Assembly (NCBI GenBank): GCA_045578865.1
Contig: JAZNLB010000008.1
Span: 37,234 to 101,233, forward strand
Source of the DNA: Clostridia bacterium
GTDB taxonomy: Bacteria > Bacillota > Clostridia > UBA1381 > UMGS1253
Length of the DNA stretch: 64,000 bases
Reading direction: 5' to 3'
Shown here: piece by piece, positions 1-64,000 of the stretch
How the letters are laid out: the number at the start of each line of letters is the position of its first letter
How positions within the stretch are numbered: position 1 is the first letter of the stretch
The notes under the pieces: model-generated
What the model was told of the DNA's origin: nothing
The model's database searches: none
Seen by the model: only the letters and a program-made list of their open reading frames with translations
Position numbers and translations under genes: made by a program

Positions 1-111
1 TTCCGTTGAGTGGTAACGCAAATTTAGCGTTGCAATTTGGGTGGTACCGCGGGTGTAAGCAAAGTTTAATGCAGCGCTCGTCCCAAGTTCGTCTTGGGAC
101 GAGCGATTTTT
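1..111 (+). promoter_or_regulatory. T-box riboswitch leader, 3' portion only (stem III, T-box/antiterminator sequence, terminator). The specifier loop lies upstream of the window.
   Basis: The canonical T-box core AATTTGGGTGGTACCGCGGG is at 34-53. It is preceded by a small hairpin (15-19/27-31) and followed by a 13-bp terminator stem whose 5' arm carries the usual TCGTCCC. The RBS and ATG of the next gene follow within 30 nt. Confidence 0.85.
75..111 (+). terminator. Intrinsic terminator of the T-box leader (attenuator)
   Basis: CGCTCGTCCCAAG (75-87) pairs with CTTGGGACGAGCG (93-105) around a 5-nt loop, followed by ATTTTTA. Confidence 0.85.
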
Positions 112-137
112 ATATCTCGGTACTTAGGAGGCAAATC

Positions 138-2444
138 ATGAAACAAATCACCGGACTCGATTTTAAAATCAAGGAAATGGCCGGCCGTATTCGCGAACTC
201 AGAGAAATTGTAGGTTTAAGTGTTGAGGATATGGCCATAAAAACCGACATAACGGTCGAGGAGTATTTGCAATGCGAAAATGGTGAAAGCGATTTAAACT
301 TTGCGTTTATTTATCGTTGTGCGCTTGCATTTAATGTCGATGTAACTGATATCATCGAAGGCTCCAGCCCGAAACTGAAGTCTTACACGGTTACGCGCGC
401 AGGCGCTGGTCAGAAAATAGAACAAGCGCACGGCATGGTATATTACAATCTGGCATCTGCGTTTAAAAATCGCATTGCCGAGCCGCTGTATGTGAAAAGC
501 GAGTATGACCCTGAGGCAGAAAGAAGAGACATTGAACTGACAACGCACAATGGTCAGGAATGTGATATTATCATACAAGGTCATTTGAAAGTACAGGTTG
601 GCAGCCATAGCGTTGTCCTTGGCCCAGGGGATAGTATTTATTACGATTCTTCCACGCCGCACGGTATGATTGCTGTCGATGGTCAGGATTGTTTGTTTTA
701 TGCGATTGTATTAAATCCGACCGGCGAACCGATTCCGGAACTTCAACCGCAAAAGTTACCGGAGACACATAAAAAATCCGCCTCGATGGAAAATCCGGAA
801 ATCCGCCAGGCAAAGCGTGTATACAACAAGTATATTGATGTAGTGAAAAACGATGCCGGTACGCCGACCTCCATCACATTTAAAAACACGGAGAATTTCA
901 ACTTCGCTTTTGATGTGGTGGATGAACTCGCAAAAACGAAACCGGATAAACTGGCGATGTTACACATCGACATAAACAAGACGGAGCGCAGATTTACCTT
1001 TGCCGATATCAGCAAAGCATCCAATCGCTGTGCAAACTACTTTAAATCCATTGGCATCAAAAAAGGCGATACCGTAATGTTGGTGTTAAAGAGACACTAC
1101 CAGTTCTGGTTTGCCATGATTGGCTTAAACAAACTCGGTGCGATTGCGATTCCGGCGACAAATCAGTTGCAGGAGCATGACTTTGAGTATCGTTTTAATG
1201 CGGCGGACATTAAGACAATTTTGTGTACTGCGGACGGCGATACGGCGAACCAAGTCGATTTGGTTGCCCCGAAATGTCCGCAACTTGTAAATAAGATTAT
1301 AGTAGGCGGCAAAAGAGACGGCTGGAGAGATTTTGACGAAGAATTTATGATGTACAGTACGCACTTTGAGCGTACGGATGAGTCCCCGTGCGGTGATGAT
1401 TTGCTTTTAATGTTCTTTACCTCCGGTACTTCAGGCTATCCTAAAATTGCAGCGCACAATCATAAATATCCGCTCGGCCATTTTCATACAGCTAAATATT
1501 GGCATTGTGTAAATCCGAATGGTTTACATTTTACCATTTCAGATACGGGTTGGGCAAAATCCATGTGGGGTAAACTTTACGGTCAATGGCTTTGCGAAGC
1601 AGCAACATTTGTTTATGATTTTGACCGTTTTGATGCAGCGGAAATTCTGCCGATGTTTGCTAAATATAAAATTACAACATTCTGTGCACCGCCGACAATG
1701 TTGCGTATGCTGATAAAACAGGATATTTCTAAGTATGATTTGTCATCCGTTGAGCATATGACAACCGCGGGCGAGGCGCTCAATCCTGAAGTGTATCGTC
1801 AATTTGAAAAGGTTACAGGCTTGCAGATTTTGGAAGGATTCGGTCAGAGTGAAAGCACGATGATTATTGGTAACCTGTACGGCGCTGAACATAAAATCGG
1901 CTCTATGGGCAAGCCGAGTCCTACCTATGATGTGATGCTGATGGGGCCGGATGGCAATGAAGTTGCAGTCGGCGAAACCGGCGAAATTGTTATTCGCATT
2001 GCGGATGGTATGCCTTGCGGTCTTTTTACCGGCTACTACAAAGACGAGGAAAAGACGCGTGAGGTTATGTATGATGGTTACTATCATACCGGCGATACGG
2101 CTTGGAAGGATGAGGACGGTTTTTACTGGTTTGTCGGTCGCGTAGATGATGTAATCAAATCATCCGGCTATCGTATCGGACCTTTTGAAATCGAAAGTGT
2201 TATCATGGAACTTCCGTATGTGCTCGAATGCGGTGTATCCGCAGAGCCGGACGAGGTGAGAGGTCAGGTAGTTAAAGCAAGCATCGTGCTCGTTAAAGGT
2301 ACCGAACCTACGGAAGACCTTAAAAAAGAAATTCAGACATATGTAAAAGAGAAAACCGCACCGTATAAATATCCTAGAATCGTCGTATTCAGAGATAGTT
2401 TACCCAAGACGGTCAGCGGTAAGATTCAAAGAAACAAACTTTAA
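138..2444 (+). CDS. Fusion protein: XRE-family HTH plus cupin sensor domain joined to an AMP-forming acyl-CoA synthetase (medium/branched-chain ACSM/MacS-like)
   Basis: ATG at 138 lies behind AGGAGG (126-131). The ORF-track start at 6 would read through the T-box and terminator. The N-terminus has an HTH (IRELREIVGLSVEDMAIKTDITVEEYLQCENGES) and a cupin (GQECDIIIQGHLKVQVG...GDSIYYDSSTPHGM). The rest has adenylate-forming motifs FFTSGTSGYPK, YHTGD, SSGYRIGPFEIES and PKTVSGKIQR. Confidence 0.85.
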   Translation: MKQITGLDFKIKEMAGRIRELREIVGLSVEDMAIKTDITVEEYLQCENGESDLNFAFIYRCALAFNVDVTDIIEGSSPKLKSYTVTRAGAGQKIEQAHGMVYYNLASAFKNRIAEPLYVKSEYDPEAERRDIELTTHNGQECDIIIQGHLKVQVGSHSVVLGPGDSIYYDSSTPHGMIAVDGQDCLFYAIVLNPTGEPIPELQPQKLPETHKKSASMENPEIRQAKRVYNKYIDVVKNDAGTPTSITFKNTENFNFAFDVVDELAKTKPDKLAMLHIDINKTERRFTFADISKASNRCANYFKSIGIKKGDTVMLVLKRHYQFWFAMIGLNKLGAIAIPATNQLQEHDFEYRFNAADIKTILCTADGDTANQVDLVAPKCPQLVNKIIVGGKRDGWRDFDEEFMMYSTHFERTDESPCGDDLLLMFFTSGTSGYPKIAAHNHKYPLGHFHTAKYWHCVNPNGLHFTISDTGWAKSMWGKLYGQWLCEAATFVYDFDRFDAAEILPMFAKYKITTFCAPPTMLRMLIKQDISKYDLSSVEHMTTAGEALNPEVYRQFEKVTGLQILEGFGQSESTMIIGNLYGAEHKIGSMGKPSPTYDVMLMGPDGNEVAVGETGEIVIRIADGMPCGLFTGYYKDEEKTREVMYDGYYHTGDTAWKDEDGFYWFVGRVDDVIKSSGYRIGPFEIESVIMELPYVLECGVSAEPDEVRGQVVKASIVLVKGTEPTEDLKKEIQTYVKEKTAPYKYPRIVVFRDSLPKTVSGKIQRNKL

Positions 2445-2545
2445 TTCAAAACTCAAGTATTTGCGAGTATTTTAACACAGCAGCGGCGAAAAATTCCGAC
2501 AAAAACGGAGCGAATACTAACGCATCGGCTTAAAGGAGGCTGCAT

Positions 2546-3208
2546 ATGGAATTCAAGCGTGTTCTTCTTTTATCCGGACATTACGGCAGCGGAAAAACCA
2601 ATATTGCCGTAAATCTGGCTTTGGATTTAAAACGAAAAGGCGATGATGTGCTGATTGCAGATATTGACATTGTCAATCCTTATTTTCGCACAAAAGACAG
2701 CCAAGCGGATTTAGCGAGCGAGGGGATTGAACTGATTTGCTCGCCGTATGCCAACTCAAATGTTGACATTCCTGCTTTACCGCAGGAGATGTACAGAATC
2801 GTCGAAAAACGCGATACTTTTGCAGTTGTGGACATCGGTGGAGATGACCGCGGTGCGCTTGCGCTTGGCCGAATTGCCGATGATATCAAGGCAGAAAACA
2901 ACTATGAAATGTTTTTAGTTGTCAATGTTTACAGACCGCTTACGGCGAATTTAGAGGATATGCTTGAAGTTGTGCGCGAAATTGAGTCGGCTTCTAAGAT
3001 TCCTTTTACGGCAATTATCAACAATTCAAATCTGGGCGAGGAAACAACACCGCAGATGGTGCTTGATTCTATCCCGTTAGTCAATAAGATTGCATCTGCT
3101 TGCAACTTACCGATTAAAATGACGACGGTTAAGTCCTCTATTTATGAGGAGTTGCAAGGCAAAATTGATAATCTGTTTGCAATGGATTTACAAGATAAAA
3201 TTTTTTAA
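2546..3208 (+). CDS. P-loop NTPase of the MinD/ParA/CooC-like (SIMIBI) type, function unknown
   Basis: Walker A is GHYGSGKTN near the N-terminus and the Walker B-like strand is FAVVDIGGDD. It is 220 aa with GGAGG 7 nt before the ATG. It sits between the ligase and the oxidoreductase genes. Confidence 0.6.
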   Translation: MEFKRVLLLSGHYGSGKTNIAVNLALDLKRKGDDVLIADIDIVNPYFRTKDSQADLASEGIELICSPYANSNVDIPALPQEMYRIVEKRDTFAVVDIGGDDRGALALGRIADDIKAENNYEMFLVVNVYRPLTANLEDMLEVVREIESASKIPFTAIINNSNLGEETTPQMVLDSIPLVNKIASACNLPIKMTTVKSSIYEELQGKIDNLFAMDLQDKIF

Positions 3209-3238
3209 TAATCTAAGAATATGAGGGGGTAACTTAAA

Positions 3239-3445
3239 ATGGCAAAATTAAGTTTTAGAACTGACCTTTGCAAGGGCTGTGGTTTGTGTGTAAATGCGTG
3301 CCCGAAGCAAGTTTTGGCGCTTTCAAAAGACAAAATCAACGCAAAAGGTCATCATCCGGTAGAAGCAATAAATATGGACGCTTGTGTAGGTTGTGCATCT
3401 TGTGCAATTATGTGTCCGGATTGTATCATAACAGTTGAAAGGTGA
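3239..3445 (+). CDS. 2x[4Fe-4S] ferredoxin, delta subunit of 2-oxoacid:ferredoxin oxidoreductase
   Basis: 68 aa with two CxxCxxCxxxCP motifs (CKGCGLCVNACP, CVGCASCAIMCP), directly abutting the alpha subunit gene. Confidence 0.85.
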   Translation: MAKLSFRTDLCKGCGLCVNACPKQVLALSKDKINAKGHHPVEAINMDACVGCASCAIMCPDCIITVER

Positions 3446-3454
3446 GTGAAAAAT

Positions 3455-4522
3455 ATGGCAGAAAAAGCATTGATGAAAGGTAATGAAGCGATTGCAGAGG
3501 CTGCTATTATGGCCGGTTGCCGTTTCTATTTCGGTTATCCGATTACACCGCAGACAGAAATTGCGGCTTATATGGCAAAGAGAATGCCAAAAATTGGCGG
3601 TACATTTTTACAGGCGGAAAGCGAAGTTGCCGCAATTAACATGGTATACGGCGTTTCTTCGACAGGTATGCGTGTTATGACATCTTCTTTCAGCCCCGGT
3701 ATTTCTTTGAAAGCAGAAGGTCTTTCGTACCTTGCAGGTTCGGATTTGCCGGCGTTGATTGTAAATGTACAACGCGGTGGTCCGGGTCTTGGCGGCATTC
3801 AGCCGTCTCAGTCCGACTATTTTCAGGCTACACGCGGTTGCGGGCACGGTGACTATCACATGATCGTTTTGGCACCTGCATCTGTACAGGAAATGGCAGA
3901 TATGACGGTTAAGGGCTTCGATTTGGCGGACAAATACCGCGTTACAAGCATGATATTGGCCGATGGTACAATGGGACAGATGATGGAGCCAGTGTCTTTG
4001 GACATTCAGCCGTCTGCTCCGATTGATAAGCCGTGGGCAGTTACTGGTACCAAAAAGGCAAGAAAGCATAATATTATCAATTCTTTGTCCTTGGTTCCAG
4101 AAGAACTTGAACAACTCAACATCGCAAGATTTGAGCGCTATAAGCAAATTGAAGAAAACGAAGTTATGTATGAAGAGTACATGATGGAGGATGCTGAATA
4201 TTGCATCGTGGCGTTTGGTATTGCAGCGCGTGTTTCTAAAAACGCAATCGTTGAAGCCAGAAAGCAGGGCATTAAAGTCGGTTTGATTCGCCCGATTACG
4301 CTTTGGCCGTTCCCGAAAAAGCCGCTTTTGGCTGCAGCTGACAAGGTAAAATCCTTTATTTCTGTTGAACTTTCCATGGGACAGATGATTGAGGATGTTC
4401 AAATTGCAACACAGTTTAAAAAGCCTGTACACCTTTGTAATAGAGTCGGTGGTATGATTGTAACACCCGAACAGGTACTGGCTAAAATCAAAGAAGTTAG
4501 TGAAAACGGAGGTGCTAAATAA
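3455..4522 (+). CDS. 2-oxoacid:ferredoxin oxidoreductase alpha subunit (VorB/KorA/PorA type)
   Basis: The N-terminus MAEKALMKGNEAIAEAAIMAGCRFYFGYPITPQTEI is typical of OFOR alpha subunits. I prefer ATG 3455, 9 nt after AGGTGA, over the track GTG at 3446. Confidence 0.85.
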   Translation: MAEKALMKGNEAIAEAAIMAGCRFYFGYPITPQTEIAAYMAKRMPKIGGTFLQAESEVAAINMVYGVSSTGMRVMTSSFSPGISLKAEGLSYLAGSDLPALIVNVQRGGPGLGGIQPSQSDYFQATRGCGHGDYHMIVLAPASVQEMADMTVKGFDLADKYRVTSMILADGTMGQMMEPVSLDIQPSAPIDKPWAVTGTKKARKHNIINSLSLVPEELEQLNIARFERYKQIEENEVMYEEYMMEDAEYCIVAFGIAARVSKNAIVEARKQGIKVGLIRPITLWPFPKKPLLAAADKVKSFISVELSMGQMIEDVQIATQFKKPVHLCNRVGGMIVTPEQVLAKIKEVSENGGAK

Positions 4523-5277
4523 TGGTAGTATTTAAGAAACCTGAATCTTTGGCAGATGTGCCTCTGCATTATTGCCCGGGTTGTACCCATGGTATTGTGC
4601 ACCGTTTGGTTGCTGAAGTTATTGATGAATTGGGCATTGAGGTCAAGACAATCGGCGTAGCGCCTGTTGGTTGTTCCGTTATGGCATACAACTATTTTAA
4701 TTGTGATATGGTTGAAGCATCTCACGGTCGTGCACCGGCAGTTGCTACGGGTTTAAAGCGTGCAAATCCGGAAGATCATGTCGTATTTACCTATCAAGGT
4801 GACGGCGACCTTGCATCCATCGGTATGGCTGAAACTGTACACTCTGCAGCAAGAAATGAAAACATCACTATTATCTTCATCAACAACGCAATTTACGGCA
4901 TGACCGGCGGCCAGATGGCACCGACATCCCTACCGGGTCAGGTGACACAAACTTCTCCGTACGGCCGTGATGTAAAAGCATGCGGTTTTCCGGTGAAAGT
5001 ATGCGAAATGCTTTCCGAGCTTGAAGGTCCGGAGTATTTAGAGCGCGTAGCCGTAAACAATGTTGCTAATGTAAGAAAAGCAAAAAAGGCGATTAAAAAG
5101 GCTTTTGAAAATCAGTTAAATAACAAGGGATTTTCTTTGATAGAAGTTATCTCTACTTGTCCGACCAACTGGGGTATGACTCCGCAAAAGGCATTGGAAT
5201 GGGTGGACGAAAAAATGATTCCGTATTATCCGCTTGGCGTTTATAAAGACAGAAGCGCACAAAGCGAAGACAAATAA
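4522..5277 (+). CDS. 2-oxoacid:ferredoxin oxidoreductase beta subunit (TPP-binding)
   Basis: It has the Cys ligands CPGCTHG and the TPP motif YQGDGDLASIG...NNAIYGMTGGQ. The start overlaps the alpha stop by 1 nt (TAATG). Confidence 0.9.
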   Translation: MVVFKKPESLADVPLHYCPGCTHGIVHRLVAEVIDELGIEVKTIGVAPVGCSVMAYNYFNCDMVEASHGRAPAVATGLKRANPEDHVVFTYQGDGDLASIGMAETVHSAARNENITIIFINNAIYGMTGGQMAPTSLPGQVTQTSPYGRDVKACGFPVKVCEMLSELEGPEYLERVAVNNVANVRKAKKAIKKAFENQLNNKGFSLIEVISTCPTNWGMTPQKALEWVDEKMIPYYPLGVYKDRSAQSEDK

Positions 5278-5294
5278 AGGGGAGGGAGCATGCT

Positions 5295-5828
5295 ATGAGT
5301 ACAACACAGATTTTAATTGCCGGTTTTGGCGGCCAGGGTATTTTGTTCTCGGGTAAATTTTTAGCGTACAAAGGCCTTATGGAAGATAAAAATGTAAGTT
5401 GGCTTCCGTCCTACGGTCCGGAAATGCGCGGCGGTACTGCAAGCTGCAGCGTCATCATCAGCGATATGCCGGTTGGCTCGCCGATTGTATCCGCTCCGGA
5501 TGTCCTGGTGGCTATGAATCTGCCGTCTTTGGATAAATATGAAGACAGCGTTGTGTCGGGCGGAACGATTTTTGTTGAATCATCGCTCATAGGACGCAAG
5601 GTAAAACGCACAGATGTCAATGTTGTATATATTCCGGCAACCAAACTTGCGGCGGAAAACAAAATTGATACTTTGGCAAACATGATTATGACGGGCAAAC
5701 TTTTGGATACGCTCGGTATGTATGACGAGACTTCTGTAAGAGCAGCGCTCGGCAAGGTTGTATCTGCAAAACGCGCGGATATGCTTGAAGTAAATGTAAG
5801 TGCGCTTGAACTTGGCAAAAACTTTTAA
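5295..5828 (+). CDS. 2-oxoacid:ferredoxin oxidoreductase gamma subunit
   Basis: ILIAGFGGQGILFSGKFLA is typical of the gamma/CoA-binding subunit. It is 177 aa with GGAGGGAG upstream. Confidence 0.85.
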   Translation: MSTTQILIAGFGGQGILFSGKFLAYKGLMEDKNVSWLPSYGPEMRGGTASCSVIISDMPVGSPIVSAPDVLVAMNLPSLDKYEDSVVSGGTIFVESSLIGRKVKRTDVNVVYIPATKLAAENKIDTLANMIMTGKLLDTLGMYDETSVRAALGKVVSAKRADMLEVNVSALELGKNF

Positions 5829-5836
5829 TCGGATTT

Positions 5837-6649
5837 GTGATTGATATGAACAAACACTATATTATTGATGCACATTGTCATATATATCCCGAAAAAATTG
5901 CAGCCAAAGCAACTGCACACACGGATGCTTTTTATGGCGTAAATTCTGCGTATGATGGTTCACTTAAACAGCTGCTCGATTTCGGTAAAAAAGCCGGCAT
6001 CAGTAAATTTATTGTGCAATCGGTTGCGACAACACCGCATCAAGTGCATAGCATCAACAATTATATAGCGCACGAAATCGAAGAGAATATTGATTTGCTC
6101 ATTGGTCTTGGCACCATGCATCCGGATAGCGAAGACATCAGTGCAGATGTGGATAGAGTTGCAAACCTAGGTTTAAAAGGAATTAAAATGCATCCGGATA
6201 TTCAAGGTTTCGCTTTGGATGATGAACGATGTATGCCTTTTTATGAACGATGTCAAACGCTTGGTTTGCCGATTTTAATTCACACTGGGGATTATCGGTA
6301 TGATTACTCCAATCCGGACAGATTGATAAACATTCTTAAAACCTTTCCGAAACTTACCGTTATCGGAGCGCATTTTGCAGGCTGGTCCGTATGGGATGAA
6401 GCGTTAGAAAAGTTGTTACAATTTGACAACTTGTATGTTGATTCCTCCTCAACACTCGGTTTTGCGAAAGATACAGACAAGTTCAAAAGTCTGTTTTTGG
6501 GGTGGGGCGAAGATAGAGTATTGTTTGCATCCGATTATCCTATGTGGTCTGCAGCAGAAGAAATCAAGGTGTTGGAATCTTTGAACTTTGATGACTGCAT
6601 GTATGAAAAAATTTTTCATAAAAATGCTGAGAAAGTATTTAAGATTTAA
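5837..6649 (+). CDS. Amidohydrolase-fold (TIM-barrel metal-dependent hydrolase/decarboxylase, amidohydrolase_2-like) protein
   Basis: The N-terminal motif IIDAHCHIYPE provides metal ligands, followed by later His/Asp-rich strands (MHPD, ILIHTGD, FASDYP). It starts 8 nt after the gamma subunit stop. An alternative ATG is at 5846. Confidence 0.65.
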   Translation: MIDMNKHYIIDAHCHIYPEKIAAKATAHTDAFYGVNSAYDGSLKQLLDFGKKAGISKFIVQSVATTPHQVHSINNYIAHEIEENIDLLIGLGTMHPDSEDISADVDRVANLGLKGIKMHPDIQGFALDDERCMPFYERCQTLGLPILIHTGDYRYDYSNPDRLINILKTFPKLTVIGAHFAGWSVWDEALEKLLQFDNLYVDSSSTLGFAKDTDKFKSLFLGWGEDRVLFASDYPMWSAAEEIKVLESLNFDDCMYEKIFHKNAEKVFKI

Positions 6650-6653
6650 TTTA

Positions 6654-6683
6654 AAAAAGCGAAGGAGAACCTTTGCTTTTTTT
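6654..6683 (+). terminator. Intrinsic terminator closing the T-box operon
   Basis: AAAGCGAAGG-AGAA-CCTTTGCTTT followed by a T run. Confidence 0.7.
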
Positions 6684-6695
6684 CGTTGTACAGGA

Positions 6696-6724
6696 TTGTT
6701 ATTTTTGAATTTTTGTGGTAAAAT
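6696..6724 (+). promoter_or_regulatory. Sigma-A type promoter for polA
   Basis: TTGTTA, 17-nt spacer, TAAAAT, with an extended -10 TGg. Confidence 0.5.
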
Positions 6725-6776
6725 GATAAATGTAATAAATCGTAAATTCCAGTGTTTACAATAAGGAGTAAATCTT

Positions 6777-9461
6777 ATGGCACAAAAACTAATGATAATT
6801 GATGGTAACAGTATAGCAAACCGTGCGTTTTACGGCATCAGAATGCTCACAAACAAGGATGGTCTGCCTACAAATGCTGTCTATGGTTTTATAAATATTC
6901 TCCTCAAAAATTTAGAAGATATTTCTCCGGATTATGTAACAGTTGCTTTTGATTTGAGCGCACCGACATTTCGCCATAAGATGTTTGACGGTTATAAAGC
7001 GCAGCGTAAAGGTATGCCCGACGAATTGCGTTTGCAAATGCCGCTCATTAAAGAAGTTATATCTGCCATGCAGATTCCGATTTTGGAATTGGAAGGATAT
7101 GAGGCAGACGATATCATCGGTACTATCGCGCTAAAGTGTGAGCAAAGGGGGATAGAGTGCTGTATTATTACGGGCGACAAAGATGACTTACAGCTCGCAA
7201 GTAAAACGACGAAAATTTATCTGACTACAACCTCCATGGGCAAGACAACTACGGATATATATGATGATGTTGCGGTCGAAAACAGATACGGCGTAACTCC
7301 GACGGAATTTATCGATGTAAAAGCGTTAATGGGGGATAGCTCCGACAACATTCCTGGTGTAATGGGTATTGGCGAAAAGACAGCGATGTCGTTGATTCAA
7401 AATGCAAAGTCTATCGAGGCGCTCTATGATGACCTTGCTTCTTTTGGCGTAAAAGGCGCAACGCTCACGAAACTTGAAAACGGAAAAGACAATGCTTTTT
7501 TAAGCAAAAAACTTGCTACAATCGACCGCTTCGTTCCTATGGATGACAAATTTGATTCAATGGGGAATTTTAACTGTAAAGCAAAAGAACTTTACAGTGT
7601 TTTAGTGAAACTCGATTTAAAATCAATAATAAAAAAGCTGGAACTTTCAGATGGGGTATCAGATGAAAATTCTGCATCATTAGAGTATACTTTGCCCAAA
7701 GTAAATTTTGAGCTTATAGAAGATGAGTTGCGATTAATTGAAATTCTGAAGAATACGACATTTAACGAATTCACATATATATCCTATATTCAAAATAACG
7801 CATTACAGGGCATCGGCTTTCAAATAAATAACACTGTATATCTTGCGATATGCAGTCTGCTTTTAAGCGAAAAAAGCCTTGCAGACGCATTAAAACCGAT
7901 TTTTGAAGATGCGTGTATATATAAGATTACACATAATGCCAAAAACGATATGGTATTTTTGTCCGAGCTCGGTTGCGGATATAATAATTTAGTGTTTGAT
8001 GCTGAAATTGCTGCATATATTTTAGAGCCATCTATCAGCAATTATGAAATTGCTGAACTTGCAGGAAACTTTTTAGCTTTAAGATTGAAGGATAGAGAAA
8101 CCGTATTCGGCAAAGGCAAGAAAGCAGTTGGCTTATTAGACCTTGAAACCAATGTACTTCAAGAATTTGTTTGCGGCGAACTTGGTGCTCTGACAATTTT
8201 AAGGAAAGTTTTGACGGATAAACTGGTAGAAAATGAACAACTCAGTCTCTTTAATGATATCGAACTGCCACTGATTTATGTTTTAGCGGATATGCAAATT
8301 AACGGATTTGCTGTGGATAAAGATAAATTAAATGAATTTAACGAAATGCTTGGGTTGCGTATTGATGCACTTACGCAGGAGATTTATGCCGATGCCGAAT
8401 GTGAATTTAATATCAACTCTACCAAGCAGCTCGGTGAAATTTTGTTCGACAAGTTAGGACTCAAAGCGGTTAAGAAAACCAAAACAGGTTATTCGACAGA
8501 TGCAAGTGTGCTTGAAAAGTTGCAAGGCAAACATCCGATTATCGAAAAAATCATCGAATATCGTTTAATCAGCAAAATCAAATCGACATATGGCGACGGA
8601 TTATTAAATGTAATTCATCCAAAGACCGGCAGAATACATTCCAGTTTTAATCAAACCGTTACCGTAACCGGAAGAATCAGTTCCACGGAGCCAAATATGC
8701 AAAACATTCCTGTCCGACATCCTCTGGGACGCGAAATCAGAAAGATGTTTGTTGCACAAGGCGAAGATATGTATTTAGTTGATGCAGATTATTCGCAGAT
8801 AGAATTGCGTGTACTGGCGCACATTGCCCGAGATGCAAATATGATTGATGCGTTCAAAAACAATGCAGATATCCACGCAAAAACGGCTTCTGAGGTGTTA
8901 AATATACCGATTAAGAGCGTTACACCGGAACAAAGAAGTGCAGCGAAGGCTGTCAATTTTGGCATCGTATACGGCATAGGACAGTTTAGCCTTTCGCAAG
9001 ACTTAAATATCTCCGTTTCCGAGGCAAAATCCTATATTGACGGCTACCTTGCATACTATAACGGAATTGCATCGTACATGGAGGACATTAAAAAGACAGC
9101 AGCCGAACGGGGATATGTAACGACATTGTTCGGCCGCCGCAGATATATACCCGAGCTAAAATCTTCAAACTTTAATCTTCGCGCTTTCGGTGAGCGCGTG
9201 GCACTCAATACACCCATTCAAGGTACGGCGGCTGATATTATTAAACTGGCTATGGTGCGTGTTTATACTCGCCTTAAAGCGGAAAAATTGCGTGCGAAAC
9301 TCATTTTACAGGTGCACGATGAATTGATTATAGAGTGCCCAAAGGAAGAATTAGAGCGTGTTTGTGAACTGCTAAAATATGAAATGGAAAATGTTATTCA
9401 GTTAGATGCCAAACTTGAAGCAGATGAAAAATTCGGTAAAAGTTGGTATGAAACAAAATAG
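6777..9461 (+). CDS. polA: DNA polymerase I
   Basis: The 5'-nuclease N-terminus is LMIIDGNSIANRAFYG. Polymerase motifs are A (DYSQIELRVLAH), B (RSAAKAVNFGIVYG) and C (QVHDELI). Confidence 0.97.
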   Translation: MAQKLMIIDGNSIANRAFYGIRMLTNKDGLPTNAVYGFINILLKNLEDISPDYVTVAFDLSAPTFRHKMFDGYKAQRKGMPDELRLQMPLIKEVISAMQIPILELEGYEADDIIGTIALKCEQRGIECCIITGDKDDLQLASKTTKIYLTTTSMGKTTTDIYDDVAVENRYGVTPTEFIDVKALMGDSSDNIPGVMGIGEKTAMSLIQNAKSIEALYDDLASFGVKGATLTKLENGKDNAFLSKKLATIDRFVPMDDKFDSMGNFNCKAKELYSVLVKLDLKSIIKKLELSDGVSDENSASLEYTLPKVNFELIEDELRLIEILKNTTFNEFTYISYIQNNALQGIGFQINNTVYLAICSLLLSEKSLADALKPIFEDACIYKITHNAKNDMVFLSELGCGYNNLVFDAEIAAYILEPSISNYEIAELAGNFLALRLKDRETVFGKGKKAVGLLDLETNVLQEFVCGELGALTILRKVLTDKLVENEQLSLFNDIELPLIYVLADMQINGFAVDKDKLNEFNEMLGLRIDALTQEIYADAECEFNINSTKQLGEILFDKLGLKAVKKTKTGYSTDASVLEKLQGKHPIIEKIIEYRLISKIKSTYGDGLLNVIHPKTGRIHSSFNQTVTVTGRISSTEPNMQNIPVRHPLGREIRKMFVAQGEDMYLVDADYSQIELRVLAHIARDANMIDAFKNNADIHAKTASEVLNIPIKSVTPEQRSAAKAVNFGIVYGIGQFSLSQDLNISVSEAKSYIDGYLAYYNGIASYMEDIKKTAAERGYVTTLFGRRRYIPELKSSNFNLRAFGERVALNTPIQGTAADIIKLAMVRVYTRLKAEKLRAKLILQVHDELIIECPKEELERVCELLKYEMENVIQLDAKLEADEKFGKSWYETK

Positions 9462-9474
9462 GGGAGTTAAGTTT

Positions 9475-10068
9475 ATGTTGGTCATAGGTATTACCGGCGG
9501 TAGCGGTAGCGGAAAATCCTATATATGCAATGCATTGAGAAAGAACGGATATCACATCATTGATGCGGACCAAATTGCTCGCGAAATTGTTATGCCGGGC
9601 AGACCTGCTTTGCAAGAGATTTTGTCCGCATTTGGGAATGATATACTTTTTGATGATGGTTCGTTAAATCGAAAAGCACTGGGTAAAATAGTGTTTTCAA
9701 ATGCAGATAAATTGCAGACTTTAAACGAAATTACGCATAAATATATTATTAAACAGATAAAAAACGATGTGCAAACATGTAACAGTCAATGTTGTGTAAT
9801 AGATGCTCCGTTGTTATATGCGTGCGGCTTAGACGCATTGTGTGATGTGGTAATCGGCATTACTGCCTCGCGTGATATTCGTGCACAGCGAATTGTTTTA
9901 CGGGACAATATATCGCAGTCAGATGCACTTGAGCGTATTTGTGCACAATCAGATATCGACGACAGTTTAAATTGTGCAGATTTAATTATAGATACCTCAC
10001 ACAATCCTTCAGCTGCCGATTTGCTCGTGCGTATTTGTAATTTTATCGAAGGAGTGTCCAATGAATAA
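9475..10068 (+). CDS. coaE: Dephospho-CoA kinase
   Basis: MLVIGITGGSGSGKS is the P-loop at the N-terminus. ATG 9475 follows AGGGGAG. The track start at 9406 overlaps the polA 3' end. Confidence 0.9.
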   Translation: MLVIGITGGSGSGKSYICNALRKNGYHIIDADQIAREIVMPGRPALQEILSAFGNDILFDDGSLNRKALGKIVFSNADKLQTLNEITHKYIIKQIKNDVQTCNSQCCVIDAPLLYACGLDALCDVVIGITASRDIRAQRIVLRDNISQSDALERICAQSDIDDSLNCADLIIDTSHNPSAADLLVRICNFIEGVSNE

Positions 10069-10648
10069 GATAAAGCGATGTATATTCGCTATACTTTTGA
10101 TTTTTCTCGTTATAACGATTGGTTTTTGTCTTGTAAAAACCGTTTTTAATATGCTTTTTCCGCTACCGCATACTAAAATCATTCTAAATGAATGTGAAAG
10201 AAATGAAATCGACCCTTATGTTGTGTATGCTGTCATTAAGGCGGAAAGCAATTTCGTTTCTGATGCTCAATCCAACAAAAGTGCCTATGGTTTAATGCAA
10301 ATTACAAAACCGACAGCAGAATGGATTGCCAACCAAAACGAATACGAATCGTTTGATATGAAAGAACTGACCGAACCGCAAATGAATATTCAAATGGGTT
10401 GTTGGTACTTAAAATTTTTATTAAATTTATACAATGGTGATTTAACTTTGGCTTTATGTGCATACAACGCAGGTCAGGGCAATGTAAACAAGTGGCTGTC
10501 TGATACAAAATATTCAAGCGACGGTACGCAATTAATGTTAATACCATTTGAAGAAACACGCAAATATGTAAAACGCATCGAACAATATGAGCGCATATAC
10601 AGAAAGTTGTATCCTGATCTGAACAAAAAGAACGCGATCCTGAGGTGA
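10061..10648 (+). CDS. Lytic transglycosylase (SLT domain) with N-terminal membrane anchor
   Basis: Catalytic region AVIKAESNF, plus GLMQI and CAYNAGQGNV. There is an N-terminal hydrophobic helix. Confidence 0.85.
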   Translation: MNKIKRCIFAILLIFLVITIGFCLVKTVFNMLFPLPHTKIILNECERNEIDPYVVYAVIKAESNFVSDAQSNKSAYGLMQITKPTAEWIANQNEYESFDMKELTEPQMNIQMGCWYLKFLLNLYNGDLTLALCAYNAGQGNVNKWLSDTKYSSDGTQLMLIPFEETRKYVKRIEQYERIYRKLYPDLNKKNAILR

Positions 10649-10696
10649 GCGGGGGGGGAAGGAGTCGCGTTCTGAAACAAATATTTGTTTTTTACT

Positions 10697-11002
10697 TTAA
10701 ATCACCGGAACCAACAATTCTTGACCGATGACCAAATCGCTCGACTTTAAATCGTTTAACTTCTTAATTTCGTATACGGCATTTCTGATATCGGAACTAC
10801 CATGATGCTCTTCGGCAATGCTCCATAAAGTATCACCGGAGCAAACTGTAATGCATTGTGTTTTTTCGACAGCATCTGCCTGCGTGTTCTTCGGCATATA
10901 AAGATAAATAAATAAAATATTTACACACACTGTCATTAATACTAAAAAGGTGAAAAAGCGGTGTCTGTTCGTAATTACTGTTCTTTTTTTCGTATTTGTC
11001 AT
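10697..11002 (-). CDS. yneA: YneA-like SOS-inducible cell-division inhibitor (single TM plus LysM domain)
   Basis: 101 aa from ATG 11002, with GGAGGT 8 nt upstream. It has a TM segment (FFTFLVLMTVCVNILFIYLY) and a C-terminal LysM (ITVCSGDTLWSIAEEHHG...GQELLVPV). Three LexA boxes lie in its promoter. The size and architecture match B. subtilis YneA. Confidence 0.75.
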   Translation of the reverse strand: MTNTKKRTVITNRHRFFTFLVLMTVCVNILFIYLYMPKNTQADAVEKTQCITVCSGDTLWSIAEEHHGSSDIRNAVYEIKKLNDLKSSDLVIGQELLVPVI

Positions 11003-11019
11003 AATAAAAAACCTCCGTT

Positions 11020-11092
11020 CGAACATCTGTTCTGATACTAGTATAACAGAACACGCGTTCGGTGTCAAGAGGTTTTTTCGAAATTTTGTTCG
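11020..11092 (-). promoter_or_regulatory. Three LexA operators (Cheo/SOS boxes, CGAAC-N4-GTTCG)
   Basis: The boxes are CGAACATCTGTTCT (11020-11033), AGAACACGCGTTCG (11048-11061) and CGAAATTTTGTTCG (11079-11092). They lie downstream of, within and upstream of the promoter respectively. Confidence 0.8.
11040..11068 (-). promoter_or_regulatory. Sigma-A promoter of the yneA-like gene
   Basis: On the minus strand, TTGACA (11063-11068), a 17-nt spacer containing a LexA box, then TATACT (11040-11045). Confidence 0.75.
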
Positions 11093-11132
11093 ATTTTTGT
11101 ATTTTATATCAAAAAACTTAGAAAACAGGGGA

Positions 11133-11549
11133 TTAGTGTGCATTTGAATCCATATACGCCTGCAATATTAAAGCAGCCGCAACCGTATCAATGACTTCTT
11201 TTCGTTTTTTTCCGCGCGTATTGGTTGTGTTTAATGTTTGAATTGCACATACCGTAGATAAGCGCTCATCAAAAAACACAATTTCACCCGGATAAATTTC
11301 TTTTAATCTGTCGGCAAAGTCGTAGGTTTTTTGTGCGCGATCACCAAGGGTACCATTCATATTTTTGGGCAGACCGACAACAATTTTGGAAGGGTTATAT
11401 TGTGATAATAATTCCGCTAGTCGTTCAAACAAGACTTTTCTGCTGGTATTTTTTATGGTTTCCACGCCTTGCGCTGTCACGCCGAGCAAGTCTGATACCG
11501 CAACTCCTACGCGAGCATCACCATAATCTATACACATAATTCTATTCAT
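11133..11549 (-). CDS. ruvX: Holliday junction resolvase-like / pre-16S rRNA nuclease YqgF
   Basis: MCIDYGDARVGVAVSD at the N-terminus, 138 aa. Confidence 0.9.
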   Translation of the reverse strand: MNRIMCIDYGDARVGVAVSDLLGVTAQGVETIKNTSRKVLFERLAELLSQYNPSKIVVGLPKNMNGTLGDRAQKTYDFADRLKEIYPGEIVFFDERLSTVCAIQTLNTTNTRGKKRKEVIDTVAAALILQAYMDSNAH

Positions 11550-11643
11550 AATATAAGCCTCCGTAATTTTTAAATCAGTATATCATATTACATTTATGAT
11601 TGTCAAATTGCAATTTAGTTTACATAATAATTATTATGTATTC

Positions 11644-12417
11644 ATGTCTCGAATAAAGGAGCGTGCTGGGGGATTGAATTACATCAAAAAACCAAATCTG
11701 CCACAAAAAAGTGTAAAGAAACTAATTATATCTTCAGATTGTTCGCCGGATATTGTTCGCGAATTAAAAAGGTGCGGCATAGATATAATTTTTACCCGGG
11801 AAAATGCGTATATAGAACCTAAAATTACAAAGCATGCTGATATAAGCATCTTGCACATAGAAGAAAATCGATTTTTATGCGCTCCAAACCTTATAAACTA
11901 CTACGAAAACCATTTAATAACATCTGAAATTACAGGCACGACCAATCTGTTGATGTCACCTTATCCGAACGATGCGGCGCTAAATATTGCATTTGTAGGT
12001 GATTATGCTATTTTTAACCCTAAAACAATATGCGAACAAGCGTTCTGTTTAATTGAACAAACCACAAAACGCCAAATTCATGTAAATCAGGGGTATACAA
12101 AGTGCAATGTAGTTCCGGTTAGCAGTGATGCCATCATCACAGAAGATGTTGGCATATTTCAAAAGGTAAAAAAACACATGGATGTTTTACTTGTAAAATG
12201 CGGAGCAGTTAAATTAGACGGATATGCTTACGGTTTTATCGGCGGCGCTTGTGGAAAGATTGCTAAAGATATGCTGGCATTTACGGGAAGCTTAAAATAT
12301 TTTCAAGAGTATGAAGATATTTTTGCATTTTGCCGAAATCACAATGTTTCGGTCCTTGAATTATCCAACTATAGACCATTTGACCTCGGAAGCATCCTTC
12401 CGGTAGCAGAGGAATAA
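11644..12417 (+). CDS. Conserved hypothetical protein (possibly pentein/amidinotransferase-like fold)
   Basis: Long clean ORF with no competing frame. The start is uncertain (ATG 11644, or TTG about 30 nt later after AAGGAG). A GFIGGACG motif follows NV/ITED strands. No firm family assignment. Confidence 0.55.
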   Translation: MSRIKERAGGLNYIKKPNLPQKSVKKLIISSDCSPDIVRELKRCGIDIIFTRENAYIEPKITKHADISILHIEENRFLCAPNLINYYENHLITSEITGTTNLLMSPYPNDAALNIAFVGDYAIFNPKTICEQAFCLIEQTTKRQIHVNQGYTKCNVVPVSSDAIITEDVGIFQKVKKHMDVLLVKCGAVKLDGYAYGFIGGACGKIAKDMLAFTGSLKYFQEYEDIFAFCRNHNVSVLELSNYRPFDLGSILPVAEE

Positions 12418-12828
12418 ATGAACGGCAAAACTGCAGCTTTTTCCTGCAAACAAAACATACCTAAGGTCGTTTTAAAAAAACTGATGCGCTACAAACGAGT
12501 CATATAATTTATATAAAATAAAAAAAATCAGCATCAAAAGAGCATCTCTAAAATTTTGTTATTAAAAACGCAGAGTATAAATAATATAAGATTAACTACA
12601 TTAAAAGCTAAGCATGCACAAAACAATGCTGCAACAATCATAAAAGTTTTATGTGTATAATTTTGCGATTATTTATAAAACAGAGCAGTGTATATGAATT
12701 TCGTTTGAGAATATAAATTGTATGCGATTTTCTCTAATATACATTATATTGTAAAAATTTAAGCCTTTAATTCTCATAAAGAGCAATTTATAATACTTAG
12801 ATTTGTTAATAAAAATCCCCTACTATAC

Positions 12829-12867
12829 TAAAAAACACACCAAAAAACCGATTGTCTTTGGTGTGTT
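12829..12867 (-). terminator. Intrinsic terminator of the lon-engB-hisS-aspS transcription unit
   Basis: A 10-bp stem ACACACCAAA/TTTGGTGTGT, with a T run on the minus strand. Confidence 0.75.
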
Positions 12868-12875
12868 TTATTTTA

Positions 12876-14660
12876 TCATTTAGTTGTATTTGTTTTTATA
12901 AACAATTCATCAAGTTGTTTTTCATCGACTTCTGCCGGCGCATTCGTCATTAACTCGGATGCGTTTTGTACTTTCGGAAATGCAATTACTTCACGAATGG
13001 ACTCTGCCCCGGTTAACAACATTACAAAACGGTCCAGTCCGTATGCCATGCCGCCGTGTGGCGGTGTGCCATACTTAAATGCTTCAAGTAGATAACCAAA
13101 TCTCGCCCATGCCTCTTCTTTGGTAAAGCCAAGCGCCTCAAACATCTTCTGCTGCAATTCTGTGTTAAAGATACGAATACTGCCGCCACCGAGTTCGCAA
13201 CCATTTAAAATGATATCGTATGCTTTTGCGCGAACCTCCTGCGGTTTTGTATCAAGCAAGTCTATATCTTCATCCATCGGCGCAGTAAACGGATGGTGCT
13301 TTGCTACATATCTATCCTCTTCCTCACTGTACTCGAAGAGCGGAAACTCAGTTACCCACAAAAGATTGAACTGGTCTTTGCTTGTTAAGTTCAAGCGTTT
13401 TGCAATTTCGCAGCGAAGAGCGCCGAGTGCATCAAACACAACATTGTCCTGGTCGGCAACAAACAATACGCAGTCGCCCGCAACGGCCCCTACCCTGTCA
13501 CAAATCGCTTTTAATTCAGTTTCATCAAAGAATTTTGCTATCGGCGAGCGGTATGTGCCATCCGCTTCGCAAACCATCCATGCAAGACCTTTTGCTCTGT
13601 ATGTTTTTACAAATTCACCAAGTGCATCAAAATCCTTGCGGCTAAATGCAGTAGCGCCGCCGTCTACTTTGATGGCACGCACGCTTCCGCCGTTGTCTAC
13701 AGCACCTTTAAACACGCCAAAACCACAGTCTTTTACCAAATCACTGATATTGTTGAGTTCAAGACCAAAGCGTGTATCCGGCTTATCGGAACCGAAGCGC
13801 TCCATTGCCTCTTTATAGGTCATGCGCTTAAACGGAACCGGCACATCAATGCCCAAAGTCTCTTTAAATACGCGCGCAATCATACGCTCGTTTACGGAGA
13901 TGACATCATCAATTTCTACAAATGACATTTCAAGGTCAATTTGTGTAAATTCCGGCTGACGGTCAGCGCGCAGGTCTTCGTCACGGAAGCACTTAACAAT
14001 CTGAAAATACCGGTCCATACCAGATACCATCAAAAGTTGTTTGTACTGCTGAGGAGACTGCGGCAGTGCATAAAAACTGCCCGGATGTACACGACTGGGC
14101 ACGAGATAATCTCTTGCGCCTTCCGGTGTACTTCTTGTAAGCATCGGCGTTTCAATCTCAATAAAGCCATTCTCATCATAGAAATCGCGCGCAATTTTGG
14201 TTAATTTATGGCGCAGAATTAAGTTTTGCTGCATCGGCGCACGGCGCAAATCCAAGTATCTGTACTTTAAACGCAGTTCATCTTTAACATCTGTCTCCGT
14301 CTTGATTTCAAACGGTGTAGTTTCAGCTTTGTTTAAAATACGAAGTTCACTAACCTTGATTTCAATCATACCGGTCGAAATCTTGGGGTTCGGCGAACTG
14401 CGCTTTACCACTTCGCCCATAACGGCCAAAACATATTCTGTGCGGATGGTTGCTGCCTTTTCAAAAATTTGTGCATCAATATCCGTGTCAAACGAAAGTT
14501 GAACGATACCGCTGCGGTCACGCAAATCAATAAAGATTAAAGAGCCAAGATTACGATAAACATCTGCCCAGCCCATAACCGTAACAGTTTCGCCAATGTT
14601 ACTTTCGGATAAATTTCCGCAATAATGCGTGCGTTTCATACCCTGCAATGTATCCATCAC
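12876..14660 (-). CDS. aspS: Aspartate--tRNA ligase
   Basis: Class II motifs FYALPQSPQ, FTQIDLEMSF and GGGSIR. 594 aa. Confidence 0.97.
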   Translation of the reverse strand: MMDTLQGMKRTHYCGNLSESNIGETVTVMGWADVYRNLGSLIFIDLRDRSGIVQLSFDTDIDAQIFEKAATIRTEYVLAVMGEVVKRSSPNPKISTGMIEIKVSELRILNKAETTPFEIKTETDVKDELRLKYRYLDLRRAPMQQNLILRHKLTKIARDFYDENGFIEIETPMLTRSTPEGARDYLVPSRVHPGSFYALPQSPQQYKQLLMVSGMDRYFQIVKCFRDEDLRADRQPEFTQIDLEMSFVEIDDVISVNERMIARVFKETLGIDVPVPFKRMTYKEAMERFGSDKPDTRFGLELNNISDLVKDCGFGVFKGAVDNGGSVRAIKVDGGATAFSRKDFDALGEFVKTYRAKGLAWMVCEADGTYRSPIAKFFDETELKAICDRVGAVAGDCVLFVADQDNVVFDALGALRCEIAKRLNLTSKDQFNLLWVTEFPLFEYSEEEDRYVAKHHPFTAPMDEDIDLLDTKPQEVRAKAYDIILNGCELGGGSIRIFNTELQQKMFEALGFTKEEAWARFGYLLEAFKYGTPPHGGMAYGLDRFVMLLTGAESIREVIAFPKVQNASELMTNAPAEVDEKQLDELFIKTNTTK

Positions 14661-15928
14661 ATATCACCTCTGTTAATTTCTTTAATTTTTTCCGGTATCG
14701 CATTTAGGGCAACCGAAGCCTTCTCCCCCGTCTGCATGTTCTTTAATTCCGCTATGCCGGATTTAACCTCATCATCGCCAAGAACAATCGTGTACTTTGC
14801 GCCGATTTTGTCTGCATATTTCATCTGCGCCTTAAGGCTTCTGCCGATTCTGTCCTTCTCAGCATAAATGCCCGCACCGCGTAATACATATACGAGTTTT
14901 TCGGCCTCAATATCAGCGTTTTCGCCTAAACTTGAAATATAAATGTCAGGTTGAGTTTCGATTTCAAGCGCAACACCTTTGGATTCTAAAGTTAAAATCA
15001 GTCGCTCAATACCCATGGCAAAGCCGATACCCGGCGTTTGAGGTCCCCCAAGCTCCTGTACAAGACCATCATAACGACCACCGCCGCAAACGGTGCTCTG
15101 TGCACCGATATCCTCAGCTACAAATTCAAATACCGTTTTTGTGTAATAATCCAATCCGCGAACAATATCCGGATTAATTTTATATTCAATGTTAAGCGCA
15201 TCCAATCTCGTTTTAACACCTTCAAAATGTGTAGAACACTCATCACATATATGATCAATCAACTTCGGTGCATCTTTTGCCAGTTCGCCGCAAATCGGGG
15301 ATTTACAATCCAGGATGCGAAGCGGATTTCTCTCCAAGCGACTCTTGCATGTATCGCAAAGTGTATCATAATGTGCTTTGAAATAAGCAATCAATTTCTC
15401 ATTATACGCTTTACGGCAAGTTGGGCATCCGATAGAATTTAAATTCAAAACAACAGACTTTAGCCCGATTTCAGATAACAACATGTGTACGAGGGAAATA
15501 ATCTCGGCGTCAATCGTCGGATTTTGAGAGCCAAAAACTTCAACGCCGAATTGATGGAACTCTCTAAGTCTGCCCGCCTGCGGTTTTTCGTATCTGAAAC
15601 ACGGAATAATATAAAATTGCTTTACCGGAAGCGGATTTGCATACATATTACGCTCAATATATGCTCTGGCAACAGATGCCGTACCTTCAGGGCGCAAAGT
15701 AATGCTTCTGTCCCCTTTATCAGTAAATGTATACATCTGTTTTTCAACAACATCCGTCGTATCGCCAACACCACGCAAAAAAAGCTCCGTGTGTTCAAAT
15801 GTCGGTGTCATAATCTCGGTATATCCAAAGCGCGCGCAAACCGAACGCATCTTTGATTCCAAATATTGCCAAAGATTGCTCTTTGGATAAAATATGTCAT
15901 TTGTGCCTCTTGGTGCCTTCGTTAACAT
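14657..15928 (-). CDS. hisS: Histidine--tRNA ligase
   Basis: TLRPEGTA, RGLDYYT and CGGGRYD motifs. It overlaps the aspS start by 4 nt. Confidence 0.97.
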   Translation of the reverse strand: MLTKAPRGTNDIFYPKSNLWQYLESKMRSVCARFGYTEIMTPTFEHTELFLRGVGDTTDVVEKQMYTFTDKGDRSITLRPEGTASVARAYIERNMYANPLPVKQFYIIPCFRYEKPQAGRLREFHQFGVEVFGSQNPTIDAEIISLVHMLLSEIGLKSVVLNLNSIGCPTCRKAYNEKLIAYFKAHYDTLCDTCKSRLERNPLRILDCKSPICGELAKDAPKLIDHICDECSTHFEGVKTRLDALNIEYKINPDIVRGLDYYTKTVFEFVAEDIGAQSTVCGGGRYDGLVQELGGPQTPGIGFAMGIERLILTLESKGVALEIETQPDIYISSLGENADIEAEKLVYVLRGAGIYAEKDRIGRSLKAQMKYADKIGAKYTIVLGDDEVKSGIAELKNMQTGEKASVALNAIPEKIKEINRGDM

Positions 15929-15973
15929 GTAAAAACCTCCATTAGTTTACATAATATTTATTCTGTAAACAAC

Positions 15974-16561
15974 TTAATTCTCAAGTAATAAATTTATAAT
16001 GTCCCAAACCGTAAATTTTCCCTCATCGTTTTTGATGGAGAACGGGACGAGCACATCATCTTCTGATAGTTGCAATTCAGCATAAATCATTTCAAGATTT
16101 TCTTCGATTGCTTTTTTAGACAACTTATCGGTTTTTGTGGCAATGACTACAACACTTTCTTGATAGTGTCGAATCCAGTCGAGCATCATTTTATCATCTG
16201 CCGTTGGCTTGTGACGGCTGTCTACAAGCAAAAACACCTGATGCAGCGGCTCTCTGTTATTTAGATAGGATTCAATCATCGTCCCCCATTTTTTAATCTC
16301 TTCTTTGGAACGCGTAGCATACCCATAGCCTGGCAAATCTACTAAAAATATTTTTTCATCAATATCGTAAAAGTTTATCGTTGCCGTTTTGCCCGGTGTT
16401 GAACTTACGCGCGCAAGTGACTTTCTGTTCAAAAGTTTATTGATTAAAGAAGATTTGCCTACATTGGACCGTCCTGCAAATGCGAACTCAGGTACGCCGC
16501 TTTGCGGATACTGCTTTGGATGCACTGCCGAAACGGTTATTTTTGCATTATGCAAATTCAT
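15974..16561 (-). CDS. engB: Ribosome biogenesis GTPase YsxC/EngB
   Basis: G1 is GRSNVGKSSLIN, G3 is DLPGYG and G4 is TKTDK. ATG 16561 follows GAGGAGGAAG. The track start at 16597 overlaps lon. Confidence 0.92.
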   Translation of the reverse strand: MNLHNAKITVSAVHPKQYPQSGVPEFAFAGRSNVGKSSLINKLLNRKSLARVSSTPGKTATINFYDIDEKIFLVDLPGYGYATRSKEEIKKWGTMIESYLNNREPLHQVFLLVDSRHKPTADDKMMLDWIRHYQESVVVIATKTDKLSKKAIEENLEMIYAELQLSEDDVLVPFSIKNDEGKFTVWDIINLLLEN

Positions 16562-16574
16562 ATTTTCTTCCTCC

Positions 16575-19013
16575 TCAACAGATAGCTCCGGACCCATTTG
16601 GTTTGGTTTCTGCTACATCAGACAAATTTAATCTGAAATTTGATTTGCTTTTCTTGTTCAGCGCTATATCAAGCACCTCATCCATCGTAGATACGGGTAT
16701 GAATTTTAAGTGCTCGCTAACCGTTTTGGGAATTTTATTTAAATCGCTCATGTTTTGTTTCGGGAACAAAACCGTTTGAATGCCCGCTGCGTAAGCGGCA
16801 ATCGATTTTTCCTTCAATCCTCCAATCGGAAGCACACGGCCGCGCAGTGTAATTTCTCCCGTCATAGCAACAGAGGCTTTAACAGGTCTGCCTGTAAGTG
16901 CTGATATCATCGCAGTTGCCATTGTAATACCGGCAGACGGTCCATCTTTTGGAACTGCGCCTTCCGGAATATGACAGTGAATATCTAGTCTCTTGTAGAA
17001 ATCGCGTTCAATCCCGAACAAATCAGCATTGGAACGAATATAACTCATCGCTGCCATAGAGGATTCTTTCATGACCTCGCCGATTTTACCCGTAATCTCA
17101 ACTTTGCCGCTGCCGGGCATAGTATTGACCTCAACAGACAATGTTTCGCCACCAACCGATGTCCATGCAAGTCCCCTAGCAATACCGATTTCATCTTTTG
17201 TGTTCGCTTTTTCTATTTTATACTTTTGTGCGCCGAGATATTTTTCAACCGCAGGAGCATCAATTAAGCATTGAAACGGCATATTTTTAGCATCGGACAA
17301 CGCTTCTTTTGCAAGTTTTCTGCAAATTTTTATTATACTTCTTTCCAATTCGCGCACGCCGGCCTCGCGTGTATAGTATTCAATGATATGCGCTATTGCA
17401 TCTTCGCAAAACTCAACTGCGAGTTTGGTTTTGCTGTATTTGCCAACATGTTTAGGCACCAGATAATTCTTTGCAATTTGCAGTTTTTCTTCTGCGGTAT
17501 AACTGCCGAGTTCTATAATTTCAACGCGGTCCAAAAGCGGCAATGGAATGGTGTCTAGTGTGTTTGCTGTTGCGATAAATAACACCCTGGATAAATCGAA
17601 TGGAATTTCAACATAATGGTCACGAAACTCACCATTCTGTGCCGTATCCAACACTTCCAAAAGTGCCGAAGCCGGATCGCCGTTCATGCTTTTTCCAAGC
17701 TTATCGATTTCATCGAGCAAAATCAGCGGATTGTTGCTTTTTGCTAATTTAATTGCATTTATAATTCTGCCCGGCATCGCGCCGATATATGTTTTTCTGT
17801 GGCCTCGAATATCAGATTCATCCTTAATACCACCAAGGCAAATGCGCTGATAGTTCTTCCCCAACGCTTCTGCTACGGATTTAACCACGGAAGTTTTACC
17901 CACTCCCGGCGGACCAACAAGACAGAGTATCGGTGCATTTTGCTCCTTCGCAAGTTTTTTTGACGATAAAAACTCCAAAATTGCATCTTTTACTTCATTT
18001 AAACCATAATGATCTCGGTCTAAAATATGCTGCGCACGCAATATATCGTAATTTTCTTTTGTGGTCTTATTCCAAGGTAGAGAAATTACATAGTCTAAAT
18101 AGTTTTTCGAAACTGCAAAATCTGCGGTGTTCTGCTGCATTTTTTTTAGACGATCCACTTCTTTAAGCAGTTGTTCTTCATAACTTTTTTTAAGTTTCAG
18201 CGCACAAATTTGTATTTTAAGCTTACCAGTTTCTTCGCCTTCGCCACACAGGTTTTCTAACTCTTCATTAAATACCTTGATCTGTTCTCTCAAATAATAT
18301 TCTTTCTGATTTTTTTGGATCTGCGCCTCAACTTTATCATTGAGCTTGTGCTCAATTTCAGCAATCGCAACCTCGCTACGCAGTATTGCAACCAGCGCAG
18401 TTACACGATCTGAGAGCAAAAGCTTTTCCAATATGCTTTGCTTGGTATCTGCATCCACATCCAGGCGCGCAGCAACAGCATCCGTAATCATCGAAACATC
18501 TTTAGTTTCCAAGAGCGGAATTAAGGATTCAAACACTCTTGGATTGGTAATGGTAAAATAATCCTCGCATGCGCGTGACAAAATACGGTGCAGCACCTCG
18601 TCCAAATCCGAATCGTGCGCCTCTCCCTCATTGTCCAAAAGCTCAATTTCACTTATAAGACACGGAATTGTGCGACTGAATTTAATTAATCTGGCGCGCT
18701 GTACACCTTCAACCGTCACCATTACACTTTCACCGAAACCGCCTTGAATATTTACTACTTTTACCAAGGAGCCGATTTCGAACAAATCACTCTTTGACGG
18801 ATCCTCAACCGCTATGTTTCTTTGCGTAACCATGAAAATCGGCATATTTTTACTCATAGCATAATTAAGCGTCTTCATAGATTTAAATCTGCCGATTTCG
18901 ACCGTTAAACTAACCTTCGGAAACACAACCATACCGCGCAATGCAATCGTCGGAAATTTTGTTTGCGTACCATCTTCATTCATATATTCAAAAATTTCAA
19001 ATTCTTCTGTCAT
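16575..19013 (-). CDS. lon: ATP-dependent Lon protease (LonA)
   Basis: LON N-domain, AAA+ Walker [10 protein letters not shown], and proteolytic PKDGPSAG. The start is taken at MTEEFEIF (19013). Confidence 0.96.
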
Positions 19014-19046
19014 TTCTAAACCTCTAAATTCATAAATTATCAATTT

Positions 19047-19075
19047 ATTATATAATAAATTGTATAAAATTTCAA
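19047..19075 (-). promoter_or_regulatory. Sigma-A promoter for lon
   Basis: On the minus strand, TTGAAA (19070-19075), 17-nt spacer, TATAAT (19047-19052). Confidence 0.55.
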
Positions 19076-19103
19076 GTCTTTTAGCGAATTAAGGCATAAA
19101 TAT

Positions 19104-19138
19104 CAAAAAAAGAAACAAATTCATACGAATTCGTTTCT
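19104..19138 (-). terminator. Intrinsic terminator after clpX
   Basis: AGAAACGAATTC-GTAT-GAATTTGTTTCT on the minus strand, followed by TTTTTTT. Confidence 0.7.
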
Positions 19139-19151
19139 TTTAGTTACCCTA

Positions 19152-20459
<1,308 letters not shown>

Positions 20460-20486
20460 AGAATCACCTCATAAATTTCTCTTCTG

Positions 20487-21068
20487 TTATGCTTTAGAAA
20501 TTACCGCATCAATCAACCCGTATTCCTTCGCTTCCTGAGCGGACAAGAAATTGTCTCGTTCAGTATCTGCCTGAATTTTTTCAATAGGCTGACCCGTGCG
20601 CTCACTCAGAATTTGGTTTAGGTTGTTTTTCATTCTGAGAATTCTATCTGCATGGATTTTAATATCAGTAGCCTGACCTTGCATACCACCAAGCGGTTGG
20701 TGAATCATAATCTCGCTGTTCGGCAAAGCAAAACGCTTTCCCTTCTCACCTGCTGCAAGCAAAAACGCACCCATACTTGCAGCCATACCGATACAAATCG
20801 TAGAAACATCGCATTTGATGTACTGCATAGTATCATAAATCGCCATACCGGCAGTAATGGAACCACCCGGGCTATTGATGTAGAACTGAATATCCTTATC
20901 CGGATCTTCACTCTCCAGGAATAAAAGTTGTGCTACTACAAGACTGGCTGTAACATCGTTTACCTCGTCGCCCAAGAAAATTATTCTTTCTTTTAACAAT
21001 CGCGAAAAGATGTCATAGGCGCGTTCACCACGATTTGTTTGTTCAATTACGGTAGGTACTAAACTCAT
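20487..21068 (-). CDS. clpP: ATP-dependent Clp protease proteolytic subunit
   Basis: Catalytic Ser context GMAASMGA and His context IMIHQP. The start is at [11 protein letters not shown]. Confidence 0.96.
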
Positions 21069-21119
21069 ATTCACACAAATCACTCCTATTTACATATTTT
21101 GTCGCCGAATACCAAATAA

Positions 21120-22577
21120 TTATTCCGCGTCTTTTTTTGTAGTCTTCTTAGTTGTCGTTGCCTTTTTTGCAGCAGTTGTTGTAGACTTCTTTGTTGTAGT
21201 TGTCTTCTTTGCAGCCGGTTTTTCAGCCTTGTGTTCAGCATCTTCTGTTTTTTCTTTTGTTGCAGTAGCTTTCTTTGTTGTCGTCTTCTTCGCAGCCGGC
21301 TTTTCTTCTACCAAAGACAGAAGGTACTCAATCGTTTTGTTGGTCACAACATCCTTCTTCAAATCTTCCGATTGAACATACATCTTCACCTGCTCAACTT
21401 CCATCTTGTACTGTTCAGCAAGTTTTGTGTATTCAGCCTCAACCTCAGCATCGGTTGCTTCAATCTTCTGCTTCTTTGCTACCGCTTCGAGTGCGAGCAT
21501 GCCCTGAACCTGCTTTTCAGCCTGCTCTTTGAACTGTGCTCTGAACGCAGCCATATCCATGCCGCTAAACTGCAGGTACTTTTCTACGCTCATACCCTGA
21601 TAGGAAAGACGCATCTCGAAATCTCTTACCATATCATCAATTCTGTTTTCGTACATAACTTCCGGGATTTCAACCTTCATCTTAGAAATCACATAGTCGA
21701 TTACATTATTTTCAAGCTCCTGCTTTGCGCGCTTTTCAGCCGCATCTTTAAGCTTTTTATTAACATCGTCTCGCAGTTCTTTCAAAGTTTCAAACTCGCT
21801 GACATCTTTCGCAAATTCGTCATCCAGTTCCGGAAGTTCTTCTGCCTTGATTTCGTGTACCTTTACTTTAAAGGTTGCTTCTTTGCCGGCAAGATTTTCT
21901 GCATGATACTCTGTCGGGAAAGTTACTTTCACTTCAACATCATCGCCTGCATTCTTACCAACGAGCTGATCTTCAAATCCCGGGATAAACTGACCAGAGC
22001 CGAGTTTTAAGCTGTGGCCCTCAGCCTTACCGCCGTCAAATGCAACGCCGTCACAAAATCCTTCATAGTCAATAACTACCGTATCACCGAGTTGGCTTGC
22101 GCGTTCCTCGACCGGAACAATACGCGCGTTTTGCTTACGCATATTCTCAAGTTCAGCATCAACATCTTTCTTTGCAACCGGATAGGACGGCACTTTAACT
22201 TCGATCTTATCGAGCTTGCCAAGTTTCACTTCCGGCTTAACGGTTACTTTTGCAGTTAAAATTAAATTTTTGCCTTCTTCCGGGAATTGCTTGATGTCCA
22301 CTTCAGGACGATCTACCGGTTCAACACCTGCTTCCGCAATGGCATTTTCATAAGCTTCCGGGAAAACAAAATTAATGGCATCATCATAAAATACAGCCGG
22401 AGAATACATCTTCTCGATGATTTTCCTCGGTGCCTTACCTTTTCTGAAACCCGGAATGTTGAAGCTCTTAACATTCTTTATGTATGCTTTTTGCATAGCT
22501 GCCTCAAAAGCTTCTGCCGAAACCTCAAATTCAAGGATTACGCTGTTTTTCTCTGTTGCTTCTACCTTTACATTCAT
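21120..22577 (-). CDS. tig: Trigger factor with a ~62-aa Lys/Thr/Ala-rich C-terminal extension
   Basis: Ribosome-binding motif GFRKGKAP and an FKBP-type PPIase core. The C-terminus is EEKPAAKKTTTKKATATKEK...AEKPAAKKTTTTKKSTTTAAKKATTTKKTTKKDAE. Confidence 0.95.
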   Translation of the reverse strand: MNVKVEATEKNSVILEFEVSAEAFEAAMQKAYIKNVKSFNIPGFRKGKAPRKIIEKMYSPAVFYDDAINFVFPEAYENAIAEAGVEPVDRPEVDIKQFPEEGKNLILTAKVTVKPEVKLGKLDKIEVKVPSYPVAKKDVDAELENMRKQNARIVPVEERASQLGDTVVIDYEGFCDGVAFDGGKAEGHSLKLGSGQFIPGFEDQLVGKNAGDDVEVKVTFPTEYHAENLAGKEATFKVKVHEIKAEELPELDDEFAKDVSEFETLKELRDDVNKKLKDAAEKRAKQELENNVIDYVISKMKVEIPEVMYENRIDDMVRDFEMRLSYQGMSVEKYLQFSGMDMAAFRAQFKEQAEKQVQGMLALEAVAKKQKIEATDAEVEAEYTKLAEQYKMEVEQVKMYVQSEDLKKDVVTNKTIEYLLSLVEEKPAAKKTTTKKATATKEKTEDAEHKAEKPAAKKTTTTKKSTTTAAKKATTTKKTTKKDAE

Positions 22578-22652
22578 TCTTTACTTCCTCCAGTTTGACG
22601 AATACTCTGCAAAACCTTCGTCAAATTTTTTCAAACTTGCAGACAATAACAT

Positions 22653-22680
22653 ATTATAACATATGTATAAAATTTTGCAA
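22653..22680 (-). promoter_or_regulatory. Sigma-A promoter for tig
   Basis: On the minus strand, TTGCAA (22675-22680), 16-nt spacer, TATAAT (22653-22658), with TG at -15/-14. Confidence 0.5.
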
Positions 22681-22712
22681 GTCTTTTTGTGAAATTGTTC
22701 CAGTTTTTTTCT

Positions 22713-23423
22713 TTATTTGTCCCCTCTGACTAATATCGGACTAAAACCAATACAATTACATGAAATCAAGTGATAACTAATACCATCAACCGTCTGATTG
22801 CGCTTAAAATTTGCAGGGACAGTATGCAAATGACCGTAATAGACATCACGAACGCCATATTTTTTTATCAACGCAGCAAAATTATCATCTGCTACACCGT
22901 CGTAAATCGGCGGGTAATGCGAGAAAAATAGAATTTCTTTCAAATTCATACTTTGCGCGTATTGCAGCGACATCTCTACCCTTCCCAGTTCGCGTTGATA
23001 AATCTTTGTGTCCTGTGCACTTAAATTTTCAAAAACCGGGCTTTGCCAAAAGCGTGTTCCACAAATGGCATATTCATCAAACGCAATGCAATTATTCTGA
23101 ATAAAGCGCATGTTCTTATAGTCATGTAAATCAATAAATTTTTCTACTTTTGCCAATGTGTCCCACCAATAATCATGGTTGCCCTTTAAAAGAACTTTTA
23201 TACCGGGCAGACTATTTAAAAAATCGAAATCTTTTTTTGCTTCTTCTAAATCAATCGCCCAACAAAAATCTCCGGGCAAGACGACACAATCATCATCACA
23301 AATCAGATTTTGCCAGTTTTCTTTTAGTCGGTATACATAGTTTTCCCATGTCTTACCAAATACATCCATTGGCTTATCTACACCAAGCGGCAAATGCAAA
23401 TCAGATATTGCATAAATCGCCAT
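22713..23423 (-). CDS. Metallophosphoesterase (calcineurin-like)
   Basis: The motifs are ISDLH, GDF, GNHD and GHLH, in the canonical order. Confidence 0.8.
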   Translation of the reverse strand: MAIYAISDLHLPLGVDKPMDVFGKTWENYVYRLKENWQNLICDDDCVVLPGDFCWAIDLEEAKKDFDFLNSLPGIKVLLKGNHDYWWDTLAKVEKFIDLHDYKNMRFIQNNCIAFDEYAICGTRFWQSPVFENLSAQDTKIYQRELGRVEMSLQYAQSMNLKEILFFSHYPPIYDGVADDNFAALIKKYGVRDVYYGHLHTVPANFKRNQTVDGISYHLISCNCIGFSPILVRGDK

Positions 23424-23439
23424 AGCGCACCTCCGATAG

Positions 23440-24882
23440 TTATTTAGAATACTTATTTAACAGTTCCTGTTTGATATCCCAAAGCGCTTTCGACATATCG
23501 ACATAGTATTTATGCGGATTTTCAAATCGCTTAACCTCATCCCATAGTGAATCTACTTGTTCACTGCAATAGGCTTTAATTTCGTCGAGCGCCTTGTTTT
23601 CGTATACACATTCGCCGTTTTTAAAAATCTGCACGAGCATCGGCCTTGCTTCGAAATTTTCAACAGTTTTACGCTTCCAGACATGCTCAGGATCAAAAAT
23701 TTCATATGGCTGAGAATCATCAATGATTTCATCATGGAGCGTTAACACATCGGCGATTGCTTTTCCTGTTTCTTTCGAAAACAATCTGTATACTTGTTTA
23801 AAGCACGGCGTTGTAATCTTTGCCACATTTTCGCTCAGTTTAATCTTCGGAATCGGATTGCCGTCCTTGCCTTCTACGGCTACAATCTTGTATACGCCGC
23901 CGAATACAGGCTCAGAACGCGATGTAATCAAGCGTTCACCAACACCAAAGGAATCAATTTGTGCCCCCTGCGTCAGAGTATCACGGATAATATATTCGTC
24001 GAGTGAATTGGATACAACAATTCCGCAATCTTCAAAACCTGCATCATCGAGCATTTTTCTTACCTTCTTAGATAGATATGTGATGTCGCCGCTATCTATT
24101 CGAACACCTTTCGGTCGATACCCCATCGGTACTAAAACTTCATTAAATACTTTGATTGCATTCGGAACACCGCTTTTGAGTACATTGTATGTGTCAACCA
24201 ATAATGTACAGCTATTCGGATAGGTCTGTGCATACGCTTTAAAAGCATCGTACTCCGTATCAAATAATTGTACCCAGCTGTGCGCCATAGTACCGAGTGC
24301 CGGTACGCCGTAATCTCGTTCTGCAATAGCGCAAGCAGTGCCGCAACACCCTGCAATATACGCCGCGCGTGCACCCATTATCGCCGCATGATAACCCTGC
24401 GCGCGTCTGGAACCGAACTCCATCACAGCGCGGCCGCGCGCAGCACGGACGATTCTGCTTGCTTTCGTGGCAATCAGGCTTTGATGATTTACAGTAAGCA
24501 AAATCATTGTCTCAATAAACTGCGCCTGAATAATCGGTCCTTTTACACACACAATCGGTTCTCCGGGGAAAATCGGTGTTCCTTCTTCTATTGCCCAAAC
24601 ATCACATTCGAACTTAAAATCTTTTAAGTACGCCAAAAATTCCTCTCCGAACACACCTTTACTACGCAAATAGGCTATATCTTCTTCATTGAACTGTAAC
24701 CCCTTAAAATAAGAGATCAATTGTTCAACGCCAACCATAATTGCATAACCGCCATCATCAGGCACTTTTCTAAAAAACATATCAAAATATGCAATTCGGT
24801 CTTTAAATCCATGCTGAAAATAGCCATTTGCCATTGTGAACTCATAAAAATCCGTAAGCATTGTCAAATTTATATCTGCCAT
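23440..24882 (-). CDS. pncB: Nicotinate phosphoribosyltransferase
   Basis: 480 aa. The N-terminus LTDFYEFTMANGYF and the core GTMAHSW are typical of Firmicute-type NAPRTase. Confidence 0.9.
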   Translation of the reverse strand: MADINLTMLTDFYEFTMANGYFQHGFKDRIAYFDMFFRKVPDDGGYAIMVGVEQLISYFKGLQFNEEDIAYLRSKGVFGEEFLAYLKDFKFECDVWAIEEGTPIFPGEPIVCVKGPIIQAQFIETMILLTVNHQSLIATKASRIVRAARGRAVMEFGSRRAQGYHAAIMGARAAYIAGCCGTACAIAERDYGVPALGTMAHSWVQLFDTEYDAFKAYAQTYPNSCTLLVDTYNVLKSGVPNAIKVFNEVLVPMGYRPKGVRIDSGDITYLSKKVRKMLDDAGFEDCGIVVSNSLDEYIIRDTLTQGAQIDSFGVGERLITSRSEPVFGGVYKIVAVEGKDGNPIPKIKLSENVAKITTPCFKQVYRLFSKETGKAIADVLTLHDEIIDDSQPYEIFDPEHVWKRKTVENFEARPMLVQIFKNGECVYENKALDEIKAYCSEQVDSLWDEVKRFENPHKYYVDMSKALWDIKQELLNKYSK

Positions 24883-24893
24883 AGTTATCTCTC

Positions 24894-27176
24894 CTATTGT
24901 ATTTTCTTCAAATTCGCAAACAAAGCCATTAAGTTTTTGTGCTCACCGCTATCGAATTCAATCTCGATTTTTTTATCGTTACCGAGAGGAATGACATTTA
25001 ACACTTTTCCGCGACCGAACTTTTTGTGTTCAATAATGTCCCCGACGGAAAAGTCCGTTTCTGCTTTTTCGTTAGCACGCACATCGAAACTTTTATAAAG
25101 CGCCGCTTTGGTCATACCACCAAAAGATACAGTTTCGGTTTTTGGCACATTACTATAATAATCGTTTCTGACACCACTGTCGAAATCACTTTGTGTGTAA
25201 TCCGGCATAAAGTCTATTGTGTGTCTTTGTGCCATTTGCTTGCGCTCCCTTATCTTTCTGCCTTCAAAACACATAGTCAGTTCTGATGGGATTTCTTTAA
25301 CAAATCGAGATGGCGGCGAAAATTTTGTTTGACCGAAAATCATGCGAGATGCTGCATGCGTAATAAACAGTTTTTGCTTAGCACGCGTAATTGCTACATA
25401 ACAAAGTCTCCGTTCTTCTTCGATGCCGTCTTCCTCTAACATAGATTGCATCCCGGGAAAGAGACCTTCTTCTGCGCCGATGATATACACCACCGGAAAT
25501 TCCAAGCCCTTCGCTGTGTGAATTGTCATTAAAGTTACGGTCGGTTGGTCTTCGTCATAATTGTCAATATCAGACACCAATGAGATCTCTTCCAAAAACC
25601 CCTCCAATCCCGACATTTCATGCTCTGTTTTCTCAAATTCCTGTGCAGCACTCAAAAGTTCGTCTAAGTTTTCAATTCTCGTTTGCGATTCAATGTCGCC
25701 TTCTGCCATCAATGCCGCACGATAACCGCTTTCAACAAGTACGGTTTCAATAAAATCGGCAACAGACATTGTATCCTTGCGTTCTTTGAGCGAAAGAATC
25801 ATTTTCGTAAACATATCAAATTTTGCCGCGGCTCTTGCGATGTCCGCGTGCGCTGTAGCTTCGCAAATTACATCAAACAGATCTTTTTTATCGCGTTGCG
25901 AAATCCATTCTGCTTTCGCGACACTGGCATCGCCTATCCCTCGTTTCGGCTCGTTGATAATGCGTTTTAAACTGACGGTATCCTTCGGATTCACGATGAC
26001 GCGCAGATAAGCAATCGCATCCTTGATTTCCTTGCGGTCATAGAAACGCAGTCCCGAAAGCACTCGATAAGGAAGTCCGTATCTTAACAGCGCATCTTCC
26101 ATTACACGCGACTGTGCGTTTGTGCGATACAAAAGCGCAAAATCTTTAAAAGAATAGTTTTGTTCTGAAACCATTCGATCTATTTCTTTTGCAACAAAAT
26201 AAGCTTCATCCCGTTCGTCGTCAGCGTGATAAATGCAGATTTCATCTCCCGTTTCCCCTGCCGTCCACAAATCCTTCCCCTTTCGTTTGAGGTTGTTGGA
26301 AATTACAGCATTGGCAGCATCTAAAATGTTTTTAGTAGAGCGATAGTTTTGCTCTAATTTAATTATTTTTGCATCAGGAAACTGTTTTTCAAAATCCAAA
26401 ATATTTTTGATGTTTGCCCCTCGAAATTTATAGATACTCTGGTCATCATCGCCAACCACGCAAAGATTTCCGTGCTTTTTTGCCAAAAGATAAATCAATC
26501 TGTACTGTGCATTATTCGTATCTTGATACTCGTCCACCATGATATATCTGAATCGGTGATTATAGTATGCAAGCACATCTTCGTGTTCTTCAAATAAGCG
26601 GATTGTATTTACGATCAAATCGTCAAAATCCATCGCATTATAATCTTTAAGTTTACTTTGGTACAACTTATATGCCATGGCTATTTTGCTCATTTTATAA
26701 TCAGAAGCATACATTTCTTCAAAACGCGCAGAGGTTAACATATCATCCTTTGCACGGCTGATTTCACCATAAAGCATATTAGGTGTAAATATCTTATCGT
26801 CCAAATTCAGTTCTTTTATACATTCCTTTAGCAGCGTTTTTGTATCTTGCGTATCATAAATACTAAAATTCCGCTCGTAACCGAGACGGCTGCAATCCCT
26901 GCGTAAAATACGCACACAAAGCGAATGGAATGTAGACGCACAAATTTCATCTCCGCCTTCCATCTTCGTGCTAATTCGTTCTTTCATCTCCTGTGCGGCT
27001 TTATTCGTAAATGTAATTGCTAAAATATGATAAGGCGAAATACCTCTATGTTCAATCATATGTGCAATACGATTAACAAGCACCGTCGTTTTGCCACTTC
27101 CTGCACCCGCTAAAATCAGAAGTGGGCCTTCCGTTGTTTGCACAGCCAATTTTTGTGCTTCGTTTAAATTGCTCAT
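24894..27176 (-). CDS. pcrA: ATP-dependent DNA helicase PcrA/UvrD
   Basis: Helicase motifs AGAGSGKT, DEYQDTN, VGDDDQSIY, and the TIHTAKGLEF/VAITRA motifs. Confidence 0.95.
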   Translation of the reverse strand: MSNLNEAQKLAVQTTEGPLLILAGAGSGKTTVLVNRIAHMIEHRGISPYHILAITFTNKAAQEMKERISTKMEGGDEICASTFHSLCVRILRRDCSRLGYERNFSIYDTQDTKTLLKECIKELNLDDKIFTPNMLYGEISRAKDDMLTSARFEEMYASDYKMSKIAMAYKLYQSKLKDYNAMDFDDLIVNTIRLFEEHEDVLAYYNHRFRYIMVDEYQDTNNAQYRLIYLLAKKHGNLCVVGDDDQSIYKFRGANIKNILDFEKQFPDAKIIKLEQNYRSTKNILDAANAVISNNLKRKGKDLWTAGETGDEICIYHADDERDEAYFVAKEIDRMVSEQNYSFKDFALLYRTNAQSRVMEDALLRYGLPYRVLSGLRFYDRKEIKDAIAYLRVIVNPKDTVSLKRIINEPKRGIGDASVAKAEWISQRDKKDLFDVICEATAHADIARAAAKFDMFTKMILSLKERKDTMSVADFIETVLVESGYRAALMAEGDIESQTRIENLDELLSAAQEFEKTEHEMSGLEGFLEEISLVSDIDNYDEDQPTVTLMTIHTAKGLEFPVVYIIGAEEGLFPGMQSMLEEDGIEEERRLCYVAITRAKQKLFITHAASRMIFGQTKFSPPSRFVKEIPSELTMCFEGRKIRERKQMAQRHTIDFMPDYTQSDFDSGVRNDYYSNVPKTETVSFGGMTKAALYKSFDVRANEKAETDFSVGDIIEHKKFGRGKVLNVIPLGNDKKIEIEFDSGEHKNLMALFANLKKIQ

Positions 27177-27182
27177 TGTTTG

Positions 27183-28343
27183 CTATCTCCCCTTGATGAA
27201 ACGATCAATAAAATAAAATATATAACCGACAATTAAAAAGCTTGATGCCAGAATACCTACCCAAGCAAAGTTGCCTGCTGTAAGTGGATATAGTGTCAAA
27301 ATACCCGTATAGGCAAGCACACCGACTCCCAGAAAATATACGTACAAAAACAGCATCCAAAGCAGAGGATCATAACCGCGCATACGGCAGGTATTATCAA
27401 ATAAAGCCCAGTCCAGAAGCATGATCAGCGGCGCAATATAATAAAGCACGAACGCTATACCATTCGGTCTATATGCGCCTTTTGCATAGAAATGATATAC
27501 AACAAACACAAAGACCATGCAAATTGTTAAAAAACATTTGATACGCGAAAATATATACGAACCCTTTGATGTCACTTTAAAGCGAATTGCATTGTAAATC
27601 AAAACGGATACTATACATAGAAAACTCAGAAAATTCACTAAATTTTCATAATAGCGCAAGGATTGTAAAAATACAGATAAATTCATGTCGGACAAGCGTG
27701 CAAAAGCCTGAATTTCCAGCAACAAAAACAAAAGTCGCAACAAAAGCGCAAACACAGATCGCATATCCTGAAACAATTCTCCGGTAAATAAACGGTCAAG
27801 CAAATACAACCCGATACATAACACGCCTAAATTTAACAAAAGTTGCATAAGTTCTTGCCTGGCGGAAAATAAGCCAAAAAACTCCAATGCGTCAGGCAAG
27901 GAAAACACCTTTGCCGCTAAAACACAAAGCAACGCTGCCAGCGCCAATGCCCCGAGCATGCCAATAAGCATCTGCCACAGCTTAAGTCTTGCATGTTTGT
28001 CGAAAATTAAATAATCTAAAATCATCATAAACGGTAATAACACATTTAAAATCCATTCGTTATTACCATGGGATAATATCATGTTTAAATTCATCCCCAA
28101 AGTCAACAGAGAAAGAAAAGCACAGCTTGTTTTAAAAAACATCAAAGCTTTCAGCATTCTGCCCCGCAGTGTCGCAAAAAACACGAATAAAATGCAAATC
28201 AAATTGCAGAAGGCAGTAAACACTGTAAAGTTCAACAACTTTACAGTGTTGTCTTGCAAGTTAAAAGCAGCTCGTTCCAGTATTGCCCATGCGGAAAACA
28301 ATATAAAAGCAAGACGATATATTACGGCAATAGTCTTTTTCAT
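27183..28343 (-). CDS. Polytopic membrane protein made of two homologous halves (possibly FAR-17a/AIG1-like Pr6Pr family)
   Basis: About 12 hydrophobic segments. The motif ILDYLIFDKHARLKLWQML in the first half recurs as LLDWALFDNTCRMRGYDPLLWML in the second half. It starts 4 nt after the metH stop. Confidence 0.7.
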   Translation of the reverse strand: MKKTIAVIYRLAFILFSAWAILERAAFNLQDNTVKLLNFTVFTAFCNLICILFVFFATLRGRMLKALMFFKTSCAFLSLLTLGMNLNMILSHGNNEWILNVLLPFMMILDYLIFDKHARLKLWQMLIGMLGALALAALLCVLAAKVFSLPDALEFFGLFSARQELMQLLLNLGVLCIGLYLLDRLFTGELFQDMRSVFALLLRLLFLLLEIQAFARLSDMNLSVFLQSLRYYENLVNFLSFLCIVSVLIYNAIRFKVTSKGSYIFSRIKCFLTICMVFVFVVYHFYAKGAYRPNGIAFVLYYIAPLIMLLDWALFDNTCRMRGYDPLLWMLFLYVYFLGVGVLAYTGILTLYPLTAGNFAWVGILASSFLIVGYIFYFIDRFIKGR

Positions 28344-28347
28344 TCAC

Positions 28348-30762
28348 TCATACTCCTCTGCAGTATTCGTCATGTATCCGATTCGCAAACCGCACCGCCT
28401 CCATTGCATCCTTTGCATAATGGTCTGCGCCGATGGCATCGGCATACTCCTGCGTTAACACAGCACCACCAACAATGACTCTGCAGCCGGGCACAGTTGC
28501 GCGCAGCATCTCAATCGTTTCACGCATTGCTGGCACTGTAGTCGTCATCAATGCACTAAGGCCAACCATAGGCGCATTGTTTTCTTTCACAAGAGAAACG
28601 ACCGTTTCCGGAGAAACATCGCGTCCGGCATCGATGACATCAAAACCATAGTTATCCAAAAGAACTTTTACAATATTTTTCCCTATATCGTGTATATCCC
28701 CTTTAACCGTTGCTAAAACAATCGTACACTTTTTTGTCTGTGCTTCGTTTGAAGAATTCATATGATTTTTTACTACATCAAACGCCGCTTTTGATGCTTC
28801 TGCGCTCATTAACAGTTGCGGCAAAAACATGGTTTTATCCTCAAAACCCTTTCCAACAAAGTCCAATGCAGGAATTATATCTTCGTTGATGATTTCCAAT
28901 GGTTTTTTCGCTGATAGTAATGTACGCGTACATGTCACAGCGCTATTTTTAATCCCCTTGATAATTGCATACCTCAAATCATTCGTTGATGCAGTCAAAT
29001 CAGAATCATTCTTGCTTGTATTCTCTGATGAGAACGAAACTTCAGATGCAAACTCTATGTAATTTGCACAATTTTCATCCATGCCTCGAAGTGTCATATA
29101 GGTCTTATATACTTTCATCATTTCCGCAGAGCTGGGGTTCAGAATTGCGGCATTCAAGCCTGCAGAAAGTGCCATGGCATAAAAGGTCGAATTGATTAAA
29201 TTTCTTTGCGGAAGTCCAAAAGAAATATTGGAAACGCCCAAACTGGTTTTGCATCCAAGACGCTCGGAAATCATTTTAAGCGCATCAATCGTCACATTTG
29301 CAGAATTCACATCAGCACTTATAGTCATCGCAAGTGGATCAAAAATCAGATTTTTCGGATCAATACCGTATGATTTTGCAGAATTATAAATTTTTTGAGC
29401 AACAGCAAAGCGTCCCTGCGCCGTTTCAGGTATGCCGTTTTCATCCAATGTCAACGCAACCACAACGCCGCCGTACTTTTTTACAATCGGAAAAATGGAA
29501 TCCATGCTTTCCTTTTTGCCATTAACGGAGTTAACCAAAGCCTTGCCATTATAAATACGCAATGCCTTTTCCATGGTTTGAATGTCAGATGTGTCAATCT
29601 GCAGCGGCAGAGGTAAAATCGCTTGCAATTCACGCACTGCCGTACACATCATTTCCGTTTCATTTATTTCAGGCAAACCAACATTGACATCCAAAATATG
29701 TGCACCGTTTTCCTGTTGTCGCACGCCTTCGTTTAAAATATAATCTATATTTTTCTCGCGCAGCGCCTCTTTGAACGCTTTTTTGCCGGTGGGATTGATA
29801 CGCTCGCCGATGATAATCGGACTGTCGCCAATGCAAACAGCAGATTTATATGAAGATACAAGCGTATCGGTTTTGTACGAAATATTTAAAGGCGTTATAT
29901 CCTTTGTTTTTTCAACGACTGCTTTTATGTGTTCCGGCGTTGTACCGCAACACCCTCCGACTACACGCGCACCACAATTTATAATTTCTTTGATGGCTTC
30001 AGCAAATTGTTCGGCATGAATATCATACACCGTTTCCTCACCAACCACACTCGGCAAGCCTGCATTCGGATTGACAATCACAGGCACGGATGCATATTTT
30101 AAAAGTTCACGCACAACAGGCAACATCTGCACAGGTCCTAAGCTGCAATTTACACCAAGTGCGTCTACGCCAAGTCCTTCGAGCACCGAAACCATCGCCA
30201 GCGGGTCAGCACCCGTCATCAGTTGCATATTTTCATCATACACATTGGTGACAAACACCGGCAAATCGGAGTTTTCTTTCGCAGCCAAAACCGCCGCCTT
30301 TGTTTCATAGGCGTCGTTCATGGTCTCAATTAAAATCAAATCTACACCGCAAGAAGCACCAATACGCACAACTTCGGCAAATACATCTACCGCATCCTCA
30401 AACTCCAACTCTCCTAAAGGTTTTAAAAGTTTGCCGGTAGGACCGATGTCTAAGGCGACATATTTCCCCTCAAAACCTTGAACAGCACGCTTTGCATTTT
30501 TAACCGCAGCACGAATCAGGTTTTCCACGCTGTATTCGCTATTAGTATCAACTTTCAAACGGTTAACGCCAAATGTATTCGTTGTTAAAATATCACACCC
30601 TGCCGCAAGATACGCACGATGAATGTCACAAATTTCTTGCGCGTGCGTAATATTCCAGAGTTCCGGCAATTCACCCGGCTTAAGACCGCGCGCTTGCAAC
30701 TGTGTCCCCATGGCACCGTCAAAATACAATATTCTGTTTTGCATTGCCTCCATAATTTTCAT
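28348..30762 (-). CDS. metH: Cobalamin-dependent methionine synthase lacking the reactivation domain (Hcy, pterin, cap and B12 modules)
   Basis: Hcy-binding GGCCGTTPEHI, a pterin-binding barrel, and B12 motifs DIHDIGKNIV (DxHxxG), SALMTTT and GGA. It ends after the B12 domain at 804 aa. Confidence 0.93.
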   Translation of the reverse strand: MKIMEAMQNRILYFDGAMGTQLQARGLKPGELPELWNITHAQEICDIHRAYLAAGCDILTTNTFGVNRLKVDTNSEYSVENLIRAAVKNAKRAVQGFEGKYVALDIGPTGKLLKPLGELEFEDAVDVFAEVVRIGASCGVDLILIETMNDAYETKAAVLAAKENSDLPVFVTNVYDENMQLMTGADPLAMVSVLEGLGVDALGVNCSLGPVQMLPVVRELLKYASVPVIVNPNAGLPSVVGEETVYDIHAEQFAEAIKEIINCGARVVGGCCGTTPEHIKAVVEKTKDITPLNISYKTDTLVSSYKSAVCIGDSPIIIGERINPTGKKAFKEALREKNIDYILNEGVRQQENGAHILDVNVGLPEINETEMMCTAVRELQAILPLPLQIDTSDIQTMEKALRIYNGKALVNSVNGKKESMDSIFPIVKKYGGVVVALTLDENGIPETAQGRFAVAQKIYNSAKSYGIDPKNLIFDPLAMTISADVNSANVTIDALKMISERLGCKTSLGVSNISFGLPQRNLINSTFYAMALSAGLNAAILNPSSAEMMKVYKTYMTLRGMDENCANYIEFASEVSFSSENTSKNDSDLTASTNDLRYAIIKGIKNSAVTCTRTLLSAKKPLEIINEDIIPALDFVGKGFEDKTMFLPQLLMSAEASKAAFDVVKNHMNSSNEAQTKKCTIVLATVKGDIHDIGKNIVKVLLDNYGFDVIDAGRDVSPETVVSLVKENNAPMVGLSALMTTTVPAMRETIEMLRATVPGCRVIVGGAVLTQEYADAIGADHYAKDAMEAVRFANRIHDEYCRGV

Positions 30763-31451
30763 CTTTTATCATCCTTACGAAAAGTACAATTTGAATTTTT
30801 GCATTCTGTGCATTTGTTGGGCAAGCACAATTCCTGCCTACACACGCCGACAAATGCCGTTACGGATTTGCTTGGCAGCATCATGTGTGCATCCGTGAGC
30901 GTCAGTCCGATTTTTCTTTGACTGTCAAGCGTTTGCAAAATCTGTTTTTGATATTCTAAAGATAAATCTTCATAACCGGCGCTGAATCTCGGTTTTAAAA
31001 ACAAACCTTGCGTTTGTGCATGTTTTTCAAACACTTCCAGGCACAACAAGTCACAATAAGCTTCTATCATAGCAGCACCTGCTGCTTGCAAAGCAAGTGC
31101 CTTGCTGGCCGCAATTTTACTTGCACGCGCAATTTCTCGATCCAAATCTATCCCGGCAGTGGCCGCAAGCATAAAAACGAAATCACATTCTTGTAAATAT
31201 AATGAAAATGCCTTTGACTGAACCTTAAACGCACCTAAATCCACAACAGCATTCCTTTCAAATCGCGGTTTGCATAAGATATAAGCCGCTTTGCATCTCG
31301 CAACCTTTAAAGCCGTATCCATCGCACTTAGCGCAAGCGAAATGACTTGTGTTTCTCTTGTGCTCGGACTGCCCATGTACCGAAGCACTTCGTCGAGTGA
31401 AATGCATGGCTTCTTGGTTGATGTATGAATATAAACGGGAGAAATCTCCAT
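30759..31451 (-). CDS. Stand-alone methionine synthase activation (AdoMet-binding) domain protein with a Cys-rich tail
   Basis: 230 aa, translationally coupled to metH (ATGA overlap). Size and position match the separate MetH activation subunit of Clostridia and Thermotoga. The C-terminus is CRQELCLPNKCTECKNSNC. Confidence 0.7.
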   Translation of the reverse strand: MEISPVYIHTSTKKPCISLDEVLRYMGSPSTRETQVISLALSAMDTALKVARCKAAYILCKPRFERNAVVDLGAFKVQSKAFSLYLQECDFVFMLAATAGIDLDREIARASKIAASKALALQAAGAAMIEAYCDLLCLEVFEKHAQTQGLFLKPRFSAGYEDLSLEYQKQILQTLDSQRKIGLTLTDAHMMLPSKSVTAFVGVCRQELCLPNKCTECKNSNCTFRKDDKR

Positions 31452-31465
31452 TATTCTATCCCCTG

Positions 31466-32326
31466 TTATCGAATAATCTCAGAAATATTTTTCTGAATCT
31501 TTTCTGCAACCTCCGGCTTATTCATGGAGTATACATGAACAGCATTAATTCCGTTTGACAGCAAATCAATAATTTGATCTGTTGCATACGCAACGCCGGC
31601 TTGCAGCATAGCCTCCGGCCGATCACCGTATTTATCCACAATAGATTTAAATCGCTGCGGTAAGTATGTACCGGAAAGGGCACAAATTCGACTGATTTGC
31701 TTGCCGTTTGTCACCGGCATAATTCCGGCAACAATCGGCACCGTAATTCCGGCCTCTCTAATCTTATACATAAAATTATATAAAATATTGTTATCAAAAA
31801 ACATCTGTGTCGTTAAAAATTCGCAACCGGCGTCCACTTTACGCTTAAGATTTAAGATGTCCTCTTTAGAGCATTTTGACTCCGTGTGCCCCTCGGGATA
31901 ACAAGCACCCCCGATACAAAAATCGCCAAGCTCCTTGATGTCCGCAATCAAATCGCTTGCATAATGGTAGGTGCTTTCTTTTGTATTGTACCCATCCGGA
32001 ATGTCACCGCGCAAAGCCAAAATGTTCTTAATCCCTTTCGCTTTCAGTTTGCTAAGTTGTGCGTGCACCATTTCTTTATCTGAAGAAATACATGTCAGAT
32101 GTGCAAGCGGTGTAACCCCTTGTCGAAAAACAGTTTCAGCCATATCAACGGTGTATTGGCTTGTGCCGCCGCCCGCGCCGTAGGTTACACTCATAAAACT
32201 TGGCTTTAACCGGGCAATTTTTTCTACTGCATTTTTAACGCTCCCGTATGTAGTGTCCGTTTTCGGCGGAAACACCTCGAAAGATAATGTGGGTTTGTCT
32301 TGTTTAAATAGCTCCGAAATTTTCAT
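31466..32326 (-). CDS. metF: Methylenetetrahydrofolate reductase
   Basis: MKISELFKQDKPTLSFEVFPPKT at the N-terminus. ATG 32326 follows AGAGGTG. The track start at 32401 is an in-frame TTG extension. Confidence 0.9.
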   Translation of the reverse strand: MKISELFKQDKPTLSFEVFPPKTDTTYGSVKNAVEKIARLKPSFMSVTYGAGGGTSQYTVDMAETVFRQGVTPLAHLTCISSDKEMVHAQLSKLKAKGIKNILALRGDIPDGYNTKESTYHYASDLIADIKELGDFCIGGACYPEGHTESKCSKEDILNLKRKVDAGCEFLTTQMFFDNNILYNFMYKIREAGITVPIVAGIMPVTNGKQISRICALSGTYLPQRFKSIVDKYGDRPEAMLQAGVAYATDQIIDLLSNGINAVHVYSMNKPEVAEKIQKNISEIIR

Positions 32327-32448
32327 ATCTGCACCTCTGACCAAATCCTGATTTTTACACAAATACTTTCTAATATAACTCATTAAGTATACTTCTTTCA
32401 AAGCAGAACCTTGTTTTTGCTTTGAATTACATTTTAAAACTTATGCAT

Positions 32449-32477
32449 ATTTTATCATATTAAACAAGAAAATACAA
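32449..32477 (-). promoter_or_regulatory. Candidate sigma-A promoter for metF-metH
   Basis: On the minus strand, TTGTAT, 17-nt spacer, TAAAAT, with an extended -10 TGa. Confidence 0.4.
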
Positions 32478-32519
32478 CATTTTGGAAAAATACTTTTATA
32501 AAATAATCTCGGCAAAACA

Positions 32520-32550
32520 GAAAAATCGGATATGCGTTTGCATACCCGAT
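32520..32550 (-). terminator. Intrinsic terminator after kdgK
   Basis: ATCGGGTATGC-AAAC-GCATATCCGAT followed by TTTTT on the minus strand. Confidence 0.75.
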
Positions 32551-32565
32551 TAAATAATTTTATAT

Positions 32566-33597
32566 TTATCTCTGCACGCGGCCCGAACCGTCACCGCCAG
32601 CGAGATTTTCAACATCTGCCCTGGAAACGAGATTAAAGTCGCCCGGAATTGTGTGCTTGAGCGCAGATGCCGCAACACCGAACTCAAGCGCATCTTTAAA
32701 GTTCTTACCGTCAACAAAGCCGCAAATTACACCGCCTGCAAAGGAATCGCCGCCGCCCACACGGTCAACAATCGGAGAAATTCTATACTTTTTGGAATGG
32801 TAAAACTCCTTGGTTTCGCTGCAGTAAATGCATGCAGACCATCCGTTGTCGGACGCAGAGAAACTTTCGCGCAGAGAACTGATTACATACTTAAAATTAA
32901 ACTTCGCAACCATCTGCTGGAAAATATCTTTGTAGCCTGCAAGTTCAAGTTCGCCGCTGGTAACATCCGTGTTGCCCGGTTTAAATCCAAGTACTTTTTC
33001 AGCATCTTCCTCATTGCCGATACATACATCAACATACTGCATCAGGTTTGTCATAACCTTCTGTGCCTTTTCACTCGACCAAAGCTTCTTTCTAAAGTTC
33101 AAGTCAACAGAAACCGTGATACCTTTTGCTTTTGCAGCTTTAAGCGCAATCTCGGTAAGTTCTGCAGCCGCATCAGATACTGCCGGTGTGATACCTGTAA
33201 AGTGGAACCAGTCAGCACCTTCGAAAATCTTATCAAAATCAAAATCCGCAGCCGAAGCCGTAGCAATAGAAGAATTTGCGCGGTCATAAACAACGGCAGA
33301 TGCTCTCATCGCTGCACCGGTCTCCAGAAAATAAATACCGAGTCTATCACCGCCGCGAGCAATGTTCTTGGTTTCCACATTCATTTTTCTGAGTGCTGCA
33401 ACAGCACACTCACCAATTGGATTTGCCGGAACCTTGGTTACGAACTCAACATCGTGACCATAGTTTGCAAGCGAAACAGCAACATTCGCCTCGCCGCCGC
33501 CATAGCAAACATCAAATTCGTCTGCTTGGATAAACTTTTCATTGTTCGGGGTAGAGAGTCTTAACATAATCTCGCCCATTGTAACTATCTTTGCCAT
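32566..33597 (-). CDS. kdgK: 2-dehydro-3-deoxygluconokinase (PfkB family)
   Basis: MGEIMLRLSTP N-terminus and the GGGDSFAGG anion hole. It is adjacent to eda. Confidence 0.85.
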   Translation of the reverse strand: MAKIVTMGEIMLRLSTPNNEKFIQADEFDVCYGGGEANVAVSLANYGHDVEFVTKVPANPIGECAVAALRKMNVETKNIARGGDRLGIYFLETGAAMRASAVVYDRANSSIATASAADFDFDKIFEGADWFHFTGITPAVSDAAAELTEIALKAAKAKGITVSVDLNFRKKLWSSEKAQKVMTNLMQYVDVCIGNEEDAEKVLGFKPGNTDVTSGELELAGYKDIFQQMVAKFNFKYVISSLRESFSASDNGWSACIYCSETKEFYHSKKYRISPIVDRVGGGDSFAGGVICGFVDGKNFKDALEFGVAASALKHTIPGDFNLVSRADVENLAGGDGSGRVQR

Positions 33598-33633
33598 TAT
33601 GTATACTTCCTTTCTCTTGTTAAACTAAGAAAA

Positions 33634-34281
33634 TCATTTTGCTGCGCGAGCCGCCTTAATATTTTCAATAAACTGCTTGCCGATTCTTGTGATGCTTGCG
33701 TAATCGCCAGTCTTTGCACCGCCGGTCAAACAACCGCCTGCACCAACCGCCACAGCACCGGCTTTTATCCATTCGCCCACATTATCTACATCCACACCAC
33801 CGGTCGGCATAAACTTTGCCTGCGGAATCGGACCGTGAATCGCTTTAATCATCTTCGGCCCCATGGTATCGCCCGGGAAGAGCTTAATAATATCGCAACC
33901 TGCTTCCATAGCCGCTACAGTTTCCTTGATGGTCATAACGCCCGGCATATATGGTATTCTGTAACGGTTACAAAGTTTTGCTGTTTCCAAATCAAAGTAC
34001 GGGCTTACAATATACTGTGCACCTGCTAAAATTGCAATTCTTGCAGTTTCAGAGTCCATAACCGTTCCTGCGCCAAGGATAATTTGGTCTGGGGAATAAG
34101 TGTTTGCGACTTCGCTGATTACTTTATCCGCAGACGGAACCGTAAATGTCATTTCGATTGCAGCAACGCCACCTTCAATACAAGCGTCCGTAATTCTCTT
34201 TGCTTGCTGTGCCGATGTTGCACGAACAACTGCAACCAAGCCAACCTCTTGTATTTTTTGTAATACTGTCTCTTTATCCAT
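33634..34281 (-). CDS. eda: KDPG / 4-hydroxy-2-oxoglutarate aldolase
   Basis: VVRATSAQQA...IEMTF...GAGTV...KLFPG pattern, about 215 aa. ATG 34281 follows AAAGGAG. Confidence 0.88.
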   Translation of the reverse strand: MDKETVLQKIQEVGLVAVVRATSAQQAKRITDACIEGGVAAIEMTFTVPSADKVISEVANTYSPDQIILGAGTVMDSETARIAILAGAQYIVSPYFDLETAKLCNRYRIPYMPGVMTIKETVAAMEAGCDIIKLFPGDTMGPKMIKAIHGPIPQAKFMPTGGVDVDNVGEWIKAGAVAVGAGGCLTGGAKTGDYASITRIGKQFIENIKAARAAK

Positions 34282-34386
34282 ATCACATACTCCTTTTTTA
34301 TCGGACATGCCGAACATTATTATGCGAAATAATTATACTACATTTTAAATAAATTTGCAACCAAATTTTCGCACAATAATAATTTA

Positions 34387-35439
34387 TTATGATTTATTCA
34401 TTTTAATTAATTTTAGACGCAAATAGAACAAGTACATTATAAACGGCAAACCCAAATATCCGAAAAACGAATACAAAAAACGAACAATTTCGGTAAATTC
34501 AAGCATACAAATCGGCACTGCGGCGAGCATTAGCACGAATACCGCTCCCCGTGTAGTCATGTGGTATCTTGTTTTTAAAAAATCAAGCGCACCATATCCG
34601 CAACCCAAAGCTGTTGTGAGCACAGAAAACATTAACATGAATGAATATATCGCCGTATATGCTCTTCCGCTGCGCTCAACAATATCATAAAGCGGTATAT
34701 CACCGAGCATAATCTTGTTTTTGTAGATGCCGAGCACAAACCAAATGCAAATCGCCAATCCAGTAAGCATACCCGATGTTAATAAACAAGAAATTTTAAT
34801 TTCCTTTTCATTTTTGCAATAACTCCCCATAGAACAAAGCACAACCAATACAGACAAAAGATTATACGAAACATATACTCCCCCATCCGTTAAACTTGCA
34901 GCTGCTTTTTTATAATAATGCTCATAGGCAAATGTCTGAACATCCCGATATAAAATGCCGTGAACACATACAAGAAAAATACCTATGCAAATCAGCGGCG
35001 CAAGATATAAGTTTACCTTTGCTACCCCACATATATCGTTTAGCAAAACTATTGTGCATACAAAAAACAAGCAAAAAACGCCAACCATGCGCGGAATATG
35101 GAAGGATTGTAAAAACAAAGCTCCCGTTGCCGATGCCATCGCGCACAAACCGCAAAAGGAAAATGCCGCTACGCATGCCTCGATTAAATATTTGGCACAT
35201 GGAGAATGAATATAGTCTAAAAATTCATTAAAACCGTTAACGGAATTTCTGTGATTAAACAGCAAAACCGTTTCAAAAACCATATAAAACAAAATAAACA
35301 CAAATAAAAGTCCGACTGCGCCCCATTTCCCGTGCACAGAAAAGAAGGAAAAAATCTCCTGTCCAGTTGCAAATCCGGCGCCTATCACCGTTGCAACAAT
35401 TGTAGTAGACAACATGAATATATCTTTGAATTTTCTCAT
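34387..35439 (-). CDS. YkvI-family membrane transporter-like protein
   Basis: The N-terminus TIVATVIGAGFATGQEIFSFF is typical of the YkvI family. About 11 TM segments. ATG 35439 follows GGAGG. Confidence 0.7.
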   Translation of the reverse strand: MRKFKDIFMLSTTIVATVIGAGFATGQEIFSFFSVHGKWGAVGLLFVFILFYMVFETVLLFNHRNSVNGFNEFLDYIHSPCAKYLIEACVAAFSFCGLCAMASATGALFLQSFHIPRMVGVFCLFFVCTIVLLNDICGVAKVNLYLAPLICIGIFLVCVHGILYRDVQTFAYEHYYKKAAASLTDGGVYVSYNLLSVLVVLCSMGSYCKNEKEIKISCLLTSGMLTGLAICIWFVLGIYKNKIMLGDIPLYDIVERSGRAYTAIYSFMLMFSVLTTALGCGYGALDFLKTRYHMTTRGAVFVLMLAAVPICMLEFTEIVRFLYSFFGYLGLPFIMYLFYLRLKLIKMNKS

Positions 35440-35479
35440 AAATTTTCCTCCAAAATCCGCACACATAAAACACACAAAG

Positions 35480-35488
35480 CATACGATA
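35480..35488 (+). promoter_or_regulatory. Possible sigma-K-type -10 element (CATAnnnTA) ahead of dpaA
   Basis: CATACGATA lies 29 nt upstream of the dpaA ATG. B. subtilis spoVF is sigma-K dependent. The match is short, so support is weak. Confidence 0.3.
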
Positions 35489-35516
35489 TACCAAAACATA
35501 ACAAGGAGCGAAACCT

Positions 35517-36389
35517 ATGTCCAGCAAAAGAACATTTACAGTAATCGGCGGTGATGCTCGAACCGTTCAGCTGGCAAACCTACTGCAAAACGACGGAAAT
35601 ATGGTTACTGTTTACGGAATATACAACCACCCGGATTTACAAACTCCTTGCAGTGCTGATCCGGCGCAAGCCATTTGTGACGGCGATATAATCCTTTTTC
35701 CGTTGCCCATGCTCAACAAAGACGGCAATATAACTGCGCCTTATTGCCATGCGCCTATTCGACTCAATGACTTACTACGATATGTTTCCAAAGACAAAAT
35801 CGTACTTGCAGGAAACATTACACCTGTAGCAAAAAAGGAATTTGAGCTTTGCAATGTGCAAGCGATAGATTATTTTGAGCGCGAAGATCTTACGGTAACA
35901 AATGCAATGCTAACTGCAGAAGGCGCCATGCAAACATTATTAAACAACTACACAGATACACTCACGGGCGCGAGAATTCTATTGCTGGGTTATGGCCGAA
36001 TCGGCAAGTTTATGATTAAACTTTTAACCGCATTCGGCAGTCAAATCACAGTGGCCGGTCGGCGAAGCGATACGCGTGCATGGATAGAATGCTTAGGTTT
36101 AAACTATGTTGATATTGCTGCAGATGAAACTTATACAGACGCATATGACATCATTATAAATACCGTACCACATACAATTATTACTGCCAATCGAATAGAA
36201 GCACTTTCCGAAAAATGTATAATTTTAGACTTGGCATCGGGCACCGGCGGTACAGATTTTATACACGCACAAAAATGCGGAATACACGCAATACATGCAC
36301 TTTCCCTCCCGGGAAAAGCAACGCCATTGGCAGCAGGTGCAGCTATCAAAAATGCAGTAACAGAAATTTGCAATGATTTGGGGGTGTAG
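35517..36389 (+). CDS. dpaA: Dipicolinate synthase subunit A
   Basis: FTVIGGDARTVQLANLL N-terminus and a second Rossmann GYGRIG. It is followed directly by dpaB. Confidence 0.88.
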   Translation: MSSKRTFTVIGGDARTVQLANLLQNDGNMVTVYGIYNHPDLQTPCSADPAQAICDGDIILFPLPMLNKDGNITAPYCHAPIRLNDLLRYVSKDKIVLAGNITPVAKKEFELCNVQAIDYFEREDLTVTNAMLTAEGAMQTLLNNYTDTLTGARILLLGYGRIGKFMIKLLTAFGSQITVAGRRSDTRAWIECLGLNYVDIAADETYTDAYDIIINTVPHTIITANRIEALSEKCIILDLASGTGGTDFIHAQKCGIHAIHALSLPGKATPLAAGAAIKNAVTEICNDLGV

Positions 36390-36391
36390 AT

Positions 36392-36976
36392 ATGGAATTA
36401 ACAAATAAAAGAATCGGTTTTGCACTTACGGGTTCTTTTTGCACATTCAGCAGCGTACTTAAGCAACTTTTAGCTTTAGCACAAACGGGTGCTAAAATCA
36501 CACCAATCATGAGTGACGCAGCTTATACCTATGATACGCGTTTCGGCAAAGCAACTGATATACAAAATGAAATCAAAAATATTTGCGAAAATGAAATTGT
36601 ACATACAATTTTTGATGCAGAACCAATCGGTCCCAAAAAGCTTTTGGATTTACTCATCATCGCGCCTTGTACCGGGAATACACTCGGAAAACTTGCCTGC
36701 GGTATTACGGATACGCCCGTGACCATGGCAGCAAAGGCGCATTTACGCAACGAAAGGCCTGTTTTAATCGCACTGTCTACAAACGATGCCCTGGGCGCAT
36801 CCGGGAAAAACATTATGACTTTAATGAACAACAAAAATTATTTCTTTGTTCCGTTCGGTCAAGATGATGCATTTAGCAAACACAAATCTCTGGTAGCAGA
36901 CATGACAAAAATCATTCCCTCGGCTAAATTCGCATTAGAAGGCATACAAATGCAACCGCTACTGATAAGACAATAG
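36392..36976 (+). CDS. dpaB: Dipicolinate synthase subunit B (flavoprotein)
   Basis: RIGFALTGSFCTF N-terminus and APCTGNTLGKLA. 194 aa. Confidence 0.88.
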   Translation: MELTNKRIGFALTGSFCTFSSVLKQLLALAQTGAKITPIMSDAAYTYDTRFGKATDIQNEIKNICENEIVHTIFDAEPIGPKKLLDLLIIAPCTGNTLGKLACGITDTPVTMAAKAHLRNERPVLIALSTNDALGASGKNIMTLMNNKNYFFVPFGQDDAFSKHKSLVADMTKIIPSAKFALEGIQMQPLLIRQ

Positions 36977-36989
36977 TATATAATCTTAG

Positions 36990-38141
36990 TTAGACGCACA
37001 AATTCACCCATGATCTCAACACTTTTGTTAACAAATTTATGTAGCCGAGTTTCTCAACTCCGTGTGCAGCTATCAAGGATACGACACCAATTTCCTTTCC
37101 GTTTTCATATACCGTTACAGCGCCGAGTTTTTCTCCTTTTACAATCGGCGCTTTTTTAACAGGCTCAAAAGAGACTTTTGTCTCCACATTCGCTTCTTCT
37201 CCTTTTTTTAGCAAATGTGCAAAATCACTTTCTGCTAAAATTTGTACACTTTCAAGTGCACCTTTTTCAACATGCACTTCCCCCATGACTGCATCTTTTT
37301 CTACCAATTTTGTAATTTTGTAATTTGCAAAACCATAGTCAAGTAATTTCGACGCATCCGAAAATCGTTTTGGCGAAGTGGGCGCACCCAGAACAACGGC
37401 AACAAGTTGCATGCCATCACGCATTGCCGATGCCGATAAGCAAAACAACGCGTCATTGGTTGATCCCGTTTTTAGCCCGTTTGCACCTTTATAAAATCTT
37501 ATTAACTTGTTTGTGTTCGCCAGTTGAAATTTCCCGTCACGCAAGCTATCTAACCAAATTGTCGTAAAATCTAATATCTTTGGATGCTTCAAAAGCTCGC
37601 GTGACATAATTGCGATATCACGCGCCGTTGAATAGTGTCCGGCTTCATCGAGCCCATTTGTATTTTTAAATACAGTATTCTTCATTCCAAGTTCGATAGC
37701 GCGCGTATTCATTTTTTCAACAAAAGCCGTTACACTTCCGCAGATATGCTCAGCCATAGCTACACACGCGTCATTGGCAGAAGCAACCGCAATGCCTTTA
37801 AGCATATCTCGAACCGACAAACTTTCTCCGGAATCTAAATAAATTGTCGAACCTCCCATGCTCTTAGCATATTCACTGCCGGTTACCATTTCATCCATGC
37901 TGATTTTCCCACTGTCTATTGCTTCCATAATCAGTAACATGGTCATAATTTTTGTAACACTTGCCATCGGCCGTGGAACATCGGCATCTTTTTCATATAT
38001 AACACGGCCTGTATCAGATTCAACCAAGATTGCAGACGGACATGTTAGTTCCGGCAAAGCATCAGTGGCGCTTACTCCGATAGGGTTATGCCCAAAAACC
38101 AAAGAAATCAACAAGAAAATTACAATCGTCTTTTTCACCAT
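36990..38141 (-). CDS. D-alanyl-D-alanine carboxypeptidase (S11, PBP5/DacB-like)
   Basis: Signal peptide, SxxK (ASVTKIMT), SxN region and KTG (LKTGST). It has a C-terminal beta-sandwich domain. Confidence 0.88.
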   Translation of the reverse strand: MVKKTIVIFLLISLVFGHNPIGVSATDALPELTCPSAILVESDTGRVIYEKDADVPRPMASVTKIMTMLLIMEAIDSGKISMDEMVTGSEYAKSMGGSTIYLDSGESLSVRDMLKGIAVASANDACVAMAEHICGSVTAFVEKMNTRAIELGMKNTVFKNTNGLDEAGHYSTARDIAIMSRELLKHPKILDFTTIWLDSLRDGKFQLANTNKLIRFYKGANGLKTGSTNDALFCLSASAMRDGMQLVAVVLGAPTSPKRFSDASKLLDYGFANYKITKLVEKDAVMGEVHVEKGALESVQILAESDFAHLLKKGEEANVETKVSFEPVKKAPIVKGEKLGAVTVYENGKEIGVVSLIAAHGVEKLGYINLLTKVLRSWVNLCV

Positions 38142-38199
38142 TTCACCGCCTCCTTGTTGTATAGTTATATGACAAGTTTTTCGCTAAAATGCTCATAAA

Positions 38200-38235
38200 A
38201 AAAATCCCGCAACACAAAGAGTATTGCAGGATGTG
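38200..38235 (-). terminator. Intrinsic terminator after the deacetylase gene
   Basis: ATCCTGCAA...TTGCGGGAT followed by TTTTTTTT on the minus strand. Confidence 0.6.
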
Positions 38236-38237
38236 AA

Positions 38238-39017
38238 TTATAAGTTTTTATTTTCATCAAGTACACGGATTAAGTCTTGCGGAGTCCATGTTCCAAATAC
38301 TGTCAATCTTCGCAAAGCAGACAATCCGTCACTTTTTCGATTCGCTCCGTAGCCGCCTACAAGGTTTATAATCTTATAGCCGGCAGCATGCGCTGCAAGC
38401 AGTTCTCGCTCGCCGGCAATACCGTTAGGAAACGCAAGCACATTACATTTTTTTCCTGTATACAGCTCAACCAACCGTTTAGAAATTACCAACTCATAGG
38501 CCAGTTGTTGTTGCGTAAGCGAAGTGGAGACCTGATGTGAATGTGTGTGACTTTGGATATCAATTAAACCGCTATCTACCATTTCCTTTGCCTGATTCCA
38601 CGAAAAATGCGGATTGGAGCTGAGCGCCTTGCCGCGCCGGTCCGTAATTACAAATATAGTTGCATGAATTCCGAGTTTTTTCAAAATCGGATAGGCATAT
38701 AAATAGTTGCTCAGGTAGCCGTCATCAAATGTGATTAAAATTGGGTTGCTCGGCAATGTTTCTCCATTGGTTACATGCTGATAATACATCTCATATGTAA
38801 TCGGCGTATACCCTGCATCCAAAACGGCACGCATATGACGCTCGAATGTAAATGCCGGCGTATTTAAACTTGCATCATATGCCACCCCAGGGATGAAGTC
38901 TGCAATGTTGTGATATAATAATATCGGCACAGCTACATGATCGTTTGCCGCCGTCGGCATTGCGAAGCTCGTGAGCAGTAACGCAAGCACTAAAAATGAA
39001 CAAATTATCTTTCGCAT
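38238..39017 (-). CDS. Secreted polysaccharide deacetylase (NodB domain)
   Basis: Signal peptide MRKIICSFLVLALLLTSFAMPTAA, NodB motifs TFDDGY and HTHSH. Confidence 0.85.
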   Translation of the reverse strand: MRKIICSFLVLALLLTSFAMPTAANDHVAVPILLYHNIADFIPGVAYDASLNTPAFTFERHMRAVLDAGYTPITYEMYYQHVTNGETLPSNPILITFDDGYLSNYLYAYPILKKLGIHATIFVITDRRGKALSSNPHFSWNQAKEMVDSGLIDIQSHTHSHQVSTSLTQQQLAYELVISKRLVELYTGKKCNVLAFPNGIAGERELLAAHAAGYKIINLVGGYGANRKSDGLSALRRLTVFGTWTPQDLIRVLDENKNL

Positions 39018-39117
39018 AAACACCTCGTTTGGAATATATCAATAACATCATTATACAGCCTTTGCACCCCTTGGTCAACCATTGTAAAGAGAATGACTTA
39101 TTTTTATAATATTTTTG

Positions 39118-39146
39118 TTGACAAATCCAAGCTTATATGTTAAAAT
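39118..39146 (+). promoter_or_regulatory. Strong sigma-A promoter for tRNA-Thr
   Basis: TTGACA, 17-nt spacer, TAAAAT, with an extended -10 TGt. It ends 16 nt before the tRNA 5' end. Confidence 0.7.
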
Positions 39147-39161
39147 ATTTTCTGTTGTTAT

Positions 39162-39237
<76 letters not shown>

Positions 39238-39245
39238 ACACAAAA

Positions 39246-39276
39246 AAAGCACTTGCAAACGCAAGTGCTTTTTTTG
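39246..39276. terminator. Bidirectional hairpin terminator after tRNA-Thr
   Basis: AAAAAAAGCACTTGC-AAAC-GCAAGTGCTTTTTTT. Confidence 0.8.
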
Positions 39277-39285
39277 CGTTGCTTC

Positions 39286-39405
39286 CCTATGTACCACTTT
39301 TTCTTTCCCTTATTTTAATGTTTTTAACGCTTCGCTGAAGCGCTGGAAATGTACAACTTCTCGCGCACGCAAGAACTTAATTACATCGTTGACATCTGCA
39401 TCAAA
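39286..39405 (-). pseudogene. Truncated, frameshifted remnant of the last ~40 codons of a cotJC (Mn-catalase family) gene
   Basis: The minus strand reads DADVNDVIKFLRAREVVHFQRFSEAL. Intact cotJC at 43725-43850 reads DADVNDVIKFLRAREVVHFQRFGEAL. Across 26 aligned codons there are 14 nt differences, 12 of them synonymous third-position changes. A 2-nt indel then breaks the frame before the NKGKKKWYIG-coding tail. Confidence 0.85.
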
Positions 39406-39431
39406 AGAAGCAAATCAACAAAATTTAATTT

Positions 39432-39466
39432 AAAAATCCACGATAAATATTTATCGTGGATTTTTA
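39432..39466. terminator. Perfect palindromic hairpin, bidirectional terminator downstream of the GH105 operon
   Basis: AAAAATCCACGATAAATATTTATCGTGGATTTTT. Confidence 0.75.
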
Positions 39467-39488
39467 TTACACGGAGCTTATAATATTC

Positions 39489-40556
39489 TTACTTATATTC
39501 GAAAAGCTCAATCTCTTCGATACCGTTTTTATATGCTTCAACAAGAGCAAACATAATACATCCGTAAGAATGAACTTCGTCCGTTTGAGGATATTTTTCG
39601 GTAATATAAGCTTTGGCCGTACCTTTTTCCTTTCCTTGTCCGGGGCACAGGCATCCCGGGCAGGACAGAACTGTCATATATTCTGTTGTAATACAGTATT
39701 TACCCAGGCCCTCAATGCCCTTTTTAAAGGCTTCCATATATTTTTCGTCCTTTAAAATTCCGCATCGTATACCTACGCCGATACCATAAAGAATAAGCCC
39801 TGTTCCGGTACATTCATACCATGCTAATTCTTCATTAAGAACCTGTCTCCACAGACCTCTTTCGGTCTGATGCTCCAACATAGAATCTGTATGATCTTTG
39901 TAAAGCTTTAATGCTTGTTCTCTGTGCGGAGAATCTTCAGGCAGATATTGAACAAGTTCGGTAATACCTAAATAACCCCAGCCATTTCCTCTTCCCCAAT
40001 AATCAGAAGAAACTCTTTCCGGATCTTCAAGGCAACCTCTTGACTGATGCAAAAGTCCGTTGCTCTTATCACGGAATAAATCGTATGCCTTAAAGCAAAG
40101 CTGCGCCGCATAATCAATATACCTCTGTTCTCCCAAAGCGAGTCCAGTGTAAAGCATATACGGAGCAATGAAAGCAATAATATCAATCCACACTCTTTCA
40201 TGATACTTATCATGCGAGATTATACCCTCTTTGCTGTGTGGTGAATTTATCGTAATTTCTGCATATTCACGAAGAAGCTCTGCTGTTTCAGGCATGTAAT
40301 CCTTCATGCACATCCACGCTTTTACCGGGCCGCCTACTTTATATGCTTGGAAGTGATAAAAGGGATGGTCAAAGTTGTCAGGATAAAGTTCAAGATACGC
40401 TTTGCATTTATTGATGAGCTCCTCATTTTTACCGACATCAGCTGCCATAGCGAGTCCATGATATGCTAAAAGTCCATAATAGGCGCGTATACTCTCATGT
40501 TTTTCCTCATAGCGATTAAAAAGTTTAACCGCAGTATCAAGTATATTTACTTTCAT
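39489..40556 (-). CDS. Unsaturated rhamnogalacturonyl/glucuronyl hydrolase (GH105/GH88)
   Basis: Family hallmarks VWIDIIAFIAPYM, DYWGRGNGWGYLG, YECTGTGLILYGIGVGIRCGIL and HSYGCIMFALVE. It has no signal peptide. Confidence 0.8.
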   Translation of the reverse strand: MKVNILDTAVKLFNRYEEKHESIRAYYGLLAYHGLAMAADVGKNEELINKCKAYLELYPDNFDHPFYHFQAYKVGGPVKAWMCMKDYMPETAELLREYAEITINSPHSKEGIISHDKYHERVWIDIIAFIAPYMLYTGLALGEQRYIDYAAQLCFKAYDLFRDKSNGLLHQSRGCLEDPERVSSDYWGRGNGWGYLGITELVQYLPEDSPHREQALKLYKDHTDSMLEHQTERGLWRQVLNEELAWYECTGTGLILYGIGVGIRCGILKDEKYMEAFKKGIEGLGKYCITTEYMTVLSCPGCLCPGQGKEKGTAKAYITEKYPQTDEVHSYGCIMFALVEAYKNGIEEIELFEYK

Positions 40557-41266
40557 TACGCTTCACCTTTCTTGTGTTTTAGATTGATTAGATGTTCCCC
40601 TGTATTGTGATCATATAAATTAATACAGTCATCCAGTATTTCTATTTCCACGCCGTCTGTACGATTCGGCGCTTCAGCCAGATACCCTCTTTGCGTTCCT
40701 TTAAGATGCCAAAAAGCAATCTGATCCAGCTTTTCTGATGACAATACATAACAGCTCATATGTTTTTTGCCAAAACCGTAAAGTCCGTCATACATTGCGT
40801 ATGTGATGTCACCGTTTTCTTTTATGGATGCAGGCATCATGAGACCAGTTTTATCTAGAATCGAGGTGCCGTCAAGGGCAGCGTCCATTCTAAAATGCTT
40901 AATTCCGCAATGATGATTGCGTATTACAAGTTTATTTTTATCTGCAACATTGCAAGATGCAGACAAGTCAAAATTCGCTACAGTAAAATCAGTATATACA
41001 CATACATCTTCTGCTGATTCAATGAAGTCTACAAAAAACACAATATTCTTTTCATCGGAAAAACAGATTCTTTTTGCAGATACCGTTTTGCTGCTGTTCT
41101 CATATACATACGAGGAAACCGATATTTCGGTTTCTTCGTATGTGTTTTTTATGAGTTTAAGCTGAGTCTCATAAGGCTGCCTGTCAGCAGTAACAAAACG
41201 CCACGGATTATGTATATCAGTATACAAAACTTCTTTGCCGTTAAATTTTACTGAATACTTTTCCAT
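40556..41266 (-). CDS. Hypothetical beta-rich protein (faintly heparinase II/III C-terminal-like)
   Basis: 236-aa ORF tightly coupled to both neighbours (1-nt overlap and 2-nt gap). I can name no diagnostic motif. Confidence 0.5.
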   Translation of the reverse strand: MEKYSVKFNGKEVLYTDIHNPWRFVTADRQPYETQLKLIKNTYEETEISVSSYVYENSSKTVSAKRICFSDEKNIVFFVDFIESAEDVCVYTDFTVANFDLSASCNVADKNKLVIRNHHCGIKHFRMDAALDGTSILDKTGLMMPASIKENGDITYAMYDGLYGFGKKHMSCYVLSSEKLDQIAFWHLKGTQRGYLAEAPNRTDGVEIEILDDCINLYDHNTGEHLINLKHKKGEA

Positions 41267-41268
41267 AA

Positions 41269-41961
41269 TTAAAATTTTCCAGCGCTTTCAAAGTAGATGT
41301 CGTGAATCTGAACCTTCGGGTTGGACTTGAGGACAAAGAGGATGATGTCAACAACATCTTCAGGTTGCATCAGTTTTGTTCTGTCAACCGCTCTTGTACC
41401 CCAGAAACCTGTATCCGCACCGCCCGGGTTTACTGTGGTAACACGAATATTCTTGCCGCCTACCTGGATACGAAGTCCTCTGGAAAGCATGTTTACTGCA
41501 GCCTTAGCTGTGCAGTATAAAGGTGCATTACCATTTGCATTTCTTGCAGCCATACTACCGATGTTTACGATAATTGCCGGTTCTGCAGCCTTGTTTGCAA
41601 AATACTTGCAGCAAAGGAATGTACCCTTAACATTAACATCCATCATAAGATCATATGCACTTTCCTCGGTCTCCGGAATCTGTCCCGGAATGGAAAGACC
41701 TGCAAGATTTGCAAGCGCATAGAATTCGCCGTGTTTTGCATAGGCTTCTTCAAAAAATGCCTTTACTTCATCTTCGTTTGTAACATCCAGCGCCTTAGCA
41801 AAAACATCACAAGAAAGTTCTTTTGCAAAATCCATTACTGCTTCTTCGTTCGAGCAGATAGAAAGCTTTGCGCCTTCTTCTGCAAGTGCCTTACAAAGAA
41901 TTCTGCCCATACCGCCGCTTGCGCCTGTGATGACTACATGTTTCCCGTTATAATTTACCAT
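41269..41961 (-). CDS. Short-chain dehydrogenase/reductase (classical SDR)
   Basis: TGASGGMG cofactor motif, NLAG, and catalytic S...YCTAK. Confidence 0.85.
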   Translation of the reverse strand: MVNYNGKHVVITGASGGMGRILCKALAEEGAKLSICSNEEAVMDFAKELSCDVFAKALDVTNEDEVKAFFEEAYAKHGEFYALANLAGLSIPGQIPETEESAYDLMMDVNVKGTFLCCKYFANKAAEPAIIVNIGSMAARNANGNAPLYCTAKAAVNMLSRGLRIQVGGKNIRVTTVNPGGADTGFWGTRAVDRTKLMQPEDVVDIILFVLKSNPKVQIHDIYFESAGKF

Positions 41962-41987
41962 TTTATTTTCCTCCTGAATTTATAATA

Positions 41988-42701
41988 TTAGAAATAACCG
42001 CCGTTATCAACAACTTCTGTAGGTGTCATACCGCTGTTGACCATATCCTTGATTTCAACTTCGTTGTCACGAATTTCTTCTGCACGAAGAAGTACCTCGT
42101 ATGCAATTTCTCTAGGAATTACAATACATCCGTCAATATCTCCGAGAACAACATCACCAGGAAATACCATTACCTTGCCCATTGTGATTGGCATTTGATA
42201 ACCGATTGTACGGAATCTGCCAAGCATACCATTCGAGCTTCTGAATTTACAGAAAACAGGAAAGTTCTGCTCAAGAACACGATTCGTATCACGAACACCG
42301 CCATCAACCATTGCGCCGCGGCACCCCTGCTTCTTAGCAGCCATTGTCATAATTTCGCCCCACTGTGCGGACTCGTCATCCTCGGAAGTATCCCATACGA
42401 TAACGCTGTCCTGCGGGATTGCTTCAAGCATTTTTGCACGCTCAATCATTTCGTTTTCAAGACTAAGATTCTTTGAACCCTTGATTGTGAAAACGATTCC
42501 GGCAACCTTCATTTCTTCACGCAGGGGAAGAATATTGTTGGGAAGCGTCTGATAAAGATACTGCATTTCTCTAAGAACATCATTAACCATAGGTGTTGTT
42601 ACACCCTCGTAACGGTCACAAAGCTCCTTTACGCTGATAGGAAACGGAGTATCTTTAATCTTTCCTCTCTCTTTTGTTAATTCTTCAAGATTCATATACA
42701 T
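41988..42701 (-). CDS. RraA-family protein (4-hydroxy-4-methyl-2-oxoglutarate aldolase / oxaloacetate decarboxylase-like)
   Basis: The core GEIMTMAAKKQGCRGAMVDGGVRD and PGDVVLGDIDGCIVIP are typical of the RraA/HMG-aldolase fold. An alternative start is at 42695. Confidence 0.7.
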   Translation of the reverse strand: MYMNLEELTKERGKIKDTPFPISVKELCDRYEGVTTPMVNDVLREMQYLYQTLPNNILPLREEMKVAGIVFTIKGSKNLSLENEMIERAKMLEAIPQDSVIVWDTSEDDESAQWGEIMTMAAKKQGCRGAMVDGGVRDTNRVLEQNFPVFCKFRSSNGMLGRFRTIGYQMPITMGKVMVFPGDVVLGDIDGCIVIPREIAYEVLLRAEEIRDNEVEIKDMVNSGMTPTEVVDNGGYF

Positions 42702-42850
42702 TCCATCCTTTCACAAAAACATTTGCAACAATATAATAACACAATATCATTCACAATTCAAATACATAAATAGCTTTTTGTTTGTATAAATCGCTCATAA
42801 TTGATTGACAATAAAATTCTAATATGCTATACTTTTTATGGGTGAAGTTC

Positions 42851-43633
42851 ATGAATAATATTGATTTTTTAATAACGAAAATAAACCGAGTAATCCACCG
42901 TAAACCAAACCCTAACTGGAGCGACGACAGACTTTTTTACGAAAGCGAATATAACATAGTTATTGTGTTGGACGGAAAAGCGAAATACATAATTAATTCC
43001 GAAGAAATCAATGTTAAAAAGAATGATATTGTAATTTTCCCTCCCGGAATTGTAAGAGCCGGTTGTTCCGATAAAATAAGTCCATGGGAATTTATTACAA
43101 TCAATTTTGATTTGGATCTGAATTGTGACGAAAAAGGTTTTTTTGACAAAGGCTACTTGCTATTTGAAAGCGCAGGGACAAGTACAAGAAGCAGATTTCT
43201 CGATATCGCTTATCTATGGGAGGGCAAAAGTCCCCTTTATGCAGTTAAATGCAGGAATTTAATATCGGATATTTTATACGAGCTAATCAGGAAATCTCTC
43301 CCATATAATAAAACGCCCCACGCAGATAAGCTTGAGGCTGCGCGCACATATATACAGGCAAATTTCAGAGAGAAAATAAGCATCGAAGACCTTGCCGAAA
43401 GAATGGGCCTGAGTCAGTCATATTTTCGCAAATTGTTTACAAAGGCATACAATCAATCTCCCCAGCAATATATCATAAACCTAAGAATAAACACAGCATA
43501 CGACCTTTTGATGTCAGGCGAAGTAAATGTAAGCGAAGCTGCTTCCCTAAGCGGTTTCGATGACATTTACTATTTCAGCACACTCTTTAAAAAACAAAGA
43601 GGGTTTTCCCCTTCTAAAGTCATTCATTCGTAG
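42851..43633 (+). CDS. AraC-family transcriptional regulator (cupin sensor plus 2x HTH)
   Basis: The C-terminal region is IEDLAERMGLSQSYFRKLFTKAY...AASLSGFDDIYYFSTLFKKQRGFSP. It is divergent from the GH105 operon. Confidence 0.88.
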   Translation: MNNIDFLITKINRVIHRKPNPNWSDDRLFYESEYNIVIVLDGKAKYIINSEEINVKKNDIVIFPPGIVRAGCSDKISPWEFITINFDLDLNCDEKGFFDKGYLLFESAGTSTRSRFLDIAYLWEGKSPLYAVKCRNLISDILYELIRKSLPYNKTPHADKLEAARTYIQANFREKISIEDLAERMGLSQSYFRKLFTKAYNQSPQQYIINLRINTAYDLLMSGEVNVSEAASLSGFDDIYYFSTLFKKQRGFSPSKVIHS

Positions 43634-43662
43634 TACAAGACCTTCGGGCTAAGAACTGCGTT

Positions 43663-43703
43663 AAAAATGACCGGCCACCGCACGGGATGCCGGTCATTTT
43701 TTT
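43663..43703. terminator. Bidirectional hairpin terminator between araC-like gene and cotJC
   Basis: AAAAATGACCGGC...GCCGGTCATTTTTTT. Confidence 0.75.
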
Positions 43704-43724
43704 GTGTCCATACAGACTTTTGTG

Positions 43725-44303
43725 TTATTTACCTATATACCACTTTTTCTTTCCCTTATTTTGTATATTATTTAATGCTTCACCGAAGCGTTGAAAATGC
43801 ACGACTTCGCGTGCGCGCAAAAACTTAATTACATCATTAACATCCGCATCATCGGAAAATCTCAAAATGTTATCGTATGTCGCTCTCGCTTTTTGTTCTG
43901 CCGCCAAATCCTCCGTTAAATCTGTAATCGGATCCGACGAAACAGCAAAGCTGATTGCGTTAAACGGGTATCCGGCAGAATCTACCGGATATACACCGCG
44001 TCCGTGATCAATGAAGTATTGCGCGAGTGGACTGTTTTCAATTTGCCCTGTTGTAGCATTTTTTGCAAGTTGACGCACCAATGTACCAACAATTTCCAGA
44101 TGCGCCAGTTCTTCTGTGCCGATGTCATTGAGCAGCGATTTGCTGATTTCGTCCGGCATGGAAAACCTTTGGGACAAATAGCGCATAGACGCACCGAGTT
44201 CACCATTTGGACCACCGTACTGACTTACAATAAAATTTGCTAATTTCGGGTTCGGCGTTTTAATTTTGACGGGATATTCTAAAAACTTTTGATATTGCCA
44301 CAT
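43725..44303 (-). CDS. cotJC: Spore coat protein CotJC (manganese catalase family)
   Basis: The sequence contains YGGPNGELGASMRYLSQRF and EELAHLEIV. It is preceded by cotJB and cotJA. Confidence 0.9.
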   Translation of the reverse strand: MWQYQKFLEYPVKIKTPNPKLANFIVSQYGGPNGELGASMRYLSQRFSMPDEISKSLLNDIGTEELAHLEIVGTLVRQLAKNATTGQIENSPLAQYFIDHGRGVYPVDSAGYPFNAISFAVSSDPITDLTEDLAAEQKARATYDNILRFSDDADVNDVIKFLRAREVVHFQRFGEALNNIQNKGKKKWYIGK

Positions 44304-44318
44304 TATTTTTCACCCTCC

Positions 44319-44582
44319 TTACTGAAAATCCCACGGCCACGGGTTTTCAAGCCATGCCCATGTGTCCTGCGTATTATCCATCGCCGTCAGCGGTCCGAAT
44401 TCCTTTAAAAAAGCTACATAGGCTTCCTTTGCCTTACATGTCAGTTCTTTAAATAATTCAAGCGCTTTTTTATCATTTGGATGCGTATCGAGATATAAGT
44501 TCAAATCATACGCTGCAAAGTTGTAGCTTTGTAATTTTTTAAGCATTTCTTCCCTTCTGTTCGTTTCCACAACAATTTGCAT
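44319..44582 (-). CDS. cotJB: Spore coat protein CotJB
   Basis: 87 aa with LLKKLQSYNFAAYDLNLYLDTHP, typical of CotJB. Confidence 0.88.
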   Translation of the reverse strand: MQIVVETNRREEMLKKLQSYNFAAYDLNLYLDTHPNDKKALELFKELTCKAKEAYVAFLKEFGPLTAMDNTQDTWAWLENPWPWDFQ

Positions 44583-44755
44583 CAGCGCTCCTCCTTCAAA
44601 GACGCATTCTTCCCATAAACCTCAATCGGCAAGTCAAGTTCCGGAAAAACTGTCCCGCGCTTTAAGCCTTCCAGCGGCGTGTACAGTTCATCAAGTGTCT
44701 GAATAGGTACATAGGCATATGCGATTTTACCACATTCGTTTGTTTCGTTTGTCAT
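44582..44755 (-). CDS. cotJA: Spore coat-associated protein CotJA
   Basis: 57 aa from ATG 44755 after GGGGGAG. The motif YVPIQ...LY.P.EGL..GT.FPEL is typical of CotJA. Confidence 0.8.
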   Translation of the reverse strand: MTNETNECGKIAYAYVPIQTLDELYTPLEGLKRGTVFPELDLPIEVYGKNASLKEER

Positions 44756-44840
44756 AATAACTCCCCCATTTTTAGTTTTGAAGCGGGATCGATCCGTTTT
44801 CAATACAACATATGACAAAAGAAGACATTATGTGCACAAT

Positions 44841-44868
44841 GAAAAAGCGGTGGATAATTTCCACCGCT
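44841..44868 (-). terminator. Intrinsic terminator after spoIIE and the small ORF
   Basis: AGCGGTGGAAATTATCCACCGCT followed by TTTTTC on the minus strand. Confidence 0.7.
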
Positions 44869-45070
44869 ATTTCATCATTTGGAGCAGGACATATATGAGT
44901 CCGTAAAGCATCGCAGCACAAACAGACCAAAGCAGAATTCGCCATAGTCTTCCCTTCTGTCTGCGTTCGGATTTTTTGCAATAAATTTTACAACGCTTAC
45001 TGTATGCAGCCAACACCGCTTCCGCTTCCGAAACAATATCAAATTCATTACTTTCACTTTTTCGATGCAT
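44867..45070 (-). CDS. Small hypothetical membrane protein (67 aa, C-terminal TM)
   Basis: AAAGGAG lies 8 nt before the ATG. It has one hydrophobic helix (LWRILLWSVCAAMLYGLIYVLL). A terminator overlaps its stop codon. Confidence 0.4.
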   Translation of the reverse strand: MHRKSESNEFDIVSEAEAVLAAYSKRCKIYCKKSERRQKGRLWRILLWSVCAAMLYGLIYVLLQMMK

Positions 45071-45128
45071 ACACAGGCTCCTTTATATATGAGTTTCCTG
45101 TATACTATTTTTAACACATAATTTTGAA

Positions 45129-47501
45129 TTATACGGCATTTGATTTTCGGTTTTCGCCAATTTTCGCAACAAGCACCGTCATATCATCATTTGCTTTTCC
45201 TTTTCGGTTTTTAAGCGCAAATTCTAAAACTCGTTTTGCTGTCTCTTCCGTCTCCACGCTTGGCAATTCTTCTAAAAATCGGACAAGACTTGAACCGGAA
45301 ATTTTTGTGTCCCCCACACCATCGCTTACCAATACGATACAATCGCCGCCAGAAAGTGTATGTTTTTGTTTTTGTAATTGCGTATCCGTAAGAATGCCTG
45401 CCGGCAATGTGTTTGCCCGCACAACACACACGCCGCCTTTCTGCTTAATATATCCCTTTGCAGCACCGACTTTTACAAACTCGGTTTCGCCCGAAAACAA
45501 ATCAATGACAGCAATATCCAGGGTAGCAAACGACTCTGTGCCCGCTTTAAGCACCAAAGCAGAATTCACAAGTTGCAATGCAGCATCTATATTAAAGCCC
45601 ACACACAAGAGTTTTTTAAGCAAGCTGACCGCAGAAGCACTTTCCATGTTCGCACGCCGACCGCTCCCCATACCGTCGCTTAAAATTAAAACACAACGGT
45701 TGTCACGAATATTAAATACCGCATAGCTGTCTCCGTTTTCTTCTTCCCCGTCTTTTTTGACGGTTGCAACGCTACTGCTTACAAAGAAATTATACTGCGG
45801 CTCCAAACGAACTGCACAGTTATATTCATCAATTACAGATATACGCATTTTTTGATGCATTGCCGCAGAAACCGCTTTTTCTATATCGGCAATTTTTAAC
45901 ACTTCCTCCATGGATTCCAAACGAAGTTCAACATCATAGCTTTCATCTTCCCGCTCATACAAATATACCTCTGCCGTTTCGTGCCCGATTGCAGATACAT
46001 CCCGACGGATTTTATTTTTATATTTGCTCTCGCAAACAACTTTTTGCGTAATTTCCTTTGAAAAGCCTTGCATCACATCTGCAAAACTTTTATATTGTGT
46101 GCCGAGAAGCGCACGAGTTTCATTAAGTTGATGATCCCAAACGGCGTTAATTCTACGCATAGAATACGCATGATTGACCGCTGCAATCAGTTGCGGTGCA
46201 CCAATACATCCCTTGCGAAAACTCTCGTTTAAATCCAAAATGTCCACATAACCTTTTGTTTTCAATTTTGCAGTTAATCCTGCGATTGTCTTGCAAGTGT
46301 TTTCACTTTCTTTGTCCCAACAGTAAATACGCATACTGCATTGGCCGCACACTTTAGCGACAGCATCATCCATCACCTTTGCGTAATTTAAAGCAAATTG
46401 CTTTTCTTTTTGCGCCGAAAGATTTGCTATTGTTTCCGATAAACCTAAAAATGTATTCGACAAACTCATAAACTTTTCAGCTAAAAGCGCATTGATTCGT
46501 CGGTCGTATGCTTTTTGCTGCAACACAGAAAAACCGTCGCCACCAAAGGCAAAGTACTTTTCATATATAATTTTCGGCATGCAGGCAAACAGCAAAGCTG
46601 CAAACAAAATATTAATAAGCCCGATTTGTCCGAACGAGAAAACCGTGGTAGAAAGTCCGAATGAAACCGCAGTCAAAAGATAGACGGCGGCTAAAACGAT
46701 TTTTCCGCCCTTCTGGACGAGGCCGGATGCAAAACCACATACGGTATATACTCCGATAATGCTCAGCGGATCCGCTTGTGCCATTGCTGCAATCAGACCA
46801 ATGGTCACGCCGGCACTTAAACCGCCGCTCAAACCGCCTGCATAAGCAAATGACATAACAATCATAGACCAAAGTATTTCAGAAATATGTAGCCAGCCGA
46901 AATCGACCACATCGGATAATCCGCAAATGCCCAGACCGAACAACACAACAACGCCGAGCATTTCGTCTCGATGGATCACATGCAATTTTTCAAATTCCGC
47001 ATTGCGAATCGCCCAAACACCCGAAAACAAAACACAAACCAAACTTACAAGAACACTTTCAACCGTGTTGATCAATAAATTATAAATTAAGAAATCATTA
47101 AACAGCATACAAACAAGCCCACCGATAAAATTACCGGCTCCGGCAACAACCGCACACCACACATGGTTAAGTTCATTTTCTGAATCTGCAAACAATTTAA
47201 ACAGACAGACAAATCCGAGCGCAAACACATATTGTATACATCGCAATCCTGCCCCCGCAGTCAAAGCACCAAACAAGACGGCTACGAAACCGTAAACAAT
47301 TTTGCTTTTCTGAAAAGATGCCGCAAAATAGGAAACACCAAACGGACACAATGCACCAAACAACATCGCGCGCGACAGCAAAAAAGATAAAATGCTGTAA
47401 ATCACATCCCTGCGCGCCCCTGCCCTCGATGGCAATTTCTCTGTTGTCGTCGTTCGTTCACTTTCTGCTTTTTTATAGATTTGTACACCGTGAGTTGTCA
47501 T
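45129..47501 (-). CDS. spoIIE: Stage II sporulation protein E (membrane PP2C phosphatase)
   Basis: About 10 N-terminal TM helices, a central domain, and a C-terminal PP2C with LSDGMGSG and VLVSDGV...DDMTVLV. Confidence 0.93.
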   Translation of the reverse strand: MTTHGVQIYKKAESERTTTTEKLPSRAGARRDVIYSILSFLLSRAMLFGALCPFGVSYFAASFQKSKIVYGFVAVLFGALTAGAGLRCIQYVFALGFVCLFKLFADSENELNHVWCAVVAGAGNFIGGLVCMLFNDFLIYNLLINTVESVLVSLVCVLFSGVWAIRNAEFEKLHVIHRDEMLGVVVLFGLGICGLSDVVDFGWLHISEILWSMIVMSFAYAGGLSGGLSAGVTIGLIAAMAQADPLSIIGVYTVCGFASGLVQKGGKIVLAAVYLLTAVSFGLSTTVFSFGQIGLINILFAALLFACMPKIIYEKYFAFGGDGFSVLQQKAYDRRINALLAEKFMSLSNTFLGLSETIANLSAQKEKQFALNYAKVMDDAVAKVCGQCSMRIYCWDKESENTCKTIAGLTAKLKTKGYVDILDLNESFRKGCIGAPQLIAAVNHAYSMRRINAVWDHQLNETRALLGTQYKSFADVMQGFSKEITQKVVCESKYKNKIRRDVSAIGHETAEVYLYEREDESYDVELRLESMEEVLKIADIEKAVSAAMHQKMRISVIDEYNCAVRLEPQYNFFVSSSVATVKKDGEEENGDSYAVFNIRDNRCVLILSDGMGSGRRANMESASAVSLLKKLLCVGFNIDAALQLVNSALVLKAGTESFATLDIAVIDLFSGETEFVKVGAAKGYIKQKGGVCVVRANTLPAGILTDTQLQKQKHTLSGGDCIVLVSDGVGDTKISGSSLVRFLEELPSVETEETAKRVLEFALKNRKGKANDDMTVLVAKIGENRKSNAV

Positions 47502-47546
47502 AATGAATTACCTTGCCTTTCTTTGTCTTTTGTAACAGATAATCCT

Positions 47547-47593
47547 ATTATATGGCTGCAAGGTGCAGTTTTTTGTAGTTTTTTCGTGTCGAG
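47547..47593 (-). promoter_or_regulatory. Candidate spoIIE promoter: TATAAT -10 with poor -35, plus a Spo0A-box-like TGTCGAG
   Basis: The minus-strand TATAAT is at 47547-47552. A 6/7 match to the 0A box (TGTCGAA) lies at 47587-47593, about 35 nt upstream. Confidence 0.3.
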
Positions 47594-47731
47594 AACGCAT
47601 TTGCATTTCCATTTATTTACATATTTTATTAAAAAAGGAGAATAAAGATGTAAAATTTCAGTGATATCCTTGCTTTGTTGGCGTGATATTTTTACTCCCT
47701 TAAGTTTCATAGATTGCGCCATGCAAAAATA

Positions 47732-47760
47732 TTGTAAAACCCAAAAATGTGTGATATAAT
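47732..47760 (+). promoter_or_regulatory. Strong sigma-A promoter for the FrhB-like gene
   Basis: TTGTAA, 17-nt spacer, TATAAT, with an extended -10 TGa. Confidence 0.6.
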
Positions 47761-47801
47761 TTTGTTGATTATAGTATGGCTTTGAGTTAAGCGAGGGGAT
47801 T

Positions 47802-48920
47802 TTGGTGAGATTGCAAAGTGTATATGAAAGCATAGACAAATGTTGCGGTTGTGCGGCGTGTATGAATTCGTGTCCGAAACATGCCATAACCATGGAATAT
47901 GGTGCGGACGGATATCTATACCCTGTTATTCATCAGGATAAATGTATAGGGTGCGGCATTTGCCAAAAGAAGTGTCCGTACAATGGTCAATGTTTTGTTC
48001 CTGCTACAATGGACGAAAGAGAAATGGATATCTATGCTTCCCAAGGGTTTGAAGAAGCTACGAGCAAAAGTACATCCGGCGGAATGTTTTATCTTCTGGC
48101 CAAGATGACGCTGGAAAATGGCGGCGTCGTATTCGGCGCAGTTTATGATGATAACATGCGTGTTAAGCACATCAAAGCCGAAACGATGGAGGAAATGGAG
48201 CATATAAGATGCTCTAAATATGTACAAAGCAATCCTGAATATACATACCAAGAGGCTAAACAGTGTCTGGATGACGGCAAAGAGGTCTTGTACAGTGGTA
48301 CACCTTGTCAGCTAGCCGGACTTTATGCCTACCTTGGCAAAGATTACGAAAACTTATTGTCCGTCGGACTTATTTGCTACGGAATTACACCTCCGAAAAT
48401 GTTTGAAGAATATATCAACATTTTGGAAAAGAAAAACGGTTCGAAGGTTAAGTTTTTTGACTTTCGCGACAAGACGGACGGCTGGGGCAATAAATTTGTT
48501 CGTATAGAATTTGTTGATGAAAGTAAAACATATGTTATTGCGTCCAGCGAAGAGCCGTACAAAAGAATGTTTTCAAGCAAAAACTTTACGAGAACCACAT
48601 GCAACACTTGCCCATACGCTTATATGAAGCGTTTTACGGATATTTCGATTGGAGATTATTGGAAGATTGAGAATACAGATTGCAAGATAAATCCGTACGC
48701 GGGATTGTCAAAAATGTTTGTTTCTACAAAAAAAGGTGCAAGAGCTGTTGATAAAATAAAGCAGCATATGCATTGGGAATTGATGCCTTTTGAAACAGCT
48801 GTAAGACCAAATCTTGCCGGCAAGGGAGGCATGAGTCCTGTATTTGATGAATGTGGAAGGGATTATGCAAAGCACGGCTTTTTATATGTAATGAAAAAAT
48901 ACCACGATGCTGATTTTTAG
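47802..48920 (+). CDS. Fe-S flavoprotein of the coenzyme F420 hydrogenase/dehydrogenase beta subunit (FrhB)-like family
   Basis: N-terminal 2x[4Fe-4S] motifs are CCGCAACMNSCP and CIGCGICQKKCP, followed by an FrhB-like body (SSGGMFYLLA, GTPCQLAGL). The start is TTG 47802 or GTG 47805. Confidence 0.75.
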   Translation: MVRLQSVYESIDKCCGCAACMNSCPKHAITMEYGADGYLYPVIHQDKCIGCGICQKKCPYNGQCFVPATMDEREMDIYASQGFEEATSKSTSGGMFYLLAKMTLENGGVVFGAVYDDNMRVKHIKAETMEEMEHIRCSKYVQSNPEYTYQEAKQCLDDGKEVLYSGTPCQLAGLYAYLGKDYENLLSVGLICYGITPPKMFEEYINILEKKNGSKVKFFDFRDKTDGWGNKFVRIEFVDESKTYVIASSEEPYKRMFSSKNFTRTTCNTCPYAYMKRFTDISIGDYWKIENTDCKINPYAGLSKMFVSTKKGARAVDKIKQHMHWELMPFETAVRPNLAGKGGMSPVFDECGRDYAKHGFLYVMKKYHDADF

Positions 48921-48926
48921 GCGTAT

Positions 48927-48970
48927 AAGGCTTTGAGCGAAAAAGTTCGCTCAAAGCCTTATATATTTTA
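48927..48970 (+). terminator. Hairpin terminator after the FrhB-like gene
   Basis: A 14-bp stem AAGGCTTTGAGCGA/TCGCTCAAAGCCTT with a weak T tract. Confidence 0.55.
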
Positions 48971-49017
48971 ATTATGTTTGAAATATTTTTAGTAAAATGA
49001 CACAGTTTGTATCGTAC

Positions 49018-49053
49018 AGAAAAAAGCGACTTGTCGAAACAAGTCGCTTTTTT
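49018..49053. terminator. Bidirectional terminator downstream of tRNA-Gly
   Basis: AAAAAAGCGACTTGT-CGAA-ACAAGTCGCTTTTTT. Confidence 0.8.
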
Positions 49054-49054
49054 C

Positions 49055-49128
49055 TGGAGCGGATGATGGGAATCGAACCCACAACCTCAGCTTGGGAAGC
49101 TGATGTTTTACCACTAAACTACACCCGC
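49055..49128 (-). tRNA. tRNA-Gly (anticodon CCC), CCA encoded
   Basis: The minus strand reads GCGGGTGTAGTTTAGTGGTAAAACATCAGCTTCCCAAGCTGAGGTTGTGGGTTCGATTCCCATCATCCGCTCCA. The anticodon loop is TTCCCAA. Confidence 0.92.
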
Positions 49129-49170
49129 ACAAATTGCATACAAACATTATCGCACGCAATTTTTGAAATG

Positions 49171-50019
49171 TCAATCATTATTTATCGCATTTTCGTCGTA
49201 ATAATCCAAAAAATTGTGCTTTCCTGTACCGTCTTTAAATCCAATCAATGTTCCGATATTGACATTATACATGCTTCTAAAAATATTCATTTCAACATTT
49301 GGATTGTTATTTTTGAGCTGTGCAATCAGCGCCTTAATCTCTTTTCGTTTCGACTGCATTTCTTTGTTTGCAATCTGCTCGGTAAAACGGCATGCACATG
49401 CTAAAAATTCCAATTCATTCGTCTCTGCCCAACGGATAATATCCGCCTCATGCACATAGTAAAGCGGGCGAATTAATTGCATCCCCTCAAAATTTGAAGA
49501 ATGCAATTTCGGCATCATACCTTTAATTTCACTGCCGTAGAGTATGCTCAAAAGTAATGTTTCAATCACATCATCAAAATGATGGCCAAGCGCAATTTTA
49601 TTGCATCCCAGCGCCTTTGCACGGCTGTATAAATAGCCGCGACGCATCCTCGCACAAAGGTAGCACGGCGCGCCCTCGCTAGCATAGGCAACATCGAACA
49701 CATTTGTATCAAATATTTCTATCGGTAATTCTAAATGCTGTGCGTTTGTAATAAGGCGCTGTCTGTTTTCTGGATTATAGCCCGGGTCCATAACCAGAAA
49801 TTTTAACTCAAACGGCACCGGGCCGTATTTTTGTAATTCCTGCAAACATTTGGCCAGAAGCATAGAATCCTTTCCACCGGAAATACAGGCGCACACGCGG
49901 TCCCCTGCTCCAATAAGTCTGTATTCCTTCACTGCCTTGGTAAATTGACTCCATATTGGTTTTCTGAATTGCTTAATTATGCTCTTTTCAATCTCACTGC
50001 AACTGACCACGCAAATCAC
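49171..50019 (-). CDS. ttcA: PP-loop ATPase, tRNA 2-thiocytidine synthase TtcA family
   Basis: It has the SGGKDS PP-loop and Cys motifs CYLCARMRRG and CACRF. The start may be GTG 50010 rather than 50019. Confidence 0.8.
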   Translation of the reverse strand: MICVVSCSEIEKSIIKQFRKPIWSQFTKAVKEYRLIGAGDRVCACISGGKDSMLLAKCLQELQKYGPVPFELKFLVMDPGYNPENRQRLITNAQHLELPIEIFDTNVFDVAYASEGAPCYLCARMRRGYLYSRAKALGCNKIALGHHFDDVIETLLLSILYGSEIKGMMPKLHSSNFEGMQLIRPLYYVHEADIIRWAETNELEFLACACRFTEQIANKEMQSKRKEIKALIAQLKNNNPNVEMNIFRSMYNVNIGTLIGFKDGTGKHNFLDYYDENAINND

Positions 50020-50147
50020 CTCACCGATATATTTTAAAAGATTTTAATTTTTTTGTCAATCTGCCGTAATTGAAAAAATTTTTTAAAAGGCTTTTAAAAG
50101 TTAAAAAGATGTGGTAAAATATACTGAACACTTTTGGAGGTAACACT

Positions 50148-50807
50148 ATGTTTAAATATGAATTACACTGTCATACAAAGCCGGTCAGCAAATGTTCGAG
50201 ATTTCCCGTAAAGGAATTGGTCGAGACCTATATTGAGCACGGATATAACGGTATAGTATTGACAAACCACATCAACGCAATGACATTCATGGAACAAAAA
50301 ACAAGTCATTGGTCAGATTTAATGACATATTATCTGCGTGATTACGAAGAAGCCATCCGTGTTGCAAACGGCAGAATTACGGTTTTACTGGGCGCAGAGT
50401 TGCGTTTTCATGAAAACGGAAACGATTATCTGCTCTACGGTGAAAATTTGAAAGATTTTTTACTTAAAACCGAACATTTGATGTATATGGGCATTAAGAA
50501 GTTTTCTCCGCTCGCCAGAGAGGCGGACACGCTGGTGTTTCAGGCGCATCCTTTCCGAAACGGTATGACTATAACCAATCCGAATTTGATTGACGGCATA
50601 GAAGTCTTTAATGCACATCCTCGCCATGATTCAAGAAACGATTTGGCAAAACTCTGGCAAGAACGCTACGACTTGTTGCGTTGCGCCGGTTCTGACGCAC
50701 ACGAAGCCGGCGATATATCCAGCGGCATACTTACGAACATCGAAATCAAAGATAGCAAAACCCTCGTAGATGTTTTAAAAACCGGACAATTTGAAATTAT
50801 ACAATAA
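50148..50807 (+). CDS. PHP-domain metal-dependent phosphoesterase
   Basis: The N-terminal ELHCHT is followed by His/Asp ligand strands (NHIN, AHPFR, GSDAHE). Confidence 0.75.
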   Translation: MFKYELHCHTKPVSKCSRFPVKELVETYIEHGYNGIVLTNHINAMTFMEQKTSHWSDLMTYYLRDYEEAIRVANGRITVLLGAELRFHENGNDYLLYGENLKDFLLKTEHLMYMGIKKFSPLAREADTLVFQAHPFRNGMTITNPNLIDGIEVFNAHPRHDSRNDLAKLWQERYDLLRCAGSDAHEAGDISSGILTNIEIKDSKTLVDVLKTGQFEIIQ

Positions 50808-50829
50808 TTTACACAAGGAGCAATGCAGC

Positions 50830-51732
50830 ATGGAACTGGCATACAAGGTGTTTATACAAGTCATCATTATGTTTATCCTTATTTTGCTTGGTTTTGCTTT
50901 AACTAAGTTTAAAATTATTGATGAAAACGGAAAGTCTCAATTTTCGGAAGTGCTTTTGACGGTTGTTATCCCATGTGTAATCATCAATGCGTTTCAAGTG
51001 GATTTCGATAAAACTTTAATTAAAGGCCTGATTTTAGCCTTTATCTGCTCCATTTTGATTCATGTTGTTGCTATTCTTCTTGGCAGAATAATCTACAAAA
51101 ATATGCCGATTAGTAACTTTTCCATAATCTATGCCAATAGCGGATTTATGGCAATTCCTCTTCTGCAAGCCGTGCTCGGCAGCGAAGGTGTGTTTTACGG
51201 GGCGGCATATCTTGCCGTCTTTAATACGCTCGTATGGACACACGGTATGTATCTGTTTACAAAAGGGAATTTTACAGCGAAAAAATTACTTTTAAATCAC
51301 GGTCTTATCGGTGTTGTTCTTGGACTGAGTCTATTCGTTACCCAAATTAAATTGCCCTTCATCCTGTTGGAGTCCATTCAATATATGGCAAGTTTAAATA
51401 CGCCCATAGCGATGCTTTTGCTTGGCGCATTCCTCGCCGATGTAAATATGGGCAGTATTTTCAAAAACAAACATTTATATATCGTTTCTTTTCTTCGATT
51501 ACTTGTAATACCGCTACTGGGTTGCTTAATTTTAAATCTATTTCGTTTAGATGAAACCGTATATATGGCAGTACTGATTCCTGCAGCCTGTCCAATAGCG
51601 ACCATAATCGCTATCTTTGCACAACGCTATAACAAGGATCGAGGACTCGCCAGCCAGTTCGTCGCCATCAATACAATTCTGTCCATTGTAACCCTGCCCC
51701 TCGTTGTGTATCTAAGTTCATTTCTACGATAA
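50830..51732 (+). CDS. AEC (auxin efflux carrier) family permease
   Basis: About 10 TM segments with two-repeat topology. ATG 50830 follows AAGGAG. Confidence 0.75.
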   Translation: MELAYKVFIQVIIMFILILLGFALTKFKIIDENGKSQFSEVLLTVVIPCVIINAFQVDFDKTLIKGLILAFICSILIHVVAILLGRIIYKNMPISNFSIIYANSGFMAIPLLQAVLGSEGVFYGAAYLAVFNTLVWTHGMYLFTKGNFTAKKLLLNHGLIGVVLGLSLFVTQIKLPFILLESIQYMASLNTPIAMLLLGAFLADVNMGSIFKNKHLYIVSFLRLLVIPLLGCLILNLFRLDETVYMAVLIPAACPIATIIAIFAQRYNKDRGLASQFVAINTILSIVTLPLVVYLSSFLR

Positions 51733-51744
51733 GGAAGTTGTTGT

Positions 51745-53346
51745 ATGATTCGAATTTCACAATTAAAAGTTCCAATTAATTTAGATACCCCTGCTTATAT
51801 TAAAAACAAAATTCAAAAATTGCTTGGTCTCTGTTTACAAGACATTATTTGCATCACACCCGTGCGCCGTTCAATAGATGCACGCAAGAAAAGTAATTTA
51901 CTATATGTCTATAATTTTGATGTTTCCGTGCGTGCGGACGAAGAAAAAGTTGTTGCTCGTTGTGCAAATGTAAATATTACAATCGCACCACATAATGCAC
52001 AGTTCAGTCTTGGCACAATCAAAGCCGACATGCCGCCCGTAATCTGCGGCATGGGTCCTGCCGGTCTGTTTTGTGCATATGCACTCGCTTTATCCGGCGC
52101 AAATCCCATTTTAATCGAGCGCGGTAAATCAATTGACGAACGCGTAAAAGACACGCAAAATTTCATGTGCACAGGTACGCTTAATCCGGAAAGCAACATT
52201 CAATTCGGCGAAGGCGGCGCAGGCACATTTTCAGATGGAAAACTCACGACGGGTACATCAAATAACCGCTTAGGTTACATATTAAAAACCTTTGTTGAGT
52301 GCGGCGCTCCGGAAAACATCCTCTATGATGCAAAACCGCACATCGGCACGGATGTTTTAAGAAATGTAATTAAAAACATTCGAAACAAAATACTGGAGCA
52401 CGGCGGTCAAATCCTTTTCGAAACAAAGCTTACGAATATCCATATTACAAACAATGCAATCACCTCTATAACCGTAATACAACACGGCGCACAGCGGACA
52501 ATCCCTTGCAAAAAATTGATTTTAGCCATTGGCCACAGTGCAAGAGACACTTTTGAACTATTGCACGAGAAAAACTTGAATTTGCAACAAAAACAATTCT
52601 CAATGGGTGTTAGAATTGAGCATAATCAGCATACAATAAATATGGCACAATATGGTACGGATGCACTAGGCGCAGCTGATTATAAACTCGCAGTTAAAAC
52701 CAAAAGCGGACGCGGTGTGTATACCTTTTGCATGTGTCCCGGCGGTCATGTCATCGCCGCCGCTTCCGAAGAAGGCGGTGTGGTAACCAACGGCATGAGT
52801 TATCATGCGCGCGAAGGCGAAAACGCAAACGCAGCTTTGCTGTGCGATGTATATCCGTCAGATTTCAATTCCGACCATCCGCTTGCGGGTATATATTTAC
52901 AAAGAAAACACGAAAAACTAGCTTACGAATGCGGCGGCAAAAACTATAATGCGCCCGCCTCGCTTGTCGGTGACTTTTTATCAAACACCAGCTCGGAAGG
53001 CAGCCTAACAATTCAGCCGACTTATGAGCCAAATGTCACTTGGTGCAATGTTGCAGATTGCCTACCATCCTATGTGGCGGATGCCCTGCGCGAAGCTTTA
53101 CCGATGCTTGGACGAAAGCTCAAAGGCTTTGATGCACCGGACGCCGTTTTAACCGGAATTGAATCACGCTCTTCTTCCCCTGTACGCATTGTTCGTAATG
53201 CGTCGTTACAAAGCAATATTATAGGTATTTATCCCTGTGGCGAAGGCGCCGGCTATGCAGGCGGAATTATGAGTGCGGCAGCCGATGGTCTACTCGTCGC
53301 GCAACAGATTGTAAATGAGTTTTGTGATTTTAAGAGAAATAATTAG
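51745..53346 (+). CDS. FAD-dependent oxidoreductase (COG2509-type, uncharacterised dehydrogenase)
   Basis: Dinucleotide fold ICGMGPAGLFCAYAL...ERG. The C-terminus PCGEGAGYAGGIMSAAADG is typical of this family. Confidence 0.75.
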   Translation: MIRISQLKVPINLDTPAYIKNKIQKLLGLCLQDIICITPVRRSIDARKKSNLLYVYNFDVSVRADEEKVVARCANVNITIAPHNAQFSLGTIKADMPPVICGMGPAGLFCAYALALSGANPILIERGKSIDERVKDTQNFMCTGTLNPESNIQFGEGGAGTFSDGKLTTGTSNNRLGYILKTFVECGAPENILYDAKPHIGTDVLRNVIKNIRNKILEHGGQILFETKLTNIHITNNAITSITVIQHGAQRTIPCKKLILAIGHSARDTFELLHEKNLNLQQKQFSMGVRIEHNQHTINMAQYGTDALGAADYKLAVKTKSGRGVYTFCMCPGGHVIAAASEEGGVVTNGMSYHAREGENANAALLCDVYPSDFNSDHPLAGIYLQRKHEKLAYECGGKNYNAPASLVGDFLSNTSSEGSLTIQPTYEPNVTWCNVADCLPSYVADALREALPMLGRKLKGFDAPDAVLTGIESRSSSPVRIVRNASLQSNIIGIYPCGEGAGYAGGIMSAAADGLLVAQQIVNEFCDFKRNN

Positions 53347-53448
53347 ATTTTACTCGTTTACAAGAGGTTTTAGGAGTTATATTTAAATATTCAACACTCA
53401 ATTAGCATTTTAATATTTGTATTTTTTTGGCAAGTGTTGTATATTATA

Positions 53449-53475
53449 TTAGCACTCACCCAAAGAGAGTGCTAA
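53449..53475 (+). promoter_or_regulatory. CIRCE operator (HrcA binding site)
   Basis: Perfect TTAGCACTC-N9-GAGTGCTAA, 33 nt upstream of groES. Confidence 0.95.
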
Positions 53476-53793
<318 letters not shown>

Positions 53794-53809
53794 TTCATAT
53801 TCTATTTAG

Positions 53810-55456
<1,647 letters not shown>

Positions 55457-55479
55457 TCCCCTTTATGTCATAACAAACA

Positions 55480-55512
55480 AAAAACAGCAGTCAGACACCT
55501 GACTGCTGTTTT
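55480..55512. terminator. Bidirectional terminator between groEL and spoVAE
   Basis: AAAACAGCAGTCAG-ACAC-CTGACTGCTGTTTT. Confidence 0.8.
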
Positions 55513-55872
55513 CTATTTATCATTCTTACTTTTCGGTGAGAAGATAAGTGCTGCAAGATAACCAAAAAACACTGCTGCGGCTATACCTGCCGCTGCATTT
55601 TTTACGCCACCGGCGAGTGCGCCGAGCAAACCATTTTCCGAAACTGCCTCCTTAGCACCTTGACCAAGCAAATATCCAAATCCCGAGATTGGTACAGTTG
55701 CACCTGCCCCTGCGAAATCTACCAAAGGTTCATAGAGGTTTAACAAAGACAAAACAACGCCTGCACACACAAAACTTACAAGAATTCTCGCAGGGGTTAA
55801 TTTTGTTTTGTCAATTAAAATTTGTCCGATGGCGCAAATCAATCCGCCGACTAAAAACGCTTTTAAATACAC
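55513..55872 (-). CDS. spoVAE: Stage V sporulation protein AE (SpoVAEb-type)
   Basis: KAFLVGGLICAIGQILID...FAGAGATVPISGFG. I place the start at GTG 55872, 8 nt after AAAGGAGG, giving 119 aa. The longer track ORF overlaps spoVAD. Confidence 0.82.
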   Translation of the reverse strand: MYLKAFLVGGLICAIGQILIDKTKLTPARILVSFVCAGVVLSLLNLYEPLVDFAGAGATVPISGFGYLLGQGAKEAVSENGLLGALAGGVKNAAAGIAAAVFFGYLAALIFSPKSKNDK

Positions 55873-55874
55873 CT

Positions 55875-56891
55875 CTACAACCTCCTTTGAATACGAACGG
55901 CGTGTGCGATGCCCGGAATACTCTCCCCTTGCAATAATGACATAGGACTCATAAGTGCGCCTGTACATACAAGTAAAACATTGTTAAGTTCCCCTTTGAT
56001 TAGGCGATCATAGATATAACCACAAAAGGTGATTGCGCTACATCCACACCCGCTGCCGCCGCCATGCACATCCTGTCTATGAATGTCAAACACCAGCTTA
56101 CCGCAATCGTCATAGTTCTTTGAAACATCATAACCACTTTGACATAACAAATCACGAGTTATATCCCAACCGACAACACCCAAATCACCAGTAACAATCA
56201 GGTCATATGCCTCAGGCGAATAACCTGTATCCTCAAAATGCGTTCGAATCGTATCGTACGCAGCAGGCGCCATCGCCGCGCCCATATTATTGATATCCGT
56301 AATGCCCATATCTACAATCTTGCCCGTTGTAATGTGCGTGATAAAAGGTCCATTTCCTTGCTTAGACAACAAAACGGCACCTGCGCCCGTTACCGTCCAT
56401 TGCGCTGTCGGCGTCCGTTGTCCGCCGTACTCGAGCGGAAAGCGAAACTGTTTTTCCGAAGAACAAAAATGACTTGATGTCATTGCGAGCGCACAATCAG
56501 CAAAGTCACCGTCTATCGACATTGCGGCAAGGGATAAACTTTCCGCCATAGTTGAACATGCTCCGTAAAGTCCGAAAAACGGAATACCTGTGTCACACAA
56601 AGCATAATGCGTGCCGCAACACTGGTTGAGCAAATCACCTGCAAAAGCATAATCCAGCATATCCATAGATAATCCCGCCTTCGCAATCACTGTCTGCAAC
56701 GCAGACTTTTGCAGTTTACTCTCTGCTTTTTCCCATGTTTTTTCACCATAAAGGTCTTCGGTTAAAATTTCATCATAATACGGCGCAAGCGGGCCCTTAC
56801 CCTCTTTCACTCCGGCAATACTGGCGCAAGACAAAACGCTGACCGGCGATGACATGGCCACGGTTGACTTTCCCAATCGCTTTTTAGCCAT
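55875..56891 (-). CDS. spoVAD: Stage V sporulation protein AD (thiolase-like fold)
   Basis: 338 aa with a typical SpoVAD N-terminus (vegetative-like KASIII fold lacking active-site context). It pairs with spoVAE. Confidence 0.85.
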   Translation of the reverse strand: MAKKRLGKSTVAMSSPVSVLSCASIAGVKEGKGPLAPYYDEILTEDLYGEKTWEKAESKLQKSALQTVIAKAGLSMDMLDYAFAGDLLNQCCGTHYALCDTGIPFFGLYGACSTMAESLSLAAMSIDGDFADCALAMTSSHFCSSEKQFRFPLEYGGQRTPTAQWTVTGAGAVLLSKQGNGPFITHITTGKIVDMGITDINNMGAAMAPAAYDTIRTHFEDTGYSPEAYDLIVTGDLGVVGWDITRDLLCQSGYDVSKNYDDCGKLVFDIHRQDVHGGGSGCGCSAITFCGYIYDRLIKGELNNVLLVCTGALMSPMSLLQGESIPGIAHAVRIQRRL

Positions 56892-56900
56892 ACAAACACC

Positions 56901-57509
56901 TCACAGTACAACATCACATACAAAATACGCAGACATTTCTTTTCGCAAAAATTGGCCTTGAACCGTATGGCAAACCGGACATTGTTGCGGTGCTTGCGGC
57001 CTATTGTGTATATGACCGCAATTTTGACATACCCACATCGTATTCTCCTCTTGCTTAAACAATTCGTTTCGCTCCAACAAATCAGCAAATTTACCAAATC
57101 TCTCAGCGTGTGTTTTTTCTATAGCGGCAATATTTTCAAATGCCGTAGCAATTTCACTAAAACCTTCCTCCCTTGCCGTCTTCGCAAAATCAATATATAC
57201 CGTTGTATACTCCTCAGTTTCTCCGTGTTGCGCCGCACGCAGTAGTCTGTCCGGTTCATCATAATTGTCAATGGGATAATCCCCGGTAATCGTAATCTTT
57301 TCACCTGTCATTTGCTTTAAAAAATTATAAAAAATCTCAGCATGCTCGCGTTCTTGATTCGCCGTGTATACAAACACTTCGTGTAAAATTGTCAGGTTTG
57401 CCGCTTTCACCTTTGCAGCTGCGATTGTATAGCGATTTCTCGCTTGACTTTCACCCGCAAATGCACGCATCAAATTTGTCCTTGTTTCACTATCTTTAAA
57501 ATTTACCAT
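56901..57509 (-). CDS. rbr: Rubrerythrin
   Basis: A diiron four-helix domain (ESQARNRY, EREHAEIF, E..H pairs) plus a C-terminal rubredoxin-like CQNCG...CPVC. Confidence 0.9.
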   Translation of the reverse strand: MVNFKDSETRTNLMRAFAGESQARNRYTIAAAKVKAANLTILHEVFVYTANQEREHAEIFYNFLKQMTGEKITITGDYPIDNYDEPDRLLRAAQHGETEEYTTVYIDFAKTAREEGFSEIATAFENIAAIEKTHAERFGKFADLLERNELFKQEENTMWVCQNCGHIHNRPQAPQQCPVCHTVQGQFLRKEMSAYFVCDVVL

Positions 57510-57574
57510 TTTTCATTTCTCCTTTCTATACCCATATTGTTTTGCCGTTTTCACAAAATTATTCCCCAAATCAA

Positions 57575-57603
57575 TTGACTAAAAAAATTTTTTATGATAA
57601 TAT
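57575..57603 (+). promoter_or_regulatory. Sigma-A promoter for the GH3 gene
   Basis: TTGACT, 17-nt spacer, TAATAT, with an extended -10 TGa. Confidence 0.55.
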
Positions 57604-57606
57604 CAT
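57594..57606. promoter_or_regulatory. 6-1-6 palindrome ATGATA-A-TATCAT (Fur/PerR-family operator-like)
   Basis: A perfect inverted repeat overlapping the -10 above, in the rbr/GH3 divergent region. Confidence 0.3.
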
Positions 57607-57630
57607 TCTGTATGAAAGGGGCAGTCTATT

Positions 57631-59826
57631 ATGGATTTATATAAGGATAAAAACGCTTGTATCAACGACCGTGTCGAAGACTTGCTTTCCAAAATGACAT
57701 TGGAAGAAAAAATCGGTCAGACAAATCTGATTCCACTTTCGCAATCAGAGTTCGACAAAACTGCTAAACAACTTCGCGACGGCAAAATCGGTGCATTTAT
57801 TTTTGCGCTCACCGCACTGGCAGGTGAAGAAGGTCAATCGCAAGATAGCATAGAAAAAGCAAACGAACTCCAGCGCATTGCTGTGGAGGAAAGTCGTTTA
57901 GGTATACCGGTTATTAACGGTCGTGACATCATTCACGGCTACAGAACTATCTTCCCCACACCGCTTGCACAAGCTGCAAGCTGGGATATAGATTTAGTTA
58001 AAAAGGGTGCACAAATCATGGCAAAAGAAGCATCCTATACATGTATACATTGGACTTTTACGCCAATGATTGACCTGGCGCGTGACCCGAGATGGAGCAG
58101 AATTTCAGAATCGTTCGGCGAAGATCCTTATCTTGCCGGTGAACTGGGAAAAGCAAGTGTGCTCGGTATTCAGGGCGATGATTTAAGCTCTAACGGCAAT
58201 CTGTTGGCTTGCGCTAAGCACTATATTGGTTATGGTGCAGCTGAGGGCGGCAGAGATTACTGTAAATCAGAAATTTCCGAATATACAATGCGAAATTTCT
58301 ATTTGCCAGCATTTAAACAGGTTGTCAAATCTGGCGTTGCTACCGTTATGAACAGTTTTAACGAAATTGCAGGAGAGCCGGTTGCCTCCAGTCGCTATTT
58401 GTTGCGTGATGTATTAAGAGATGACCTCGGTTTTAACGGTTTTGTTGTCAGTGACTGGGGTTCAGTTGAACAACTGGAAAACTTTGGCGTTGCAAACAAT
58501 CGCAAGGAATGTGCCGAACTGGCGTTTAACGCCGGCATTGATATGGATATGTGTAGCGATTGCTACGAAGAACATCTGCGTGCCTTAGTAGAATCCGGTA
58601 AAGTTTCCATGGAAACGCTCGACAATACCGTACGCAATATTTTGACAGCAAAATTCAAAGTTGGTCTGTTTGACAACCCCTATACCGAAGTAATCAATAC
58701 GGAAGATGTGATGCTACAAAAAGCCGATGTGGATTTTGCAGAAGAATTTGCTGCACAATGTGCCGTCCTGCTCAAAAACGATGGCATACTTCCGCTCAAG
58801 AAAGGCACAACCGTCGCGCTGACCGGCAATATGCTGGAAGCCAAACGCGATTTGATAAGTTCATGGGCTGCTGACGGTCGTGCGGAGGATACTCAAAGTT
58901 TCCTTGAAGCCATCTATGAATACAACGGTAGAGAAAACTGCAAAACTGCAGACGATACGGATAGTATGTTTACACAATCTATACTTACTAGCGCTGATGT
59001 GGTTGTGGTAGCCATCGGCGAACCGTGGATGCTCACCGGCGAAGCAAATTGTATTGCCAACATTGATGTTACAGACGACAGACTCGAATATGTTAAGCGT
59101 GCAAAAATGAGCGGTAAAAAGGTCGTTACGGTAATTTTTGCAGGCAAGCCACTCGCAATTACTGATATTGAGCAATATTCCGATGCAATCTTGTACGCAT
59201 GGCACGGCGGCACTCGTACGGCAATGGCAACAACCAAACTTCTCTTTGGCGATTATGTTCCTTGCGGCAAATTGCCGAGCACAATGCCACGACACACAGG
59301 TCAGATTCCAATCTACTACAATTTCAATGAAAACCCGCGTTTCATTGATGATTATTATAACAACAAACCCAAATTCATGATCGGCGACCGCACTTTAACC
59401 TCCTATCATGACATAAGCGGCTCTCCCCTTTATCCGTTTGGTTACGGTTTGAGCTATACAAATTTCGAGTACGCAGATGTAACTGCAGATAAATACGAAA
59501 TTGCGCTCGAAGATTTGCAAAACGGCGAAACCTTCACCATCCATGCAAGCATTAAAAATACGGGTAAGTACGATGCAAACGAAATTGCACAATGCTATAT
59601 CGCCGATATTAAAGCGTCCATGTGCAGACCAACCAGAGAGTTAAAAGGTTTTAAGAAAGTCTTTATCCCTCGCGGAAAAAGCGTCGAAACAGAATTCAAA
59701 CTCGGCTACGAAGAACTCGGTTTCTACAGGCGTGACAACAAATTCGCTGTAGAAAAAGGCGAATTTGAAGTGTATGTCGGAAAAGATTGTCTGACAGAAA
59801 ACAAACTGATTATAAAAGTGAAATAA
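57631..59826 (+). CDS. Glycoside hydrolase family 3 beta-glucosidase/xylosidase-type, cytoplasmic
   Basis: GH3 N-domain with nucleophile context GFVVSDWGS, an alpha/beta sandwich and a C-terminal FnIII-like domain. It has no signal peptide. Confidence 0.9.
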   Translation: MDLYKDKNACINDRVEDLLSKMTLEEKIGQTNLIPLSQSEFDKTAKQLRDGKIGAFIFALTALAGEEGQSQDSIEKANELQRIAVEESRLGIPVINGRDIIHGYRTIFPTPLAQAASWDIDLVKKGAQIMAKEASYTCIHWTFTPMIDLARDPRWSRISESFGEDPYLAGELGKASVLGIQGDDLSSNGNLLACAKHYIGYGAAEGGRDYCKSEISEYTMRNFYLPAFKQVVKSGVATVMNSFNEIAGEPVASSRYLLRDVLRDDLGFNGFVVSDWGSVEQLENFGVANNRKECAELAFNAGIDMDMCSDCYEEHLRALVESGKVSMETLDNTVRNILTAKFKVGLFDNPYTEVINTEDVMLQKADVDFAEEFAAQCAVLLKNDGILPLKKGTTVALTGNMLEAKRDLISSWAADGRAEDTQSFLEAIYEYNGRENCKTADDTDSMFTQSILTSADVVVVAIGEPWMLTGEANCIANIDVTDDRLEYVKRAKMSGKKVVTVIFAGKPLAITDIEQYSDAILYAWHGGTRTAMATTKLLFGDYVPCGKLPSTMPRHTGQIPIYYNFNENPRFIDDYYNNKPKFMIGDRTLTSYHDISGSPLYPFGYGLSYTNFEYADVTADKYEIALEDLQNGETFTIHASIKNTGKYDANEIAQCYIADIKASMCRPTRELKGFKKVFIPRGKSVETEFKLGYEELGFYRRDNKFAVEKGEFEVYVGKDCLTENKLIIKVK

Positions 59827-59828
59827 AC

Positions 59829-59863
59829 AAAAAGAAGCGGTGGCTCAGCCACCGCTTCTTTAA
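59829..59863. terminator. Bidirectional terminator between GH3 and ispH-S1
   Basis: AAGAAGCGGTGG-CTCAG-CCACCGCTTCTT. Confidence 0.8.
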
Positions 59864-59870
59864 TATTCAA

Positions 59871-61835
59871 TTACGCTTCTTCAGTTTCCGCTGTTTCTTC
59901 AACAACTTCTTCTGCTGCCTCAATAGCCTCTTGAGCTACTTCCGGCTCGAGCAGTTCACGGATACTCAGGCTGATGCGCTTTGCTTCCCAATCAATTTTA
60001 GTAATCTTTGCTTCTACAACCTGACCAATCTTAAGTTCACTTTCCGGCTTCTCAATTCTCTTGTTTGCAATCTGAGAAATATGAATGAGACCATCTATAC
60101 CATCAATGAGTTCGACGAAAGCACCGAACGGCATAAAGCGAACAACCTTAGCGGATACAACATCCCCTTCGTTGAACTTCGCCTTTGCGATTGTCCACGG
60201 ATTGTCTTCGTCCTTTTTGTAGCCGAGGGAAATCTTTTTCGTCTCGGTGTTGATATCCTTGATGTATACTTCAAGTGTATCACCAACCGCTACAACTTCA
60301 CTCGGGTCCTTAATTCTGTTCCAGCTCAGTTCGCTGATGTGCACCAAACCGTCTACGCCACCGATATCAACAAACGCACCGAACGGCATGATGGACTTAA
60401 CAACACCGCTATACTGTTTACCCGCTTCAGCGGATGCCCAGAACGCCTCTTCAAGCACCTTCTTTTTCTCTTTAAGTACAGAAAGAATGGAACCGGCCAC
60501 TCTTCTGCGTCTGCTGTTGATTTCAGTAATACGCAATTCAACAGTTTGATTAACAAATACATTCAGGTCCGGTGTAAATCTGTCAGAAGCTTGTCTTGCT
60601 GGCACGAACACGCGTGTACCTTCCACCAAAACAATGATACCGCCGTTTACAGCCTGTACAACCTTACCTTCAAGAATTGTCTCGTTTTCAAGTGCTTCTT
60701 CAATCTTCTTCCAACCCGCAATTGCATCGAGCTTTTTCTTAGAAAGAAGTGTTTTTCCTTCACCGTCATTTACCCCAACAACGAATACCTCAATGGTGTC
60801 ACCAACTTTAACTACATCAGACGGCTTAGCGTCCGGATCATCGGTAAGCTCACTTGCCGGAATGATACCATCAGACTTAAAGCCGAGATCAACGATAACT
60901 TCCGTAGGTGTTACATCTACGACTACGCCTTCAACCACATCTCCTGTATTTAAAGTTTTGAGAGTTTCTTCAAGGGCCTCCTCAAAGCTTACTTCTCCGT
61001 TTGTTTTGATTTCTTCCATGAATCTTTTGACCTCCTTGATACTACCTGGCGGTGTTGAAGCTCCGGCGGTAATACCTATTTTTTTGTTTTTGTAATTTAT
61101 ATTCTGAGGAATATCCTCAAAATTTTCAATTAAGTAAGTATGCGCGCAGTTCTGTGCACAAATCTCATAAAGTTTTTGTGTGTTTGAGCTTTTAGCTCCA
61201 CCAATGACAAGCATTATATCGGAAACCTTGGATATTTCAGCAGCCTCTTGCTGGCGAACCTGCGTCGCATTGCATATTGTATCAAAAAAGACGATGTCTT
61301 GGCAATTCTTTTTTAAAATTGTAATAATCTTTTCATAATTGGATTGATTGAAAGTGGTTTGACAAACAACACTGACATGCTCACATTTAAAGTCTTTTGC
61401 CTCTTCAATATCGAAAATCACTATTGGCTCACTTTCGCACCAACCCATAATACCACAAACTTCAGGATGTTTTTTATCCCCGATAATCACAACAGTTCGC
61501 CCGGCCCTGCTCTGCTCAAACACAATATTGTGAATCTTTTTTACAAAGGGACAAGTTAAATCCGCAACTGTTAAATTTGCATCACGAGCTTCAAGGACAC
61601 TCTCTTTTGCTACACCGTGAGTTCGAATGACAAGTTTCGAATCCGCCGGGCAATCCGCCACACGCTCAATCGTCAACACGCCGCAATTTTTCAAATCCGC
61701 ATTCACGGTCGGATTATGAATTAACTCACCCAAAATTGCAATCTTCTCGCCATTTCGAATCATATTGTACACGCCGGAAACGGCTTTTTGTACGCCAAAA
61801 CAAAATCCGGCACTTTGAACAACAGTTATCTGCAT
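59871..61835 (-). CDS. ispH: Bifunctional 4-hydroxy-3-methylbut-2-enyl diphosphate reductase (IspH/LytB) fused to four S1 RNA-binding domains
   Basis: The N-terminal half has SAGFCFGV, THG and three Cys ligand contexts. The C-terminal half has four repeats of the S1 pattern (G.V..V....V.VD.G....G..H.SE). The start is ATG 61835 or TTG 61841. Confidence 0.9.
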   Translation of the reverse strand: MQITVVQSAGFCFGVQKAVSGVYNMIRNGEKIAILGELIHNPTVNADLKNCGVLTIERVADCPADSKLVIRTHGVAKESVLEARDANLTVADLTCPFVKKIHNIVFEQSRAGRTVVIIGDKKHPEVCGIMGWCESEPIVIFDIEEAKDFKCEHVSVVCQTTFNQSNYEKIITILKKNCQDIVFFDTICNATQVRQQEAAEISKVSDIMLVIGGAKSSNTQKLYEICAQNCAHTYLIENFEDIPQNINYKNKKIGITAGASTPPGSIKEVKRFMEEIKTNGEVSFEEALEETLKTLNTGDVVEGVVVDVTPTEVIVDLGFKSDGIIPASELTDDPDAKPSDVVKVGDTIEVFVVGVNDGEGKTLLSKKKLDAIAGWKKIEEALENETILEGKVVQAVNGGIIVLVEGTRVFVPARQASDRFTPDLNVFVNQTVELRITEINSRRRRVAGSILSVLKEKKKVLEEAFWASAEAGKQYSGVVKSIMPFGAFVDIGGVDGLVHISELSWNRIKDPSEVVAVGDTLEVYIKDINTETKKISLGYKKDEDNPWTIAKAKFNEGDVVSAKVVRFMPFGAFVELIDGIDGLIHISQIANKRIEKPESELKIGQVVEAKITKIDWEAKRISLSIRELLEPEVAQEAIEAAEEVVEETAETEEA

Positions 61836-61898
61836 ACTCAAGTCAGTTGACCTCACATTCGATTTCAAACCACAAATACTATTCTACCGCAAAACGAA

Positions 61899-62501
61899 CT
61901 ATTTTGCAAGACCTTTTTTCGCATCTTCTGCGATTTTCCTGATTCTGTCCACCACATCGTCGCTGACAATCCCAAGCAGTTCGTTGTCTAATTTCGCATC
62001 AAAATATTCTTCGTAGTAAATCGCATCGCCGATGACAACATATGTAGTACAAAACGGCTTAAAGCTGCCAACCAGCGCAATCGGCTGAATCGGTGACTTT
62101 GTTTTAAGTGCAAACATCGCAACACCGTGCTTAATATCCGCCTGTTCTCCGGCTTGCACTCGCGTACCTTCCGGAAAAAGCAAGAGCGGTGCATTACTTT
62201 TCAAAATACCAAGCGCTTTTTTTACCGCCTTTAAATCCGCATGACCACGGTCTACCGGAAATGCACCGAGCGCACCCAAAAGCGCACCGAACGGCTTGAA
62301 CTTAAACAGTTCTTTTTTTGCCATAAAACGCATCGGTTCTTTATAAGCCATGGCAATAAATATCGGATCCCAGAAGCTCTGATGATTTGCCGCCATCAAA
62401 ACGCCTTTGTTATACAAAAGTTTCTCTCTGCCGATTACACGCATCGGCATGATAAAATAAAGCAGTATACGCAAACCCCTGATTGCAATCCTGTAGAGCA
62501 T
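61899..62501 (-). CDS. plsC: 1-acyl-sn-glycerol-3-phosphate acyltransferase
   Basis: HX4D motif NHQSFWD and FPEGTR. ATG 62501 follows GAGGAGAGG. Confidence 0.88.
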   Translation of the reverse strand: MLYRIAIRGLRILLYFIMPMRVIGREKLLYNKGVLMAANHQSFWDPIFIAMAYKEPMRFMAKKELFKFKPFGALLGALGAFPVDRGHADLKAVKKALGILKSNAPLLLFPEGTRVQAGEQADIKHGVAMFALKTKSPIQPIALVGSFKPFCTTYVVIGDAIYYEEYFDAKLDNELLGIVSDDVVDRIRKIAEDAKKGLAK

Positions 62502-62503
62502 AA

Positions 62504-63175
62504 TTATAACCTCTCCTCTATCAGCGCAAGTAAACAATCTACCGTTTGGAGCGCATCCATATCCGAATTATCTACTAAAATTGCATCCTCTGCCTGACGA
62601 AGCGGAGAAAACTCTCTTTCGGAATCGTTTTTGTCGCGCGCAAGAATATCTGCTTTTATTTGCTCCAACTCTACCTGTTCGCCTTTCTCAACAAGTTCTT
62701 TAAAGCGTCTTTGAGCACGAGCATCCACACTTGCAGTCAAATAAATTTTTAAATCCGCATTCGGCAATACATGTGTTCCAATATCTCTGCCATCCATAAT
62801 TACATTTTTTCCCTCGGCCAGTTTGCGCTGCAATTCAACAAGTTTGATTCGAACCGCCTGTACGGTTGCTACGGCCGAAGCGCCGGCACTGACCTGAGGT
62901 GTTCGAATGAGACCGCTGACATCCTCGCTGTTTAAAAATACATGCTGTGCACCGTCCACATAATCAATGTTAATGTCAATATTTTCAAGTGCATTTTCAA
63001 GACGATCACCCTCATTGTCAAACGGCAAGTTGTTTCGAATCGCATACAAAGCAACGGCACGGTACATCGCACCGGTGTCGATATAGATAAACTTTAATTT
63101 TGCCGCCGCCGCTTTCGCGATCGTGCTTTTTCCTGCACCTGCCGGTCCGTCAATCGCAACAGAAAATGTTTTCAT
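62504..63175 (-). CDS. cmk: Cytidylate kinase
   Basis: AIDGPAGAGKST P-loop. 223 aa. Confidence 0.95.
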   Translation of the reverse strand: MKTFSVAIDGPAGAGKSTIAKAAAAKLKFIYIDTGAMYRAVALYAIRNNLPFDNEGDRLENALENIDINIDYVDGAQHVFLNSEDVSGLIRTPQVSAGASAVATVQAVRIKLVELQRKLAEGKNVIMDGRDIGTHVLPNADLKIYLTASVDARAQRRFKELVEKGEQVELEQIKADILARDKNDSEREFSPLRQAEDAILVDNSDMDALQTVDCLLALIEERL

Positions 63176-63226
63176 AATAATCCCTCCATGTCAATATTAA
63201 GCCGTGGGGAGTCGAACCTCTTAGGC

Positions 63227-64000
63227 TTAAGCGTTTTCTCCTGCCAAGTAGCCCGTTGAAAACGCAATTTGTAAATTAAAACCGCCTGTATAGGCGTCCA
63301 CATCAATAACTTCCCCTGCAAAATAAAGCCCGGAAACAAGTTTAGACTCCATCGTAGACGGGTTAATTTGCTTTACATCTACGCCACCCGAAGTTACAAT
63401 CGCTTCCGCAATCGGACGAAAACCACGCACATGCAAGGTCAAATCCTTTAAGGCTTCAACGAGTTTTCCGCGTTCTGCCTTGCTGATTTGATTGACACTT
63501 TTATGCGGCGCTAACCCTGCAATTTCAAGCATCGGTCCAATCATTTTTTTAGGCAATAGCCCGTCAAGCGCATTAACCAGATGCTTGTTTTGCGCCGCAG
63601 AAAAATCGCGCAGGATGCGTGCATCCAGTTTCTGCGGCGAAAGCGCAGGCTTTAAATCAATATGCAGAGTGTATCCGCTTTTTTTCAGCTCTCGCATGTG
63701 TGCACTTGCCGAAAGCACAACCGGTCCGGATACGCCGAAATGCGTAAAAAGAAGCTCGCCGAAATCCTCATAGACACGCTTCCCTTTTTCGTCTTTAACA
63801 GAAAGTGCAATATTTTTAAGCGAAACGCCCATTAAGTCTTTCACCCATTGTTCTTCCGTCACCAACGGTACGAGCGATGCGACAGGCTCACATATGGTAT
63901 GCCCTGCATCTTTGGCAAACCTGTAACCATCGCCGGTTGAGCCGGTCAACGGATAGGATTTTCCGCCCGTAGCGACAACGACGCTATCGCACGCTATTTC
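63227..64000 (-). CDS. HI0933/BaiN-like FAD flavoprotein, C-terminal part (5' end beyond the window)
   Basis: GSTGDGYRFAKDAGH and the C-terminal LYFAGEVIDVDAYTGGFNLQIAFSTG are typical of this family. The reading frame stays open to the window edge. Confidence 0.8.
   Translation of the reverse strand, partial: EIACDSVVVATGGKSYPLTGSTGDGYRFAKDAGHTICEPVASLVPLVTEEQWVKDLMGVSLKNIALSVKDEKGKRVYEDFGELLFTHFGVSGPVVLSASAHMRELKKSGYTLHIDLKPALSPQKLDARILRDFSAAQNKHLVNALDGLLPKKMIGPMLEIAGLAPHKSVNQISKAERGKLVEALKDLTLHVRGFRPIAEAIVTSGGVDVKQINPSTMESKLVSGLYFAGEVIDVDAYTGGFNLQIAFSTGYLAGENA

Follow-up and report, generated by a model that had tools for sequence, protein, structure and literature searches.

A valine-type T-box and an acyl-CoA ligase/oxidoreductase operon in a gut Clostridia bacterium: a probable route from isobutyrate to valine

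Why would an acyl-CoA ligase and a four-subunit 2-oxoacid:ferredoxin oxidoreductase (OFOR) be placed behind a tRNA-sensing switch? The question is raised by the beginning of a 64-kb stretch of DNA from a Clostridia bacterium (64,000 nucleotides of contig JAZNLB010000008.1, analysed whole and referred to here as the window), for which a preliminary description had proposed tRNA-gated salvage biosynthesis of an amino acid. The reading that we favor, with a probability of roughly 0.7, is that a valine-specific T-box attenuator controls a seven-gene unit making valine from exogenous isobutyrate; with valine in short supply, the operon would most likely enable this gut bacterium to convert isobutyrate to valine. 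Comparisons were performed against 80 related loci from metagenome-assembled genomes (MAGs) of gut and rumen Clostridia. The features of the locus, all on the forward (+) strand, are as follows.

1..88, +, T-box leader, 3' part only (partial RF00230 match and fold; the window begins inside the element)
75..111, +, T-box intrinsic terminator (stem of 13 bp, 75-105, followed by the U-run ATTTTTAT)
138..2444, +, fused ligase, 768 aa, valine-type paralog "ligB" (Pfam, NCBIfam, PDB 3ETC, group-specific residues)
2546..3208, +, P-loop NTPase of the SIMIBI class, 220 aa (Walker A GHYGSGKT; Pfam CbiA, 37 bits)
3239..3445, +, OFOR delta, 68 aa, 2x[4Fe-4S] ferredoxin-like (Pfam Fer4 families)
3446..4522, +, OFOR alpha, 358 aa, VorB subfamily (Pfam POR_N and PFOR_II; NF005507)
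4522..5277, +, OFOR beta, TPP-binding, 251 aa (Pfam TPP_enzyme_C)
5295..5828, +, OFOR gamma, 177 aa (PF01558 POR; NCBIfam gamma-subunit families under their cut-offs)
5837..6649, +, Amidohydro_2 (PF04909) protein, 270 aa (Pfam, 125 bits; TIM-barrel metal-dependent hydrolase/decarboxylase fold)
6653..6682, +, closing terminator (hairpin flanked by an A-run and a U-run, -15.1 kcal/mol, z -4.6)

The window opens inside the T-box leader. Positions 1-88 matched model positions 146-219 of RF00230 with a 5'-truncated flag (Rfam; 37.1 bits, E 5.7e-7), a score short of the gathering score of 93, as no more than one third of the element falls within the window. A Stem III hairpin (∼12-33) is followed by the conserved T-box sequence (36-53 overall, with the motif GGGTGGTACCGCG at 39-51) and by TCGTCCC at 79-85; the T-run ends at 111, AGGAGG (the ribosome binding site) occupies 125-130, and the ligase ATG lies at 138, so that leader and gene are separated by the 26 nt originally described. 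Two structures were found in this segment: an antiterminator spanning 35-88 (-18.5 kcal/mol), with the 7-nt bulge UGGUACC at 42-48, and the terminator (-26.2 kcal/mol, z -7.2). The 5' arm of the terminator is reused as the 3' strand of the antiterminator, and the two structures are therefore mutually exclusive. Stem I and the specifier fall before the first letter of the window, and the specifier of this T-box was therefore read from a relative, L001, which is 95% identical in protein and whose leader is identical at 131/140 nt over the common part. The L001 leader, preceded by its own promoter (TTGACT-17-TATAAT), contains a full T-box including Stem I and specifier loop (Rfam, E 2.4e-20), and its specifier is GUA (Val). 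The valine T-boxes of L001 and a second relative, L003, scored 90.7 and 77.9 bits, slightly under the Rfam gathering threshold.

The first gene had been called an acyl-CoA synthetase, and its ligase domain bears this out; it is, however, no plain ligase. An XRE-type HTH (aa 13-75) and a Cupin_2 domain (aa 132-190), together taking up residues 1-205, precede the AMP-forming acyl-CoA synthetase (aa 251-768; Pfam), forming an N-terminal extension of about 235 aa whose relatives are stand-alone regulators of ∼185 aa (35-42% identity); no conserved operator was found near the promoters. The ligase domain is 53% identical over 514 aligned residues to Macs of Methanosarcina acetivorans (MacsMa, PDB 3ETC; E 1e-184 to 4e-184), and retains both Trp259 of MacsMa (the tryptophan of KYW) and the glycine found in place of the pocket tryptophan of Acs ("EGFGQ"). 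Its best NCBIfam match is MbcS (440 bits, under the equivalog cut-off of 850). The preferred substrate of MacsMa is 2-methylbutyrate (PMC10455477), and MbcS is selective for 2-methylbutyrate and isobutyrate (PMC10026030); the closest characterised relatives thus activate alpha-branched acids, in keeping with the branched-chain ligase type suggested at the outset.

A neighborhood search of the kind first recommended uncovered a second ligase paralog, ligA, which usually lies upstream of ligB in tandem and has its own Ile (AUC) T-box. A T-box core was present within 450 nt upstream of ligB in 73 of 80 cases and of ligA in 53 of 57, and the dominant gene order was ligA-ligB-Ploop-delta-alpha-beta-gamma-ilvE. 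Three pocket residues separate the paralogs, each invariant inside its group: Ala473/Met476/Met575 in the valine type and Gly/Leu/Leu in the isoleucine type, with Gly/Val/Val in MacsMa. These differences run in the direction that would be expected for C4 versus C5 acids, with a tighter predicted pocket for the C4 acid in the valine type; isobutyrate is the putative substrate of the present ligase. No aminotransferase is encoded in the 64-kb window, as had been noted for the final transamination step, while in most relatives ilvE lies inside the operon, usually after the OFOR genes. The relatives' product is a true branched-chain aminotransferase (BCAT; NF009897, 486 bits versus a cut-off of 307).

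The ligase could, in principle, serve lipids rather than amino acids: its isobutyryl-CoA would chiefly prime iso-branched fatty acids, as that of MbcS does in S. aureus. Low valine would then signal that primers derived from keto acids are short, and the OFOR would be unused for valine or would run oxidatively. Primer supply is the demonstrated role of MbcS (PMC10026030), the top curated family match, and eight related loci carry T-box and ligase with no OFOR adjoining. We nevertheless regard this as unlikely, since most loci have the OFOR within ∼12 nt of the ligase and then the BCAT, an arrangement that describes an amino-acid route and not lipids, and an oxidative OFOR under valine starvation would use up the valine precursor. 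Isobutyryl-CoA could, moreover, serve both purposes at once.

Pfam matches upheld the identities given earlier to the P-loop NTPase, the four OFOR subunits and the amidohydrolase-fold protein, and the description of a packed unit with a single end terminator also stood: the seven genes are separated by gaps of 101, 30, 0, -1, 17 and 8 nt, the beta start overlapping the alpha stop codon, and polA begins at 6777, downstream of the closing hairpin. OFOR alpha scored 542 bits against the "VorB" model NF005507 (cut-off 399; NCBIfam), 75 bits only against the archaeal VOR alpha model, and E 2e-62 against PDB 1yd7. The delta subunit matched OGOR_delta and PorD_KorD, and beta matched PorB_KorB-type families, all under their cut-offs. 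Since delta, beta and gamma score best, below cut-off, against 2-oxoglutarate/generic OFOR models, and the nearest solved relatives of alpha are generic 2-oxoacid or 2-oxoglutarate enzymes, the assignment of the OFOR substrate is mainly contextual; both the substrate and the carboxylating direction are given here as probable.

These same scores, together with the unusual length of the 101-nt gap after the ligase, would also fit an arrangement in which the T-box governs the ligase alone and the genes that follow (P-loop, OFOR, amidohydrolase) make up a unit of their own, possibly for a general pyruvate or 2-oxoglutarate oxidoreductase, with a promoter at 2445-2545. This is quite improbable: the terminator search of the window detected none between 2444 and 2546, the corresponding gap in relatives has a median of 12 nt or is an overlap, the order ligase, P-loop, OFOR is retained in nearly all loci of sufficient length, and alpha exceeds the VorB subfamily cut-off. 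Co-transcription across the gap thus appears likely. The P-loop product, annotated "hypothetical protein" in its sources, keeps its place between ligase and OFOR in relatives; it had no sequence match in the PDB, and its AF2 model (pLDDT 85) resembled FtsY/Ffh, ATPase-type HypB, MipZ and ParF at TM 0.5-0.6 (Foldseek). The Amidohydro_2 protein, which sits in the slot taken by IlvE in most relatives, had no NCBIfam match and weak PDB matches to 3irs and LigW.

The valine specifier recurs beyond L001, in agreement with the VorB subfamily of the OFOR and with the alpha-branched acids activated by the closest characterised relatives of the ligase. A valine codon followed by a purine was found 5' of the CUUC helix in 73/73 orthologous ligB leaders (GUA-G in 65, GUA-A in 5, GUC-A in 3), and the helix under the specifier covaries (in place of GAAG/CUUC, 14 sequences have GAAA/UUUC and 4 have GGAG/CUCC). 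The ligA leaders read AUC without exception, and the Rfam alignment placed GUA-G, and likewise AUC-A in the paralog leader, on the model codon position. The UGGU of the bulge implies discriminator A73, which fits tRNA-Val and not tRNA-Cys, the bacterial form of which has U73. A shifted register, in which the TGT one base 5' of GTA (also invariant in 73/73 leaders) would make the operon respond to cysteine, is consequently very improbable, given that it departs from the Rfam codon position, is followed by A or C rather than a constant purine, would require pairing of UGGU with U73, and at -1 turns the paralogs' invariant AUC into CAU or UAU, codons for different amino acids.

For the valine route, the following sequence of events is proposed. 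With charged tRNA-Val, the leader would fold into the 75-105 terminator and transcription would stop ahead of the ligase gene. When valine is scarce, the anticodon of uncharged tRNA-Val would pair with the specifier GUA of Stem I and its free 3' NCCA with the UGGU of the 42-48 bulge, stabilising the antiterminator and allowing RNA polymerase to read through. The Macs/MbcS-like ligase would convert isobutyrate, ATP and CoA to isobutyryl-CoA, from which the VorB-type OFOR, with CO2 and reduced ferredoxin, would form 2-oxoisovalerate; a branched-chain aminotransferase, probably encoded elsewhere in the present genome, would complete valine. T-boxes induce their genes when the cognate amino acid is lacking, and it is the anabolic direction that makes sense under such control. 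This model assigns no role to the amidohydrolase, the P-loop NTPase or the HTH-cupin module. The reading of tRNA-gated salvage is thus supported at the level of sequence, with ligase substrate, OFOR substrate and direction being those that we infer. In agreement with the earlier impression of novelty, our literature search, which lay outside the two main T-box regulon surveys (2008-2009), found no paper describing T-box control of this gene set.

As in the B. subtilis ilv-leu operon with its Leu T-box, an uncharged branched-chain-amino-acid tRNA would stabilise an antiterminator and raise the expression of supply genes, and the locus shares with Firmicutes T-box operons of this class a specifier plus purine, a UGGN bulge and terminator/antiterminator competition. 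Unlike the ilv-leu type, the regulated genes encode a carboxylic-acid CoA ligase and a ferredoxin-dependent 2-oxoacid oxidoreductase rather than the acetolactate pathway, the putative route is salvage from a fermentation acid, and separate Ile and Val T-boxes precede tandem ligase paralogs; in the specifier loop, the 3' side is NUU-GUA-R here versus the usual GAA-codon-A. The ligase domain is homologous to MacsMa and S. aureus MbcS, which both prefer alpha-branched short acids, yet the HTH-cupin module is found in neither, and the present enzyme, of putative substrate, is T-box-regulated and operonic with an OFOR. HTH and adenylate-forming ligase on one polypeptide recall BirA by analogy only; there is no homology, and the HTH here is of XRE type with a cupin sensor domain, its DNA binding being putative.

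Lastly, the oxidoreductase resembles VOR (2-oxoisovalerate:ferredoxin oxidoreductase) in its four subunits, TPP-binding beta and two-cluster ferredoxin-like delta, as well as in the VorB assignment of alpha, whereas its sequence places it nearer the Kor/generic bacterial OFOR clade than the archaeal VOR and, unlike VOR, it has a conserved P-loop NTPase gene ahead of its own. The proposed direction would match classical physiology: methanogens possess an anabolic VOR, and rumen bacteria reportedly carboxylate isobutyrate, 2-methylbutyrate and isovalerate reductively, as described by Allison and co-workers. The isovalerate-to-leucine case has also been mentioned in the literature (PMC7356843).

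The first 88 bases of the window matched the T-box model RF00230 (Rfam; model positions 146-219, 37.1 bits, E 5.7e-7) with the flag for an incomplete 5' end. A scan at the gathering threshold (93 bits) returned no T-box in the window or in the regions upstream of the orthologous ligase gene (ligB) in seven relatives; such a default scan misses the window T-box because no more than the final third of the element falls inside the window, and the E-value mode of the search was used to detect the window and ligB T-boxes. The fragment and the unit behind it comprise the following features:

34-51, conserved T-box sequence AAUUUGGGUGGUACCGCG, with GGGTGGTACCGCG at 39-51
34-88, antiterminator (-18.5 kcal/mol folded alone), its helix broken by the 7-nt bulge UGGUACC at 42-48
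75-105, terminator, a 13-bp G+C-rich hairpin followed by ATTTTTAT, with the U-run ending at 111 (70-115 folded alone, -26.2 kcal/mol, z -7.2)
125-130, AGGAGG
138, ATG of the ligase gene (138-2444)
6653-6682, closing terminator hairpin (-15.1 kcal/mol, z -4.6), with polA next at 6777

Since bases 75-88 form the 3' strand of the antiterminator and the 5' strand of the terminator, the two folds are mutually exclusive. Seven ORFs follow the T-box on the same strand, with gaps of 101, 30, 0, -1, 17 and 8 nt. The preliminary description had placed a T-box 3' half ahead of the first gene of a compact unit with one end terminator, and both claims were borne out, the former by the RF00230 match and the competing folds and the latter by the ORF gaps and the hairpin at 6653-6682; its P-loop NTPase, 2-oxoacid:ferredoxin oxidoreductase (OFOR) delta, alpha, beta and gamma and amidohydrolase-fold genes were likewise recovered by Pfam and NCBIfam. 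The remaining annotated window genes were housekeeping genes (coaE, aspS, hisS, lon, clpX, clpP, tig, pcrA-like, metH and MTHFR). Synthetase genes of the hisS/aspS type are frequently under T-box control in Firmicutes; here the two lie in tandem at 12876-15928 (- strand), ∼45 nt separate hisS from the gene upstream of it, and no T-box was found at the Rfam gathering score in this region or elsewhere in the window. Three ORFs of 230-386 aa around metH/MTHFR, at 27183-28343, 30759-31451 and 34387-35499 (- strand), had no Pfam match at E 1e-5.

The window sequence starts mid-element, so that Stem I with its K-turn, specifier loop, AG bulge and distal loop lies outside it and was seen in L001, the closest relative, whose ligase is 95% identical and whose shared leader part is identical at 131/140 nt. 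Related loci were collected by a ligase-protein scan restricted to one genome per species, which confirmed more than 582 loci; 80 were retained, all of them from uncultured Clostridia of gut or rumen origin with the labels Acutalibacteraceae, Oscillospiraceae, Ruminococcus or ‘Eubacteriales’. Related proteins numbered more than 8,000. The complete L001 T-box (9691-9951, model 1-219, E 2.4e-20) is preceded by a TTGACT-17-TATAAT promoter and, upstream of that, by a terminator belonging to oxaloacetate-decarboxylase genes. At 90.7 bits it scored below the gathering threshold, as did the corresponding T-box of another relative, L003 (77.9 bits), while the T-box of the paralogous ligase gene in L003 reached 98.6 bits and the Leu T-boxes of relatives 112-127 bits. 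Because their E-values run from 1e-16 to 1e-20, the Val T-boxes are slightly divergent members of the family rather than chance matches, and the window RNA is best described, from its sequence, as an ordinary, slightly divergent T-box. Elsewhere in these loci, L001 6903-9574 encodes the beta and carboxyltransferase subunits of a Na+-translocating oxaloacetate decarboxylase-type complex with its own terminator before the T-box promoter, and L004 carries a Gut-1 RNA (RF01706, 72.8 bits) at 2000-2076, ∼5 kb upstream of the ligase cluster.

A T-box was scored as present where the core GAGTGGTACCGCG occurred within 450 nt upstream of a ligase gene. By this measure it precedes 73 of the 80 ligB orthologues (73-95% identical to the window ligase) and 53 of 57 copies of ligA, a tandem paralog (61-68% identical). 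The L001 specifier loop has CUGUAG on its 3' side, followed by CUUC, which pairs with GAAG after the K-turn UGA. A Val codon was found in all 73 ligB leaders, where the triplet and next base were GUA-G in 65, GUA-A in five and GUC-A in three; the third base of the codon thus varies synonymously and the following base is a purine throughout, as the T-box rule of a specifier codon followed by a purine has it. The closing helix covaries, GAAG/CUUC being replaced by GAAA/UUUC in 14 sequences and by GGAG/CUCC in four, and compensatory changes also occur in the basal GGC/GCC helix and the distal helix; 69 aligned orthologous leaders contain Stem I with covarying helices. Of the Stem I helices, RNAalifold on a MAFFT alignment recovered the basal and the distal one only; the middle helix was misaligned and was judged by eye. 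The ligA leaders carry an invariant AUC (Ile) followed by A, C or G, so that the purine rule is relaxed there; for ∼40% of the Ile leaders (ATC-C-CTTC) and many Leu leaders a regular expression was unreliable and specifiers were read by hand.

A specifier read one base earlier would be UGU (Cys) in the ligB leaders, which is unlikely. In the Rfam alignment of L003, the codon-plus-purine positions are occupied by GUA-G in the Val leader and AUC-A in the paralog leader, which puts GUA and not UGU on the codon; the base after UGU would be A or C and therefore not always a purine; and the same shift in the ligA leaders would give CAU or UAU, two amino acids in place of one invariant codon. The bulge UGGU, moreover, is matched by A73 at the discriminator position, which is found in tRNA-Val but not in bacterial tRNA-Cys. 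Because the Val specifier is constant in the relatives and this alternative register is disfavoured, the window element is predicted to be a valine T-box, its Stem I and specifier having been read in the relatives and not in the window. The specifier also matches the amino acid served, with a Val codon standing before an alpha-branched-acid-type ligase, a VorB-type OFOR and IlvE, a branched-chain aminotransferase (BCAT). In L003 the Ile and Val T-boxes share ∼81 identical nt from stem II/III through the T-box core (∼7165-7250 and 9850-9935) and differ in their Stem I regions and specifiers, which suggests either that the leader was duplicated with the ligase and then changed its specifier, or gene conversion.

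In a tblastn census of the relatives, the prevailing architecture was [Ile T-box]-ligA-[promoter + Val T-box]-ligB-P-loop-delta-alpha-beta-gamma-ilvE, each Val T-box having its own TTGACA-17-TGnTATAAT promoter immediately downstream of the stop codon of ligA. In relatives, ligB and the P-loop gene are a median of 12 nt apart, so their OFOR is expected to be co-transcribed with ligB. The gene after gamma encodes a genuine BCAT (NF009897, 486 bits against a cut-off of 307; TIGR01123, 410 against 250); most relatives have a BCAT gene after gamma or after ligB, in the latter case between ligB and the P-loop gene. The neighbourhood search proposed in the preliminary description thus found that the ligase-OFOR linkage recurs and that most related operons include the BCAT, and its remark that the final transaminase is not in the window also held, since tblastn of the 64 kb found no IlvE homologue. 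Neither ligA nor a leuA-like gene was found in the 64 kb by the census. The window is therefore a reduced variant, in which an Amidohydro_2 gene directly follows gamma, in the slot held elsewhere by ilvE, and is itself followed by polA.

Other arrangements were also observed. In most relatives ligA lies directly upstream of the window-type ligase gene, as in L003 (ligA T-box 7026-7274, ligA 7324-9588); it is missing from both the window and L001. In L038, L058, L062, L063, L066 and L078, ligB starts ∼14-57 nt after ligA with no intervening T-box, and both ligases appear to be served by one leader; some of these loci have a further, distant ligase gene upstream. Eight loci (L031, L041, L065, L067, L068, L073, L074 and L076) carry a lone Val T-box and ligase with no OFOR in the fetched flanks, polA directly following the ligase in L031; either their OFOR would be encoded elsewhere in the genome or the ligase would be used otherwise. 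Many loci carry a third unit, led by a Leu T-box with specifier CUC or CUG, which in L003 is made up as follows and is similar in ∼25 loci:

16680-16912, Leu T-box
16997-18376, LeuA-like gene
18380-20878, TIM-barrel-fused CoA ligase gene
20900-21694, Amidohydro_2 gene

The LeuA-like protein is short, with HMGL-like and LeuA_dimer domains, and falls below every LeuA equivalog cut-off; the fusion, of 832 aa, joins a xylose-isomerase-like TIM barrel to a fatty-acid CoA ligase; and the Amidohydro_2 protein is 45-55% identical to that encoded at 5837-6649 in the window.

The catalytic part of the window ligase is an AMP-forming acyl-CoA synthetase (PF00501, 209 bits; PF13193, 73 bits), and its closest comparison is with the Methanosarcina acetivorans ligase MacsMa (PDB 3ETC; E 4e-184, 53% identity over 514 aligned residues). 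MacsMa prefers 2-methylbutyrate, and has Gly in place of the Trp of the Acs acetate pocket, Trp259 taking over that role (PMC10455477). Both pocket features are kept in the window protein, where EGFGQSE and AKYWH align with EGFGQTE and AKYWQ of MacsMa. The best curated family was MbcS (440.5 bits against an equivalog cut-off of 850), and by these scores the window ligase is classed as a relative of MbcS and not as an MbcS equivalog. The S. aureus MbcS is selective for 2-methylbutyrate and isobutyrate and poor on isovalerate (PMC10026030). The two nearest characterised relatives therefore favour exactly the alpha-branched acid counterparts of Ile and Val, a preference which fits the observation that the Leu T-box precedes a LeuA-like gene and not a Macs-like ligase.

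Comparison of 58 ligA with 80 ligB sequences identified only ten positions that are fixed differently, three of which lie in the catalytic domain:

Catalytic-domain positions that distinguish the two ligase paralogs
Position 473 (window codon 1554-1556): ligB Ala, ligA Gly, MacsMa Gly
Position 476 (window codon 1563-1565): ligB Met, ligA Leu, MacsMa Val
Position 575 (window codon 1860-1862): ligB Met, ligA Leu, MacsMa Val

Ala473, Met476 and Met575 are invariant in 78-79 Val-type ligases, and Gly/Leu/Leu in 54 Ile-type ligases. Residue 473 comes directly after the GW of the DTGW motif and is taken here to correspond to an acyl-pocket position in Acs. The bulkier ligB residues would be expected of a preference for the smaller C4 acid, which is suggestive but not proof, and the three positions are candidate determinants of C4 versus C5 acid preference. 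Together, the specifiers and the Ala/Met/Met versus Gly/Leu/Leu signature hint indirectly at a ligase preference for isobutyrate or 2-methylbutyrate.

The four adjacent OFOR genes encode, by Pfam, a POR_N/PFOR_II alpha, a TPP_enzyme_C beta, a POR gamma and a Fer4 delta subunit with two 4Fe-4S motifs. The alpha subunit passes NF005507 ‘VorB’ (542 bits against a cut-off of 399). Because beta, gamma and delta fall below all NCBIfam cut-offs, with 2-oxoglutarate or generic OFOR models on top, and the solved structures closest to alpha are likewise generic or 2-oxoglutarate enzymes, the substrate is assigned chiefly from context. The P-loop protein, ‘hypothetical’ in source annotations, is a CbiA/ParA-like NTPase with a classical Walker A (GHYGSGKT). 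Sequence search found no PDB relative; its AF2 model (pLDDT 85) resembles generic SIMIBI NTPases (SRP GTPases, ATPase-type HypB, MipZ and ParF; TM 0.5-0.6). An Mrp/ApbC-type Fe-S carrier is unlikely because the protein has no CXXC or other Cys motif, and a role in OFOR function or maturation is our guess. The window Amidohydro_2 protein had no NCBIfam match and only weak PDB matches.

From these data we infer a route from isobutyrate to valine. Behind the promoter (read in the relatives) stand the Val T-box, with its competing terminator and antiterminator, and the compact operon, all legible in the sequences; uncharged tRNA-Val would stabilise the antiterminator and permit read-through, the ligase would form isobutyryl-CoA, the OFOR would carboxylate this with reduced ferredoxin and CO2 to 2-oxoisovalerate, and a BCAT, presumably encoded elsewhere in the genome of the window organism, would yield valine. 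In relatives, 2-oxoisovalerate could also supply leucine through the LeuA-like enzyme under Leu T-box control. The anabolic direction is favoured because a T-box induces when its amino acid is short, when an oxidative, 2-oxoisovalerate-type OFOR would destroy the precursor. Reductive carboxylation is classical physiology in rumen bacteria and methanogens. The isovalerate-to-leucine case is mentioned in PMC7356843.

Among the alternatives, an MbcS-like salvage of primers for branched fatty acids is plausible for the eight loci in which the Val T-box and ligase stand alone, but would leave the linkage to OFOR and BCAT unexplained. The 101-nt gap between ligase and P-loop gene in the window permits a general OFOR transcribed separately from the T-box and ligase, against which stands the tight linkage conserved in relatives. 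Degradation of valine for ATP is rejected, since the T-box induces on amino-acid starvation and the ligase is AMP-forming.

The preliminary description had called the first gene an acyl-CoA synthetase, which is correct for its ligase domains, yet the protein is not a plain ligase: Pfam places an XRE-type helix-turn-helix (HTH) and a Cupin_2 domain in the first ∼205 of its 768 residues. Stand-alone relatives of this module exist (∼185 aa, 35-42% identity), from which we take it to derive from a one-component regulator. Each paralog group keeps the module conserved (72-76% identity for ligB). Between the window protein (aa 1-235, 138-842) and ligA of L002-L080, the HTH is 45% and the cupin 53% identical, against 74% for the catalytic domain, and the module holds seven of the ten group-specific residues (54, 60, 73, 78, 97, 102 and 112), a pattern suggesting that ligand or operator differs between the paralogs. 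No conserved HTH operator was found in the 110-nt upstream regions of 68 Val T-boxes, where only the TTGACA-17-TGnTATAAT promoter was conserved. Conservation within and divergence between the paralogs, with the seven residues, hint that the module may sense the branched acid (or its adenylate or CoA ester) or else the amino acid and set promoter activity accordingly, with tRNA charging read by the T-box; the pathway would then be made only when valine is short and isobutyrate available. We regard it as doubtful that the ligase is such a two-signal device, through an HTH-cupin DNA-binding sensor, with the P-loop NTPase as a dedicated OFOR accessory factor.

Conversion of isobutyrate, 2-methylbutyrate and isovalerate to valine, isoleucine and leucine by anaerobes of rumen and gut has been known since the 1960s, and fibre degraders are known to require these ‘isoacids’; to our knowledge, the Clostridia genes for the conversion are still poorly defined. 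The T-box specifier would serve as a built-in label by which, of the two tandem ligase paralogs, one is assigned to valine and the other to isoleucine, and both are tied to one OFOR and one BCAT in hundreds of uncultured Clostridia from gut and rumen. This yields candidate isobutyrate-CoA and 2-methylbutyrate-CoA ligases with three possible residues for C4/C5 preference, and makes the module a candidate metagenome marker of branched-acid cross-feeding, with the HTH-cupin fusion and the conserved P-loop gene as further leads.

The enzymes are members of known families, and there is no new mechanism. No description of this regulon was found in the full-text literature searched or in two T-box regulon surveys; this coverage did not extend to the classic 2008-2009 surveys, where an earlier mention is possible. 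As far as searched, what is new is the placing of specifier-matched T-boxes before paralogous branched-acid CoA ligases, coupled to OFOR and BCAT, together with the HTH-cupin-ligase fusion, the conserved P-loop partner gene and the spread of the module in gut and rumen Clostridia. The regulon offers a clear genetic entry point, open to direct testing, to a physiological observation of long standing, and would add salvage by reductive carboxylation to the de novo synthesis, transport and tRNA charging already under T-box control.

Follow-up and report, generated by a model that had tools for sequence, protein, structure and literature searches.

The locus studied here raises the question of how an unsaturated uronate could be catabolised by a gene cluster that encodes neither KduI nor DhuI. 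A sequence-only reading of the 64-kb stretch of Clostridia DNA that contains the locus (the window) had described four tightly coupled genes, with gaps of 27 nt or less, facing an AraC-type regulator, and had found no cupin-type KduI or RpiB-type DhuI among them. Open reading frames and Pfam matches confirm this arrangement, and Pfam and NCBIfam searches detected neither a cupin KduI nor an RpiB-type DhuI in the cassette.

The operon lies on the reverse strand. In order of transcription, it encodes an RraA-fold enzyme (41988-42701; 237 aa; PF03737, RraA-like, 105.1 bits), a classical short-chain dehydrogenase/reductase (SDR; 41269-41961; 230 aa; Pfam adh_short, 144.6 bits), a stand-alone beta-sandwich protein (40556-41266; 236 aa) and a GH105-type, YteR-like (alpha/alpha)6 hydrolase (39489-40556; 355 aa; Pfam PF07470 Glyco_hydro_88, 138.6 bits). 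The first two genes are separated by 26 nt and the second and third by 2 nt; the beta-sandwich and GH genes share 1 nt, within the sequence TAATG, which comes directly after AAAGGTGA. The divergent AraC-family regulator (42824-43633, forward strand; 269 aa; Pfam HTH_AraC, HTH_18 and AraC_binding) combines a cupin-type sensor domain with two HTH domains. Judging from the lengths of homologues, which are 235 aa and 260 aa respectively, the RraA-fold protein likely starts at M3 (42695), giving 235 aa, and the regulator at M10 (42851).

A consensus scan yielded a promoter-like site for the operon (42733-42761, reverse strand), with TTGAAT, a 17-nt spacer, TATTAT and an extended -10 TG. Abutting it is a block (42758-42799, strand not assigned) in which an alignment of seven intergenic regions has a run of invariant positions, GCGA..TATA.AAA..A.AA.C..TTT.T..ATT; the beta-sandwich proteins encoded beside the aligned regions share only 32-61% identity with that of the window. 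The window block contains ATTTATACA and ATTTATGTA at a spacing of 21 bp and represents a putative AraC operator. Directly after the GH gene, a terminator-like hairpin with a 16-pair stem (39431-39466, reverse strand) begins 23 nt past the stop codon. As previously claimed, no signal peptides are apparent at the N-termini of the cassette proteins as read.

The hydrolase and its probable beta-sandwich partner

Foldseek searches with the AF2 model of the hydrolase (pLDDT 94.6) returned YteR at the top (2gh4 and 1nc5, TM 0.79-0.80), followed by other GH105 structures, with the GH88 enzyme UGL lower. D125 aligns with the catalytic aspartate of YteR, D143, and W187, R189 and W193 align with W211, R213 and W217 of its -1 subsite; all four residues are invariant across 39 homologues. 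YteR-type enzymes are the best match by sequence as well as by fold, and the model supports YteR-type GH105 enzymes as the closest structural relatives. Cytoplasmic location and AraC-type control are also shared with the YteR/YesR systems, whose GH105 enzymes are unsaturated rhamnogalacturonyl hydrolases and which belong to the KduI-KduD-KdgK-KdgA route, as is the LplABC-type ABC importer (DUF3502 binding protein) that adjoins the Paenibacillus module. In contrast to these systems, the window hydrolase belongs to a distinct clade with only ~20% identity to characterised GH105 enzymes and a CPGCLCPG motif of its own, its gene has an obligatory-looking beta-sandwich partner gene, and the cassette contains an RraA-fold enzyme instead of KduI and KduD.

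The 236-aa protein had been assigned to an unknown family. It has no sequence match in Pfam, NCBIfam or PDB. A profile search nevertheless reaches the C-termini of 650-690-aa proteins carrying PF07940, and the fold modelled by AF2 (pLDDT 81.7) corresponds to the beta-sandwich found in PL15 Atu3025, PL12 HepC/heparinase III and PL17. Homology and structure searches, as suggested earlier, thus show that the protein is no orphan: by profile and predicted fold, it is a truncated protein, encoded on its own and distantly related to Hepar_II_III_C, the beta-sandwich domain at the C-terminus of heparinase II/III-type lyases. Missing from the short form are the initial ~110 residues of this domain, including an H-x-H...D segment that is kept in a 360-aa version, with a true PF07940 match, at the same place in Paenibacillus cymbidii. 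Together with the helical barrel encoded next door, the 236-aa protein recreates the barrel-plus-sandwich layout of two-domain toroid lyases such as PL15 Atu3025, PL17 Alg17c and PL12 heparinase III, whereas in the cassette this layout is split over two polypeptides and the barrel is of GH105 type, not a lyase toroid.

In most lineages, the beta-sandwich gene borders on a GH105-like gene or overlaps with it, lying upstream of it in the window and in loci L001-L011 and downstream in L014, L020 and L021. Exceptions are one lineage in which no GH105-like gene is close to the beta-sandwich gene, and one with a GH105-like gene but no beta-sandwich gene. Because of this usual adjacency, the protein more likely works with the hydrolase than as an isomerase. 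It is probably a partner made in translational coupling with the hydrolase, with which it may form a complex, probably as a lid or specificity subunit. The sequence-only reading had offered it as a replacement isomerase, a role for which a lyase-type sandwich travelling with a GH105-like gene is a poor candidate.

Recurrence of the module in other genomes

At least eight lineages have the four-gene set, in differing gene orders, and it therefore constitutes a functional module. Many further loci combine these families with a divergent AraC gene, more often than chance would allow, and in related loci this gene, beside the operon, is an orthologue of the window regulator (470-509 bits with a local HMM). 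The co-occurrence analysis that had been proposed for this gene set thus bears out a conserved functional module without KduI or DhuI. Sequence comparison predicts a small, horizontally acquired operon of gut Clostridia and Paenibacillus, with a hydrolase of pectin/gum type.

Relatives carry at least one extra dehydrogenase beside the module, either a G1P-dehydrogenase-like Fe-ADH, whose gene comes next after GH in the most closely related loci, or a 2-hydroxyacid dehydrogenase together with a Zn-ADH; the window copy is without one. A 637-aa heparinase II/III-like protein lies beside the module in L016, and PD40-type propellers do so in L021, L022 and L025; these are candidate enzymes for making an unsaturated uronate. 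Variant cassettes also contain a hexapeptide acetyltransferase and a propeller of no assigned role. No transporter, lyase or terminal dehydrogenase was found in the 64-kb window. This agrees with the earlier deduction that the transporter lies outside the cassette, and in P. cymbidii a sugar ABC importer is located next to the module.

A candidate route through the SDR and the RraA-fold enzyme

The SDR has readable TGASGGMG and YCTAK (Y-x3-K) motifs, and its orthologues are present in every cassette variant, including L021 (316 bits) and P. cymbidii (250 bits). No KduD, DhuD or A1-R entry appeared among its top NCBIfam or best 60 PDB matches, and by sequence it is a generic SDR, not specifically KduD-, DhuD- or A1-R-like. 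The RraA-fold protein matches PDB 5ir2 (E 2e-67) and keeps the R-D dyad of HMG/CHA aldolases as E-X20-R-D, with Glu at the position of the aldolase Asp102. Its best NCBIfam match is NF006093, at 117.8 bits and below the cut-off of 208; the characterised enzyme FlDet falls in this subfamily with 341 bits. BLASTP aligns the two proteins with 36% identity over 135 aa (E 1e-13). FlDet is, on these comparisons, its closest characterised relative, and the window protein is predicted to be a metal-dependent C-C lyase or decarboxylase with a keto-deoxy acid as its substrate.

In Flavobacterium sp. UMI-01, the SDR FlRed and the RraA-fold enzyme FlDet are reported to provide an oxidative, KduI-independent route for alginate-derived 4-deoxy-5-keto-uronate (Nishiyama et al. 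2021, PMC8563752). The earlier idea of a replaced isomerase step therefore has an experimental precedent where the SDR and the RraA-fold enzyme are concerned, not for the beta-sandwich protein. The FlRed-FlDet-FlDeg pathway for DEHU resembles the cassette in having an SDR followed by a 237-aa RraA-fold enzyme with no isomerase, and in that the subfamily of FlDet is the top match of the window protein. As described for Flavobacterium, however, the substrate is the L-erythro epimer from alginate, the genes are scattered rather than in one operon, and the pathway includes the aldehyde dehydrogenase FlDeg, a type of enzyme found in none of the cassette loci. The window further differs in the score of its RraA-fold protein, which is under the cut-off for the subfamily, in its host, an anaerobic spore-former, and in the preceding step, which would fall to a GH105-like hydrolase rather than to an exo-lyase.

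Our best reading, to which we give about an even chance, is that the 4.3-kb island carries an AraC-controlled cytoplasmic module for a KduI- and DhuI-independent unsaturated-uronate route via an SDR and an RraA-fold C-C lyase. It builds on gene content, folds, conserved catalytic residues, synteny, the regulator site and the island borders. The module would act on oligosaccharides whose non-reducing end is a 4,5-unsaturated uronate, and the YteR-like hydrolase would release this uronate. Since no KduI or DhuI is present, DHU would not be isomerised, and the SDR and the RraA-fold enzyme would handle it. The SDR would most likely turn DHU into 5-keto-4-deoxy-glucarate by oxidation, in the way that FlRed oxidises the epimer from alginate, and the RraA-fold enzyme may cleave this product to pyruvate and tartronate semialdehyde; alternatively, it may dehydrate and decarboxylate it to 2,5-dioxopentanoate, as FlDet does. 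In relatives, the extra dehydrogenase would finish the route. These accessory families act on C3 keto/hydroxy acids and polyols, which fits pyruvate and a C3 compound as products.

The proposed split of a C6 keto-deoxy acid into pyruvate and a C3 aldehyde, followed by reduction by a dehydrogenase, is reminiscent of E. coli GarL/GarR and fungal GaaC/GaaD. GarL is a 5-keto-4-deoxy-glucarate aldolase of HpcH/HpaI type and GarR a tartronate semialdehyde reductase, while GaaC is a 2-keto-3-deoxy-L-galactonate aldolase of DHDPS type and GaaD an L-glyceraldehyde reductase. The families differ from the RraA fold of the cassette, and the likeness would be functional, not homologous.

The retained aldolase dyad and the alcohol-dehydrogenase-type genes that come after the cassette in relatives would also suit a reductive, fungal-like route. 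Here the SDR would produce 2-keto-3-deoxy-L-galactonate by reducing DHU at its C1 aldehyde, the RraA-fold enzyme would act as a class II pyruvate aldolase yielding pyruvate and L-glyceraldehyde, and the accessory Fe-ADH or Zn-ADH would convert L-glyceraldehyde to glycerol. DEH reductases are SDRs, and FlRed is reported to prefer the reductive direction kinetically (PMC8563752). The stereochemistry, derived from the fungal GaaA-D pathway, works on paper. We nevertheless consider this route unlikely, because it would cost two NAD(P)H per uronate and the window copy has no L-glyceraldehyde reductase. G1P-dehydrogenase-like Fe-ADH enzymes reduce C2 ketones, not aldehydes, which also argues against it, and the nearest characterised RraA-fold relative is reported to use the acid in its oxidised, glucarate form as substrate rather than a hexonate (PMC8563752).

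It is somewhat less probable again that the substrate is not an unsaturated uronate, the barrel and sandwich forming a split PL27- or heparinase-like lyase, or another glycosidase, and the SDR and RraA-fold enzyme processing another sugar acid. The PL27 L-rhamnose-alpha-1,4-D-glucuronate lyase (BACCELL_00875, PDB 5noa), at Foldseek rank 7 for the hydrolase (phmmer E 2.6e-9), contains an (alpha/alpha)6 barrel of GH105-like type and is described as having a beta-sandwich domain as well. The lyase-derived partner, the Cys motif and remoteness of the clade, the acetyltransferase and the propeller of variant cassettes and the sole NCBIfam match of the hydrolase, a beta-galactosidase BglB model at 59 bits against a cut-off of 420, all point the same way. 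PL27 is, however, a lyase on one chain, and the window protein is better matched by YteR-type hydrolases, whose catalytic Asp and unsaturated-uronate-holding residues are invariant in its homologues; the short beta-sandwich form also lacks the lyase-domain H-x-H...D segment. Even if the enzyme were a uronate lyase, the logic of downstream DHU catabolism would be unchanged.

Borders of the island and the neighbouring kdgK-eda genes

The cassette is a 4.3-kb island flanked on each side by a 132-nt repeat that corresponds to the end of cotJC. The proximal repeat (43718-43851, reverse strand), found by repeat comparison, coincides with the 3' end of cotJC itself, which is intact (43725-44303; Mn_catalase, 182.6 bits) and has CotJB upstream. 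The distal repeat is a relic copy (39272-39403, reverse strand; 83-89% identity to 43718-43851) that translates to DADVNDVIKFLRAREVVHFQRF... with a premature stop, and it adjoins a tRNA-Thr (39162-39237).

In this genome, the cassette might instead be a passenger that arrived by recombination, truncated ahead of the terminal dehydrogenase and thus incomplete and possibly without function. The repeats on both sides, beside a tRNA, speak for this; the Fe-ADH gene of the closest relatives is missing, as are a transporter and a lyase in the window. We regard this as improbable, as all five ORFs are intact, catalytic residues, RBS, promoter-like site, operator block and terminator are all present, the G+C content equals that of the flanks, and the missing functions may sit elsewhere in the genome.

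KduI and DhuI are non-homologous isofunctional enzymes (PMC12838403), so a third isomerase type is conceivable. The cassette could then hide the canonical route, with the SDR as a KduD/DhuD-type enzyme, the beta-sandwich or RraA-fold protein as DHU isomerase, and KDG passing to the nearby KdgK and Eda. We consider this very unlikely, since to our knowledge no RraA-fold or Hepar_II_III_C protein is an isomerase, the beta-sandwich gene tracks the GH gene and not the SDR gene, the SDR has no specific KduD/DhuD match, and the extra dehydrogenases of relatives would be left without a role. As previously noted, kdgK (PfkB, 124.6 bits) and eda (KDPG aldolase, 145.3 bits) are present 5 kb away, placed by the present analysis at 32566-34317; no other locus pairs them with the cassette. 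Their proximity carries no weight, and they are not part of the conserved module. Between them and the cassette lie dpaA/dpaB, genes for a DD-carboxypeptidase and a polysaccharide deacetylase, and the tRNA.

Gene organization and borders of the cassette

All five cassette genes were found exactly where the sequence-only reading had placed them. Four are encoded on the minus strand: an RraA-like fold protein (41988-42701), a classical SDR (41269-41961) with TGASGGMG and YCTAK readable in its sequence, a 236-aa protein (40556-41266) that we call the sandwich protein, and a hydrolase of the Glyco_hydro_88 profile common to GH88 and GH105 (39489-40556). They are as tightly coupled as had been described, with gaps of 26 nt and 2 nt and then a 1-nt overlap (TAATG, with AAAGGTGA just before it), and a 16-bp hairpin lies 3' of the last gene. 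The divergent gene on the plus strand (42824-43633) encodes an AraC/XylS-type regulator with an N-terminal cupin-type sensor (AraC_binding, 27.3 bits) and two C-terminal HTH units (HTH_AraC in two stretches; HTH_18, 64 bits). The annotated starts of the regulator (269 aa) and the RraA-like protein (237 aa) are probably too early, by 42824-42850 and 42696-42701, respectively, since their homologues have 260 and 235 aa and the protein collection contains neither the exact 269-aa nor the exact 237-aa sequence. Exact look-up of the window's sandwich protein and of a Cohnella homologue returned no record.

The cassette is bracketed by 132-nt direct repeats (39272-39403 and 43718-43851) that are 83-89% identical. 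The second copy is the 3' end of an intact cotJC gene, and the first is a relic cotJC 3' end with a premature stop, located beside tRNA-Thr (39162-39237) and a shared terminator hairpin. Between the two copies, the five genes fill the space exactly, which suggests that the cassette was gained by homologous recombination from a relative carrying it downstream of cotJC. Its G+C content equals that of the flanks.

The intergenic region between the AraC gene and the operon contains a block of about 40 bp with many invariant positions, common to the window and six related loci from other genomes or metagenomes (L001, L004, L007, L012, L013 and L016), whose sandwich proteins are only 32-61% identical to that of the window. 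The window copy (42758-42799) abuts a promoter-like site and contains ATTTATACA and ATTTATGTA, 21 bp apart. The block is probably the AraC operator.

The kdgK and eda genes that had been pointed out nearby are both real, but they are irrelevant to the module: they are not syntenic in other loci and were therefore rejected as members of the unit. The intervening stretch up to the cassette holds dpaA/dpaB, a DD-carboxypeptidase gene, a polysaccharide deacetylase gene and tRNA-Thr. Immediately upstream of eda-kdgK, and on their strand, 34387-35499 (minus) encodes a multi-pass membrane protein of 370 aa that Pfam does not recognise; it may be the transporter of the eda-kdgK operon. The remaining window genes are housekeeping and sporulation genes plus one GH3 gene; no terminal dehydrogenase, transporter or lyase accompanies the window's cassette copy.

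Recurrence of the cassette in other genomes

To analyze the distribution of the cassette, we scored the contigs encoding sandwich homologues with HMMs built from the cassette proteins. The sandwich family is very small: among 5.8 billion proteins a close-range search gives only 13 clusters, and a profile search of 1.84 billion gives 66 representatives. A DNA pattern search of metagenomes yielded only two short contigs, and both carry the cassette. The cassette families recur together, in shuffled orders, in Oscillospiraceae-type, Lachnospiraceae and Paenibacillus loci. The cassette is thus a conserved module, of which we found no description in the searchable literature.

Oscillospiraceae-type MAGs and ruminant-gut metagenomes have AraC divergent to RraA-SDR-sandwich-GH105, and the gene after GH105 always encodes a 390-aa Fe-ADH_2 protein. 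This Fe-ADH, carried by L001 and L004 among others, resembles glycerol-1-phosphate dehydrogenase most closely, although its 166 bits fall short of the cut-off. In two Lachnospiraceae MAGs (L012 and L013), AraC is divergent to sandwich-RraA-SDR-GH105, and three dehydrogenase genes come next, for a 2-hydroxyacid dehydrogenase, a Zn-ADH and a second SDR. The same three dehydrogenases occur with RraA-SDR-GH105 in L016, where the sandwich gene lies across an AraC gene and forms a coupled pair with a heparinase II/III-like gene of 637 aa. Three further loci (L014, L020 and L021) begin with the GH105 gene, whose end is overlapped by the sandwich gene; L021 also encodes an orthologous SDR, a PD40-type propeller of about 400 aa and a hexapeptide acetyltransferase.

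Paenibacillus cymbidii (L025) is the only cultured carrier found with the whole gene set. Its locus lies at 240-261 kb of contig SHLX01000010.1 in assembly GCA_004764705.1 and encodes a propeller, an acetyltransferase, GH105, a 360-aa protein in which Pfam finds a true Hepar_II_III_C match, AraC, an RraA-like protein and an SDR, together with a DUF3502 solute-binding protein, a hybrid AraC regulator and two ABC permeases. The RraA-like gene (L025 13157-13878) is frameshifted into ORFs of 62 aa and 186 aa, and is either a pseudogene or an assembly error.

There are also counter-examples. In one lineage (L018/L019, 4526-5200), the sandwich gene follows rpsU and yqeY beside a GT4 glycosyltransferase gene and no GH105-like gene is nearby, so the family is not tied to the hydrolase in every case. 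Conversely, one Paenibacillus has the GH105 gene and no sandwich gene.

The hydrolase and the sandwich protein

The hydrolase matches PF07470 over residues 26-343 with 138.6 bits (cut-off 26.6); NCBIfam gives a single, weak match, to a model that bears the name beta-galactosidase BglB, on which the literature offered nothing useful. The AF2 model (pLDDT 94.6, pTM 0.94) is an (alpha/alpha)6 barrel closest to GH105 structures, with YteR (2gh4/1nc5, TM 0.79-0.80) ahead of 3qwt, 4wu0 and 3pmm among the best Foldseek matches and the GH88 UGL lower (TM 0.6-0.69). The same barrel fold is found in the PL27 Rha-GlcA lyase, which ranks seventh. Identity to characterised GH105 members is only ~20%. In a phmmer alignment to 1nc5, D125 corresponds to YteR D143, the catalytic aspartate, and W187/R189/W193 correspond to W211/R213/W217, residues of the -1 subsite. 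D125, W187, R189 and W193 are invariant in 39 clade members. The cassette enzyme is predicted to act on a 4,5-unsaturated uronide by hydration and hydrolysis. The clade comprises 382 clusters at E <= 1e-10, Paenibacillus and Cohnella included, and has a near-invariant motif, CPGCLCPG (residues 299-306; C299, C302 and C304), which is absent from YteR and may be a metal or disulfide site.

The sandwich protein had been regarded as belonging to no recognised family. This description holds for direct searches, as it has no Pfam, NCBIfam or PDB-sequence match, with PF07940 absent from Pfam matches at E <= 0.1 and nothing in PDB matched by a 38-sequence family profile. It fails at the level of profile and fold, both of which link the protein indirectly to Hepar_II_III_C (PF07940), the C-terminal domain of heparinase II/III-type lyases in PL12/15/17/21. 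The family profile matches the last ~200 residues of 650-690-aa proteins carrying PF07940, and in the 360-aa homologue from P. cymbidii the part equivalent to the 236-aa protein is residues ~170-360. The AF2 model (pLDDT 81.7) is an all-beta sandwich superposable on the C-terminal domain of lyases, with Foldseek matches to the PL15 enzyme Atu3025 (3a0o/3afl, E 1e-6, TMq 0.52), to PL12 HepC/heparinase III (4mmh/4fnv/5jmd) and to PL17 (7bm6/4ojz).

What could such a protein do in the cassette? It had been proposed to replace the isomerase, but a KdgF- or KduI-like enzyme can be dismissed, since the protein has no cupin features and its gene accompanies the hydrolase gene rather than the SDR gene. 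A lyase in its own right also appears unlikely from the sequence. The P. cymbidii homologue has, upstream of the aligned part, an HCHED...FVDPG segment, the counterpart of the catalytic His and the metal-binding site in heparinase II and Alg17c; the 236-aa protein has neither this H-x-H...D segment nor an attached (alpha/alpha) toroid. That its gene regularly neighbours the GH105-like gene, before or after it and often with overlap, instead points to a lyase-derived subunit or lid of the hydrolase. Exo-lyases have a barrel-plus-sandwich layout, and the cassette version of it would be split into two subunits.

A possible isomerase-free route for DHU

The earlier claim that the cassette has no KduI or DhuI is borne out: none of its five proteins matches cupin KduI/IolB-type or RpiB-type families, and no isomerase gene of either type was seen in the other cassette loci examined. 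The best matches of the SDR are generic SDRs at about 1e-23, and none specific to KduD, DhuD or a DEH reductase was present among the best 25 NCBIfam and best 60 PDB matches.

The RraA/HMG-aldolase fold assigned to the fourth protein is confirmed by PF03737 (105.1 bits, cut-off 24.5). HMG/CHA aldolases reportedly have a D-X20-R-D metal/catalytic motif (D102, R123 and D124); in an alignment to 3noj, the R-D pair is kept (GGVRD) and Glu occupies the Asp102 position, giving E-X20-R-D. The closest solved structure is 5ir2 (E 2e-67), deposited as 'Cellulase' despite its RraA/aldolase fold. This name probably dates from a functional screen; we found no paper on 5IR2, and a literature search for GH105 together with RraA gave nothing useful.

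The nearest characterised relative is FlDet, 36% identical over 135 aa. FlDet scores 341 bits in NF006093, whereas the window protein has this family as its best NCBIfam match with 117.8 bits, below the cut-off of 208, and is thus not assigned to it. According to Nishiyama et al. 2021 (PMC8563752), the Flavobacterium SDR FlRed oxidises alginate-derived 4-deoxy-5-keto-uronate to 2-keto-3-deoxy-glucarate, which FlDet, an RraA-family protein of 237 aa, converts to alpha-ketoglutaric semialdehyde. The interpretation of the sequence-only reading is partly supported: an isomerase-free path is plausible and has this precedent, with the sandwich protein probably beside the hydrolase instead of in the isomerase position.

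We then propose a model for the cassette, in which we infer every step of DHU processing. An imported oligosaccharide capped with an unsaturated uronate would be cut by the GH105-like enzyme and its sandwich partner, and the released DHU would be processed by the SDR and the RraA-fold enzyme with no isomerase step. The SDR would oxidise DHU to 5-keto-4-deoxy-glucarate, and the RraA-fold enzyme would cleave a C-C bond of this acid to give pyruvate and tartronate semialdehyde. Oxidation and C-C cleavage are favoured because the nearest characterised RraA-fold relative acts on that acid.

One possible alternative is that the RraA-fold step has a FlDet-like outcome. However, no FlDeg-type aldehyde dehydrogenase was found in any cassette locus, which favours pyruvate and tartronate semialdehyde. 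In addition, two unrelated lineages carry accessory enzymes of kinds that reduce C3 keto acids, the Fe-ADH resembling glycerol-1-phosphate dehydrogenase and the 2-hydroxyacid dehydrogenase, and their action would make the oxidative route redox-neutral for an anaerobe. Another alternative is a reductive, fungal-like route, in which DHU is converted to 2-keto-3-deoxy-L-galactonate and cleaved to pyruvate and L-glyceraldehyde, then glycerol; the kinship with FlDet argues for oxidation instead, and we regard the reductive route as rather improbable. The fullest version of the model, for anaerobic Firmicutes, is a split barrel-plus-sandwich enzyme feeding a redox-neutral, isomerase- and kinase-free route through SDR oxidation, an RraA-fold aldolase and reduction of tartronate semialdehyde to glycerate by an accessory dehydrogenase; it is offered as a tentative proposal that is unlikely to hold in full.

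Unsaturated uronates are the common end product when lyases break down pectin, gum arabic, ulvan, alginate and glycosaminoglycan, and kduI/kduD or dhuI/dhuD are the genes from which their use by gut bacteria is at present predicted. According to a 2025 survey, most genomes lack clusters of these types (PMC12838403). If this fullest version is true, the cassette would be a third route, besides KduI/KduD and DhuI/DhuD, by which unsaturated uronates from pectin, gum or GAG reach central metabolism, and would add a new activity to the RraA fold. A bypass of the isomerase would change how the genomes of Clostridia from the ruminant and human gut are interpreted for pectin and GAG use. It would also provide a second role for the RraA fold in sugar-acid metabolism, FlDet being the first, and a function for an orphan protein family that is very rare. 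The cassette would also exemplify a glycoside hydrolase that has recruited a lyase domain as a separate subunit. The cultured carrier P. cymbidii makes it directly testable.

Genes around the module in other loci add some minor observations. The DUF1538 genes downstream in some loci were considered as sugar transporters and rejected, since they match Ump-type cation/proton antiporters. Propeller proteins of ~400-435 aa with weak PD40 repeats (L021 4711-6521, L022 372-2272, L025 7838-9666 and L014 1472-2677) are encoded next to the GH105-like gene, usually together with a hexapeptide acetyltransferase, and the propeller may have lyase activity, by analogy with PL22/24/25/42. In an Oscillospiraceae locus (L004 4172-7657), the cassette is closely preceded by genes for a 676-aa beta-helix protein, with a weak match to the GH141 insertion domain, and a BNR-repeat protein, which have a separate AraC gene; these neighbours hint at a link to complex pectin.
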